This document shows positions 1-64,000 of a DNA stretch of 64,000 bases, one piece after another. The stretch is from Euglena gracilis (lineage: Eukaryota): the NCBI GenBank assembly GCA_039621445.1, contig CP154954.1, positions 12,270,716 through 12,334,715 on the forward strand, written 5' to 3'. The notes under the pieces were generated by a model. It searched no databases, was not told the origin of the DNA, and was given only the letters and a program-made list of their open reading frames with translations. Positions within the stretch are counted from its first letter, which is position 1. Each line of letters starts with the position of its first letter. Position numbers and translations under genes: made by a program.

Positions 1-188
1 TTCTCAAAAAAAAAAAGGAAAGAAACACCTGGCCGGTGCTCATGGGTCAACAGGACCCACCAGACGACGATGTGGAGGTGGGCCTGGAACGTCTCGAGGG
101 GGACGGCCTTCACGAGAGGAGGACAAATGACGGTGGCCGCTGGACAGTGCCCAGGAAGGAGGGTGGAACCGGAGCAGCGCACCAGCGT

Positions 189-392
189 TGGGGTTTTTTT
201 TTTAAGACCAGGGGGGGTCCCGGAAGACCCACTCACTTTTCTCTGAAAATGGCCAAAAAAGCGAAAATGCCAAAAATAGCACTTTTTTAACAATTTTCGG
301 CGCCGAAAAGTGTATCTCCGGGGGGGGGGGGAGGGGTCGGCCGGACCCACCCACCCTGCCCCCCCCGGGGGCCAAGGCTAAAAAAAACCCTG
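189..392. mobile_element. hAT-like MITE (poly-G/poly-C rich)
   Basis: Imperfect TIRs (TGGGGTTTTTTTTTT.. / ..AAAAAAAACCCTG) flanked by an 8-bp near-duplication ACCAGCGT (181-188) / GCCAGCGT (393-400). Similar G/C-run elements recur through the window. Confidence 0.45.
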
Positions 393-1197
393 GCCAGCGT
401 ATTTTAAAGTTCAATCAGTCAACGGCTTCCAGGATTCCTGCGAAGCCTCTCCCAATGGCTGCTGCCTGAATTTGTGTGATGCTGACAATGGACACTGACC
501 CCGAGGGGTTCAATGATACTGCACAAAACAATCAACACAAAACTACACAAAAAGTTCAAAGCTGCACGAAAATTGCATTGCAAATTTCATCACTTTCAGG
601 GCCCTTTGAGACTATACACAATTTCTGGAAAAAAATAGCTCCTTCTGATTTTTTGACGGATTTTCCGTATGAAAACACTAAACTGGAAGGAAAAAAAAAC
701 AAACTGCAAGAGCAATTTGAATCTCATTTCTTAAGAAAAATGCAGATAAAAAAAATATCTCCGAGAACCATCCCAAAGGCATGAACGTTCTCACGAGCAC
801 AAGTTAATTCAGAGTTTGAGAACTCATTTATTCATTGAAATTCAGAAGTCAGTGCAAACTGCCCAGAAGCCACAAGGGTGGCATTCAGTGATGCGCTCTG
901 GAGGCGGCCCAGCGGGTGACCCAAAATTTGTCACTAGCCACCACAAGCAGTTGTTGGCAGACACCAGCAGTACTACTGGTTTGGACTCTATACCGGTTTG
1001 GACTTTACAGGGACGTTCAGGGAAACAGGACAGTGCCCAGGGAGGCAGTCGAGAGGGCGAGGGCTGCGGACTGGGCTGGAAGGGTTCGGCACCACGCGGC
1101 TTTGCATGCGTCGGAGACGATGCGCATGCTGCACTCCTCCGGAGTGGACAAAGGGGGAAATTAAAATTTAAGGATTTGACCGAAGTGCCCACGTAAG

Positions 1198-1198
1198 C

Positions 1199-1266
<68 letters not shown>
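1198..1266. repeat. (CAA)n microsatellite
   Basis: Perfect CAA array. Confidence 0.97.
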
Positions 1267-1267
<1 letters not shown>

Positions 1268-1401
1268 AAACAACTAAATATAAATAACATACTATAATAA
1301 ATAAATAATATAACAGGACCTAGCTACGATGAAAAGGGGCACAAAATATGCCACTTGGGAGCAGGCTGAGGTTTAGGCACTAACCCCCACCCCATTTAAA
1401 A

Positions 1402-2090
1402 CTCAGGCGGCGGATCTCGCACTTGAGCTTTTTTCTTTGTCGATGTGCGCAATTGCGCACATCGACAATTTTTGAAAAATCCTTGAACCGCCGAATGCAC
1501 CTAGGGAAACAAAAATACGTAACTGCACACTTCATGATACAAGTTAAGAAACACGAAGGTTACGAACTGTCACCTGACGAGCTGTCTGAAAGGTCTGGAG
1601 CGACAGATTTGTATTCTTGTCTGTCAAAAAGGTGGGTTGTGCACCCTGGCTGTTACGTGCACATTTATACACGTGGACGGTGTTCAAAAGTGTGCAAACA
1701 CCGACCACGTGCAAATTTACGCAAACTGACCACTTTTTTCATTCCAACCTGGTACTTGATACATGTGATTTTTCAGTTTCTGTCTGGTTTCAGAGTGGGA
1801 CTGTGGTGTAAGCCCTTCCAGTTATTGTTGTTTTGAAAGGCTCAGGGGAGCAAAATCTGTTTATGTGCCGTGGTACTTGATCACACCCCTTTTTCACAAA
1901 TGTACATGACGTCGTTTTCGAAAATATGCACACATTGACGGTGTGCGCATTTGCGCAAACCGGCCTCATCCTCTGTCCCAAACTCATGGAATTTGCTGTA
2001 CCGCTTTCAGCGGTGTGACTTGTGGGGTATTTGCCATTTTCCAGAGGAACGGCAAAACCGGTCGATGTGCTAAAGTGCACACATGGACAT
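1402..2090 (+). mobile_element. Truncated left end of a relative of the CTTAGGCGGCC-TIR transposon family
   Basis: CTCAGGCGGCGGATCTCGCACTTGAG (1402-1427) resembles the family TIR. It is followed by a perfect 32-bp palindrome TTGTCGATGTGCGCAATTGCGCACATCGACAA (1437-1468) and further GCGCA motifs. No right TIR seen; right boundary approximate. Confidence 0.5.
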
Positions 2091-2516
2091 TTTTTCTTTG
2101 TTCAAACCAAGGCTGCAATTAATCAATCATTCCCATGAAATTTGCATGATCCCCTCTCCCATTTTCACGACACAATTTGGCCAGACAAATCCTGCTGCAA
2201 GTTCGGTGGGGAATTGCGACTGTCAAACCCTTCAAACCACTTTCCCTTCACCCTGCAAAAGCCTTCGCAAAAGCCCCAGGCACACCATCCTTCCCTGTGG
2301 TCCCGCTTGGCGACGCGGCTGGACCCCCTAACCCCCCATCCTCATTCCCTCGCTCCGGCAAACGTCCAAAAACACAAATCAGAGGCCGGCAAATGCCCCA
2401 AAAACCGGTGAGGAGAGCATCGCTCAAAATAGGGGGAGGCAAGAGAGTAAGAGTAGAAGTAGGTAGTACTGGGGTTTTGATGTTTTTGTCAGTGATTTTT
2501 CACTTTGGGGGCATAG

Positions 2517-5500
2517 CTTAGGCGGCCGAATTCGCACTTAAGTGTTTTTTCTTTAGAATTTGCGCAATTGCGCAAATGCGCAAAATCTGTGAAACCCCCC
2601 AGGACCCAGTACCCTCTCCGCCGAAAACTTTTTTGAAAATGCGAACGTAACTCGTTAGGGCTGGGCAATTCGAACCCCTTCGAATACAAAATCCTAACTG
2701 ACCGAAAGGGCGCGCGAAAAATTGTACCTCTCCCTCTCCCGCAGCTGGTTGTTTGCACACTGTCCGTTGAACACCTACCGACACCCTCTTCCACCCTACA
2801 CCACCCCGCGGCATCCGTTTGGCCAGATCTGGCGGCGTACAGTATTTGGCTATTTGAGGGTGAAAATATGACCTGTGAATGCTGCGATGAAAACAGACAC
2901 CTTTGATGAATTCCAGAATTATTGTGAGGGTCTGTTGGGTGCCAGGATTTGCGAATTACGATGGAATTGGGTGTGTTTGGAGAGGGGTGTGGGACCCCTG
3001 TTTTGACAACGGGGAAGAAATGGCGGGTGAATTGGAACCTTCTAACTGATGTAGGAAAGAAATTTTAATTATGGCGCACTGCACACTTGCGCAAATGCGC
3101 GCATAAACAATTGATCTTGCTGTGATTGTTTTGTGTTGCTCAGATGGCGGTTGTAATGCCCCAGATTATGTCAGAAATGAAAAGTGTCCATGTTGATTTG
3201 CGCAATTGCGAGCACAACGGTTGATTTTGTTGTACAACAACCCAGAGGGTATTGCGTTACCAGTCACTGGATGTTGACGCTGAATGGGCGTGTATGCAAG
3301 TTACTTGTTGTGTCAGTAGGGGTGCGATTTGTCTGGATGGTTGAGATGTTGTGACCAATGGGATGTTTTGTTGCTCGCCAAGTGAGAGTGTGTGTCACGT
3401 ACGGGGTGGTCAAGGCTTAATGGCGATGTTAGTGTGCTGTCCCCTGTCTGGAGTCTGGACTTGCATAGGGGATGGCAAGGCAGGGTACAGCTGTACAGCT
3501 GTGTTTTCTTATGTTCTTTTTGTTTGTTGACTTGAGCAATTGCGCGCATAAACATTTCTAAAAAAACACAGAATTGTGGGACGTAGCGTGTAATGTGTAT
3601 ATACCAGAAATAGGCAGGATGACGATGATGGGGGTGTGACGTTAAAGGATTTGTGGGTTGATGAAAGGTAGCATGCCGGCAGACCTGGGGAGGACTGATG
3701 GAGTCCTCCCAGGCCAGCAGCACCCACTCCCGCCGCCGTGGCTACGAGGACAGCTTCGTCGCGGAGGCTGGGAAGCTGCTGGGGCAGTTGGTGAAGGCCC
3801 ACTTCACCGCCACCTACGAGGAGTTCAAGGCGGCGGTGGTGCAGCGCGGCCACCCGCTGCAGACACTGGTGGTGGCCCACACCAGGGTGCCACTGCGGAC
3901 GGAGGGGAGCGCGGCGCTGCTGGAGGAGCTGGCCCGGGAGCCACGGCGGCAGCGGATCGAGCTGCTGCTGAAGGACGCCTGGGCGGTGTACCGGACGGTG
4001 CGGCAACGCGCCTGCCCACGGTCGGCGCAGCGGTGGTGGCGGAGGAGCACAAGGCGCCGCTGGCGAGGCACCGGACGGCCAGCCGGCTGCTGCGACCGAG
4101 CGGCATCCTGCCAGAGTAGCCCATGTGGAACCGGCAGTGGCGGTGGCAGCGGGCGTGCGAGCGGCTGGAGGACTGTGGCAGCAGTCGGAGGGGCGCAGCT
4201 GTGTCCTGTGGTTCGACAACTTCTGGAAGAGGGCCATGACGTTGAACCCCAGGATGGTCATCAGGACGCACGACTGCTGTATCATGGCCATGATGCGGAC
4301 GGCGGTAGACGCCATCCCGGAGTACCCGGGGTACCCGTCGCTGGAGCAGCTGCTGGGCCGCGTCCACCGGGTGTCCGCACGGCTGGTCCAGACCGACCTG
4401 CTGGTGTTTGTCGAGCTGGTCTCCGAGATCAGTGCGCGGCCGCTGGACGCGCATGAGCTGCGCGTGCCGCTGGACGTGCCCCGCTCATCAGAATGACTGA
4501 TTTTTTTTGAAAGCCTCTGTAGGTTGATGGTCTGTGTGGGCATTCCGGTTGCTTCTGTTAATAATGATGTGTTTCTGAATTACAGGTAGGTGCCTCACTG
4601 TTGCATAAAATTTAATTACATCAGCACGCGCGCAAATGCGCCCACATAACTCTGTCTTATGTGTTTGAATTATATATCAGTCTTAGGTGTTACAGCAGTC
4701 TTTAACAAAAAAATCTCGTTTACAATATTTGTATTATTTGATTTGCGCATTTGCGCACAGATACATTTTTCTTTGTGATCATACCAGATCTCACCAGGGA
4801 CCCAAAGAATGTTTGCAGAACTTGTTGATGTGCGCATTTGCGCAAATGCGCACATCAACAAATTCTGCTTTTGTCATATCAGTTGTGTGAGAATGATGCT
4901 GGCATTGATTTTCTCATACAGAATGAGAACTCTGATGCGGCTGAGAGAACGCCCAGTGCCCGGTGTGGCGGTCCTTCATGCTGACGGATGACCGGATCTC
5001 CTCCCAGGTGGAGATGTTGAAGGTCCTCCGGTTCCTGAAGGACGGTGTGCTGTGCCGTGTGAAAGCCCCGCTGCCCGTGCTGGTGGACATCAACCTCTGG
5101 TACTGCCAGCTGAAGGTTGTGTACGGGCGGGAGTGCCAGCGGTGGGATGCGAGCGAAGCGCTGCGGCAGCTGCCCCCGCTGTACGGCGTGTGGCACACGT
5201 ACAAGCAGATGCTGTACGTGATGTACCGCCGCCTGCTGCCGCTGTTCCTGTTCCTCCAGCGGGGCACGATGGCGCCGGGCGAGCAGTGGTCCACCAAGCC
5301 AAAGGTGCGGGCGCTGGAGATGTGGGTCGGCGCCATGCTGATGGTGCCGGCGGACCGCCGTGCCCGCCTGCAACGGCTGATCCAGACCCTGCGACGGCGC
5401 CGGGACACCATGGTGCCAGAGGTGGAGCGGCACCACACAGCAGGCCCGGCAGCGGAAGGAGGAGGCGGAGCAGCAGACCACCCGGCAGGTGCGCCACGCG

Positions 5501-7140
5501 GAGGCCAGCGTCAAGATGCAGCGGGCGTGGCAGTCTGGAAGCCGCGAGATGGAGTGCATCCGCCTGCTGGAGGATTGTCGCCGGAAGGAGGCCCAGGCGG
5601 TGGAGGCCCTGGAGAAGCTGGAGCGGGAACTGGAGGTGGCGCAGGCACTGGAGGACCTGCTGCTGGCCTGTGCGCCGGCCTGCTTCGCGCTGGGGTGGGT
5701 GCCACTGGGAGGAGCGGCGGCCGCAGACCGGCGGACAGGCGCGCAAGGTGCTGTGCAACGCCCTGACGATGCTGCTGCACCTGGAGGCGCCGACACCGGG
5801 ACACCGTCCAAGAGGTCACTCGGACTACGTGCGGACGCTGGCATGCGCGCTGCTGATGTGGGACCGGTGGCACGAGCAGCTGCCCGCCTGCTGCTTCTCG
5901 GAGGAGGTCAACGAGGCGATGCTCAGCAGGCTGGGCAGCTCCATGCAGCACCACCGGATGCGGTGGAGGTGGAGGACGTGATGGACCTGTACGTCCTGGT
6001 GAGGCAGGGGCAGCACGGTGCCCGGGAGCTGAAGGCCAGCGGGGTGGACCGGCGGCGGATGGCGGACTGCCTGCGGAACCTGGACTACCTGCTGGACGGC
6101 AGTGAGCTGCGGCCATCGCTGGACGCCCCTAACAGGCTGGTGCACGAGATGGTGACGTTCGCATCGATGAAGGGGCTGCGCCACGAGAGACAGCGGCAGC
6201 CGGAGGACGTCGATGCGGAAGAGGGGGAGGAGTCGGAGGACCAGTCAGTGGTGTTTGCGGTGGCCGGACGGCTGGACCGGTCCGCCATCCCTGCTGGCGC
6301 CCGACGTCGGACCCAAGGGCGAGACGGTACTGAAGGATGTGCTGCAGTCACCCCCATCCCTTTTCACCTCCTGTTTCTCTCGGTGTCACCCCTCTCCTGC
6401 CCTGGCCCACACACGTTCGGGTGCTTATTTGCGCAAGTGCGCGCACAAACATTGTTTGTCTGTTTTTCGCCTCACAGAAACACAAAGGTCAAAGTCCTGG
6501 GTTGCACGCACACAAACCAATGTCGATGTCCCCCCAAGCCCCCACTGACACCCCCTGCGGGTGTCTCACCCCGCCGCCCTGCCCGCCGCACATCACCCCT
6601 GCACAGCTCTGCACCCTCCGCACCTCTCTCCCCTGGACCTCTCCTCCCCCCACCCCCTGCACACCAGACCCACCGACCTGCACCCCTCCCAAAGCCCTGT
6701 CACCCAGTCCCTTGCTTTTCTTCCAAGTTCAAAAGTCAGAAGTCCCAGGGGTAAAAATAGCTACACACATCGCGAGGCACCGGGAGGGAACACACTGCCA
6801 GCGAGACCACTTTCCCAAAAAAGGCTCAGCACTCTCAAAGAGGCGGGCAGGGTCCCGGTCCCTTGGTGCTTTTTTGTGTGCTTCTTTCACTTTGGGCGGG
6901 CAAGGTCCCGGGGGTTTGGGACCACAAAGTCCTCCCTGACACCCGTCAAAAACACTGTTTTTGGCCAAAGTCCCGGGGGTCACACCGCCAAAACCAAAAA
7001 AGTCGCTTCGTTTTTGCCCTTGCTTGCCGGTGTGTTTCTCAGTCCCCCTGACCTTCACCGCCGGAATCAAAAAAGTCGGGGATTTGCACATATGCGCAAA
7101 TCAACATAAAAATCCTTAAGTGCGAATCCGGCCGCCAAAG
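2517..7140 (+). mobile_element. TIR DNA transposon, internally deleted copy (Academ-like)
   Basis: Left TIR CTTAGGCGGCCGAATTCGCACTTAAG (2517-2542). Right TIR CTTAAGTGCGAATCCGGCCGCCAAAG (7115-7140; 2 mismatches to the reverse complement). Exact 4-bp TSD ATAG at 2513-2516 and 7141-7144. Collinear with the copy starting at 45150 until ~6349. Confidence 0.88.
3698..6349 (+). pseudogene. Frameshifted transposase, Academ/DUF6589-like DDE family (copy 1)
   Basis: GC3-rich coding-like segments in shifting frames carry, in order, VLWFDNF (D at 4215), VLVDINLWY, LYGVWHTYK, HSDYVRTL and FSEEVNE. This parallels the Academ DN..DQPLY..LGxxH..YAR..DQxxE motif order. Several frameshifts and a stop; truncated at ~6349 relative to copy 2. 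Confidence 0.6.
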
Positions 7141-8417
7141 ATAGGTCCGGGGTTTTCTGTGTCATTTCAACCTCAAAAAAACAAAACACGTCATTCCCAG
7201 GAGAGCTGGTTCCAAAAACGAGAATTCGGTCATATTTTGTCAAATCCTGTTGCCTCTCGCTCTCACCCCTAGAAACGCTGGAACTCAACGTGGTTCTTGC
7301 GAAAACGCACACATCGACCCAAAAAAAACTTGGGTGCGAGATGTGCCGCCTAAATAAATGCCTGGTATTTGTTTGGAAAGGATTCAAGACTCTCAGGGGG
7401 TTAAATTTGAGAGCTTATAAAAATTGGGAGGAAAATCAAACTCCCCCAATTAAAAAAAAAGATTACCAACACAGCTTTGTACTCATTCTTTCCAAAATCC
7501 AACCATTTTCAAGCAAAAAATTGCAGGTCGCCATTTTCCTTTTCCTTTTCACTCCTGGTCACCATTTTTCAAAGCACAAACATCAAATTCATTGCCGAAA
7601 ACTGTCTGCAGAGAAAAAAATGATAAATTCTGGATTTTTTCCAGTCTCATGTCCCTCGTGTGACGCCATTGGCGCTTGCGTGGAGGAGAAATTTTGGTGT
7701 AATGTATAAATAAATTTGTAATACTTGGGTATGGTCGCCAAATCTTTGCCCCCAGTATTTGGTTCGCTCCATTTGTATTTGGGACTGTGGTATATCTTAA
7801 TGTGCCTGCTTCATTGCCCTCTTATGATGTGTGGGAGATGTGCGATAAATCTGTGAGTGTTTATTTCGATGCATTTTCAATTTTCATTGGCACTCCCTGT
7901 TTTGTAAGATTTGTCACCTGAAGTGGAGTCTCGGGTTTCGCCAAAAAATCTTCTCCAATGAACACCCATATCAGGCCAGCACATTTTTGCCACCTGAGGG
8001 GGAGGGTCTGCATTGGGGGTATGGGGGGAGGGTGAAGGTAAATATGGGGGTTATATCAGTCCTGAGCCAAAATCAGGCCAGAAACGGCCCTGTTGAGGCA
8101 TTTGCTGCCGAAGGCGTGGGAGTGTCACATTTGTCACATTTGGCCATTGCGGCCAAATGTACGGATCGAAATTGGAACGCCTGTCCAATCGACACCTCCT
8201 CCTGCGAGGGGGGGGGGTCCTTGGCAGGGGCATGGTGTGGCTGCACAGCCGTCTGCCGGCCACAGGTGCTGGCAAGCCTGCCGGGCGAGTTCGATGCGCT
8301 GTTGCGGGGAGAGGTGCCGCCGCAGGAGTCCTGGAAGGAGGCCGCGGAGGCGGCGGGCTCAGAGATCATTGTAACCCCTCCATCCAGCCCCCCAGGGATA
8401 TACATTCATACACACAT

Positions 8418-8620
8418 AACCCACCCACCCACCCACCGACCTACCGACCTGCCCACCCACCCACCTACCCACCTACCAACCTAGCTACCAACCTACTTTC
8501 CTACCTACCAATCTAGCCACCTATTGACCAACCCATCAACCAACCAACCTACCAACCAATCTACCTACCACATGCCTACCTAACTACCCACCCACCCGCC
8601 CACCCATCTACCAACCTACC
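8418..8620. repeat. Degenerate (ACCC/ACCT/ACCA)n tetranucleotide tract
   Basis: Low-complexity CCAC/CTAC/CAAC array. Confidence 0.8.
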
Positions 8621-9414
8621 TTTGCCCCCCTCCCCAAAAAAGAGCATTGCATGGCCCACTTTGACCACGTAGTAAAAAAAAAAACCTCACACTTTCCGTC
8701 TTGTAACTTCAGAGAGTCCGGAGATGAGTCAGGAGATTTTGCGGCCAAACCCAACCCTCTGGATATCGCGATAAAAAAATCTCTGGGAGAGCTTCCGTGG
8801 CGTAGACTGACCAGCGATTTGGCTTCGTCTTCATCTTGGGAAAAAAGGACTGGTTCATTGACGAGAGGGGAAAACATCTGTTGTTTACATTATTGCTGAA
8901 CATTATTCACATTGGAAAAACGCCGACGCAGGCAGGTGATGGAGAAAGAAAGAAAAAATATCAGAAATTAATGGTGCCAGTCAAGACAAAGTCACAATGT
9001 GGGCGGTTGAAAAGGATGGCATTCTGAAAAGTGAGCTCGAGGTGTCGCTGAAATGTATGCAAAGCAGGATGCTTCCACGCATTTTGCAGGGGGTCACCAA
9101 ACTGACTTGGCATATTTCTTATTTCAACTGACCAAAGTCCGTGAGTTATTTTCAGTGATGTGCCATCAGACTTCCTGAGCCAAAGAGAAGATTCAGATGC
9201 TTATTTATCCTAAAAAAGAACTGAGCATGCAAATAGCACGTTCAAAACAACATGCTGCCATCTCCAGGGGAATTTTTTTAAAAAAAAAATATAGTACAAA
9301 ATGATCTAGTTCCCCCCAGAATCATCTGCGTCTCAGATATGTTTCTCCAGACTTTATATCACACCGACATAGCTGAAAAAAACTGCACACCTGCATGCAA
9401 CTCAACTTGATTGA

Positions 9415-10094
<680 letters not shown>

Positions 10095-13000
10095 ATTATT
10101 GGTGACGATGAAGCACCCTGGGGGGAGGTCATCAGGAGGGTAGCACTGACCCTCGAGGTTGGACTGAATGGTAGAGAAGTCCATGGGATGCTGAATCACC
10201 TGGGGGAACAGGACGACAAAAGACAAGATCTTTCGAAATCCATGGAAAGAGGTTGGTTGGTTTCCAGCTGAGATTTGGGTGTCAGACAAAAATCAGCCAA
10301 AGGATTGTTTATATTTGGGAGACCCACCAAATCGACCCTTGCCATTAAGACAAGTTTGAGGGTACCCCTCAGAATTTTTTGACACACACACACACACACA
10401 CACTTGTCCATTAACGTGGGAACACCTTGACCCCAAGGAGCCCCAAAGAACCACCAAAAATGAGTGTCTGGGGCTGTTGGACACATTTGGCCAAAACTGT
10501 CAAACTCGAAGGGGGAAAAAAACCCCAAAAAAGACCAGCTGGAAACGACATTGTCTTGGCTGAGGAGGTGCCCTGGGGATACTGGGAGGAGGTGAGATGT
10601 CCAACAGAGCCCGTTTGAGGTTAGCGTCGATTTCGCATTGCGTAAAGGAATTTCTCCAAATAGAAACCAAATCCAACAAAAACTGCGGAAAACTGCCGAA
10701 AACTGCTGGGCCGAAAACAGCACTGTCTGGACCAAAAAAAATGGGTGGAAAAGGGTCAAACCAGAAATGGCTCCGAAGAAGTCGGTATCCTCCTGGCGAG
10801 CCTTCCGCGACAAATGGAACCACTGCGGGGTCATGGGTGGTGTTTCGAGATCCGGATCAAATTCATTATTTTATTTTGGCCGAAAAGGACTTGAAAAAGT
10901 CTTTGAAGGTATTCCCATATGCCAACAAAGCATTAATCGATGAGTACCGTCTGATGGGAAGGGTTGTAGGGAGGAGCGGGACCAAGGTCGAATATGGTGG
11001 AGGGGGGGGGGGCTCTAAAAATAACCAAGTATGATATCAGCCTTGGAAATCATTTTGCTGCAATCGTTCCCTGAATTTACTGTGGTGGATCGGCGCCAAA
11101 TATTCATCCAAGGAATCCCCCCATACTGTCAATTCTGGTCCATTTCTTGAAATGAGGACAACAATGAACAGATTGGTGATGGCCAAAGATGATGCCCTTC
11201 AGCCCCAAAAGACACCGGAGACAGGAAGAGGAGGCATCTGGAACCAAAACAAAAAAGCAAAAAAAACACACTGCGCAATTTCATTTTTGGGTCTCAGTAT
11301 TTTTTTGGGGGGGTGCTCAACGAGCGCACCTCCAAATAGTCCTTCACACTCTCCACATCCACTGGACGATGAAAAATAGCCTCCTTGTCCGCAGCGAAGA
11401 GCGCATCCAAAACCTGCCTCAATCCTTTGTAGAGGCCCTCGATCATTGGGACCAGAGGGACTTCATTGTTGGCCAAGCTAGAGCAAAGAAAGCAGAGGGG
11501 TACACTGAAGGAATGGCAAAGGTGTTGAAATTTCAAAAAAAAACGCAGAGTTGGTTTGGGGGAGTCTTTGGCAGTGTGAGCAAATAAAATGCCATTTGAT
11601 GAATGAAGAAATCTAGAAAATGTTCAGATGCTGGAGAAAATGCCCACATCAAAAGGGAGAAGGAAAATGAGCTTGGACAACTGAAAACTGACCAATTTTT
11701 TGGGGGGATTTTTGTATGAAAACAAGTGAAGGTGAACAAAAAGCCAAAAGCATCTATATGTATTTTGCCATTGAATTTTCCAAAAAAAATCGAAATTGAA
11801 GCAGTGTATGTATTTTCTGGCATTAAAGTTTCAGGCTATCTACCAATCTCTCCCTGGTATCATAGCGGAGGGACTTTCTGTCGTCCTCCTCAATAAAAAA
11901 AACGACACCTGGAGACTCTCTGAGTGATCACTGAGTGATGATAGAAAATTAGACAGGTTTCTGGAAGATTTTTTTGTGTTTTAAATCTCCCTTAGAAGGA
12001 TATTCACAGACACAAACAGCATGTTGGCACTTCCATCCCCTGTTCTGGGGGTACTTCTTCCTGATGAGTAACTTTTGGCTCATTCTTTCTTGGTGCCGAG
12101 GGGTTTGAAATTGGGGTCATTGGGTGATGGTGTAGATCAAAATGCCAAACGGCAGAAATGCACAAGAAGAAGACCCTTCACTGGGGTCTTCGAGTCTTTT
12201 GGCTCCAAACAAAACCGTCATCCTCAAAAAGAGAATCCCCCCAAAAGTTGTCTGCTTGAGGTTCCTTCCTGAAAAATGCAAAATATGCTTCGCACGTCAC
12301 TTGGGTTAACGAAATTTCCGATGGCACAATGGCATGTTTTGATTAATGAAATTTCCCATGTCATAATGGCATGTTCCAGTTAATGAAATTTCTGATGGCA
12401 CTATAGCATGCTCCCAGAAAATCGCCGGGGAGGAGGTGAAATTTGCAATTAATAAAATTCAGCCAGGAGTTAATCTGTTTGCTTCCCTTTTTTTGCACAG
12501 CTTTCCCCAAGGGTTTACCCATGTTTCCCTTCTGTTAAGCTTAGGGAGGCCAAAGACTTGACGTAAGACCAGGTGGGGGGCCCGAACCAGGCTTTCTTTT
12601 TAAGAGAGGGGGCACCCAGCACTTCCCCCCCCCTCTGGGCGAGTCATGAAAAAGACACCGCAAAAAATATCCCTCACACCCGCTTATTCATTTTTTGAAC
12701 TTTTTTCCTTCAACACTATCGGTTTCGGGCTAAAATATTCAGGCTCAGATAATAAAAAAACCACTTGAGAAGAAAATATCGGTGCAAAGTGCTAAAGCAT
12801 CCGGACAACCCCCCCCCTCCCCCATCCACGGTCTTCCATTAATTCTTTCTTAATTAAAAAGAAGCCGGTCCGGCACCCAACATGATCTGCTTCTGGAACT
12901 GCTTGCATCTCATATCAACATTCCATTCGAGCAACATGGGCATGATTTGACGTTGGGCCTGAGTTTAGGCCAGAGTAATATCCAGACCTTAAACTTGATC

Positions 13001-16000
13001 CCATCCTGAGAAAAATAACAACTTTTTTGCCATACCAAAATGGGACCCATTTCCCAGTGAACAGCCCAGCCATAAATCCAAAAAAAAGTTCCAGACATCA
13101 TTTCTCCCAGAACAAAAAAGACAAAAAACGGCGTAAGAGTGGTCAGATGCTGCAGCATTTTGGCCTCATCTTCACCAGGATCCCTGAACCGCCATTCTTC
13201 TTCTTTTGCAAGTTGGTAAGATTTCATTTCAACAGCACATTTTTCCCATTCAAAGTCGAGTAGCAACAGAAGAAGGTGTCTGAAAGACCTGTGTTGGTCA
13301 TCATTTTCTGTTTCATCCTTGGTACCTAAGTTCTCCTCCCCTACGGTGCCCCCAAACCCTTCTTGGAGTGTGGGCTGGTACCCAATAAGGTGCCCTCCTT
13401 TCTCCTCTCCTCCCACTTTTCCCCCCCCCCTTCTTTGGAGTGTGGCCTGAGGGTCCCCAGCCCCCCTCACCTAACTCTGGGTACCCTTGTCCTTTATGTT
13501 GAGACCTGCCCAAAGCCTTCCTCATCTCCAGCCAGTGAAGAAGTGTTGGAGCTTCTTACCAGCAGGTCGGCAAGTGGGTGATTTGTCAACTGTCGCAATC
13601 AGGGAAGGCGATGGCCGCACAGGGTCGCCAACCTCAAATTTTAAACTGACTAGGTCAGATATTCAATCGATTTTCCAAGAAGAATTTAGAAGCTGATTCC
13701 CGGTTCAACAAAAAAAAAACACACAAAAGACGTGGTCACCCTCCATTTTGGCCCACTGTATTTGGACTTCGCACCTATGGGGACGAGGGGGGAACCAGCC
13801 ATGCGCAAGGGAGGCTTGGAGAACTGGGACAGAAAACAGCAAACGGGGCGGCGGGAGGGCAAGCAGGGAGGACAGCTGCGCGGCGGCGGGGCCAGCGTCT
13901 TGCGTCGGCACGGAGGGGGAGCGGGGTTGTCTGTGGGCGAACAGCGACAAAGGGGGAAGAACACCCGGACCCGGCATCCGCAGAAGTGGACCCGTCCAAA
14001 ACAGCCTCCCATTTCCGTACTCGTTGACCTGTCCTCATAAAGGCCTGTATCCCACCTCTGTGGTGTGTCTGGGTGCAAATGGCGTTTGGTGTTACAAGTT
14101 TTAACAGCATACGTATTGATATTTTAATACAGCTGCAATTGTCGCTTCTAAATGTTTGTCATACATGCACACACATATGCATATGTACATGCAAAAATTT
14201 TATGTGTGTTTATATTTATTGGCATAGTTGGGGAAGCAGGCAATAGCTTCCTTTGTTTTGGGGGAGGCGGATACTTGCTTCCCTCTGGAATTATGGATAA
14301 AATTAAAAGTGCCCATGGTTTTTTCATTTGGGTTCTGTAGGATTTCCATCAGCTAAATATAAACTGGCTACAATCCAGCCGGGCTGCTGCTAAGCACTCA
14401 GCAAATCTGGGCATGGCAGCTGGCGGCGTTGAGGCTGAAAACCATACCCATGCAGTTTAGGCGCTGTTTCGGCCCGAGAAATTGTACAACAAAACAAAAT
14501 TTTTTGCGACTGTGAAAATCCCTGGGTCCAAGGAAATTTATCAGAAAACAGCTTTGCCCAGGAATTGTGTCGTTTACAAAAGGTTAACACTGTTGAACAA
14601 TTGTTGGAGAACATGGTTTCTGGGGGCAGCTTTCCGTAGGCAATTGCAAAATCCAGTCGAGCACATCAAATATGGTCCAGGTGTTAGGTGTTGCAGTGGA
14701 CGTCGGGAAGGCAAATACATGTCCAGCAGACATGCTCAGGAAGGAAGACATAAAGTAGGCACTGAGAAGGCACCATATTGAATTGAATTTTGTGAGACGT
14801 TTTTGGCAGGCATCAGAACACGTCTGGGAACTGTGGCATCTTATCCTAACCAGAGTGGACACTGCACATGACAAACCAAACCCCACCAATAAGTGCATGG
14901 GAGGGTGTGCGCCTTTTTGGAACCTGGTTTCCGGCTGGTCCCTGAAACAGATGGCCCAAATGCAGCCCATATTGCGGCACCGCGCACTCATCAGGAACGC
15001 CCCCAGAGTGCCTCAAAACGGCCAGGTTGCATCAAAATTTTCACCCTTCAAACAGAAATCAATGATTTCCCACTGGACTCAAAAGTGTTGAAAACCGGGA
15101 CATCTTGAAGCCTTTTGGTGTCTTCTGTGCAAGCAACTTTTTATCGACATCCGGGGAGGGGGTCACTTCCACTCTTTCAAAAACCTGTCGGCCACTACCC
15201 CCCTTCCCACCGCCAGGAACGGTCATTCTGGAGTCTAAGGGAAATTGACCAACAAATGTGAAGCAAATGGCCGAAAAAAAGTTCCTTTGCTTTCGGCGAC
15301 AGGCCATTTTTGGTGGGTGTTTGCCCCCCAGGGGGAAGGAGTTGGGGGGAGAATTCTTCAAAAATTTCGACGAATTCGCGCCAAAAAAGATACACCCACC
15401 AGCCCCTACCCCCACCCCGGGGGGGAGGGGGTTCAAGGGACCCACCCACCCTACCCCCTGCCCCCCCCCCGGGGGAGGGGGTCCAAGACTAAAAAAAAAA
15501 CCTCCTGGCCAGAAACCAGTCGGCCACCCCCCCCCCTGGGAGGGGAGGGTCAGGCCATGATTGCATGGCTGGGGACCAGACTGCTTCGGCGTGGTATAGG
15601 GCAATGGCCTGGCCAAAGCGCCAATTTTTGGCGTGGATAGAAAAGTTTGGGAAACGGCCAGTGATAAATTCTTGGAACCCTCTGAGGAGTGGACAAATTA
15701 GAAAACCAAAGCTGGTGCCTGAAAAGACATCCTGCTATTCGCAGGGCTTGAAGGGAGAAGAGGATCAGAGAGCAGTTGCCCAGCAAACTGGTTCTTTGAA
15801 GGTTGCGAGGGACGGTGATGAGTCAGAATCATGGTCTCCTTTGCAAAGAAAAATGGCATAAAACTGAGATTTCTTGTGAGACGCCATGTGAGAAATTTCA
15901 ACCAAGGCAATGTAACATTGCAATTATCTTCATGGTCGTCGTCGTCGTCGTCATCACCATCACCATCATCATCTTCACTGTCGTCAAGCACCTATAGCTG

Positions 16001-16599
16001 ACCCCCAGATTTTCGCCATTTTCGACCATTTTTCGGCCATTTTCGGCCATTTTCGGCCATTTTCGGCCATTTTCGGCCATTTTTTCCTATAGGTGGTGGG
16101 TAAAACTGCCTTAAAATTCTTTCACACCAACAATGCATTTTGATCATTCAGTCAACATGAAAGCAGTTGTGACAAGCTAACGCATCCAAGGAGGTCCATT
16201 TGGAATTAACGCTCAGGGATTGAAGAGGTCAAAGAGTTTTTTGTTGCAATATGCAAATGCAAGGTTTTGGGAATAGGCTTCTTTTTTCCTGCCAAAGTGG
16301 CTCTTGTCCACTTTGGTTCTTTTTGCTGGGGGTTCTTGGGACGCTTCATGAGAGTGGTTGGCACATGACATATTAACTAACCACAATGGTGGGTGGCGAC
16401 ACCAAAACTGGTGCTTTTCTCTTCGAGCCTCTTGGCGTGGATGCTTTTCACAAACAACTTCCCTTCACCCATCCCAACTTGATACCCCAAGCAACATTGT
16501 TTGATGGTGGCACTGCTAGATCCCATCCACTTGTGTGCAATAAACCTAATGAAGGCACCACACCTTTTACGGAGAAAAAAACACTTCACATACTTTGCC

Positions 16600-16862
16600 C
16601 AGGCTTCTTTTTAAGGCCCCCGGGGGGGGGGCCACCCACCCAGAGTGGCGCGGGACCCCCCCCGGGGGGGGGGGGGGGCGGGGACCCCCCAAAATCGGGC
16701 CCGTTAAAGGCAATTTTCAAAAATTTTCAGCGCTTTGCGCCGAAAAGGTATACCCGGCGCGGGACCCCCCCCCGGGGAGGGGGGTCCGGCCCCGGACCCA
16801 CCCACCCACCCCCCCTCCCCCCCGGGGGGGGGGGGGGGTCAGGTGACTTAAAAAGAAGCCTG
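16600..16862. mobile_element. hAT-like MITE nested in the 15983-18388 element
   Basis: TIR CAGGCTTCTTTTTAAG / CTTAAAAAGAAGCCTG with 8-bp TSD ACTTTGCC / TCTTTGCC (1 mismatch). Related ends at ~12588-12868. Confidence 0.75.
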
Positions 16863-17194
16863 TCTTTGCCTCACCTTGTCACCACAATTTTCTGAAATGT
16901 CATTAAAACCATCAGCTTTGGCCCAAAATAACCCATTCGGAGATGCTTCTTTGAGCAACATGTGTTCCACGGTCAGGCATAATGGCAGGCAAAGAGAGGC
17001 ATGATTTCAAAGAAGCCTTGATGTAAAATGTCATCCGTCATGTTGAGACGATCATCCGTCTAGATGTGGAGAAATTGGGAGAAAATGCACTCAGCTTGAG
17101 CGGCAGAACAAAAACAAAACAAAGCAAGCAAGCATGTGATTGGCCCATAATGTTGAAATATTGGCATCAAATGCGCTCACCCAATTGTCCAATG

Positions 17195-17660
17195 TCTGCA
17201 TCTTGCCCAACATCGCATCTTGTCCAGCATCTACATCTTGTCCAATATCTACATCCATTGCATCAGCAACCACTGCACAACCACTTGTCTGGTGTGTGCA
17301 TCTTGTTCAATACCTGCATCTTGTCAAGATCTTGATGTTGTCCAGTATCTGCATCCATTGCATCTTGTCCAGCATCTGCATCTTGTCCAGCATCAACATC
17401 TTGTCCAGCATCTGCATCTTGTCCAGCATCAACATCTTGTCCAGCATCTGCACCTTGTCCAGTGTCTCCATCTTGTCCAGCATCTGCATCTTGAACAACA
17501 TCTACATCTTGTCCAGCATCTGCATCTTGAACAACATCCACGTCTTGTGCAGTGTCTGCATCTTGTCCAGTGTCGACATCTTGTCCAGTGTCTGCATCTT
17601 GTTCAGCATCTGCATCCATTGCATCTTGTCCATTATCTGCAACCACTGCATCCACTGGCT
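17195..17660. repeat. 18-bp minisatellite (CATCTTGTCCAGCATCTG)n
   Basis: ~20 degenerate units, with occasional CATCCATTG inserts. Confidence 0.9.
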
Positions 17661-19486
17661 CCCAACCTAATAAAATGACCACAGAAACCTCAAAAATGAC
17701 CCCAAAAAGCCTAAAATCGACCCCAAAAAGCCCCAAAAAGCATCCAAAATGACCTAAAATGGTTTCAAATAACCTAAAAAACGCCAACAATGTCCACAAA
17801 AAATTATAAAAAATAACCCGAAATCACCAAAACGATGCAAAATGGCCAAAAATGCCATAAAATGTGCTCATATTGACCCAAATTAGCCCAATATTTGCCA
17901 AATCAGTGCAAATTATCCCCAAAATTAGCAAAAATTGATCCAAAATGGCCAAGATGGGTGCAATACTGGAGATTTGTGGAGAAATTATCCTAAAAATGGG
18001 TTTAATTCTTCAAAATAAAAAAAATGCCAGCATCGCCCTTGTCACTAAAATTTTCTGAAATGCCATCAAAACATTCAGCTTTGGCCCAAATAACCCTTTC
18101 AGAGGCGGTTCTTTGAGCAGCATGTGTTGCAGGGCCAGGCATAATAACAAAAGGAGAGAGGCTGCACAGAGACAAGAATCAGTCGCACTGAAAATTGCCC
18201 CTCAGGGAAAGAGCAACTGTTAGGCAAAAAAAACACAAAAAAAATTCCAACAAATTTTTTCTCATTTCCAACCATTGTCGGCCATTTTGTCGGCCACCCA
18301 TTGTCGGCCACCCCCACCTATAGAGCCCAAAATTTCAATTTCGGCCATTTTCGGCCATTTTCGGCCATTTTTACTATAGGTGCTTGACTGTCGTCGTCGT
18401 TGTTGTCGTCGTTGTCGTCGTCGTTGTCGTCGTCGTTATCGTCATCATTATTAATCAAATAATGTGGTGGCATCACACATGGTGATAATCATACTGGAAT
18501 CACCATCGTCGTCGTCATTCCTATTAATATTGTTCTTATTGTTAGTGCTGCCGTTGCTCAATGCCCTCCTCCTCATTGTTGCTTCTGGTGCTGACATTAT
18601 ATTATATTGTATGCTTGAAACCTTTTGGCATTTTGGGAGTCAATTACCAAAGTGGTGTTGGGTGGGTTCAAAAAAAATTTATGTCAAGAACTGTGTTTGG
18701 GCCAAGAGTTAGGGGGAGCGTGGGGATGGGGCCGAAGGCATCGTGGCTGGTCGCCCCCCGGGCCCCCTAAAAACCTTGGCCCAAAACGCTGTTCTTGGTC
18801 TGATACCGTCTGTGGGCGAAGATCTAAGGCTTTCACTGTCTCAAAATCAGCCCAAACACGGGCTTGATAAGGGTTTGGTGGGTTCAAAAAAAATTTAAAA
18901 ATAAGACCCTTTGCTGGAGAGATCCACAAACAGGCCTTAGAGAACAAGCGTTGCTGACACAATGAGAACAAATGTACCCTTGACGAAATCTGCAACTTGT
19001 CCGAGCTTTTCCCGCACACAAAAACAAGTCGTCCAACTCAACAGCATTTGGGCCGTATGGTACGGTCCATTTTTCTGAAACTCGTTTTTTTCTGGCTGGC
19101 CAAAGGAAGGGGGAGGACTGAGACCAGGGTTTGATGTTCAGTCACCAGGGATGAGGGTGAGAGACACTCCATACCTTGACCCTACAGCCTCAAAATCAAA
19201 CCCTGACCGAGACTGAGCAAGCGTGCTTCCCACACCTGATGAAGAGTCGAAGCGTTGGGACGAGGGAATTTATAACAGCAGAATTTTGTTGCGGGGTTGA
19301 GGGCAGAGGACCACGTAAGCAGTAGTTCCCTCTGATGCTGGCTTAGGCTTCAGGTCAGCGAAGCTTGAATATAACATCAGGTTGAAAAAAAGTGTTTGTG
19401 TGGCAACCCTTTTCAAACTGGATTGGAGATGGGAAGCGTCAACGAGCAAACACATAATTGCAAATAGCTTTTTTATTACCATTAAT

Positions 19487-19608
<122 letters not shown>

Positions 19609-21140
19609 TAGATGTAAAAAAAAAAAGCTCAAACCACAAATTCACCGCATTGGTGAACTGTGTGGACAACAACCGAACAATACGTGGTCAACTGCGTTAG
19701 GCGTGGTTTTATTTTTGCAGATGCTGTGACTATGAATGAGCTCTAGGAAGAAGATGCTGCTTTCAAAGAATTCGAATGAAATAATCTTTCTCAGCATGTA
19801 CTTCAGGAAAGAACAACCACTTCCTAAACTAGATTTTTAACTCTTCCATTAAATATGTCCCAATAGTCCAGTACTTCGATTCACCAACCCTCGGGGGTAT
19901 CTTGTGCTATGGGGGTTGCAGGAAGTTTCAGTCAGGAGGACCCTGGGACCTTCCCGGGGGTGTGGTTAGCAACTTTTTGGCTGCAGCCAGTGGAAATACC
20001 AGTGGACCACCCAGGGGCACTTAGCAAAGGCCTGGCGACGAATAGTTGGGTAAATAATAACCAAAAAAAGCTGAATTCCAAGTGTATAGCCCCCACCAAC
20101 CTGTCCTCATGGGGTATCTCTGACCTAGCTTCTTTTTAAGGAAGGTTGCACTCCCCCCCTCCCCCGGTGGTGGTATGGACAGGGGGGGGGGGCATCTTGA
20201 CCCCTTCCTGGGGGGGGGGGTCAGGTTTGGGGGGGGGGGGTATGTGGCACACCCACACCGAAAAGGGACCTTTTCAAGTTGAAATTGGTTTGGTTGGACG
20301 GCACTGGGACCCAAAACTGAACCAACCAAAATCACCACAGAAATGACAAAATATGGATGGAAAAAAAAATGCAAAAAAAAACCCAAGAAACAGCAGTGAC
20401 CAAAATGACATAAAAAGACCTGAAATGGCCCCAAAATAGCCAGCAATGGCCAAAGATGGTGAAGATGTCCGAAAACCACCAAAGAGGCCGGAAAATGCCG
20501 GAAATACAACGATACTTGCTCATACACTACAATACTTGCTCATTTGAACTAAATTTACTCGAAGTGGCCCGAATTGGAAAAAATTGGTGCTACATGTCAT
20601 GCATTTTCTGCACCACTCCAGATTAATCAAGGTGTTGTGGGCCTAACAAAAGCAAACCTTCAATGCTTCTCTGGCGAAATTATAGATTTCTGCCCTAGTG
20701 GAAGAAAAAATTGGTTCGAGTCCACTATAAAAAATACAATAGTGTCACAAAAAAGATTAAGAGGGTGTTCAATTGTGAAGGATTTGGTATTTTTGCTCAT
20801 TCATGGAAGAATTTGTTGCAGTTAATTCAGCGAGTAATGAGATCATTGGGATCTGCTGGAAGGTACCCCTTGACAAGGCACAACACAAGGCACGTTGAGA
20901 GAAACACATATATTAAGCGATTGGAGGTTGTGTGGGGAGGGCATGGCTTGAAAAGGGGAAATGCCATCTCTGCTGGCTTTGCTCGCACTTTGCGGTCAAA
21001 GAGGAAAACGAATATGTTAGCTCTGACCATCAAGGGGTGCAAACTCGCTCATTTGATGGCTGCTCCCTTCTCCTTTGCTCCTGTCCCCAGGACTTTTTGC
21101 ACACAGTTGAGGTGGGAAATCATCCAGGCAACTGGCGTAT

Positions 21141-21872
21141 ATACATACATACATACATACATACATACATACATACATACATACATACATACATACATAC
21201 ATACATACATACATACATACATACATACATACATACATACATACATACATACATACATACATACAGATAGACATACAGACATACAGACATACATACATAC
21301 ATACATACATACATACATACATACATACATACATACATACATACATACATACATACATACATACATACATACATACATACATACATACATACATACATAC
21401 ATACATACAGACATACATACATACATACATACATACATACATACATACATACATACATACATACATACATACATACATACATACATACATACATACATAC
21501 ATACATACATACATACATACATACATACATACATACATACATACATACATACATACATACATACATACATACATACATACATACATACATACATACATAC
21601 ATACATACATACATACATACATACATACATACATACAACATACATACATACATACATACATACATACATACATACATACATACATACATACATACATACA
21701 TACATACATACATACATACATACATACATACATACATACATACATACATACATACATACATACATACATACATACATACATACGTACGTACGTACGTACG
21801 TACGTACATACATACATACATACATACATACATACATACATACATACATACATACATACATACATACATACA

Positions 21873-21903
<31 letters not shown>

Positions 21904-21920
21904 GCATGCATGCATACATA
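21141..21920. repeat. (ATAC)n tetranucleotide microsatellite
   Basis: ~780 bp, with AGAC and GTAC variants. Confidence 0.98.
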
Positions 21921-23577
21921 CATAAATACATACATATACCCATATACATATATACATATATGCTGGCTGTGACAAGTAGCAAGTTGACCGACCCCTGCCC
22001 TCCGCGTCGCAAACGACTCAATATGCGTCGAGGGGGAGGAGGGAAAGCTAGAGAGAGCAGAAGGGGAAGATTAGGGTGGGAACCAAAGAGAACGCAACCA
22101 AAACTAAGAGCAAATAACCTGTCTCTTTTCGCAGCAACCAGTGGCATTGGAAGCCCAAGCACAATTCATTGCCTGCAAGAGAGTGGTCCAGCAAGTTGTG
22201 TGTTTGAGACATGGTCACAACAGTGGGACATGCTTTTTTGTTTGCTGATTTGCTCCCCCAAAAAAAACCCGAAATACCAAAAAAAATGGTAATTTTGGAA
22301 GGTGTCAATAAAATTTCTGGCGCCTCACGCCGGTTGATGGAAAGTCATTTTCCCAGCTGGAGCTGCAAGCAGACCGGGGGGGGGGTTCTCAAGAAATTCC
22401 ACTGGCCGATTAGGAGATACCCGTCTTCGTTGGGATGAGGTTAGGCACCATAGGAAGTTGACACCGGAGAAAGCGGGTTCAGGCAATGATGCACGGGCCT
22501 TTGGGGTGGTCCCTGGCATCCGACTTGGGCAGCGGATCAAAGGGAGCTTCCCCCAGTGAGGACGTGGGGGGGGGGGGGTCCAGAACCCCCCCCCATGTCC
22601 TCATGATCAATGATCAAGCACACGGATGATCAAATGGCTCCGCCCCCGCCACCTCAAGCCCCCTCCTGCACCCCGGGGTGGGGGCGTCTTGGACGATTCT
22701 GTTGGCGTTTCCTGGAAATTGTCCTGAACGGATCCCAGACACGCCACGGGTGTCGGGAAGGGCCCAACTCGGGGGATTTGCGAATTCTCAGGCTTGGGCC
22801 TGGTCCAGGGGGGTCTGGTCGCCTGCCAGGCTGGGTGTCTGGGAAAAAACCACATGAACCCAAACTCCAAAAAATCCTAAAAATTCCATTTTTGACCAAG
22901 TTTTTTTATCCATATTTTTCAACAAATGTCTACAGCCTGGCTTTGCAACTGTATTTCAGCTCAGAGGATAGAAAACTTGCGCTGGCTGGAAAGAAGGCTG
23001 CTGGCTGACCCCCCCCTCTCCCCCCCAATGGGTTCCCCGGCTGGAACTAAGCCCGACCCGGAGCAGAGCTGGGTTCCCAAAAAAAAATCGAAAATGCAAA
23101 ATCCCCCAATAAACTGTCAGCTGTGCAAAAAAAGAAAATTGATGCTTCACCCTAATTTGCCCTGGCAATATATTCACTTAGTGACCGTCGGGTCAGGATA
23201 CTTGCCCGGCCAAAGGCCGGGCTGGAAAACAATTTTCAGCGCTTTTGGCCGCTTCCGGCTGGATTTTTGGGTGAGTGGGTGGGTGGTTGACCCCCCTGGG
23301 GAGGGGGTTGGGTGGGTGGGTGGGTTTTCGAGAGAGAAAAAAAGTGGGTGGGTGATTTAGGCCCGGGGAAAAGTGCCCCCCACCCCCCACTGGCCACTGG
23401 GGGGAGGGGGGTGAGCCACCCACCCACCCACTCTCGAAAACCCACTCCCAAGGGGGGTGGGGTCACACAAGTGTTAAGTGAATCCATGGCCCTGGCCCAC
23501 CCTTTTGCAATTTGAACACCATTTTTTGCCCACGTTTTTTCCCATTTTTGCACCTGCGAAAGAAAATACGTCGCCAT

Positions 23578-24691
23578 CTTAGGCGGCCTAACTCGCACTA
23601 GCTTTGAAAGTGACTGTAAATTTGCGCCGACGCGCAATGCCAAAAAAAATTCTGTTTTCGAACACCGAGGCCTGAGACTCGAGACAGCCCGCATTAGTGT
23701 CTCCCTGCACCCCCTGGGCCTGGGGACGAAACCAACGACTTGGAACTCTGCGGTCTACGGGCACAGCGCTCCCGGGGCCAAGTGTGCATGAACACAAAGC
23801 GCTGGGTGATGAAACGAGGTGACTCCACTGCGCAGTTGCGCTTTGGCGCAACGATTTTTTTTCATTACAAAAATAAAACGCTTCGGCTCACCAAACCCGC
23901 ACACTGGCCGTGCAGAGTGGGGCCTCCGACACACCGTCACACATCAGAGGGAATCCTATAAGCTCAGGGGCTTCTGTTATGCATTGCGCTTAAGCGCTTA
24001 ATCACAATGTATTTACATTGCGTTTAAGCGCAATGTAAAATTTTTGTGCTTCGGCGCAATGTCCATAACCATTGCCTTCTGTGCCCATCATTGTGGGGCC
24101 TGGCGTTGCTCACCAGACGTTAGGACAGGTCCCTGGGCTTGCCCTCAATAGCCCCAACACCCCCCACCTGGGTGGTTCGCTGTAACGCTCCTCGCACTTC
24201 AAGCACCCAGCGATCACAACTCTGTGACATGCCGTTTTTTCCAACTTTTCACAACGTGTATGTAGAGTCCACCTTCTGGATGCCTCAGCAGACAACCCTT
24301 CACAGACACATCGCAGAGCCCACCAAAAAAAAAGCAACAAAAAGGGCCAAATTACACCCAGCCTGTGTAGCACCATCCGGGGAACACAGTCAAGGCTTCA
24401 AAAACTCGCAACGGGGATTTGACCCTTTTTGGGAAAATTCACGTGTCCCAGAGTTCAAACCCAGGGTTTTGAACCTTTTTCAAAATGGTGCACAGGCTGA
24501 AAAACACCAAAATTGGGCCTGTTCCCCGGGGCCCAACATCGGCAAATGATGCACACGCCACCGTGGAGGGTCTCCGTGGAACCAGAGGGTAAAAAGGGTG
24601 GGTTTCACCGCCGGGTTTCAAAAAGATTGAAAATTTGCGCCAAAGCGCAAGCTAAAAATCAAAACCTTAAGTGCGAGTTTGGCCACTTAAG
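23578..24691. mobile_element. Non-autonomous ~1.1-kb member of the CTTAGGCGGCC-TIR family
   Basis: Left CTTAGGCGGCCTAACTCGCACTAG (23578-), right CTTAAGTGCGAGTTTGGCCACTTAAG (24666-24691). Flanks GCCAT / ACCAT. Internal GCGCA motifs, no transposase ORF. Confidence 0.7.
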
Positions 24692-26912
24692 ACCATCCAG
24701 CCTTACCGTAAATCCGTTGCCTTGCATTTTTTGGGCAGCTGGGAAATAAATTAAACTCGTCGATGAGGGAGGGGGGTCCAGGGCTGGAAAAAGGCTGCTT
24801 GGCTGAGGGTTGATGGCTGGCTGGACCCACCCTCAGAAGAAGATGGGGTGCGCTTCGGCTTACGTGACGACCTGCAGCGGGGGGGGGGGGTCGGCAGCGA
24901 AATGTCTCCTACCCCTGAACCTGCTGGTCTGTGTTGTACTGGGGGAGAATCTGACCGGGAAAAATTGCTGAGGGGAAAAATTGTGTTGGGAAAAATATTG
25001 GCAAATCCTTAAAATGTCGGGGAAACTTATGAAAGCTCGCTGAACATGGTTGTTAATTAATCTGGACAAAAAAATATTGTGAAGCCACTGTTTCAGAAAA
25101 ATACAAAAGATTTCACCAAATCCTGAGGTTTTCACAAACCCCAAACTCAAATGCTGGTAAAATATTCAAGTCCAAAACTGCAAAATAAAGCAAAAAAGCA
25201 CATTCCTTCATGTTGAAAGATCACCACATTCCGAACAGGTGATTTGGAACAAAAGTACATCCCGGAAAATGGCACAAAGCACCAAAGAAAAATATTTAGG
25301 TGTTCAATGGAGGAAATTGGATTTGTCTTAAATTTGCCAGAAAAAACCCCGAACGGATCCTTAAAATGGTGGGGAAAATCCTGGACAAAATTTCGTCCAG
25401 AATTTTTCCCATAGGTCCCCCCCACCACACAAGTTCAAGTCTCCCCCTCCCAGTAACAATCTTAAGCAGAGTTAACTTCCATCATGATTTTTGACACTTT
25501 TTTCCCCATGGTGCATACTTTGAAGAAAAAAAATTGGTTGTCTTGAAACCTGGACCTTCTGATTGACAAGAGAGAGCGGGCTCAAAAAGAGGGCTTGACC
25601 CCCCTGTTTTGGTTTTTGGTGTATCTGGGTCACTCAATTCTGGGCTGGTTTGGGTTTGGAAATGGGGAAAAAATGCTTTTTATGAGTTTGAATCTCCCGC
25701 AATCCTAAATATAGGTATCTGGGATGGGCGAGGGCGTTGCTGCAAGACTGGGTTAAAGTGCAGAATAATTGCACGTTGGGAATGAAACCATCGGGCGGAA
25801 ACTTAAAAACACTTGCAAAAAACAATCAGCACGTGACCCATTAGCAAAAACCAATTGACAAAGAAAGGCAACGTACCAAAGGCGCGGTTTCAATGAGGGA
25901 CGCACTGGCCGGAAGTGTTTTGCGGTCCCCCCTCCCTCTGGGGGGCCTGGAGGCCAGCTGGCAGCAGCTGGCTGGGGAAAAAATGATGGCTGGCTGGATC
26001 CCCCCCCCCCCCGGGAGGTAGGGTCACCTCCAGCTCAAGAAAACCCCTGCAACAGAGACATTTGCAGACTGGCGCAGGAGGCCAGAGACCTTTGAAGGAG
26101 TATGGGTCATGCACAAAAGGGGTAGGGAGACTGACTGCACCGGTGGAGCAGGGTGTAGGTCTGGGCTTTGGGATGGGAACAGCCAGGATTCGGGGGCAGA
26201 GGACTTCTTGAAGGGGATTAGCTCAACTCAAGAGTAAATTTTGGGTAAAAAAAATGGGCAGAGAACAACCACCCTGCAAGTGGGTGTCCCAGCCGGAGCA
26301 TGAACTTGAACCCCCTTCCCCAATTTGTAATGGTTTGACAACACCAAAAATGATTTTTTTTATATAAAAAAAACAGATCGCTTGCACTCCAGGGGGGGGG
26401 GCACTAGTATGACAGGGCCATATAATGCACTGTTACCCAACTTCGGGGGCTCCGAAACCACTCTACCCCGCCGCCTTTTCGGTCGCATAGCTGAATGACA
26501 GATGAGGAAAATGGGGTTAATGATAGGGATAGGGTTAGGTTGCAATTAAATTCTTTGGATGCAGGTGAGGCCTCAAATTAGGAGGAATTTCTGGGATTCA
26601 GTCTTTCTTCGGCCTCAAATTCCTACCCCCCCCCGGGCGCTTGGCCTGGCCATGATTGAAGGACCCGGGCTAACCCTATCCCGATTCCTTTCCCTAACCC
26701 CAATCCTTTTACCAAGGGTGTGTGGAACTCTCCTCCCCGTAGCGGAAACAACCGAAATTCCCCAGGAGGGATCATGAGGTCATGGGGCATGGGATCATGG
26801 GGTCGGAGGGAGAACAGGCCAAATCGCTCATCGGTCCCACTTGTATGACACAGGGGGCGGGGGTCGCCATACCCCTCATATCACACCAGTGACACTGTTT
26901 GAGGCTGATGCA

Positions 26913-27043
26913 TGTATATGTATGTATGCATATGTATATGTGTGTATGTATGTATGTATGTATGTATGTATGTATGTATGTATGTATGTATGTATGTATG
27001 TATGTATGTATGTATGTATGTATGTATGTATTTATGTATATAC

Positions 27044-27075
<32 letters not shown>
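26913..27075. repeat. (TATG)n plus (TA)n/(CA)n microsatellite
   Basis: Visible tandem array. Confidence 0.95.
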
Positions 27076-27079
<4 letters not shown>

Positions 27080-28094
27080 GCGTATGTAGGTGCGCGTGCG
27101 CATGTATGTGTATATATGTGTATATATTAAATATATTACACACGACAACATATCTGAAGAGTGTGAATGGCTGAGAAACTGGTATTCTTTTGAAGAATCA
27201 GGGCTGCACGATGGGAACTTTTATGGGCCCAGTGGTGCCACCAAGCAGTGGCGCCACCCCAAACCCAGCCGGCTCGCTTTTCGGTGCTGCTGGGCTGGGG
27301 CTGGGGAGGCGAGCCGTATGAGACCTCTGAGTCATCCCAGCGGTCTGAGGCACACCTCTGCTCTGCTGGGCAAAAGGTGGCGGGGTTGAGGGCACAGGCA
27401 GACCTACCCCTGGACTGTGGCCCTCAAAAAACATGACCGCCCTGTTCGGGATGCATGCCCTGTTGATGCCCGCCACGCTGGACCCCGCCCATGGGCCGCC
27501 AGCTAGGAGGGGGTGAGGGGTACTGGGGGCAAGCGGCAAACACGCAAACACCCGTGCACGCACACCAGGCGATTATTTTTGGTTTACATTTACTTTACAT
27601 TTACTTTACATTTACTTTATACTTACTTTACACTTGCTTCACTCTTGCTTTTCACTTTACTTTGCATTTACCTCCCGCCAACCTCCCACCCCCACCACCG
27701 CAGCGTCCCCCTACCCCAAACCTTGCGCGCCGGTGCTTCGACCTCGCGCAGCTGCTGCGGCCGATGTCCACCCTGGCTGCCTGGGTCCGCGCCGCCTGCG
27801 CCGCCGCCCTCCAGCGGTCGCGGGAGAGGTCCCCCCCCCCTCCCGATGACTCGCTGCCAGTCCAGACCAGGGGGTTTTTTTTAGTCTTGGACCCCCTCCC
27901 CCGGGGGGGGAGGGGGGTAGGGTGGGTCGCTGAGCTCTTATCCCTTTAGGGTAAGAGCGAAGATTACCCCTGGCGAAACCCCCCCCTCCACCCCCCCCCC
28001 CCCCCCCCCCGGGTCGGGGCCACCTGGAGAACGGACGGATTATCATTATGATCCCGGCCCGGTTCCCGAAAAAAAAATTTTCAGTCGCAAGCGA

Positions 28095-28240
28095 CTGGAT
28101 TTCTAATTTCCGAATCACCTGGGTTTGACCCCCAACTCCCCGCCAGGCCCGAGTTATTCACGCGCGAAGGGGTCCAAACTGGGTAGGACCCTTTGGACCT
28201 CTGCCATTTCGGCCAAAAAATGTCAATTTTCAAAATATCT
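28095..28240. repeat. Dispersed repeat shared with ~36070-36240
   Basis: GAATCACCT..ACCCCCAACT.CC.GCCAGGCCCGAGTTATTCAC..GAAGGGGTCCAA.CTGGGTAGGA occurs at both sites. Downstream 28450-28550 also matches ~35085-35345. Confidence 0.7.
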
Positions 28241-31200
28241 CCAAATCAAAGGAAAATGTCCGGAGACCTAATTTGAAGCCCTTGGAACGCCCCATCTACC
28301 GGTATTTTGATTTCCCCGCAACTCCCCGCCCAGCCCGAGATACGGCCGTTTTTCGGCCAATTTGGGCCATTTTGTGCACTATTTCCACTGTTCGACTTAG
28401 TATTTTTCGGACACAAAAGTCGGAAAAAATTGAAAAAAAATTTTGCCCGAAACGATGTTTTTTGGCCTCCCGGACCCAAAAAAACTGTTTTTGAGCCGAA
28501 AATGAGCGTTTTTCGACCCACCAGCGCCCCGTTTCGGGCACAAAACCCATGTATTTCAGTCAAAAGAGCTCCATGGAGTGGGCCGATATATATGGGGGGG
28601 TCAATCAATGAAGGGGTGGGTGCGCGCTTATTAAGAGCTCAGCACTATTCAAAACCTGGTGGGTCCCTTGGACCCCCCTCCCCCCCCGGGGGGGGGGGGT
28701 GGGGGTAGGGGCTGGTGGGTATATCTTTTTCGGCGCCAGAAGCGCCAAAAATTTTGAAAAGGTGCTATTTTTAGAATTTTCGGGTAAAGTGGGTGGGTCC
28801 CCCCGGGACCCCCCCCCCTCCCTCGGGGGGGGCCCACCCCTGGGGGTGGGTGGGTGGGTGCCGACCCCCTCCACCCCCCCCGGTCTTAAAAAAAACCCCT
28901 GGTCCGGACCCAGTCCAGTGGGACACGTGGCCCCAACTGCCTGTGTGCCTGCCCACCCCCCCCAGGGAAGAACAGGAATCGGCCAAACAGCCAGGGTGGT
29001 GGGTGGGGGGGGGGGCGACCCACCACCTCCCGTATTTCCGACCCCGATAAATTTTTTCTGGCACCTTCGAAACCGGGGGGATTTGTCAGGGGGGGGACCG
29101 CAAATGCGTTTTTTTTGCGTTTTCAATTTTCCGAAAATTTGCATTTTTTGCATTTTTTGCGGGTTTTTTTGCCTTTTTTTTGCGATTTTTTTTAACATTT
29201 TTTTGCATTTTTTTGTACTTTTTTGCGTTTCTTTTTCATTTTGCACCTCCAAGTGTGGTGTTCATTGCCCTGCTTACATTTCATTTGCCACTATGCACCC
29301 ACTATGCTATTTTAGAGGTGCATTGTGGTTTCGTGGTACCAATGAGGACCTTGTGAGTGAACCAACCGTTTGTGGCCTCCACACAGGTGAGTCCTCCAAA
29401 AATCGGCCCATCGGCAGCACACTTGGTGAACTAACACACAAGAGGTGGCAATACCCTGCCTTGACATTGCAAACCAGCACCAAATGGGTCGACAAGCAGG
29501 ATGAAACTATTGGCGTTTTCACAGTGAGCCAATAGATTATTACCCCGGCAAGAACTTCGGCAGTACTCTGTGGGCAGCACTCTGGCACGCCCTTGGAATT
29601 GACAATTTTCTGAGTTTCGCCGGGATAAATTTATCGAAAGCCCAAATCCCTCTTAGGCTTGTACTTACCAACCGGGCGGAGAGGGGGGTGGATGGGCGCT
29701 ATAGGGTGCCTGCCCATAGCAGGCACACCCTCCCGGCGGGTTTGGGGGGGAACCAGAAAATTTTCATTGGAAATGGCCTTCCGGGCCCCCTGCGCCGGGG
29801 TCGGAGGGGGGTGCTCGCTATGGGCAGGCACCCCCCAAAAACCTTAACCCCCCGGGGGGGGGTCGGAAGGGTGCTATAGGGTGCCTGCCCCTAGCACCTC
29901 CCCCCCTGTGGGGTAGGTACCGACTAAGCACAAGCCTGATCCCTCCCCCTTGGTCTGAAAACATCCCTGCTAACAATGATGGACATGTATGTTTTTTTGT
30001 GCATTCATCCACGCATCCATACGCATATGCACAGGCCAGGGAGGGGGGTTCGGAACCAGCTGTAAACATGCGGGGGTGGCACCAAACACGCAGTGCAGAG
30101 TTTGCGCTACCTGCACCCGGCACGTGATGTCAGCATGGGAGCGGATCGGCCCACCTCGACGGGCAGGAATTCTCGAACAGTTGGTGGGAAAATGACTTGA
30201 AGGCTTCTGGGGGGGAGGGGGGTGCGCTGTGGCGCAGTGCCGGACTTTGAGATGGGATCCCGTCAGGCGGAGCAGGGGCGCGGGATCGCTGCCGGGGAGG
30301 AGGCGCTGGCGAAGGCGGAGGCTGGCGTCGCGGCCAGGGGCTGTTTTACAGTCCAATTAAGGGAGGGTCAGCCTCCACCATGGGAAACTCTGGAGGGACC
30401 TCCACTCCAAACACGGAGGCCCCCAACCACCTTGCAAATTTATTTGGCAGTTTGAACCGAAAATAATGGAAACCTCCTCCGGGAGGGGTTTCCACTTGAC
30501 TTCCCGGGGTAGGACCCACCCCCCCCCCGTCGTCAACCTTTAAAAAAAAAACTCCTGAGTGCGGCACCGCCCCAGTGGCGTGCCGGGAGGGGATTGGGGG
30601 CTGGGCGGGAGCGACGAGGTCGGCTGCCAGGCCTCAGGGGCCACAGCTGGGCTCAATGATCCATTTGGGGGGTCTGTTGTCGCGAGGACGACGAGCACTG
30701 CGCCAAGGAACCTCACCCCTACAACGCAAAAACACCGCGTAAACCCCTGCCAAATATATCCCCCCGGGATACAAAAAACCCCCTACGGGTTTTGATATGA
30801 CGACCAAATGAAACCCCCCCCACCTTGGTAAGTGCCAATAGACGCCGCACCAGCTGCACCAGACCAGGAAAGTACCGAAAATTCACAATTTTATGACTGT
30901 TTCAAGCAATGAATCTGACAGTTTTGCTCCAAAAAAATGGTGACTCGCTTGCATAAACACGTAGCGAAAATGAGTGCAGAATTGCATTGGGAAGCAAAAA
31001 TATGCTTCTGGTCGCGGAAGGTTGATTTTCCCGCCCAGGAAAAAACTGTGGTGCTTTCCCGAAATTTTGCTTCCGTAATAAGGACAGGAGGATGAAAGAC
31101 CAGCCCAGTGACTTTGCAGGGAGCAAAGCTCTTTGAAGGGTTTCCCAAGCAGGGGGAGGGTCACACAAAGGTTCAGTGAATCATTCTGTGGAGGGGAGAA

Positions 31201-34200
31201 GAATGATGCGGCAAGGTGGACCATGGCGTCGCTGTGGCGAGACTGAAGGAGAGGGAGGGAGGGGGGCAAAGGCATTGGCTTCAGAAGTGCCAGAAGCTTC
31301 GCAGTGGATTGACTTGTAGGGCCAAACTGCAGTCGCTTTCCGGTATTCTGCCACGCCTGGAAATCGATATTTTTTACACAATAGTTGCTTTCATTTTAGG
31401 AAACCTCAAAATATAAACTGAATGGGAGGAGAGGCTTTTCTTTAGGGAGGGGGGAGGGGGGCTAGGCCCCCCCAAATAATACTCCCTGGGGTATTATATT
31501 TTCCCCCGAAGTCCCGGCCCGGGGGGGTGTTATTTCGGGGGGGGGGGGGTAATAGCACCCCAAAATTTTCGGAATTTTTTGAAGTCCTGTAGGGCCCAAA
31601 ATAGCAGCCAAAACCCCCCTTTGGGGTCATTTTTGTACTTTCTCATTAAAGTAGCATTTTTGGAGGCCAGATGATCCAGAAAAATCGATTTTTTTCTCGT
31701 AATTTGTTGTCAGAGATTGTGACTTTTGCCAACAAATTTCAGGTCAAATACGGGTCGTCGGCTCGAAATTGGGGGGGGGGGTGCATTTTATTCGGTCGCC
31801 GAAGGGGGGTATTATTTGGGGGGTATTATTTGGGGGGTTACTCTGAAGCTTTCCTTTTCAAAAACCAGCAAATAACTTTGGGGGTGCGGATTGGTTGCAC
31901 CAGCAACTCCTGGCAAAACAGCTTGCCAAAGGACATTGCCCATTTCGAAAGAAAACTGCTGGTCCTCTTTGGGAGAGGGAGGACAGGGTTTGTTTGTACC
32001 TTCACACTCCACTGATAAAGACCTCAGATGTGAGGCAACGCATAACGGGCCGGCTTTCTTGGTCCAACGACTGCTGGGAAAGGCGTGCAGTAAACAGGCT
32101 ATCCCACCTAGGGCGGGGGGGGGGGGTCGGCTCAAAAAAAAACCACAATGGCTCAAAAAAAATTCAGGGGGAGCCAACACAAGCAACAACAGCAGCCACC
32201 TGGTCAGCTTCGGCACCAAATGAGAGCCTGGCAGGCGTGGATGGCGTTGAGGGCGCCGGCCACGTTGGCGACGCAGGAAAGTCAATGAGGGGCCGCCGTT
32301 TTAGGACGAGAGGGACAACCTTTGTCCCCTCTCAACATGTTTGCACGACATTTTTGCGAATACAACACGGTTCCAACCAAGTTGTTTTTTTTTTTTTGAC
32401 TGGGGTGTCAGCAGACCCTTGAGCCCCCTTGGGGGGGGGGGGGACTCGGGGACCCGCTTTTGGGAGGTCAATTTCTTAGCAGAATTTTTTTTAAAAAAAT
32501 CCGCCGTTTTGCACCAAAAAAAATAGAGGAAAACGTCCCCTCCAGCTGTCCACTTGGCCCAACCCCCCACACCACCCCCCAGGGCACCAAATCAGGCTCC
32601 CCCTTCGGTTTAAAAAAGAAACAAGCATAACATTTATTCTTTTCAAAGATCTTCATTGGGCATTTTTGACTCTAATATGTAATTTTGGTGTGCTCTGGGC
32701 ATTCTGATACAAGAGCCATTTCTCTCACAGTCAACTTGATACTTTTTCCTTCCAAAAAAAAACGAAAAAAAATGTCAGCAATGCACACATGTGAAAATTC
32801 TCCAAATTGTTCATTATGCAAAAAAAAAATTGTGCCAATTGCGCCCCCGGGAATTTTGTCCATGCGTGTCCAGCTGGGCAGGAGGAGACACAGTGGGGAA
32901 TTAATCAGAAATCACAAAATTTGGCTCTCAAATGACTGGCCTCGATTTTCCACAGCCCACTGCAGCAGAGCTGGCTGGGGCTTCGTGGGGACTGCGAGGC
33001 TGGGACTGCTGCGTGGGGCAGGGGCGTGGTGCACACCACCACCACCACCACCCACCACCCACCACCCACCATCCACCACCCACCACCCACCACCCACCAC
33101 ACACTGTCACAAAAAAGTGTTCAAAAATCGACGTTTTGTGGACATTTTCAAAAAATTGCTTTTTGGAAAATTTGCTTGAAATTGACCATTTTTTGCGAAC
33201 ATCCAAAAATGTTGCCAAAAATGACCCCTTTTGGGCTGTCCGAGGTTCGGGTATGGGAATACCTTGGGGGGGACCCAGGTCCCCCCTCCCCCCGAGCTGC
33301 ACCCATTGGGCCGTGAAGGGTCCCGGGGACAGGAATAGCTTGGGAAGGGGGGGCATAGAATTTGGCTAATGCCCGGGCTCCTTCAGACTCTATTAGCCAA
33401 TTAGGGAGGGGGGATTAATTCCCCTAATTCCTATTTCCCCTAATTTCTTACCTGTGCAAAATTGGTCGATACTTGTGCACAGTTGGATTGGTCATAACTT
33501 CTTTCTTATCCGAAAAAATTGAAATTTTCGAAAAGAAGGTTTTGGGGGTTTTTTTGAACCCTTTTTGCGGCCTTGTCAAAATTGGCAAAAGTGCCTCCCA
33601 ACCCCACCCTGCAGGGGGGCCCCCTTGAAGCGTGCTCACAAACTGTTGTGAATTTGCTGCCATCCGAGTCAAAATCAGACGACAGCCTAGACATCTGAGC
33701 CTCTGCATTGCTGCTGATGGGACTGCAGGACCTTGAGCAGACACAGACCACTGTTTCAGCAGGGGGGATCCAGTCCTGTTGCTTCCAGAAACACAAACAG
33801 ACGTGGCCTGGGCATGACCTTGGATGCCATGGGGCCCTTCCACTCCACCCGCACATCAGCGCTGTTGGGGCGCACAAGTGAAAGGTTGTGGCGGGGCATT
33901 GTGGGACGGGTGGCAGCTGTGGAGAGCAGCACACAACCAAACAATGGCGATGCAATTTGGGTGTGAACAGGTGCCGAACCGTGGTGTTGGGGGCTAAAGG
34001 TGCGGAAACAGTGTAGACCCCCCTAACAAGTGTGCAGTGCCCTATTTATGCGCAGTGCCCCAATCAGTGCTTACCCCCCAAGGGTCCGAAACTACCTCCC
34101 TAAAAAGTGCGCACCCCACAAGGGAGAAATCACTCTGACACCTAAGGTCGGAAAGCACACACACTTCTCAGAAGCACAGTTGGACCAACTACTTCTATCG

Positions 34201-37200
34201 GTCAAGCACAAATTTGACACATAATCACTTGACGCATTCCTTGACATCACAAGAAGGGGAAAACCTGAAAATAAGCAATGGAAAACTAAGATTTCTGTGC
34301 TTTCTTTTGAGTGCCAGTGCCCTAATAAAGGCGCACCCTTGGGGTCCGAAACTACTGGAAAAAATCTACCTCCCCCCCCCCCCGGGCGCTTGGCCCGGGC
34401 CATGATTGAAAGTAAGCCTGGGGGGCCAAGTTTGCATGTTAAGAGCGTGAAGGGGCCAACGACACCAACATCGGAGCCCCCCGACTGGAAAAAAAAATTC
34501 CTCCGGCGCTGTGCGCTAAGGTGGACGTTTTTTAAAACGGCCAAAAAAAATGGACATTTTTGGCCAATTTTGGGGGGGGGACAAAAAAAATTGGGCGCTT
34601 CGCGCCGGTCACTGGAAAAACTTCCACTTCACTGAAAAAAAAATTCCACTAACGAGCCCTGCCAGCAGACCCCCCGGGGGGTCTAGAATTCCCACAAGCC
34701 AAATTTGGACTAGCTGCAGTCCAGCCCCCCCCGGGGGGGGGGGGGGGGCTGGTGCTGCGAACCCTTAAGCAAAGGCCTGCCCCCTTCACATAATGCAACG
34801 ACCCCCCAAAAAGCCGGCCACCGAAAAAGACCGAAAGGTTTCTTTCGGATTGGGAAGAATTTTGTCTGTCGAATCTTGGACCTCCCCCCGGTGGTGAGGC
34901 TCACCGTTTGGAACTTCATTGGGGGTTCCTGGACACCTTCCCTCCCTCACATAAACCAATGGTGAACTTCACCGGTGAAGCTCACCACAAGCATCACAAA
35001 CATCGATTTTTCGAAAGTATCTTGAGAAAACATACATTATTTCCGGAAGTGTGGGTCTGACAATGTCCGAAACGATGCCTGAAACGATGTTTTTTTGGCC
35101 TCCCGGACCTGGAAAAACTGTTTTTGAGCGGTCGAAAAACACTCATTTTCGGCTCAAAAACAGGTTTTCCGGGTCCAGGAGGCCCAAAAAACAGGGTTTC
35201 GGGCAGAAAAAATTTCGATTGTTTTCGACTTTTTTGACCCATTTTTGACCCAAACTCCATAGTTTCGGGTCAAAACGGGGTGCTGGGGGGTCGAAAAACG
35301 CTCATTTTCACGCCAGCACCCCGGTTTTGGCCCAAAACCCATGGATTTTGGGTAATTTTTACGTCAAAAAAATTCGAGAAACGTCGAAGAAAATTGCACG
35401 AGATGGTAACTCACAGTAATTTTTGAAATTTATGCAAGTTATGTAATTTTCTCCGGCTTTTTTGACCAAAAACATTTCGGGGCAAAAACGGGGCGTCAGA
35501 AAAACGCTTATTTTCGGGTCAAAAACCGTTTGCAGGTGAATTTTATAAATCATAAATTATGCGAAATTGGCAATGGTAAAAAAAAACCTGGGTTATAAGT
35601 CAAGGAATTGTTGGTGCAAATACGACCCCCCCCCAACATGACCCTAAACCCCCCAACTTGACAATTTTTGGCAAATTTGGTCAAAAAGGGCATTTTCATG
35701 ATGGTCGGTCTCAAAAAGTTGCCAAAAAATCAGTATTTGTGTGGTTTGCAGCCGAAAAAGTCGTCCCCGGCAGCTTTCATGGAAAGAAATCTTACTAAAG
35801 GCCAGGATTGCAAGTTTACAGAAAAGGCCAACTTTAGGGGGCCAAGTTTACATGTTAAGAAGTGGGGGTGCCAACCAGGGGGAAGTACGAAAATGTGCGC
35901 CCCTGTCCACTTTTTTTTGGGGGGGTCGCTAAGCGCTTTCTCTTTAAGAGTAAGAGCACCAGGGAAAAGGGGGGGGTAGAACCCCCCCTGGGTTGGCAAT
36001 GAAAACCGCCGATTACACCATGACCCCGGCCCCGTTCCCTGGGTCATGGCTTTTATCCCCATTTGCGAGCGGCTGGATCCCGAGATTCTGAATCACCTCC
36101 GTTTCACCCCCAACTACCTGCCAGGCCCGAGTTATTCACCTGTGAAGGGGTCCAAGCTGGGTAGGAGTCGCAACCCCCCCCCCGTTTCGACTCTGCCATC
36201 TCGCCGGGGTGAGATTTTCGGTCAAAAAGTCGGTTTTTCGAAAATTTTCGAGAAAACGCACATTATTTCCGGAGTGTCGGTCAGACCAAATGCACCCCTG
36301 GATGCCCTCTATCGCCCCCCATCCGCCGTTTTGGCCCCGACAGTTTCTAAACACGGGTTTCGGCATGCCGAAGCCTGTGTTTAGAAACACATACTTTGGA
36401 TCATTTTTCAGCCTTTGCCTTTGACTCTCCAAGACTCAGGGAGTGATTCGGGTCATGGGGGGGGGTCACGAGGGGAACACCACATCTTCGGTGGCCAAAT
36501 CAATCACCAAGCCCAAATTTGAAACAAAAATTAAGCCTCAAAATTAGCCTGAATCAACCTGAAAATTTCATAAAATTGGGCATCACCTTGGGTGATGGGA
36601 GGGGGTCACGGGGGGAACACCCCCTGGGCATAATTGTGACTAAATGTCCAACTTCTTTTATTGCCTGTGTCCATTTCCATGGAAGAGACTGAATTTAGAA
36701 GCATTACACCAAATTTCAATGCAATTGCTCTTTTCCATTTTTGTAATTATTATTCACTTTTCACCTGGTTTTGTACTCTTTTTCGTTTCATTTTGCAGCG
36801 TTATTTCATTTAGCCATTTCTTTGCAAAAATGTTTTCAGGCTCAATTTCAGCTTTGGCGTCCATTTCAGGCCGTCTAAGATTTGGGCTTTCTTTGCCTGT
36901 TTTGGGTTCAAGCCGAGTCCAGCCTGGCAGCCGGGTTAGAATCACCCCCTGACCCCAGGGATCCATCCAACACCTTTTTTTCAGCCATCACCTATTTCCT
37001 ACTGGGGCTGGGTTCGGAGGGCCGAGGCACAGGCGGAAAAAAATCCAGAAGCATCGCAAGCTTGGAACACTTCTGAAACGTTTGTGAGAATGAAATGTCC
37101 GTGCAAATGAAAATACCGGCACACCGTGCTGAAATATTCCGGTCAAGCCCCGGCCGGGGTCTTCCACGTTAAAAAGAAGCCAGTCTGGACCCACCACCCA

Positions 37201-39723
37201 ACATGATCTGTCGCGGGAACTTCTTGCATCGCTTATCAACATCCCATTCAAGCAACGTCAATATAGGCCGTAAACCCGGTCCTGGAACTTGATCGCATCC
37301 TGAGAAAAATATCAACTTTTCCGCCATACCAAAATGGGACCCATTTCCCAGTAAACAGCCCGGACATAAATCCAAAAAAAACCTCCAGAGATCTGTTCTC
37401 CCAGAATAAAAAGAAAATGGCGGAAGAGTGGTCAAAAAATGCATAGCAGCAGCATTTTGGCCTGATCTCCACCGGGATCCCTGAACCGCCATTCTTTTTC
37501 TTTTGCAAATTGGTCAGATTTAATTTCAACCGCACATTTTCCCCATTCAAAGTCGAGCAGCAACAAATCCTGAGTACCCCTACCCTACGGTACACCCTAG
37601 ACCAGGGCAGAACGGGAAGGCCTGGTGGAGGGGTCGATTCACCCCCATCCGGGAGGTGGGGGGGGTGGGTCGACCCCCCCCCACCCACCACAGCATTTCC
37701 ACCGATTTCGGGAAAACAGGGATTTTGGTCAAAAAATTTGTGAATTTTTTTTGAAAAATGAACCCAAAACACATTTTTTTTGGAAACCCACATTTCTCAA
37801 AAAATCTCAAAAAATTCAGGGTTAAAAAATGGTAGTTTTTAGGAGGGGGGTGAAAAAAACGAAGGTCAAAAAAAGTGGACCAAATTTTGGCACAGTCAAA
37901 TTTTACTGACATTTTTTTCTCGTTGAAATTTTTTGGACTTTCAATAGCATTTCTGCTTCAAAAAGCTTTCAAAATCAAAATTTTGAGAAAATGTGAATTG
38001 TAGGAAGGTGTGAAAAAATGGGGTTTTACCTCCCACATGGGTCCCAAAATGGGTCAAAAAAAACACCTGGCGCCGAATGTGCTGGGAAAAAAATTTTCGG
38101 GTCCGAAAATTGGTGCTCCCGGAAATACAGGAAGAGGTGGGGGTGGTCGACCCCCCCCCACCCACCACCCTGGTTGTTCGGCCGATTCCCGTTCTGCCCT
38201 GCCCTAGACCCTTCTTGCAAGGAGGGCTGAGGGCCCTCCTTATGTTGAGACCTGCTCAAAGCATTCCTCTTGTCCAGCCAGGTATCAGTTTGAAGTTTGA
38301 AGTTGGCGACCCCGCGAGGCTTCCTTGATTGCGATGGTTGGCACAACGCCCATTTGTTGACCTGCTGGTAAGCAGCTCCAACGCTTCTTTGCAAGGTCAG
38401 GAGAGACATTCGATCGATTTCCAAAAGAATTCAGAAGCTGATTCCCCCTGGAACAAAAGAAACCCACTCAGAAGACGTGATCGCTGCCCTCCTCCACGTT
38501 GGTCCTGCTGTAGTCGGACTTTGCACCCAAGGGGATGTGGAGGGAACCAGCCATCTGGGGGACAGTTGCACAAGTGAGGCTTGGAGAACTCTGAGATGGG
38601 ACAGAAAACAGCAAACAGGTCGGCGGGAGCAAGCAGGGAGGACAGCTGCGCGGCAGCGGGGCCAGCGTCGCTTGCGTCGGCGCAGGGGGGGGGGCAGGGC
38701 TGCCTGTGGGCGAACGGCGACAAAGGGGGAAGAACACCCGGACCCGACGTTCCTTCTGGCCTCATCTCATCCAATGCTGCATTTAGAAGCCACAATTACA
38801 GCCGTGATAAAAGATCAATCCGTATGCTGTTAAAATATTATACCGTCAAATGCTATCTGTGCCATCATGTTGACCAATATTATACCGTATCAAATGCCAT
38901 CATGTTGAGGCCGAAAATTGGATCGAGAAATTTTCAAAAAAAGCAAAATGCTTTGTGATTGTGAAAAACCCTGGGTCCAAAGAAATTTATCAGAAAATAG
39001 CTTCGCCCAGGAATTGTGTTGTTAACAAAAAGTTAGCGCTGTTGGGTGACAGTGTTTCTGGAGGCAGCTCTCCGTAGGCAGTTGCGAAATCCAGTTGAGC
39101 ACATCAAATATGGTCCAGGTGTTGCAGCGGACGTCAGGAAGGCAAATTACATGTCCAGCAGACATGCTCAGGAAGGAAGATGTAAAAGTAGGCGCTGAGA
39201 TGGCACCATACTGAATTAAATTTTGTGACACATTTTTGGCAGGCAGCAGAACACGCCTGGGAATTCTCGTTTTTTTGCTCGTCTTCATTGCTTCTTATCA
39301 TAACCAGAGTGGGCACTGCACATGACAAGCCAAAACCCACCAATAAGTGCATGGCTGTGGTGCATAAATAGGGAGTGTACACTTATCAGGGGACGTGGAC
39401 AGAACGTTTGGGAAAACGTCCAACGGTTACTTCTTGGTATATTCTGAGGAGCGGACAAATCAGAAAACCAAAGCTGGTGCCTGAACGGACATATGCCGTT
39501 CGCAGGGCTTTGAACAGAGAACAGGATCAAAGAGCAGTTGCCCAGCAAACTGGTTCTTTGAAGGTTGCAAGGGACAGCGATGAGTCAGAAATTATGGGCA
39601 TTTGCCAAAAAAAGGCATAAAACTGAAATTTCTTGTGAGATGCCATGTGAAATAAAAAAAAATCATCACAACCAAGGTGATGTAACGTTGCAATTATCAA
39701 CCAAATCCAAACAAGTATTATTC

Positions 39724-39796
<73 letters not shown>

Positions 39797-39843
39797 GCTG
39801 GAATCCCCATCGTCGTCGTCATTGCTATTAACATTGATGTCAG

Positions 39844-39903
<60 letters not shown>

Positions 39904-39928
39904 CGTCGTCCTCCTCCTCCTCCTCCTC
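39724..39928. repeat. (CAT)n, (GTT)n and (CCT)n microsatellite cluster within repeat R
   Basis: Visible arrays at 39724-39796, 39845-39902 and 39910-39928. Confidence 0.95.
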
Positions 39929-39938
39929 ATTGTTGCTG

Positions 39939-41192
39939 CAGGGTTTACCACCGGTTCGTGATTGTTCGTGATTGTTCGTGAGTGTTCGTGCTTTCAAAAA
40001 ACCGCCCGGTTTTCTGTTTTCGTTGGCAAATAGGTATTTCCTCATGTACTCATTGCACTCTGTCATTTATTTTTTGCTCCAAAAAAAAGCCTTACACTGG
40101 ACAATGGAAAAAGATCCACATCGATTGATTTCTGCAGCAAGAGCTGCGTCTTAAGACACCGTTTTTTTAAAGAGGCGCAGGCAGGGACTCAAGACCAGGG
40201 TTCGATATAAGGACAGGTGGGGGGGGTGGTCCGGACCCCCCCCCCCTGTGGGCCAGGAGGGGGGGTGGGGGGGACACCCCCCCACCTAAACAGTGGCGCG
40301 ATCCGGGTGACCGATTTTTGACCCCCTCAAAACGACCAAAAGCGCCATTTTGGGGCAAAAATTTGCCAAAAAATGCAAAAAATTGATCCTTTTGGGGGGG
40401 GGTCCCGGGTACCCTCCCAGGGTCGGTCCGGACCCCCCTGGCAGGTGGGGGGGGGGGGTCCGCACCCTGCGGGCCAGGAGGGGGTGGGGGGTGGGGGACA
40501 CCCCCCACCTAAACTCCGTACACCCTCCTTATATCAAACCCTGCTCAAGACGGAGTCTGCGTCTTTTACAGCGGATGAAAAACACAAATGTTCATTGTGT
40601 TCAATCCCCATGTTGGTGAACACCCTACTTTTCCAAAGCCAACGGGAGAGTTAGGCCTTGTGATGGTCACAATGCAAAATCTGGTCAGAACCTGAAATGA
40701 TATCAAAAGCCTAGCACTTCTTTAATTTAACAAAAAAATATTTGAAATTAAAAAATGGTTGACAATCTGCCAAAACACTGCCCAAAATGAAGCCTCAATG
40801 TCCACGATGACCATGAATTGGCCCCAAAAATTCCAAAAATGCCCAAGATTGTTGCAAAAAAAAATGCCCAAAATGGGAGAAAACCAGCCAAAAAAAAAAT
40901 GGCTCAAATGGACTTAAAGGGCAAATGAGCTAAAATTAAAGCTGGGATTTGGTTTCCCCCATCTTTTGACGATTCTTGGCATCGACGAGGCCGGCGAGGC
41001 TGAACGACATGATCTTTTCTCTTTGGTTGATTGAACAACACCTTCATTCTCAGAAGAAGACATTTCTGCAAGGGTGACAAAAATCCAGTTCGTGATTGTT
41101 CGTGATTGTTCGTGATTTTGCCAAAGTCTCAAGTTCGTGCTGGTTCGTGATTGTTCGTGATTGTTCGTGGCACGAACCGGTGAAAATCCCTG
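39939..41192. mobile_element. hAT-like non-autonomous element
   Basis: TIR CAGGGTTTACCACCGGTTCGTG / CACGAACCGGTGAAAATCCCTG. GTTGCTG(C) duplicated on both flanks. TTCGTGATTG subterminal repeats at both ends. Confidence 0.75.
40196..40543. mobile_element. hAT-like MITE nested in 39939-41192
   Basis: TIR CAGGGTTCGATATAAGGA / TCCTTATATCAAACCCTG with exact 8-bp TSD CTCAAGAC (40188-40195 and 40544-40551). Confidence 0.88.
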
Positions 41193-41506
41193 GTTGCTGC
41201 TGCTGGTGGTGGTGGTGTATTGTATTGTAAGTTTGAAACTTTTTGGTATTTTGGGAATCAAAATCATCAAAATGATGTTTGGTGGGTTCAAAGAATGATG
41301 TTAGGGGATGGGAACCTCGGCACCGAAGGTGTCGTGGCTGGTACCCCCGGGCCCACTAAAGACCTTGGCCCAAAATGCTGTTCTTGGTCGGATACCGTGT
41401 TTGGGCGAAGATCTAAGACTTTTGCTGTCGCGAAATCAGCCCAAACACGGGTTCGATAAGGGTTTGGTGGGTTAGCAAAAATTCAAAAATCAGAACTTCT
41501 GCCGGA

Positions 41507-42540
41507 CTTATGCGGCGGGATTCGCACTGAAGGGTTCTTTAGAATGGGCGATTTGCGCAAATTCACATTTTTTTACGAAATCCCTGGGACCCTGTTCCCT
41601 GATACACGGAAAAACAATTTATGAACTGTTGCAACGCCCTATTAGAGGATCAGCTCCAGGTGGTGTGGTGTGCATGTTGCTTGCCGAGTGACGCGAAGAG
41701 GGCTCTCGGATGTCAAACAGGGGGGAAGCACACACCAGCTGTTACGAAAACTGGTGCTGACGTGCTGCCTGAACTGGCTGCGGTACTACAGCCACCCGTC
41801 AGGACACACGGAGCGATATTGCATCACATACTACATACTGTGATGGCCAGCCGTCGCACAACTGATGTGTTTGTGCGCGCATTTGCATTGTGCACGAAAT
41901 TTTTGTTTGTGGGTGCATTTGCGTGCACACAACGCAAAATGCTGAAGTTAAAATGGCATGTCCTTGCTCACTGAAGCGCCCCCAAACAAACTTTGTTTGT
42001 GGGCGCAATATGCGCAGCAACATCTTGGGGAAACTTCTATGCGGATGGTTTGTGCATGGGCACAAACAACATGATCATGTTAAAGAAGACTGACGATTAC
42101 CACAACCTGTGGAGGTTTGTGATATGCGTGTTGGTGCGCACATTTGTGCACACAAACACAGTTTGTTTGTGGGTGAAAATGCGCGGACAAACATTTAATC
42201 ATTCACTTGTTTGTGTGGCGCTATATCTCGTACGAACACACATCAGTTGTGCGACACCATCTCCTCGTCTGTGACGGCTGGCGAACGCACTTCCGCACGC
42301 CAACCGTTGATTTGCACCGTCAATGTGTGGTGATGAAATTTGTGTGCAATGTTCACTTGAACACGCCATGTGATGGGCGAACGTTTGCCTGCCTTCTTTG
42401 TGCACGTTTTAGACAGCCGTTCCCCGGCCCGCACGGCCAGTAGTTTTCATGTCATCTGCTTGGCTGATGAGATTAATGAATTGATGACGTGCAACGACCA
42501 GGGACTGTTCGACGCTTTCTCTGCAACAACATTACGTCAC
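41507..42540 (+). mobile_element. Truncated relative of the CTTAGGCGGCC-TIR family
   Basis: CTTATGCGGCGGGATTCGCACTGAAG (41507-41532) interrupts repeat R and is followed by TTTGCGCA/GTGCGCAC-type motifs. No right TIR found; right boundary approximate. Confidence 0.55.
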
Positions 42541-42599
42541 AAAAATTCAAACAAAGGAAGCAGAGTCCTGCTTTCCCAACTGCGCCAATATTAAAAACA

Positions 42600-45149
42600 A
42601 AAACTCCAAACCCATCACGTTGGGCCGAACACCAAATCCAGAGAGCCCCTCCCCTAAGATGCCCCCTAGACCCTTCTTGGAAGGTGGGCTGAGGGTTCCA
42701 GACCCCTCACCCCAACTCTGGGAACCCCACTCACATTGAAACCTGCTCAAAGCCTTCTTCATTTCCAGCTAGTGAAGAAGCGTTCGAACTTCTTACTAGC
42801 AGGTCGACAAGTGGGAGATTTGTCAAACTGTCGCAATCAGGGAAAGCGATAGCCTCACGGGGTCGCCAACTTCAAACATCAAACTGACAAGGTTGACAGG
42901 TTGGACACTCAATTGATTTTCCAAAAGAAATTAGAAGTTCATTCCCGCTGGAACAAAAAAAACCACACAAAGACGTTGTCGCCGCCTCCCATCTCCATTT
43001 TGGCCCTGCGCTGTGGTCGGACTTCGCACCCATGGGGACAGTGGCACAAGTGAGGCTTGGAGAACTCTGAGATGGGACAGAAAACAGCAAACGGGGTGGC
43101 AGGAGGACAAGCAGGGAGAACAGCTGCGCGGCGGCGGGGCCAGCGTCGCTTGCGTCGGCGCAGGGGGGGGGGGGGGGGGGGAGGGTTTGATATAAGAACA
43201 GGTGGGGGGGTGGTCCGGACCCCCCCTGCGGGCCAGGAGGGGGGGGGGGTGGGGGGGACACCCCCCCCCACCTAAACAGTGGCGCGGTCAGGGTGACCGA
43301 ATTTTGGCCCGGCGCAAAGTGCCAGGGCGAAAATTTTTGACCCCCAAAAACGACCAAAAGTGCCATTTTGGGCACTTTTTGGGCAAAAATTTGCCAAAAA
43401 ATGCAAAAATTTTCACAAAGCGCCGGAGGAAAAAATTGACCCTTTTTGGGGGGGTCCCGGGTACCCACCCAGGGTCGGTCCGGACCCCCCTGGCAGGTGG
43501 GGGGATGGTCTGGACCCCCCCTGCGGGCCAGGAGGGGGGGGGCACCCCCCCACCTAAACCATGTACGCCCTCCTTAGATCAAACCCTGGGGGCGGGGCTA
43601 CCTGTGGGCGAACGGCGACAAAGGGGGAAGAACACCCAGACCCGACGTTCCTTCTGGCCTCATCTCATCCAATGCTGCATTTAGAAGCCACAATTACAGC
43701 CGTGATAAAAGATCAATCCGTATGCTGTTAAAATATTATACCGTCAAATGCTATCTGTGCCCATGTGCCCAGACACATCAGCGATGACAGAGGTGGGATA
43801 CAGGCCTTTAGGAGGACAGGTCAATGAGCGCAGAAATAGGAGGCAGTTTTGGACGGGTCCATTTCTAAAGACCCAGGGAGGGGGGGGTCAGCCGGCCATA
43901 TGTCATGCCCACAGTTACTGAAAACGCAATTGAAGCTGGTAGTGAGACAGGTATATCAATTTTTTGCGCGCGCACACACAAAGTTGAAAATTTGCTGGCT
44001 GGAAAAAAAGGTGTTGGTAGGTTGGGGAGCGGGGTCCAGCCCAGCCCAGGCTTCTGCTCAAGTGTTCGCAGTACCCCGGCTGGACTGCAGCTAGTCTAAA
44101 TTTCACTAATAGACTTCCTGGAGGACCAAAACAGAAAAACGATGGGCACTTTTAGCCGTGTCCATGATTCCACAGGGAAGCAAGTACCCACTTCCCCCAA
44201 AGCAAAGGAAGCAGATTCCTGCTTCCCTAACCACGCCAAGATGTATATTATATATAACCTCTAAACTTGGGTAATGTGGAAACTTGGAAATCCTGGAGGA
44301 CCAAAATGGAAAAGCCATGGGCACTTTTGGCTGCTTCCATAACTGCAAGCAAATATCCGCTGCCCACCCCCCCCCAACAACCAAAGGAAGCAGATCCCTG
44401 CTTCCCCTACTATGCCAATACAAAAAACCTCCAAACCCATCATGTTGAGGCCGAAAATTGGATCGAGAAATTTTCAAAAAAGCAAAATGATTTGTGATTG
44501 TGAAAAACCCTGGGTCCAAAGAAACTTATCAGAAAATAGCTTCGCCCAGGAATTGTGTTGTTAACAAAAGGTTAGCGCTGTTGGGTGACAGTGTTTCTGG
44601 AGGCAGCTCTCCGTAGGCAGTTGCGAAATCCAGTTGAGCACATCAAATATGGTCCAGGTGTTGCAGCGGACGTCGGGAAGGCAAATTGCATGTCCAGCAG
44701 ACATGCTCAGGAAGGAAGATGTAAAGTAGGCGCTGAGATGGCACCAGACTGAATTAAATTTTGTGACACATTTTTGGCAGGCAGCAGAACACGCCTGGGA
44801 ATTCTCGTTTTTTTGCTCATCTTCATTGCTTCTTATCACAACCAGAGTGGACACTGCACATGACAAGCCAAAACCCACCAATAAGTGCATGGCTGTGGTG
44901 CATAAATAGGGAGTGTACACTTATCAGGGGACGTGGACAGAAAGTTTGGGAAAACGTCCAACGGTTACTTCTTGGTATATTCTGAGGAGCGGACAAATCA
45001 GAAAACCAAAGCTGGTGCCTGAACGGACATATGCCGTTCGCAGGGCTTTGAAGAGAGAACAGGATCAAAGAGCAGTTGCCTAGCAAACTGGTTCTTTGAA
45101 GGTTGAAATTTCTTGAGAGGCCATGTAAAATTTAAAAAAATCACAACCA
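42600..45149. repeat. Long dispersed repeat 'R', copy 3 (partial, rearranged)
   Basis: Matches 38200-38860 and 38897-39680. Ends abruptly at ..TCACAACCA, where the TIR at 45150 begins. Confidence 0.8.
43181..43588. mobile_element. Second copy of the 40196-40543 MITE
   Basis: GAGGGTTTGATATAAG .. CTTAGATCAAACCCTG with the same internal sequence. Inserted into a G-run of repeat R. Confidence 0.8.
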
Positions 45150-46306
45150 CTTAGGCGGCCGAATTCGCACTTAAGAGTTTTTTCGTTGAAATGGGCGCAT
45201 TTGCGCAAATGCACCATTTTTTGTAACCCCTGGGACCCTGTACCCTGTCCGCCAAAAAAAAAATTTGTGATCGCGAACTCGTTAGGGCTGGGCAATTCGA
45301 ACCCCTTCGAATACAAAGTCCTAACTTGGCTTCGCGACGTGACGTACGCGCGAACATTTGTACCTCTCCCTCTCCGCAGCTGCTTGTCTGCACACTGTCC
45401 GCTGGACACCCACCGACACCCACTTCCACCCCACACCACCCCGCGGCACGCAACTGGCCAGACCTGGCAGCATACGGTTTTTGACTTTTGAGGATCCAAA
45501 TGTGGTCGGTGGATGCTGAACGTTTGGCAGGCGATGAAACCAGACACTCTTGATGAATTTCAGAAATATTGAAAGGGTGTGTTGGGTGCCGGAGTTTGTG
45601 AATCACAATGAAATTGAGTGTGTTTGGAGGAGGGTGTGACACCCCTGTTTTGGACAAGGGCGAAGAAACGCCCGGCGAATTGGAACCTTCTAATTGGTGG
45701 ACGGAATAAATTTTGTTTGTGGCGCACTGCACACTTGCACAAATGCGCGCATCAAACAATTATTATTAATGTGATTGATTGTGTTGCTGAGTTGGCGGTT
45801 GTGTCGCACCAGATTTGTGTCAGAAATGGAAAGTGATCTCGTTTTATTTGCGCAATTGCGCGCACAATTCTTGATTTTTGTTGTTTAACGACCCAGAGGG
45901 CGTTGTGCTACCAGTCAATTGACCTGAACGTTGTCATTCACCTGTTGTGTCAGTGGGGGGGGTGATTTGTGTGGCTGGTGGCGACGCTGTGACGCAGGGG
46001 AAGCTACGCTGCTCACCACTTGAGGCTCTATGGTGGTGTATGGCCGGTGTCCCATGTCTGGAGTTGACGTACATGGGGGATGGCCAGGCAGGGTACATCG
46101 ATGAATTGATGTGTGCTTTTTTGTCTGTTGACTTGCGCAATTGCGCGCATCAAACGTTTCCAAATAAAAAGAAATGGCACACAGAATTGTGGGAGGTGTG
46201 GTGTGTAACGTGTCTGTGTTAGACGCGGGACCAATGGGGGTGTGGAGTTAACGGATTTGCGGTGCTGGTGAAAAGGCGGCGTGCCGGCAGACCTGGGGAG
46301 GACTGA

Positions 46307-49050
46307 ATGGAGTCCTCGCAGGCCAGCAGCACCCACTCCCGCCGCCGTGGCTACGAGGGCTACAGCGAGGAGGCCGCCCTGGCCGCGGAGGCGGGGAAGG
46401 TGCTGGGCCAGCTGGTGAAGGCCCACTTCGCCACCAGCTACGAGGAGATCGTGGCGGCGGTGGTGCAGCGCGGCCACCCGCTGCAGACCCTGGTGGTGCA
46501 GGTGGCCCACACCAGGGTGCCGCTGCGGACCGAGGGCGGCGCGGCGCTGCTGGAGGAGCTGGCCCGGGAGCCGCGGCGGCCGCGGATCGAGCTGCTGCTG
46601 AAGGACGCCTGGGCCGTGTACCGGGCGCTACGGCAGCACGCCTGCCCGCGGTCGGCGCAGCGGGTCGTGGCGTAGCTGCGTCCTGTGGTTCGACAACTTC
46701 TGGAAGCGGGCCATGACGTCGAACCCCAGGATGGTGATCCGCACGCACGACTGCTGCGTGATGGCCATGATGCGGACGGCGGTGGACGCCATCCCGGAGT
46801 ACCCGGGGTACCCGTCGCTGGAGCAGCTGCTGGGCCGCATCCACCGGGTGTCCGCACGGCTGGTGCAGAGCGACCTGCCGGCGTTCCTGGAGCTGGTCTC
46901 CGAGATCAGCGCACGCCCGCTGGAGGCGCACGAGCTGCGCGTATCGCTGGACGTGCCCCGAACATCAGAGTGACTGAGTGTTTAACTTTTGGACAGGCTG
47001 TGCAGGTCAATGGGATGAGTGAACAGAACAGCTACGTATGTTGGTATTAACGTTTTGGTGGGGTATGGGTGCCTGTCATCTAAAGGGAACTGAATTACAC
47101 TGACATGCGCGCAAATGCGCCCACATTACTCTGCATTACGTGTTTGAATTAGATTCCAGTCTTCGGTGGTACCGCAGTGTTTCGTGCAAGGATCTCTTTT
47201 GAACTATTGGTTCCGTTTGATTTGCGCATTTGCGCGCAGGTGCACGTTCAAATCAGTCAAGATGCCAGACCTTACCCTGTATCTGATTAACGTTTGTAAA
47301 CTGTTTTGATGCGCGCATTTGCGCAAATGCGCACATCAAACCAGTTTACCCTTTGTTTTGTGTCCGTTGTGCGACGATGAAGTTGGTGTCACACAGAAGG
47401 CGGTGACTCTGATGCCGTTGGGAGAACGCCCAGTGCCCGGTGTGGCGCCCCTTCATGCTGACGGACGACCGGATCTCCTCCCAGGTGGGGATGCTGAAGG
47501 TCCTCCGCTTCCTGAAGGGTGACGTGCTGTCCCGCGTGAAGGCCCCGCTGCCCCTGCTGGTGGACATCAACCTGTGGTACCGCCAGCTGAAGGTGGTGTA
47601 CGGGCGGGAGTGCCAGCGGTGGGATGCGAGCGAGGCGCTGCGGCAGCTGCCCCCGCTGTACGGCGTGTGGCACGCGTACAAGCAGGTGCTGTACGTGCTG
47701 TACCGCCGCCTGCTGCCGCTGTTCCTGTTCCTCCAGTGGGGCACCATGGCGCCGGGGGAGCAGTGGTCCACCAAGCCGAAGGTGCGGGCGCTGGAGATGT
47801 GGGTCGGCGCCATGCTGATGGTGCCGGCGGACCGCCGCGCCCGCCTGCAACGGCTGATCCAGACCCTGCGACGGCGGCGGGACACCGTGGTGCCGGAGGT
47901 GGAGCGGCGCTGGCAGCTGACGCAGCAGGCCCAGCGACGGAAGGAGGAGGCGGAGCGGCAGACCGCCAGGCAGGTGCGGCACGCAGTGGCCAGCGCCAAG
48001 ATGCAGCGGGCGTGGCAGTCGGGGAGCCGGGAGATGGAGTGCATCCGGGTGCTGGAGGATTGTCGGCGGAAGGAGGCCCAGGCGGTGGAGGCCCTGGAGA
48101 GGCTGGAGCGGGACCTGGCGGTGGCGCAGGCGCTGGAGGACCTGCTGCTGGTGTGGGCGCCGGCCTGCTTCGCGCTGGGGTGGCAGGTGCGGGAGTGCCA
48201 CTGGGAGGCGGCGGCCGCAGACCGGTGGACAGGCGCGGAAGGTGCTGTGCAACGCCCTGACGATGCTGCTCCACCTGGAGGCGCCGACACCGGGACACCG
48301 GCCGCGCGGCCACTCGGACTACGTGCGGACGCTGGCGTGCGCGCTGCTGATGTGGTACCGGTGGCACGAGCAGCTGCCCGCCTGCTGCTTCTCGGAGGAG
48401 GTGAACGAGGCCACCCTCAGCAGGCTGGGCGGCTCGATGCAGCACCACCCGGAGGCGGTGGAGCACGTGATGGACCTGTACCTCCTGGTGAGGCAGGGGC
48501 ACCACGGTGCCCGGGAGCTGCGAGCGGGTGGGGTGGACCGGCGGTGGATGGCGGACTGCCTGTGCAACCTGGACTACCTGCTGGACGGCAATGAGCTGCG
48601 GCCGCCGCTGGACGCCCCTGACCGCCTGGTCCACCAGATGGTGACGTTCGCGTCGGTGAGGGGGCAGCGCCCGGAGAGACGGCGGCAGCCCGAGGAGCTG
48701 GACGCGGACGAGTTGAGGAGTCCGGGGACCAGTCGGTGGTCCTGCGGTGGCCGGACGGCTGGGTGGGTCCGCCATCCCTGCTGGAGCCCGACGCTGTACC
48801 GAAGGGCGAGACGGCCCTGAAGGACGTGCTGCAGTACGCGCTGCGGACGCTCCTGAAGGACCACGTGCCCTCTGCCGACGCCGCGACGGAGCTGGACCGG
48901 CTGTGCTACGACGCGCAGGCTGGCAGCAGTCGCCGGTCGCAGGCGGAGTTGGACCTGTGCCAGGTCCACTGGGACAGTATGCTGGGTCGCCGCCGTCCAC
49001 GCCAGGAGAGGGCTCCTGGGGAGGCAGCAGCCAGACTCGCGGTTGGTCAG
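46307..49050 (+). pseudogene. Frameshifted Academ/DUF6589-like transposase (copy 2)
   Basis: WFDNF (D 46692), VDINL (D 47563), GVWH (H 47671), DYVR (48317) and SEEVNE (48392-48409). Intervening sequence at ~46963-47416. Deletion near 46665 relative to copy 1, and frameshifts near 48190-48240 and 48720. Confidence 0.6.
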
Positions 49051-50463
49051 GCAATTTGGGGGGCTCTATTCACTATCACCGTTGTCCTGCTAACATTCTT
49101 TCCTCAGGAATACGGAAGTGTTACTTAGCATTTGCGCATTTGCGCGCATCAAACGTAAAAAAAAGTGTGCACGTGTGTGGTGATGCTGTCAATACGGTTG
49201 TATCTTACGAAACAGTTTACACTTTTTATTTGCGTAATTGCGCGCATCAAAAGTGTGAACTGCTTCACATTGATCCTAAGTGACATGCGCAATAGGCCTT
49301 TTACGTGTACTGTGTCTGACAAAGAGTTCCTTCAGTCCCCTCTGAAAATAGTGGCCCATTAGTCCAGGCGTTTGCACACCTGTACGTGCTCCATATTTGT
49401 TTCGGGAAGTCTCTGTGTTCTGAAAGCAGGTGGGAAGGTACCGAATGTTTGTAGCTCCGTAGGATTGAGAGTACGAACATTTTTGAGGACGGGGGGGTCA
49501 CACCCCCCTCCCAGAAGCCACAGATTGCGTTTTGTGGGCGCAATTGCGCGCATCAAAAGTGTATTTTAAAAAATTAATGTTGTGGTGCACCGCAAATCTG
49601 CCGTTGTCCGTGGCTGCCGAGTCCTCGTCATAGGGGTCCCTGCCGGAGCGACCGACTCGACGGTCGCGATTCGAATCGCTGGCGGGCGACGAGTCACCTC
49701 CGCGGGGGGGGGGGGGGGTACCGGTGGACCCTGCAGGGCGCGGGGCGGCCACCAGCAGTCGGGACACGATGGAGCCGAGGGCGACTCGTGTGTACCCCTT
49801 CGAGGGGTCCGACTGAGCGGATTCACTAATGAGGCGACGGTTTAGTAACTTTTGATACAAGCCATACCACACTTTATTTTATGGATCATTCCATGCGCCA
49901 GAACCAGGTGCATGTTCGCAAAAAGAAAAAAGTTGAAAACTCCCCTCCAGACACCTTCCAGGCCTACGGATGTCCAACGGTAAACCGCCAGTGCGTTAAC
50001 TGTTTCGCGACCCGAATGCGTGACGTGTCACCCCCGGTTTGTGTTGGGCAGTTTTTGACACAGATACGCCATGAAAGATTACAAAAACGTAGCATATCCA
50101 TACCCCCCCCCTTGTTACGGACCAGAATTTTGTACGTTCCGTGATAACATTTCACACTTTTTCCATTTTTTGCCTGAAAATGCCCAAGTCGGATGATTTT
50201 TTGTCACAATTTGGGCGGATTGCCGTCCCCGGGCAGGCGGAGCCCGGGACCGAGGCGGCGGAGGCTGGAGCGGAGCCCGCCCCGGCCGAGGCCGCTGCAG
50301 CGCAGGAGCCGAAGCCCGCCGCCAAGCCGGGGCGGATCCGGCCCCGCAGTACCGCCCGGAACCTCCCCATCGCAGAGGTGTACAAGGAGGAGGTGAAGCA
50401 GTGGGTGCTGTCGACGGGGACGAAACTGCCGCTGGACGTGCTGCACGTGGACCTACAACCAGT

Positions 50464-51740
50464 GCCAGACGGTAGACTGGGGGGGGGGGGTCCTGGGTGG
50501 TCGGCCGACTAGTCGGCCGACCACCCAACTGGTCGGCCGACTAGGCCTGGTCGGCAGCTAGTCGGCGAGACGGGGGAGGGGGGGGGGGGGGGGTAGTGGG
50601 TGGTCGGCCGACTAGTCGGCCGACCACCCACTCTAATGTAGTTACGGGCCAGTCTCGCCGACTTTTAAGCCCCCCCCCTGAGAAATTTTTTTGTCCAAAT
50701 CACCTCAACGCCAGTCAAAACCCACCCAAATGGCTCCAGAACCCCCCAATCGGGGGTGGTGAATATGCAAAAAAACTGGGGCAAAATGTCCATTTTGGGC
50801 CACTTTTGGCAAAAGAACACCTCTCCCCGTTGTATATAAGTTCTAAGTCAAAATAAGTCATTTGACACAAAAAGGACTTGTAGCCCTCCAAGTTATATTG
50901 CCAACATAGAAGGGATTTTGTTATTTGAGGGGGGGGTGCGGGGGGGGTGCGGGGGGCGGAGCCCCCCCCCCCCGCCTATGCCAAAGTGAGCCACAAAAAC
51001 GACTTAACCCCGGAGTATGTTGCCAACATAGAAGGGATTTTGTTATTGGAGGGGGGGGGGGGGGGGCGGAGCCCCCCCCCCGCCTATGCCAAAGTGAGCC
51101 ACAAAAACGACTTAACCCCGGAGTACGTTGCCAACAGAGAAGGGCTTTTGTTATTTGAGGGGGGGCGGGCGGGGGGCGGAGCCCCCCCGCCTATGCCAAA
51201 GTGAGCCACAAAACGACTTAGCCCCCGAGTATGATGCCAACACAGAAGGGATTTTGTTATCTGAGGCTCGGATGGGGGTGGAGGAGGGAGTTTTCAGCCT
51301 GTCGTGATGCAGAATGCTTGCATTTCTAAAGGATTTTCATGTAATCCCTGTTTCGTCATTGGTTTTTTACCCCTCCGGACCCCATCAAGGGCCCACCGAG
51401 CCCCCACCGACCAAAGATTTCCATCTGAGGGTGTTCCTGTTGGTGTAAGGCCCTTATTTGGACACATCCGGACCATTTCCGGGTGGTTTGGACCCGCCAC
51501 AGACCATTTTTATGACCACCGACTAGCCACCGACTAGTTTGCATACAATTTTCTTCATAAAAAGTCGGCGAGACTGGCCCGTAACTACATTAGAGTGGGT
51601 GGTCGGCTGACTAATCCGCCAACCACCCACTACCCCCCCCCCCCCCGTCTCGCCGACTAGCTGCCGACCAGGCCTAGTCGGCCGACTAGTCGGCCGACCA
51701 CCCAGGACCGCCCCCCCCCCCAGTCTACCGCCTAGAGCCA
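50464..51740. mobile_element. Foldback/Mutator-like non-autonomous element
   Basis: ~200-bp TIRs (50464-50666 vs 51559-51740) containing GTCGGCCGACTAGTCGGCCGAC palindromes. Direct repeat CTACAACCAG(T) of 10-11 bp at 50453-50463 and 51741-51751. Confidence 0.88.
50890..51262. repeat. ~106-122 bp tandem repeat (3.3 units) inside the foldback element
   Basis: GCCAACA.AGAAGGG..TTTGTTAT recurs at 50900, 51022, 51130 and 51236. Unit length varies through G/C runs. Confidence 0.9.
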
Positions 51741-52478
51741 CTACAACCAGTCCGAGGGGCAGACGCGGCCCCTGGACAACACGGAGGTGGAGCGGAAGCT
51801 GCGGCAGCTGCAGCTGAACCCCCCGCTGGAGATGGTGCGGGTCACCGTGTGGAAGAAGACGAGAAGAAGGTGTGTCTCTCAGTGTGACTGTGTCATATGT
51901 GGGTGTTTGCAGGTGTGGTGGTTTGTCTGGAATGAGTTTGTCTCTGGAAACTCTATTGGTGTGCAGGGTTCAGCATTGGAGCGCGTGCAATGCATTGGAA
52001 GTCAGATTTGATTTGCGCATTTGCGCGCACAAGCACACAGTACCTTTTTACTTGCGCATTTGCGCGCACGTACATGCACAATGTGTTTATTTGCGCATTT
52101 GCGCGGACATACACATGTCGTTTGTTTTATTTGCGCAATTGCGCGCGCATCCCTTCATTGTCCCCACAGAGGACCACTACGTGCTGATGTCGGGGCAGCA
52201 CATCACCTCGGCGCTGAAGCGCTGGGTGGAGGGCTTCAGGTCCCAGAAGTTGAACCCCTTAGTTGCACTAAGGCTTCTTGTCTGTTTATGGCCGGCGCTA
52301 ACTTCGCTTCTGGCCCAGTTTGCTGCGTGGTGAGTGGCCAGGGACCCCTTACACCAGTCCTCTTTTGTTGCTCCCCCTGGCCGGGTGAGTAACTCTGGTG
52401 TAATTCCAGCGCTGTATCCCAGAAGTTGAACCCCCCGAAGGGTTCAGCCCTGCATTTGTTTGTGTGTTTTCTATTTTG

Positions 52479-52567
52479 CCCCTCTCGTGCAGCCCCTCTC
52501 GTGCAGCCCCACTCGTGCAGCCCCTCTCGTGCAGCCCCTCTCGTGCAGCCCCTCTCGTGCAGCCCCT
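52479..52567. repeat. Minisatellite (CCCCTCTCGTGCAG)n in an intron
   Basis: About six near-perfect units. Confidence 0.9.
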
Positions 52568-54518
52568 CCTGTGTCTGAAATACAAAGGTTCAAGTGCAGG
52601 GCTGTTGCCAGGGCAAGTACGTCCTCGCCACCATCCTCCACCCCATGACCCCGGTGCACCTGCGGCGGGCCGCCGGCGGAGACGCGCAGGCCATCCAGTC
52701 GGCGGTGAAGGAGCTGTCCATCCCCCAGTTCGCCAACCTCCTGGTGAAGGGGAAGGACATCTCCACGGTGCCGACGGTGCGGCTGGCGGCGGCCTACCGG
52801 CAGGCCGGCTGGGACCGGTCGGTCCCCCAGGTGTGAGCCCACTGCCAGTCTGCCTGTGCATTGAATGACAGTGTACTGTTTTATTTGCACAATTGCGCGC
52901 ATCAAAAGTGGATACATGCATAATGCATTCCTCCTGCGATGCATGGATGAGGTGTGTGTGTCTTATGTCATTGCCTCAAGGCGAGGTCATCAAGATGTGG
53001 GGGCCGCTGCAGCGGCTGGTGGAGGAGACCCCCGAGGCGGTGGCGGGCCTCCTCAGCGTGGAGTCGGCGCTGGCGGCGAGGGGCCGCACGCTGCTGTCCT
53101 CCCACATGCGGTCCCTCCGGCGCCTGCTGACCCCCGAGGCGCGGGCCCAGGTGGCGGCGGCGCTGCAGAGCCCGGAGATCGGGCTGGCCCAGCTGGAGCA
53201 GGCGGTGACGGAGGCCACCCACGAGATGTGGGTGGCCTTCACGCGGAGGAGCGACAACCCCAACATCCACGGCCAGATCGGTGTGCCAGTGCTCTGGGGT
53301 CTGGGGTGCAACTGTGGTGTTGGATATGACAGCAGACCAGCACGCGCGCACGGTGGATTGCATGCTGTGCGGTAGTGTAACTGTAGTCTCCCTCACTCAC
53401 TGCCCCCATCACAGTGCACAACGCGACGGAGAGGAGCCGCTTCAAGCGGACGGTGCCCGTCGCCGCCCTGCAAGTGGCGCGGCTCGGGTCGTGGACCTGG
53501 AGCCCGGTGGAGCCGAGGCCCTGGCGGCGGTGCTGACCGCCCCCTTCTGGGTGGAGGCGCAGTTCGAGGAGCTGCGGGCCTCCTTCGCGCTGCTGGCGGT
53601 GGAGTCGGAGATCACGTCCAAGGAGGGCGGGGCCTTCCAGGAGGTGGTGGCGGCCAGGCCGGCCGGTGAGGAGAAAGGAGTGCGGTGCCTGGTCTACAAG
53701 GCCAGCGGAGAGGGGGTACCGGCGGAGGCGCTGGGGGCCGCAGTGGGCCTCGTCATCGTCGAGGTCACCCAAAACACCGGCTCAGGGTCCTGTTTAGTTG
53801 AATTCTTCCTTTTTAAAAAGTGTTCCTGTTTTATTTGCGCATTTGCGCGCTTCAAAAATAAAATAACGGTTCTGATTGACACCTTCAGGTGCACACAGAT
53901 CCTTCCGCTGTTTGATGTGTCACAAGTATTTTTTATGCGCGCATTTGCGCAAAAGTTATGTCGACTGTCGGGGGGCGTCCGACAGTCAAAAATGGCAGGG
54001 CGGAAGCTTTTGAAAACACGGAATTTTTCATTCCGCGCAGAACGCGCGTTCTATAGGAAAAGCCTAATTTGAGGTTCCAATTCAGCACAATTTGCTTCCG
54101 CAGACTTTTGTGGGTTTCTTTGTTGCATACAATTGAGAATTGAAGTCCTCAAGAATTATTTCATTGAAGAATTGTCATTTTTGAGAATTTCAAGTTCAAA
54201 GGTCAGGTCCCACCTTTCCTCATTCACGGTGGGTCATTGTTGCTTTTTGACCACCATTTCAGTGAACAAAACACCACCCTTACCCATTCTCAATCTTTTG
54301 CATGCCGGAAGAAAGGAGGAGTGAAATGGCCTCATGGGGATCAAAGTTTGGAGAAACATTTTCATTGGAGCGGAATTTTGATTTTGTACAAGATTTCCAC
54401 GAAAAAGCTAATTCGATCCTACGCACCCCCCTCTGGTCGGGGGGGTATACCAGTGGGCGAAACGGGGGGTGGCCTGAGCCCTCCACCACCCGGAAAAACA
54501 CTGGGCCCTGGCCAGGGA

Positions 54519-55502
54519 ATGGCAGCCCCAGGGGTGGGTGACGGGCAGGAATCAGCCGGCCAGGGGGCTGGGGTTTTCGGTCCGACACCCGCAGGGGGGG
54601 CGCCCGGGGTAAACATGGTACGCAGAGGAGTTTTTGCCAACCCAGTTGACAAAAAAATTTTCAGCCCAGAAAATACGGACAATTTTGATGGCACAGCCAG
54701 CAGTAATCTTGCTGAAGATTTAAACATGATTACAGAGACAGGTTCTGCTGGTCATACCAACAGAATCTGTGGAAATGTTGGAAGTTGCAGCCCTCGGCTA
54801 AACATGATTAACAGAGGCAGCTTCAACTCTGTTGGTGAAGGATTTTTGGAATCAGTGAACCTGAATTCTTCTGCATCTGTGGAAATCAGTGAACTTTTTT
54901 TGGAATCAGTGAACCTGAATTCTTCTGCATCTGTGGAAATAAGGAATTCTCAATCACAAATTGGCTCTGATGCGTGTTCAGAAATTTCAAGCTCAGACTT
55001 TTCAGGTGGGAACCCAGAAAATGTGTTTGGAATTAACATGATAACGGCCAGTCCCCAGGAATCACAGGGGGGGGATGAAAATCAGTTGGTACAATGGACA
55101 GGTTCACCCCCCCAGTATCAAAGCGACAGTGAAATTGACAGTGACAGGGGGTCGGGACCCAGCCAGTTTGAAGAAACAGAACAACTTTTGGTGGCTGCAG
55201 GTTGGATACCCCCCAGGTTTCAGATTTTTGGTCCAAATCAGTTTCCAAATTTTGGAGCCGAAATACCCCAGATTGAGGGGGTAACTCCAATTTTATTGTT
55301 GGAAGACAGGGGGACAGCCAGCCACAACGAAATAACTGTCGATGGACAGACATTTTTTTCGGAATCGACCAGAATGTATTCTGAATCAAAATTTTCTGGG
55401 GTGCAATCTGTAAATCTGGGTTGTGGTGCATCATCATCGGGGGTGTTTAATGTGGCAACATCAAAAACCCAGGTGGAGGAGGAAAGAACCCCAGCCACCT
55501 GA
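54519..55502 (+). CDS. Ser/Gly/Glu-rich ORF upstream of gag (ORF0, or frameshifted Gag N-terminus)
   Basis: Open frame 54237-55502, likely ATG at 54519. Low-complexity acidic sequence with an internal duplication (FLESVNLNSSASVEI x2). Composition like the gag that follows. Confidence 0.5.
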   Translation: MAAPGVGDGQESAGQGAGVFGPTPAGGAPGVNMVRRGVFANPVDKKIFSPENTDNFDGTASSNLAEDLNMITETGSAGHTNRICGNVGSCSPRLNMINRGSFNSVGEGFLESVNLNSSASVEISELFLESVNLNSSASVEIRNSQSQIGSDACSEISSSDFSGGNPENVFGINMITASPQESQGGDENQLVQWTGSPPQYQSDSEIDSDRGSGPSQFEETEQLLVAAGWIPPRFQIFGPNQFPNFGAEIPQIEGVTPILLLEDRGTASHNEITVDGQTFFSESTRMYSESKFSGVQSVNLGCGASSSGVFNVATSKTQVEEERTPAT

Positions 55503-55525
55503 TTTAGGAGTTCAGGTGAGGGGGG

Positions 55526-57892
55526 TTGACATTTCAGATTGGGACGCATGGGATAATTGGGCCCAGGGGGGATTGCCAATTAGCTGAGCTGAACCGAAGT
55601 TTAACTCACTGGGAAAGTATTATACCCCCCCAGGTTGTTGTGGAAAACCGGCTGGAAAATTTTGAGCGAGAATTGGGTGCAAAAAATTCTCGAGCACAGG
55701 CTGAACTTTTACATTTAATTCAGGAAAATGTGGAACGGCGAAATGCTGAAATTTGCAGCCAGTTTGAACAGCAAAAACAGAAAACTCAGGAGGAAATTCA
55801 GCAGTCAGTCAGCCATTTTATTTCACAGTGCCAGCAAGGGGGGAATGCTGTGGAAAATATTGCAAACTGCCACAAGCAACTTTTGTCAATCGAAGTTGAA
55901 AGACAGGTTGAAGGAAAATCCCAGATTTTTGAGAAATCTGTGAAGAGCTTTTTGGATGGGCAGTTGAGCGAAATTTTGAAAAGGGAAAAGGAAATTGAAG
56001 CCAGATTTTCAGGTATTTTTGACCAAGTTGGGATTTGTTCTCGGGCTGCGGGAGAAAACAAATTGGAGTTGCAAAAAGAGATTTCTGCGCTTCAGAATGC
56101 AAACCGTGAGCTGTGCTCTGGGGTAAACCAACGATTCACTGAAATTGCTGCTGGGCTGAAAACTGTTGGGGAGGACTCTAAGACAAATTTTGGAACACTA
56201 GTAAGTGATATGCAGCAGCGATTTCAGACAGTGAATCAGGAGAGCAAAGCTCTGGGGGACAGATTGGCTGGGATCGAGAAATTTCTGGGCAGCCAGGAGG
56301 TGCCTTGGGACAAAGTTGTTGAAATGATGGGGAAAACAGAAGAAACGATACAAATTCAGGTTCGGAGGGAAATGGCAGCTCAGGTCAGAAAAATGATGGA
56401 AATCATGATGACCCAAATGATGGAGGAAAAAATGAGACAAGTGCAAAAAGAAGAACATTTTGACAAGTGGCGAAATGACATGGAAAATTGTATGAAACAG
56501 CAGTTTTGTGCGATTTTGGGCAAAATTCAAACAGATTTTTCGAAGGAAAAAAGCCATGGGGAGGTTGTCCAAAATCTGTGCAACAATTTTGAGGCACGGT
56601 TGAAGGCAATTGAAAGGAGGGTGCAACAAGTTTTGACTGAAACGGTTCAGCCCAAGGCATCTACGGTGACACAGCACAAGCCAGTTTTTAAGCCGAATTC
56701 TGGTTTTGTTGGAATTAAGGGAGTGAAGCCGGTTCAGCCAATTGAAATCTGGGATCTTAATCTGGGATTGGAAGGGGGCCCAGATTTAGGGGATGGATCA
56801 TTAATGGTGGGCCAGGTGAGTATCAATGCCATAGGGGGGGCATCTGAACGGTCACCAATGATGACTGTGGCGTCTGCAGCTAAACAACACATTTTGCGAA
56901 ATGTTGTTGTCCCGAAATTTTCAGGTCATGCAGGTGATTGGCCAAACTTCAAGGATGAGTGGGGGAGATTCATCCGAAAATTCAATCAAGTTTCAGAAGC
57001 TGATAAATTGGGCCTCCTAGAACTTTGTTTGGATGATTTGGGGAAAAAACAGCTGAATTTGCATTTGGATGAAATGGGGGAGACACTCACTTTCAATGAA
57101 GTGTGGGCCAAGTTGGATGCCTGGCATTCGAGAAATGAAGAGTTTGGGGCCAGAAAAAACTTTCGGGATCTTACATTATGCCATCAAGGGAGGGTTACAA
57201 GTCGTGATCGGGAAAATTTCAAGGTGGACTTCAAGTTGTGTCGACAGAAAATCAAGGATGCTAGTGAGGGGGAGGTGAAAAGATTACTCATCGAAAAAAT
57301 GCCTCCTTTTATTGTGCATTGGATTACTGATGAGGAAGAACGGATCAAAACCAGCCAACCAACCGTTCGAATGAACTATCCACAGCCAACCTCCACAGCC
57401 ATTATGGAAAATTTTGTGATGATTTTCGCTGGGAAGAAACCCACAAGGGTCACAAAATTGAGTGAGACGGAATTCGAAATTGTGTTGCCTGATGTGCAAA
57501 GTTGTGAAACACTCAAAAGTTACAATGGGAAAGAATTTAATGATTCCAATGTTTTGGTTCGGGTTCGAGAAAATGAACCAAATTTGAGTGTTGAAGACAT
57601 TTTCCGTCTCGTGACTTCAAAATTGGCACTCAGAGATCGGCAAGACTTAATGCTAAACCCCAATCACAGCCAAACCTCATACAGACGTTCTCGATCGGTG
57701 GGGGCGGAGAACAAAGGGGGAAAATCCAACAGTCGGGAGGGTTCCCCCTCAAAGAAACGTTCTTTTTCTGGAAAGCAGGTGGCATCTCCAACATCTTCTA
57801 CACCCAAGTCCACAGGTTCTGACTTGCCCAATGCTTCGAATGGTCCTGTTCCCATTTCCAGAAACTCGTTGCGTTCTCCATTTATGTGGTGA
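55526..57892 (+). CDS. gag: Gag-like polyprotein (coiled-coil, capsid-like motif, RRM-like segment)
   Basis: 788-aa open frame with a long Q/E/K heptad-like region. VPKFSGHAGDWPNFKDEW at 56909 resembles the PxFxG...WxxF retrotransposon Gag motif. Lies upstream of pol. No ATG at the listed start. Confidence 0.72.
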   Translation: MTFQIGTHGIIGPRGDCQLAELNRSLTHWESIIPPQVVVENRLENFERELGAKNSRAQAELLHLIQENVERRNAEICSQFEQQKQKTQEEIQQSVSHFISQCQQGGNAVENIANCHKQLLSIEVERQVEGKSQIFEKSVKSFLDGQLSEILKREKEIEARFSGIFDQVGICSRAAGENKLELQKEISALQNANRELCSGVNQRFTEIAAGLKTVGEDSKTNFGTLVSDMQQRFQTVNQESKALGDRLAGIEKFLGSQEVPWDKVVEMMGKTEETIQIQVRREMAAQVRKMMEIMMTQMMEEKMRQVQKEEHFDKWRNDMENCMKQQFCAILGKIQTDFSKEKSHGEVVQNLCNNFEARLKAIERRVQQVLTETVQPKASTVTQHKPVFKPNSGFVGIKGVKPVQPIEIWDLNLGLEGGPDLGDGSLMVGQVSINAIGGASERSPMMTVASAAKQHILRNVVVPKFSGHAGDWPNFKDEWGRFIRKFNQVSEADKLGLLELCLDDLGKKQLNLHLDEMGETLTFNEVWAKLDAWHSRNEEFGARKNFRDLTLCHQGRVTSRDRENFKVDFKLCRQKIKDASEGEVKRLLIEKMPPFIVHWITDEEERIKTSQPTVRMNYPQPTSTAIMENFVMIFAGKKPTRVTKLSETEFEIVLPDVQSCETLKSYNGKEFNDSNVLVRVRENEPNLSVEDIFRLVTSKLALRDRQDLMLNPNHSQTSYRRSRSVGAENKGGKSNSREGSPSKKRSFSGKQVASPTSSTPKSTGSDLPNASNGPVPISRNSLRSPFMW

Positions 57893-58331
57893 GGGGTTTA
57901 GTCTGTTCATCTTGCATTTGGGAGGGGAGATAGGATGGTTTGTTGTGTTGTCCTTTTTCCCATGTCCACTGAAAGTCATGCCCAAATCTTACCCACAAAA
58001 TGCAGAACTTCCAAAATCTGTGCCAAATACCAATGGTGGAGTTTGGGTTCAAGCACCACCAAAATCGTCTCCTTGGCCAACTTGGCAACCCCAAAATCAA
58101 AACCAAAACTCTTGGAAAGGCCAAAGTTTCAAGGGTGCTCAAAATTATCAAGGCCAAGGACGATATGGGGGAAGGGGGTACAGCCAATCGAATGAAAATT
58201 GGAATCAACAATCTTCCCAAAAAGGAAAAGGCAAAGGCAAAGGCCAAGGGAAAGATTCTTCCAAAGGCAACGGTTGGAAGGGAGGGGGGTACAATTCAAA
58301 CCGAAATGTTACACCCCCAGTCCATCTTTAG
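57831..58331 (+). CDS. Gag C-terminal nucleocapsid-like segment (frameshifted from main gag)
   Basis: Q/N/G/K/W-rich basic low-complexity peptide (QGRYGGRGY, KGKGKGKGQGK). Ends in TAG 58329-58331, in frame with pol. Confidence 0.55.
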   Translation: MLRMVLFPFPETRCVLHLCGEGFSLFILHLGGEIGWFVVLSFFPCPLKVMPKSYPQNAELPKSVPNTNGGVWVQAPPKSSPWPTWQPQNQNQNSWKGQSFKGAQNYQGQGRYGGRGYSQSNENWNQQSSQKGKGKGKGQGKDSSKGNGWKGGGYNSNRNVTPPVHL

Positions 58332-60575
58332 GGACGCCGGGGTCATGTTTTTGAGGGGTTTACATCCTCGGGCATTAAAAACCCCCGCAATATTTTGCAT
58401 AACCCAACCACATCTCCATGTGGAGAATGTTACCATGTTGGAGAATGTGTATATCTATCTTCCAGTCCCTCTATCTCAGGTTCAAAGTCAACCAATCAAG
58501 AGTTTGCAATGCCGAAGACAGGCAATGGTGCAACTGAAGGCAATTCAATGAATTCATCATCAACAATTGACTCAAGAAGGCAAGTGGCCTCGAGCCAATG
58601 GCAGCCCGTGTCGAGGAAGGGCAAGCCGGGCAAACCGTGGACTCGACCCAAACCGTGGACCAGGTGTGCAAGCCAGGAGAGTGCACGGCCCAGTTTCAAC
58701 AATTATTATGGTTGTTTGAGTGGAAGAGGATCCATCAAAGGTGTGGGAAGCAGGAGAATTCCCAAGGCGTTGGATTTGTTTTCGGGAAAAGGATCTGTGG
58801 GGAAGTGTTTGGAGGAAAACGGATACCAGGTGGTATCTTTGGATGTCAACCCAAAATTTCACCCAACCCACGTAACAGACATTTTGGAGTGGGATTATCG
58901 CAAATACCCCCAGGGATACTTTGAAGTTATTGCGGCCGGTGTGCCATGCACGGAGTATAGCCTTGCAAAAACGATAGGGGGTAGGGACATGCAAACGGCA
59001 GATCGCCTTGTCGATAAAAACATGGAGATCGTGGAATATTTTCAACCCAAATTGTGGTGGATTGAAAATCCCCGTACGGGATATTTACCCAAACGGCAAT
59101 GTGTTCGAAATTTGAATTTCATTGATGTTGATTATTGCCAATTTTCTGATTGGGGATATCAAAAACCAACCCGTATTTGGGGGAGTGAGAATCTCTTAAG
59201 TTTGAAGGACAAAATTTGTGATGGAAAAACCTGCCCCAACATGGTGTTGAAGGAGGGGGGCAGGTGGGCACACAAGGAGCAATTGGGTGGGAGGCATATG
59301 CATACGAGCACACATCAAAAATGGAGAATGCCTCAAAATTTGATTGAATATCTTCTTTCGGCCCTTGATTTTAAGGAGGAGAAATTTTCCTTCAAAAGGG
59401 AGGACTATGCCGTGAGAAACTCCTTTGTGAAATTGATTGAGGAGAAATTTCAAAGGAGAGCCGAAATGGATTGTTTTGCCTCAACCAAAAATTCTCAATG
59501 TGCTTCTTTTTTGACGAAGGAGGAAAATGCCTTGAGCGTTGATTGGGGGAAGGGGGGCACGGTGTGGTTGAATCCCCCATGGTCGTTATGGCATAAGGTG
59601 GCAAAAAAGTTGCAAAAAACCCCGTGTGATGCAATTTGCATTGTTCCCGATTGGCAAAGGGGATGGGTGAGAGAACTTGTGCGAAAGGCGACACAAAAAT
59701 TGTATTTTCAGCCTGGAACAAAGCTTTTCGAAGTGGATGGGAAACCCATGGGAGGTGTGAAGTGGGGAGTTTGGGCCTTGTTGATAGAGGGTGATAAGCC
59801 CCCCACTAGCACTAACACGCCTAAGGAACCAAAGGTTGTACGTTTGAAGTCGCGTATGGTGAAAAATTCACCCACAGGGGTAAGCAAATTTTCCAAGGAT
59901 AGGCAACTTTTGATTCGCACAAAGGTAATTTTGGTCAATGGGGAGGAACGGGATATGGATATTTTGGTGGATACGGGGGCGGAAGCAAACCTCATAAGGC
60001 AAGGATTTGTAAGCGATCACCTAATGCACTCGGCTGAAAATCCCCTTAAGTTTGAAACGGCTAACGGCCAAGTTTTAAGAGGGGGGACAAGGTGCACTAA
60101 GGTGAGAATGAAGTTGCTTGGGGAGGAGAATAATGGGACACCACCCGAATGTTTTGAGTATGAAGTGGAATTTTACGAAGCAAACATAAAAGTGGATGCC
60201 ATTTTGTCATTCCCATGGCTTGCCCAAGCAAAACTTGGAGTTTTTCCACATCACCGAGCTTTGGTTTTGGAAACCCCCGAGCTCACATTTTTGTTTGGTG
60301 TGCGTGATTTCAGAAAACGGCGACACTCAAACACTTCAAAAAGTTTGCCCCAAGAGGGGGGCACGGCCCATTTGCACAAATTTGGTTTCCAACTACCTTT
60401 GAGTGGGTTTGATCAAAGAAGTCGCTTTTTGGATGACCGAACCCTGAATTTTTTGCACAAAAATTTGAACGTGTCCGAAGCAAACCCCCAACCCATCCGA
60501 CGGATGATAATTGCAAGGTGGGGGGGGGGGATGCAAATAATGAAGAGGAGGAAGATAAGGATGAAGGCAAGTTAA
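58332..60575 (+). CDS. pol: Pol N-terminal part: C5-cytosine MTase + N6-adenine-type MTase + aspartic protease
   Basis: C5 MTase motifs: I LDLFSGKG (58770-58793), IV GVPC (C 58947), VI IENP (59061-59072), VIII-like YQKPTRIW. Amino-MTase motifs: MDCFASTKN (59466), WLNPPW (NPPW 59571-59582), IVPDW. Protease: ILVDTGAE (D 59970). All in one uninterrupted frame. Confidence 0.9.
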   Translation, partial: GRRGHVFEGFTSSGIKNPRNILHNPTTSPCGECYHVGECVYLSSSPSISGSKSTNQEFAMPKTGNGATEGNSMNSSSTIDSRRQVASSQWQPVSRKGKPGKPWTRPKPWTRCASQESARPSFNNYYGCLSGRGSIKGVGSRRIPKALDLFSGKGSVGKCLEENGYQVVSLDVNPKFHPTHVTDILEWDYRKYPQGYFEVIAAGVPCTEYSLAKTIGGRDMQTADRLVDKNMEIVEYFQPKLWWIENPRTGYLPKRQCVRNLNFIDVDYCQFSDWGYQKPTRIWGSENLLSLKDKICDGKTCPNMVLKEGGRWAHKEQLGGRHMHTSTHQKWRMPQNLIEYLLSALDFKEEKFSFKREDYAVRNSFVKLIEEKFQRRAEMDCFASTKNSQCASFLTKEENALSVDWGKGGTVWLNPPWSLWHKVAKKLQKTPCDAICIVPDWQRGWVRELVRKATQKLYFQPGTKLFEVDGKPMGGVKWGVWALLIEGDKPPTSTNTPKEPKVVRLKSRMVKNSPTGVSKFSKDRQLLIRTKVILVNGEERDMDILVDTGAEANLIRQGFVSDHLMHSAENPLKFETANGQVLRGGTRCTKVRMKLLGEENNGTPPECFEYEVEFYEANIKVDAILSFPWLAQAKLGVFPHHRALVLETPELTFLFGVRDFRKRRHSNTSKSLPQEGGTAHLHKFGFQLPLSGFDQRSRFLDDRTLNFLHKNLNVSEANPQPIRRMIIARWGGGMQIMKRRKIRMKAS

Positions 60576-63462
60576 GGCTATTAAGGGAGGAAATTCAACA
60601 AAAATATGAAGGAACGGTTTTTAGGTCAACGGTATACCCGGACCCACCCATAAGGGGACCCTATGGGTATGCTTTTATACCTTTGAAGGAAGGAGCAACA
60701 CCAACTCGACAAAAACCATTCTTCATGCACGGGGAACGAAAAGAAGCTTTGGAAAAAATCACTCAAGATTGGATCAATATGAAATTCATCGAGCCAGCCA
60801 CAACAAAAAATTCAGAATGGCTCTCACAAACTTTCCCCGTGCCCAAAAAGTCTCCCGATTTTCCTTGGAGGGGGGTTGTTGACATGAGGGGACCCAATAG
60901 CCAAACCCGTAGGTGCAACTACCCTCTTCCGAAAATCGAAGATATATCCTGGTGAAGCATGGTGGCAACCAAATGTTCTCCATTTTGGACTTAAAACAAG
61001 CATTCCACCAACAACCGCTTCACCCGGATAGCCGGCCAATAACTTGCTCCTTCACACCAAAGGGTCTCTACCAATGGAGGGTCAATGTAATGGGGTTAAC
61101 TAATGCCTCACAACAATTTCAACAAATGATGGATGAGAGGCTAGCACCCGTAAGGGACATAGCAACCCCATACATAGATGATATTTTGGTGGGGACAACC
61201 GTTGGGGAGGGGGAAGACCTCCTAGAGGCGCACAAACGGGATTTGTGCCGAGTTTTGGATTTGTTGGCCAAAGAATTTTTTGTGGTGGACCCAAAAAAGG
61301 CAAAATTGTTCATCAAGGAAGTGGAATTTTGTGGCCAAATTTTGGGTCATGGTGCCCGATGGCCAGCACCGGGCAAACTTCGTGCCATTGAAAAATGGGA
61401 GGTTCCCACAACCATTACCGCATTAAGAGCTTTCCTTGGTTTTACCAACTACTACAACACATACATCCATATGTATGCTCAAATTGCCGCACCGTTGCAA
61501 GACAAATTGAAGGTGCCTAGGGATGTTGGTAAAAAGGGAAGCAAGAAAAGAGTTGAATTTGGGGAGGGGGATCTCCAAGCGTTTGAGGAATTGAAGAAGC
61601 GTTTGTGTTCGGGTTTAATCCTTCAACGTGTAGACCCCGATAAACCCTTCGTATTAAGGGTAGATGCAAGTGGGTACGCCGTGGGGGCTACACTAGAACA
61701 ACTTAAGGAAGGAAAGGGTAAGCCCACACCCCAAGACGTGATGGATAAGAAAACGGTGCCTATTGCCTTCATGTCCCGAAAACTTACCGTGGGGCAAAGG
61801 AAATGGACCCCCCGGGAGTTGGAGACTTATGCCATAATTTTGGCGCTCCAAAAATGGGAAAGTTGGATTGGTCTTCAACCTGTTTTGGTGTTGACCGACC
61901 ACCAAAGTTTGGAGGCATGGTCAAAAGAGGTGCTCGATACCCCCAGTGGTCCGGTGGGTAGGAGGGCACGATGGCACCAGATTTTTTCAAAATATGATTT
62001 GACGGTGGGGTACATACCGGGTAAAGAAAACACAATTGCCGACATTTTGAGTCGGTGGGCTTACCCGGCCTCACAAGCATTAAGGGACGTAAGCAAACAC
62101 GGTTCAGCCGAGGATAAGGAAGAAATGGAGGAACTCATAAGAGAGGAAAGGGAAGACGAAAGAAATTGTTTGTGGATTGGAGTGAAAAATCAGCCCAACA
62201 ACCGTAACACGTGGATTAGAGGGGTGATAACCCGTAGCGGGAAATTGGTGGAACCAAAAGATTCCATGGATAGCATGCAAGAGAGGGGAACCGAGAGTGT
62301 AGTAAATCCGGGAGGCATAGACACCACCGTTGACACACACTCACAAGGGCCCAGGTCAAAGGGGAAAAAGGACAAAAAGTTGAGAGTCACTTTTTGGGAT
62401 GGAGTGGACCCCGCGGGTAATTTGGTGACCGACCCAAAACTTTCATCCAATGAGTTACCGAGGGGGGGAACATGCACGGGAGAAGGTGAGGCCACACCAA
62501 CTCCAAGTGTAACCCCCAAGGGAACAAATTCGGTTTGGGAGCAAGATTGGGTGGTTGCATACACTTTGTGTCCCACGTGGAAAAAGATTTGGCAAGCAAC
62601 ACAAGAAAATGGTGAGTGGCCTAAGGGGGTGAAAGTCCACAAAAACCAAATGTTTCGAGAGGAGAAGTTGTGCATTCCACTAAGTTTTCAAGAAATGATC
62701 ATCCTTGAAAACCACAAATTTCTTGGACACGTTGGTCCGGAAAAGGTGTGGAGGCACGTCAATTTGAGGTATGCATGGGCTGATGAAAAGAAGGCGAAAT
62801 TTTTCACCGACAGTTGTAGCAAAAATTGCACAACATGTCAAGCGAGCTCGAGGGGGGAGACATTGAAAGGACCCATTGACTCAACACCCATACCACCCGC
62901 ACCCATGGTAAGTGTGGCTATTGATCTTTTCAAAATGCCGAAGGTGTTGTACGAGGGGGGGGAGTACAACACAATGGCTGTTTGCGTGGACCGACATTCC
63001 GGTTGGATTGTAGCCATACCATGTTTTGATAAAGGATTAACGGGTGCAAAATTGGCCAAGGAAATGCTTAAAGCCCAATGGAAACCCTTTGGAGTCCCGT
63101 CAATAATTTCAAGTGACCAAGGGAGCCATTTTGTCAACACATGGTGGCAAACCATGTGTTCGCTCATGGGAATTCGGCAAGCATTTTCCCAAGCTTACCA
63201 CCACCAAGCAAATGGGAGGGTGGAGAGAGCCGGACAACAAATAATGGAAATCCTCCGAAAGTTGTTTGTGGAGGAAAAAATGAATTGGGTGGAAGCACTT
63301 CCCCAAGTTTTGGATCGCATTCATGACACAAAGGGGGAGAGTGGTTTTAGTCCTTATGAGATTTTATTCGGAAGGGATAGACCCATTGGGGGGATACCCA
63401 TTGGGGGGATACCCTATGAACCATCAAAGGAGTGTGTAGACACTCAAAGTTTCGCCGAATAA
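60518..63462 (+). pseudogene. pol: Pol RT - RNase H - integrase core (frameshifted)
   Basis: RT: WRGVVDMR, LDLKQAFHQ, MGLTNA, YIDD (61171-61182). RNase H: VDASG (D 61663), RELE, TDHQSL, NTIADILSR. Integrase: H..H..CTTC zinc finger (62713-62838), IDLF, SDQGSHF, ANGRVER. Frameshifts at G11 (60520-60530) and GATATATC (60941). Confidence 0.93.
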
Positions 63463-64000
63463 GGGAGGTGGATGAGAAAGTTGCTAAGGTTCTCAACCAC
63501 GCACATTGGGTTCAAGCGAGTTGGAGGAGGGAGTTGGTACCCTTAAAATTGGGAACCCAAGTGTGGTATAGGAGACCCGAAGGATCCGGAGAAAAATTGG
63601 ATTCCAGATGGATTGGACCTGGGATTATTAAAGCCCGGGAGGGGGAGAGGAGTTACATTGTTGAAATTAAACCCGGGATGGAAATGAAGGTTCATCGTAG
63701 TTTCCTGAAGGAATACAAAGAGCCTGAAGTTTTTGGTGAGGGGGTGTCTTTGTTCTTTTTCAAGAGGACCGAAAAAGAAGAGGAAGCAATGCCTGATGAG
63801 TGGGAGGTGGAGAAAATTCTGAACCACCGAAAGAAGGGGGGAACCAGGGAATTCCTCACGAAATGGGTTGGTTACAACGAGGGGGAGGAACCTGGGAGCC
63901 GGTGGGGAATTTCATACACCGATTTAGTGAGGAGTTGGTGAGGTATTGCACGAAGAAAAACCCAGGGGTCGATCTGATGTCCGAATTGAAAAAATCTTTG
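63432..64000 (+). pseudogene. Integrase C-terminus (GPY/F-like) and chromodomain; runs off window
   Basis: KLDSRWIGPG..SYIVE..VHRSFLKEY, then EWEVEKILNHRKKGGTREFLTKWVGY. Restoring one base at ~63890 continues as TWEPVGNF, and the frame stays open to the window end. Confidence 0.85.

Follow-up and report, generated by a model that had tools for sequence, protein, structure and literature searches.

Related elements

The closest described systems are the EpiLTRs, long terminal repeat (LTR) elements that combine a DAM, a DNMT and a chromodomain and that were reported from Cymbomonas tetramitiformis and Euglena gracilis (Fernandez-Moreno et al., May 2026, bioRxiv 10.64898/2026.05.21.726589). According to the main text of this preprint, the EpiLTR DNMTs are monophyletic and sister to DNMT4, the DAMs fall in a eukaryotic DAM-TE clade, Euglena is CpG-methylated, and expression of Euglena LTR elements is low or undetectable. 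Retrotransposon DNMTs capable of de novo CG methylation have also been described, and the elements that carry DNMTs include SymbioLINE-Dnmt, SymbioDIRS-Dnmt3 and charophyte DNMT3 elements (de Mendoza et al. 2018, PMC5890265), the last of which are named Gypsy-DNMT3 in the preprint (10.64898/2026.05.21.726589).

We analysed a 64-kb stretch of DNA (64,000 nucleotides, hereafter the window; all coordinates refer to it) that holds a DAM domain, a C5 DNMT and a chromodomain in one LTR element, the combination by which the preprint's main text defines EpiLTRs. Both are LTR/Ty3-like, with a Dam-type and a C5 enzyme in Pol, a chromodomain and a retained Asn-Pro-Pro motif. In the Cymbomonas EpiLTR, however, the DNMT lies at the 3' end of pol, whereas in the window both enzymes lie 5', before the protease (10.64898/2026.05.21.726589). 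A previous sequence-only reading of this DNA knew of no described Ty3/gypsy element with both methyltransferase (MTase) classes in tandem before the protease; its claim of novelty is overtaken, as EpiLTRs already appear in the preprint, although the exact tandem order is possibly unprinted. Should the window element come from E. gracilis, it probably belongs to the EpiLTR family already described there, for which element order was taken from the main text only. As that text gives no order for Euglena, the exact C5-Dam-protease arrangement could be either already published or new.

As in the elements of de Mendoza et al., whose background on captured retrotransposon C5 enzymes had been correctly given in the sequence-only reading, the C5 domain lies inside the retrotransposon coding region with catalytic residues kept, and self-methylation of cDNA is proposed; those elements, as described in PMC5890265, are LINE, DIRS or DNMT3-bearing with one MTase class, whereas the window combines a compact C5 domain of ~200 aa with a Dam-like one. 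DIRS elements likewise have PF05869 inside a retroelement Pol, but downstream of RT/RNase H and not before the protease. The window element also differs from DIRS in its DDE integrase and its order of protease, RT, RNase H and integrase; Pfam found rve and Integrase_H2C2 in it and no tyrosine recombinase (PF00589). With chromoviruses it shares the order protease-RT-RNase H-integrase-SH3-chromodomain and, as far as the predicted LTR goes, TG..CA ends. To our knowledge, canonical chromoviruses carry no methyltransferase.

Organization of the element

In our reading, to which we give a probability of about 0.8, a defective copy of a chromovirus-like Ty3/gypsy LTR retrotransposon of high copy number occupies 53959-64000, with its 5' LTR, gag and nearly the whole of pol, and its Pol starts with two tandem DNA MTase domains. 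The features are as follows.

53959..54615 (+), putative 5' LTR, TG start and CA end (loose ends of other contigs, sequence)
54616..54630 (+), primer-binding-site-like TGG... stretch directly 3' of the LTR (sequence)
54726..57892 (+), gag, split over frames 54726-55502 and 55520-57892 (ORF scan)
57860..57968 (+), extra segment of 109 bases with 9-base near-repeats on either side (contigs of other copies)
57994..58331 (+), Gly/Arg/Lys-rich gag tail in the pol frame, ending with a single TAG at 58329-58331 (ORF scan)
58332..60575 (+), opening section of pol without a stop, with 143 N-terminal residues followed by the C5 MTase, the Dam-like MTase and the protease (ORF scan, Pfam)
58761..59357 (+), predicted C5-cytosine DNA methyltransferase, ~200 aa long and carrying motifs I, IV, VI and VIII (Pfam, PHROG, Foldseek, motifs)
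59367..59771 (+), predicted Dam-like (PF05869) amino-methyltransferase with D-x-F-A and NPPW (Pfam, PHROG, motifs)
59880..60299 (+), aspartic protease, DTGA at 59970-59981 (Pfam, relatives, motif)
60520..60530 (+), run of 11 G, first frame break, between protease and RT (sequence, relatives)
60581..61443 (+), reverse transcriptase, YIDD at 61171-61182, second frame break inside (Pfam, relatives)
61633..61995 (+), RNase H (RT_RNaseH 1.8e-23, aa 241-361 of ORF 60913-63462)
62674..63456 (+), integrase with H2C2 zinc domain and DDE core, third frame break at its end (Pfam)
63534..63946 (+), SH3-like domain and chromodomain, the latter split by the fourth frame break (Pfam Chromo)

The first part of pol is a run of 747 codons without a stop (58332-60575, standard code, stop-to-stop scan). 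Of 1867 candidates, 77 were homologues at E <= 1e-3, the top match reaching 6e-160, and the level of matching to the predicted pol frame is far above chance. Taken across its frames, and combining Pfam with sequence, Pol runs from C5 through Dam-like, protease, RT, RNase H and integrase to an SH3-like domain and a chromodomain; the protease-RT-RNase H-integrase order with a DDE integrase is that of Ty3/gypsy elements, and the chromodomain C-terminal to the integrase is that of chromoviruses. Downstream matches were RVT_1 (6.5e-18), RT_RNaseH, rve (9e-13), Integrase_H2C2 (7.2e-5) and Chromo (6.5e-6), while two aspartic protease families at aa 535-593 both stayed under the Pfam cut-off. The Chromo match (PF00385, 26.4 bits against a cut-off of 25.1) covers the first half of the domain only; the second half (TWEP..NF) follows in the next frame. 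No further copies of the element were found inside the 64-kb window.

LTR, gag and the state of this copy

In three contigs of sequencing run X7 (agreement 0.99) the match to the window starts at 53959 and directly follows a purine-rich, polypurine-tract-like stretch. Such a stretch fits a 3' LTR junction, and 53959 was taken as the LTR start; as the window stops before the 3' LTR, the 5' LTR was called from contig ends rather than from a paired alignment. The TGG... stretch that follows presumably resembles the 3' end of initiator-Met tRNA. Rfam and tRNA scans of the 64-kb window gave no match and no tRNA gene.

With about 1050 codons over two frames, gag is unusually long compared with canonical chromoviruses. 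Its N-terminal half is long and coiled-coil-like and its C-terminal half capsid-like; no Pfam family scored above cut-off in gag, and the C-terminal half resembles the upstream ORF of a metagenome locus, L003 (22% identity, E 1.3e-8). The gag frame closes at a stop inside the 109-base segment, which is missing from other copies in runs X1, X7 and X12, where 57859 is joined to 57994 with 25 letters between. The TAG at 58329-58331 could either mark a natural boundary between gag and pol or have arisen by mutation. A readthrough signal at this codon was considered and found unsupported, since the 92-base fold had a z of 0.15 and was equalled by 112 of 200 shuffles.

Relatives encode protease, RT, RNase H, integrase and chromodomain in one frame, unlike the window copy, in which pol changes frame four times (near 60520-60530, 60940-60946, 63456 and 63885). 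The uninterrupted frame that the sequence-only reading had described for the C5, amino-MTase and protease domains stands (58332-60575); from RT onward the domains lie in other frames in this copy. Other copies vary at three of these places: G-run length differs at all depth in X7 and X12 and in part of X1, part of the copies have length variants at 60942-60944 inside RT, and a length variant occurs at 63888, near the fourth break. The window copy is defective; because of the four pol frame breaks, the in-frame TAG and the broken gag, no full polyprotein can be made from it.

The two methyltransferase domains

The prediction of a C5 enzyme followed by a Dam-like one, in tandem before the protease of a chromovirus-like Ty3/gypsy Pol, was borne out by Pfam, motifs and Foldseek. 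Pfam matched the ORF first to PF00145 and then to PF05869, both above cut-off and in the order expected, and the spans that had been given for the C5 domain (~58761-59370) and the amino-MTase (~59400-59790) agree with the motif sites. The two had been said to be separated by almost no linker, and in the structure model this is about 8 residues (model residues 220-227, low confidence).

The C5 match is partial (PF00145 DNA_methylase, E 2.5e-5, 24.3 bits against a cut-off of 22, aa 175-248, profile positions 41-112 of 324). The motifs are FSGKG (58779-58793), VPCTEYS (58941-58961), ENPR (59064-59075) and QKPTR (59160-59174), and motifs IV-VI can be aligned to DNMT1. A C-x4-C...H segment occupies the place where a large target-recognition domain would be. 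PHROG matched the domain to phrog_757/363 (3e-12). Searched by sequence against solved structures, it gave top matches of only E 0.56-0.82 (DNMT1, ~0.7), and a profile of alignment A4 yielded only weak matches to DNMT1 and generic methyltransferases. The two-domain structure model had a pLDDT of 83.2 and a pTM of 0.68, with the C5 part above 90. Foldseek compared this model with the PDB and returned 191 matches at E <= 1e-3, of which the top ones listed were all C5 DNA methyltransferases, including DNMT3B, DNMT1, M.HhaI, M.HaeIII and DIM2 (E 7e-8 to 1e-6). By motifs I, IV, VI and VIII and the class I methyltransferase fold of the model, the compact first Pol domain is of the C5-cytosine DNA methyltransferase type, with predicted activity.

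The second domain was matched by PF05869 (E 2.8e-13, 50.3 bits against a cut-off of 28.1, aa 364-423) and by phrog_111 (1.1e-12), with DCFAS at 59469-59483 and the catalytic NPPW at 59571-59582. Its sequence search against solved structures found no match. Pfam, PHROG and the two-domain model, in which this part has a pLDDT of about 73-88, point to a Dam-like methyltransferase fold. We take the NPP motif to be of the adenine rather than the N4-cytosine type. The domain is, by profile and motif, a truncated Dam-like enzyme of the N6-adenine type, its activity likewise predicted.

Whether the Dam-like domain would methylate duplex DNA deserves separate treatment. It might instead act on an RNA:DNA hybrid, on single-stranded cDNA or on genomic RNA, or serve as a SAM- or nucleic-acid-binding module, with the C5 domain as the only usual DNA MTase. 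In keeping with such a role, the PF05869 match spans only profile positions 17-75 of 169, and the preprint's main text states that two features of bacterial Dam, the first catalytic subdomain and a portion of the target-recognition region, are missing from the DAMs of eukaryotic transposons and that transposon DAMs brought no 6mA increase in dam-deficient E. coli, and its authors suggest a hybrid substrate (10.64898/2026.05.21.726589). The same text, however, reports DAM-LTRs as 6mA-enriched in ichthyosporeans and Euglena, with DAM-LTR insertions exceeding other LTRs in three species. Catalytic motifs are also widely retained among the relatives described below (D-x-F-A in 25 and NPP[WYF] in 23 of 28 domains), and across 13 diverged sequences D35, F37, W67, P70 and P71 are invariant and N69 is invariant or nearly so. 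We consider a non-duplex role unlikely, though worth taking seriously, and keep to a predicted writer of 6mA.

Relatives in environmental metagenomes

A search for the same architecture elsewhere, as proposed in the sequence-only reading, recovered four metagenome proteins with C5, Dam-like, protease, RT, RNase H, integrase and chromodomain in a single uninterrupted ORF. All three that were examined (P0219, P0220 and P0221; 1763-1911 aa) have complete catalytic motifs and a whole chromodomain. Their identity to the window is 60-63% in C5, 62-65% in Dam, 51-59% in protease, 77-83% in RT, 70-73% in integrase and 64-68% in the chromodomain region; metagenome loci overall are about 50% identical in protein. 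The loci come from habitats that we take to be freshwater, bog and marine.

Among 28 long polyproteins, 15 carry both enzymes, 10 carry both together with the chromodomain region, and 6 have the C5-Dam-protease order. The MTases occur in at least five orders within Pol among environmental chromovirus-like relatives. Judged from these comparisons, the window element is one member of an extensive radiation of environmental chromovirus-like elements with a plastic Pol layout. The window clade consists of the same five rows in both trees, with a support of 100* for RT-RNase H and of 99* for C5, which suggests that C5 and RT-RNase H were co-inherited in it. Sister lineages in the RT tree have C5 only, in the order C5-protease-RT.

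These relatives bear on a further alternative, that both MTase domains are passengers without function, captured once and now drifting while the element spreads by RT and integrase alone. The window copy itself is broken, Dam presence switches at least two to three times within the RT clade that contains the window, and a key motif is lost in 5 of 28 Dam domains (P0006, P0026, P0044, P0024 and P0078). Because P0006 and P0026 lack the key motif, some lineages let the Dam domain decay. Against drift of both domains, C5 is present in 38 of 38 RT-tree rows despite its relocation within Pol, and its motifs persist in 99-113 of 115 full domains (PC..[YF]S in 110, EN[PV] in 99), with a key motif lost in 5. 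In the one-ORF polyproteins both domains are open with motifs kept, and their identity to the window (60-65%) exceeds that of the protease. We regard the passenger reading as improbable.

Suggested affinity of the C5 domain to viral enzymes

The closest C5 relatives lacking RT were stand-alone genes on virus contigs (IMG/VR). Of the 80 loci retained, the top 24 showed 36-47% identity over the whole ~200-aa domain, and the remainder went down to 25%. In contrast to the fused window domain, these are separate genes of about 200-290 aa, some adjoining a double-jelly-roll capsid or a D5-type primase-helicase gene, and their PHROG families are shared with the window C5. None of the 80 loci had an RT, protease, integrase or Dam domain beside the C5 gene. 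The nearest ESM Atlas clusters were viral C5 methyltransferases of 210-290 aa, with a score of 0.87 that lies below the 0.9 line and serves as a lead only. Among prokaryote genome contigs there were eight pattern matches, none of them confirmed as a relative. This viral proximity differs from the preprint's main text, in which DNMT4 is the sister group of EpiLTR DNMTs.

C5 trees were built with FastTree and rooted on distant viral rows (node support 89). The trees suggest a single capture of the C5 module and a viral affinity, whichever way the transfer went. A bolder reading, which we offer tentatively and hold to be less likely than not, is that the window element is a third, unprinted EpiLTR configuration, with both MTases placed in tandem first in Pol. 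The element would then form a branch within an extensive and mainly uncultured chromovirus radiation. A compact C5 domain like those of small eukaryotic DNA viruses would have entered that radiation in a single capture, shifted since among five or more places in Pol, and gained or lost a Dam-like partner several times.

Proposed role of the enzymes

The element has a CpG observed/expected ratio of 0.54 and an excess of TpG and CpA; across the window the ratio is 0.5-0.84, and GC content is about 50% overall and 60-62% in GC-rich coding-like stretches. Such a composition, along with the load of repeats, would agree with descriptions of Euglena gracilis (PMC11252322; 10.64898/2026.05.21.726589), an assignment that we treat as a guess. 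From the CpG depletion, the host genome is apparently CpG-methylated. In intact copies, both MTases would be produced as part of Gag-Pol and would enter the particle with RT, where they could act on new cDNA, or later on the integrated element. The C5 domain would write 5mC and the Dam-like domain 6mA, which in many protists marks chromatin as permissive, and the chromodomain may steer integration. Such an element could determine the epigenetic state of its own copies within a genome poor in CpG, an ability that the window copy would no longer possess.

In the usual picture, the host methylates transposons and thereby silences them. Elements with their own writers of 5mC and 6mA and a reader of histone marks would invert that picture. 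The description of the EpiLTR kind is very recent and covers two species according to the preprint's main text; the window and its relatives indicate that such elements are abundant in at least one genome, widespread in environmental metagenomes and unusually plastic in Pol layout. Intact one-ORF relatives (P0219-P0221 and others) offer natural templates for asking whether the cDNA is methylated, which motifs are marked and whether an element gains from its marks or is held back by them. The C5 domain's link to small DNA viruses bears on the source of retrotransposon methyltransferases.

Abundance and reality of the family

At least half of the sampled words from the element were found in 14 of the 24 runs listed, and runs with such words span 18 studies. 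In run X1 alone, 6062 contig pieces matched 53000-64000 with a likeness of at least 90%, which for 2280 pieces reached at least 99%; contig depth along the element is unfit for ranking its parts or for copy number. Contigs of X1 (records 3-5, 59304-59572) cross the C5-Dam junction, and contigs of X7 and X12 cover the C5 domain up to 59381.

An artefactual architecture, through chimeric assembly or a second element nested in a gypsy pol, could be entertained given the indels of the window copy, one at a long G run, and the caution voiced in the preprint over nested insertions and assembly artefacts among Euglena DAM-LTRs (10.64898/2026.05.21.726589), but it is close to refuted, and we give it next to no weight, since C5, Dam and protease share one open frame with an 8-residue linker, contigs span the junction, the identical order recurs on independent metagenome contigs (6 of the 28 long proteins), and the RT and C5 trees concur on the window clade. 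The chimeric assembly that the sequence-only reading named as a refuting outcome is contradicted by the junction-crossing contigs and the recurring order. The element, matched by thousands of contig pieces from independent runs, is real, and its family has reached high numbers in at least one genome.

Contigs from X20, an RNA library of leaf litter, were 95-98% alike to parts of C5, protease, RNase H and integrase, with several bins uncovered; we rejected them as proof of transcription, as they may be DNA carry-over. Single X1 contigs skip 57771-59074 and 54445-61146, a hint of rare deletion derivatives.

Domain organization of Pol

The sequence-only reading had placed a C5-cytosine DNA methyltransferase domain (C5), an amino-methyltransferase and a protease (PR) in one frame of a Ty3/gypsy element, and this was borne out. 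Positions 58332-60575 (+) form a single open frame of 747 codons (standard code, stop to stop), in which Pfam matched, in the order that reading predicted, PF00145 (DNA_methylase) at aa 175-248 (24.3 bits, curated cut-off 22) and PF05869 (Dam) at aa 364-423 (50.3 bits, cut-off 28.1, E 2.8e-13). At aa 535-593, matches to aspartic protease families did not reach the family cut-offs. The motifs named from sequence were each found in place.

Motifs of the frame, read from the sequence
58779 (+), FSGKG motif, C5
58941 (+), VPCTEYS motif, C5
59064 (+), ENPR motif, C5
59469 (+), DCFAS motif, Dam-like domain
59571 (+), NPPW motif, Dam-like domain
59970 (+), DTGA motif, protease

For the frames 3' of 60575, Pfam matches were RVT_1, RT_RNaseH, Integrase_H2C2 and rve, together with an SH3-like domain and a chromodomain of which only the first half matched. 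Reverse transcriptase (RT), RNase H (RH), integrase (IN) and chromodomain are thus present after the protease as had been proposed, but are spread over several frames in the window copy. The anatomy of the element had been read correctly, and the finding is well supported.

Residues 130-480, covering both methyltransferase domains, were modeled from 33 aligned sequences (pLDDT 83.2, above 90 throughout the C5 part). Foldseek comparison of this model with the PDB returned 191 matches at E ≤ 1e-3, and the top matches listed were all C5 DNA methyltransferases (DNMT3B/3A/3C, DNMT1, M.HhaI, M.HaeIII and DIM2). The C5 domain is compact, at about 200 residues, with a C-x4-C...H segment at the place of the target-recognition domain of larger enzymes. 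This segment was conserved in 113 of 115 full-length C5 relatives, PC..[YF]S in 110 and EN[PV] in 99. The Dam-like domain also matched phrog_111. Among 13 sequences at 29-44% identity, D35, F37, W67, P70 and P71 were invariant and N69 nearly so, and NPP[WYF] was conserved in 23 of 28 Dam relatives. In the two-domain model, the Dam-like domain consists of one helix at the N-terminus, five or six short strands and a further pair of helices, close to the fold described for transposon DAMs in the available text of Fernandez-Moreno et al. (bioRxiv May 2026, 10.64898/2026.05.21.726589).

Left end, gag and condition of the window copy

GC content drops from about 0.61 to 0.45 around 53800-54000. Contigs of another run begin to match at 53959, and the contigs themselves have, immediately before this point, a purine-rich tract such as is found at a 3' LTR junction. 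The segment 53959-54615 starts with TG, ends with CA and is directly followed by a TGG... stretch. We infer that it is the 5' LTR, followed by a putative primer binding site; the window stops short of the 3' LTR.

The gag region (54726-57892) occupies two frames and is unusually long (about 1050 codons); it matched no Pfam family and has no zinc knuckle. Its N-terminal half appeared coiled-coil-like, and a Gly/Arg/Lys-rich tail at 57994-58328 stands in place of the knuckle. A 109-base segment at 57860-57968, lying between 9-base near-repeats and missing in contigs of three runs, shifts the gag frame relative to pol and contains the stop that terminates gag. It could be an insertion, a sequence deleted by repeat slippage in other copies, or an intron-like piece. 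Behind the segment, from 57994, the reading frame of pol is interrupted by a single TAG, at 58329-58331.

Natural relatives encode PR-RT-RH-IN-chromodomain in a single frame, whereas the window has four frame changes.

Frame changes in the window copy
60520-60530 (+), frame change 1, run of 11 G
~60940-60946 (+), frame change 2, inside RT
~63456 (+), frame change 3, end of integrase
~63885 (+), frame change 4, inside chromodomain

Among the contig comparisons listed, other copies differed in length at three of the four sites. The window copy is therefore broken, unless part of the frame changes are indels of the assembly. All catalytic motifs of PR, RT and IN can still be read, a sign that the copy may be young.

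Abundance of the family

The element stretch or part of it was contained in 20 of the 24 listed runs, from 18 studies, and 14 runs contained at least half of the sampled words. At 90% likeness, the contig pieces on 53000-64000 numbered 6062, 782 and 652 in three independent DNA runs (X1, X7 and X12) and 59 in a leaf-litter RNA library (X20), distributed across the identity classes 99+, 95-99 and 90-95. The element is real and abundant, and constitutes a diverged multi-copy family. The GC-rich, coding-like stretch upstream of it (53000-53790) also had high-depth contig cover in DNA runs, and seems to be multi-copy too, either a gene family or another repeat.

Relatives of Pol

A word-index search recovered 77 homologues in the size range 410-1308 aa and, at 1309-2218 aa, 28 longer ones. 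Both enzymes were present in 15 of the 28 long relatives, and 10 of the 28, all single-ORF, also had the chromodomain region; the remaining 13 mostly carried C5 only. Domain orders among the 15 were C5-Dam-PR (6), PR-Dam-C5 (5), C5-PR-Dam (2), Dam-PR-C5 (1) and Dam-C5-PR (1). In some relatives (the metagenome proteins P0244, P0025, P0049, P0155 and P0246) C5 did not precede RT but followed RNase H, on one side or the other of integrase. The C5 module has moved through the whole of Pol. Used as query in an exhaustive HMMER search, the C5 domain gave 2933 cluster representatives at E ≤ 1e-3, 235 of them at E ≤ 1e-30. Among 218 collected proteins, 31 had both domains and 126 had C5 only, many of the latter being fragments.

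The same architecture was found elsewhere: three metagenome proteins, P0219, P0220 and P0221, have exactly the domain order of the window with all motifs intact.

Identity of P0219-P0221 to the window, by domain
C5, 60-63%
Dam, 62-65%
PR, 51-59%
Chromodomain region, 64-68%
IN, 70-73%
RT, 77-83%
RH, 83-89%

Judged by these identities, both methyltransferases are constrained at least as much as the protease.

The RT phylogeny proposed from sequence was built on RT-RH from 38 rows (the window and every protein whose C5, RT and RH matches were all complete). It comprised two clades, each with starred support of 100. In the first, of 22 rows, C5 precedes PR; in the second, of 16 rows, it immediately precedes RT. 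The window fell in a five-row clade (starred 100), uniformly C5-Dam-PR-RT, and the identical five rows formed a clade in the C5 tree (starred 99). Recovery of the same clade by both trees argues for joint inheritance of C5 and RT in the lineage of the window element. Presence of Dam required at least 2-3 changes within the RT-RH tree.

Viral relatives of the C5 module

IMG/VR contained 275 confirmed C5 relatives, with identity of up to 47% across the whole domain (best 80 loci). At none of these best 80 of the 275 loci did RT, PR, IN or Dam lie beside the C5 gene. A double-jelly-roll capsid gene neighbors it at one locus (L027), and D5-type primase-helicases do so at L025, L033 and the metagenome locus L015. 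On the strength of these two hallmark genes, we tentatively place the contigs with small, polinton-like DNA viruses of eukaryotes. No C5 relative was confirmed in prokaryote genomes. On the virus-like contig L015 (5835-7376), the short C5 gene directly follows an N6/N4 (PF01555) methyltransferase gene; pairing of amino- and C5-methyltransferases therefore also occurs outside retroelements.

A FastTree phylogeny of C5 held 131 rows: 74 retroelement-linked, 34 from virus contigs, 8 metagenome rows without RT and 15 short "alone" proteins. It left out C5-only proteins above 260 aa and any protein lacking one full C5 match. Among viral sequences it omitted 13 of the 80 loci, which had no stop-free match of 150 residues, and, for size, 33 more rows. 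Rooted on 10 distant viral rows, the retroelement clade (support 89) contained no viral row, and the retroelement label required one change relative to the virus and no-RT rows. The module may therefore have been captured once by retroelements; the tree gives no direction of transfer. Its closest relatives without RT are short methyltransferases of putative small DNA viruses.

Relation to published elements

In the available part of de Mendoza et al. 2018 (PMC5890265), DNMTs are reported in Symbiodinium LINE and DIRS elements and in charophyte elements, and Dam-like domains are noted in DIRS. The available text of the 2026 preprint describes five DAM-LTR lineages, two of which include EpiLTRs (LTR elements with DAM, DNMT and chromodomain), hosted by Cymbomonas tetramitiformis and by Euglena gracilis ("structurally distinct"). 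The claim that no Ty3/gypsy element with both enzyme classes had been described is therefore out of date, overtaken by the EpiLTRs; a literature search found no further relevant papers under that name. The Cymbomonas EpiLTR has its DNMT at the 3' end of pol, whereas the window element has C5 and Dam before PR. For the Euglena EpiLTR, the available preprint text leaves the domain order unstated; that of the window is C5-Dam-PR. The window element belongs to the EpiLTR kind described in the preprint, and would be a new variant of it if its tandem N-terminal order differs from that of the Euglena EpiLTR. The present analysis adds that the family forms a large radiation in the environment, in which the layout of Pol is very plastic, that natural relatives with one intact ORF exist, and that the C5 module lies close to putative viral enzymes.

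Proposed role of the methyltransferases

C5 and Dam would be translated as the first portion of Pol, joined to gag if the TAG is passed. Both would be packaged in the particle, perhaps freed by the protease, and could methylate nascent or newly integrated cDNA, while the chromodomain would direct integration. Deposition of 5mC by C5 would suit a host with pervasive CpG methylation; the element has a CpG observed/expected ratio of 0.54, and values over the window range from 0.5 to 0.84. Deposition of 6mA by the Dam-like domain would mimic permissive chromatin, an idea that the preprint, in its available text, bases on 6mA enrichment on DAM-LTRs. The same text reports that transposon DAMs assayed in E. 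coli were negative, which counts against the mechanism. The Dam-like domain may instead have another substrate or role, or both domains may be functionless passengers, a reading to be weighed with the constraint noted for both. That the architecture is an assembly artefact is close to excluded, the C5-Dam junction being spanned by contigs of X1 (records 3-5). Domain content and order, conservation of motifs and fold, abundance and the intact relatives are shown; methylation of cDNA by the enzymes of the element is the most likely role.

Other features of the window

An ORF at 9402-10292 (-), in a stretch of 44% GC, weakly matched the bromodomain profile, scoring 18.2 bits (E 0.0025) where the cut-off is 21.7. 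Long G or C runs occur at 40219-43588 and 50479-51286, and tandem repeats at 50941-51260 (108-base) and 52478-52568 (14-base). A motif of about 17 bases (TTTGCGCATTTGCGCGC and near-palindromic variants) occurs at least eight times, at eight places in 46121-53864 and at ~53930-53950, usually immediately outside GC-rich coding-like stretches. The motif could be a small repeat, or else a host signal of intergenic DNA or of 3' ends. The segment 53830-53953 is apparently tandemly repeated in other copies.
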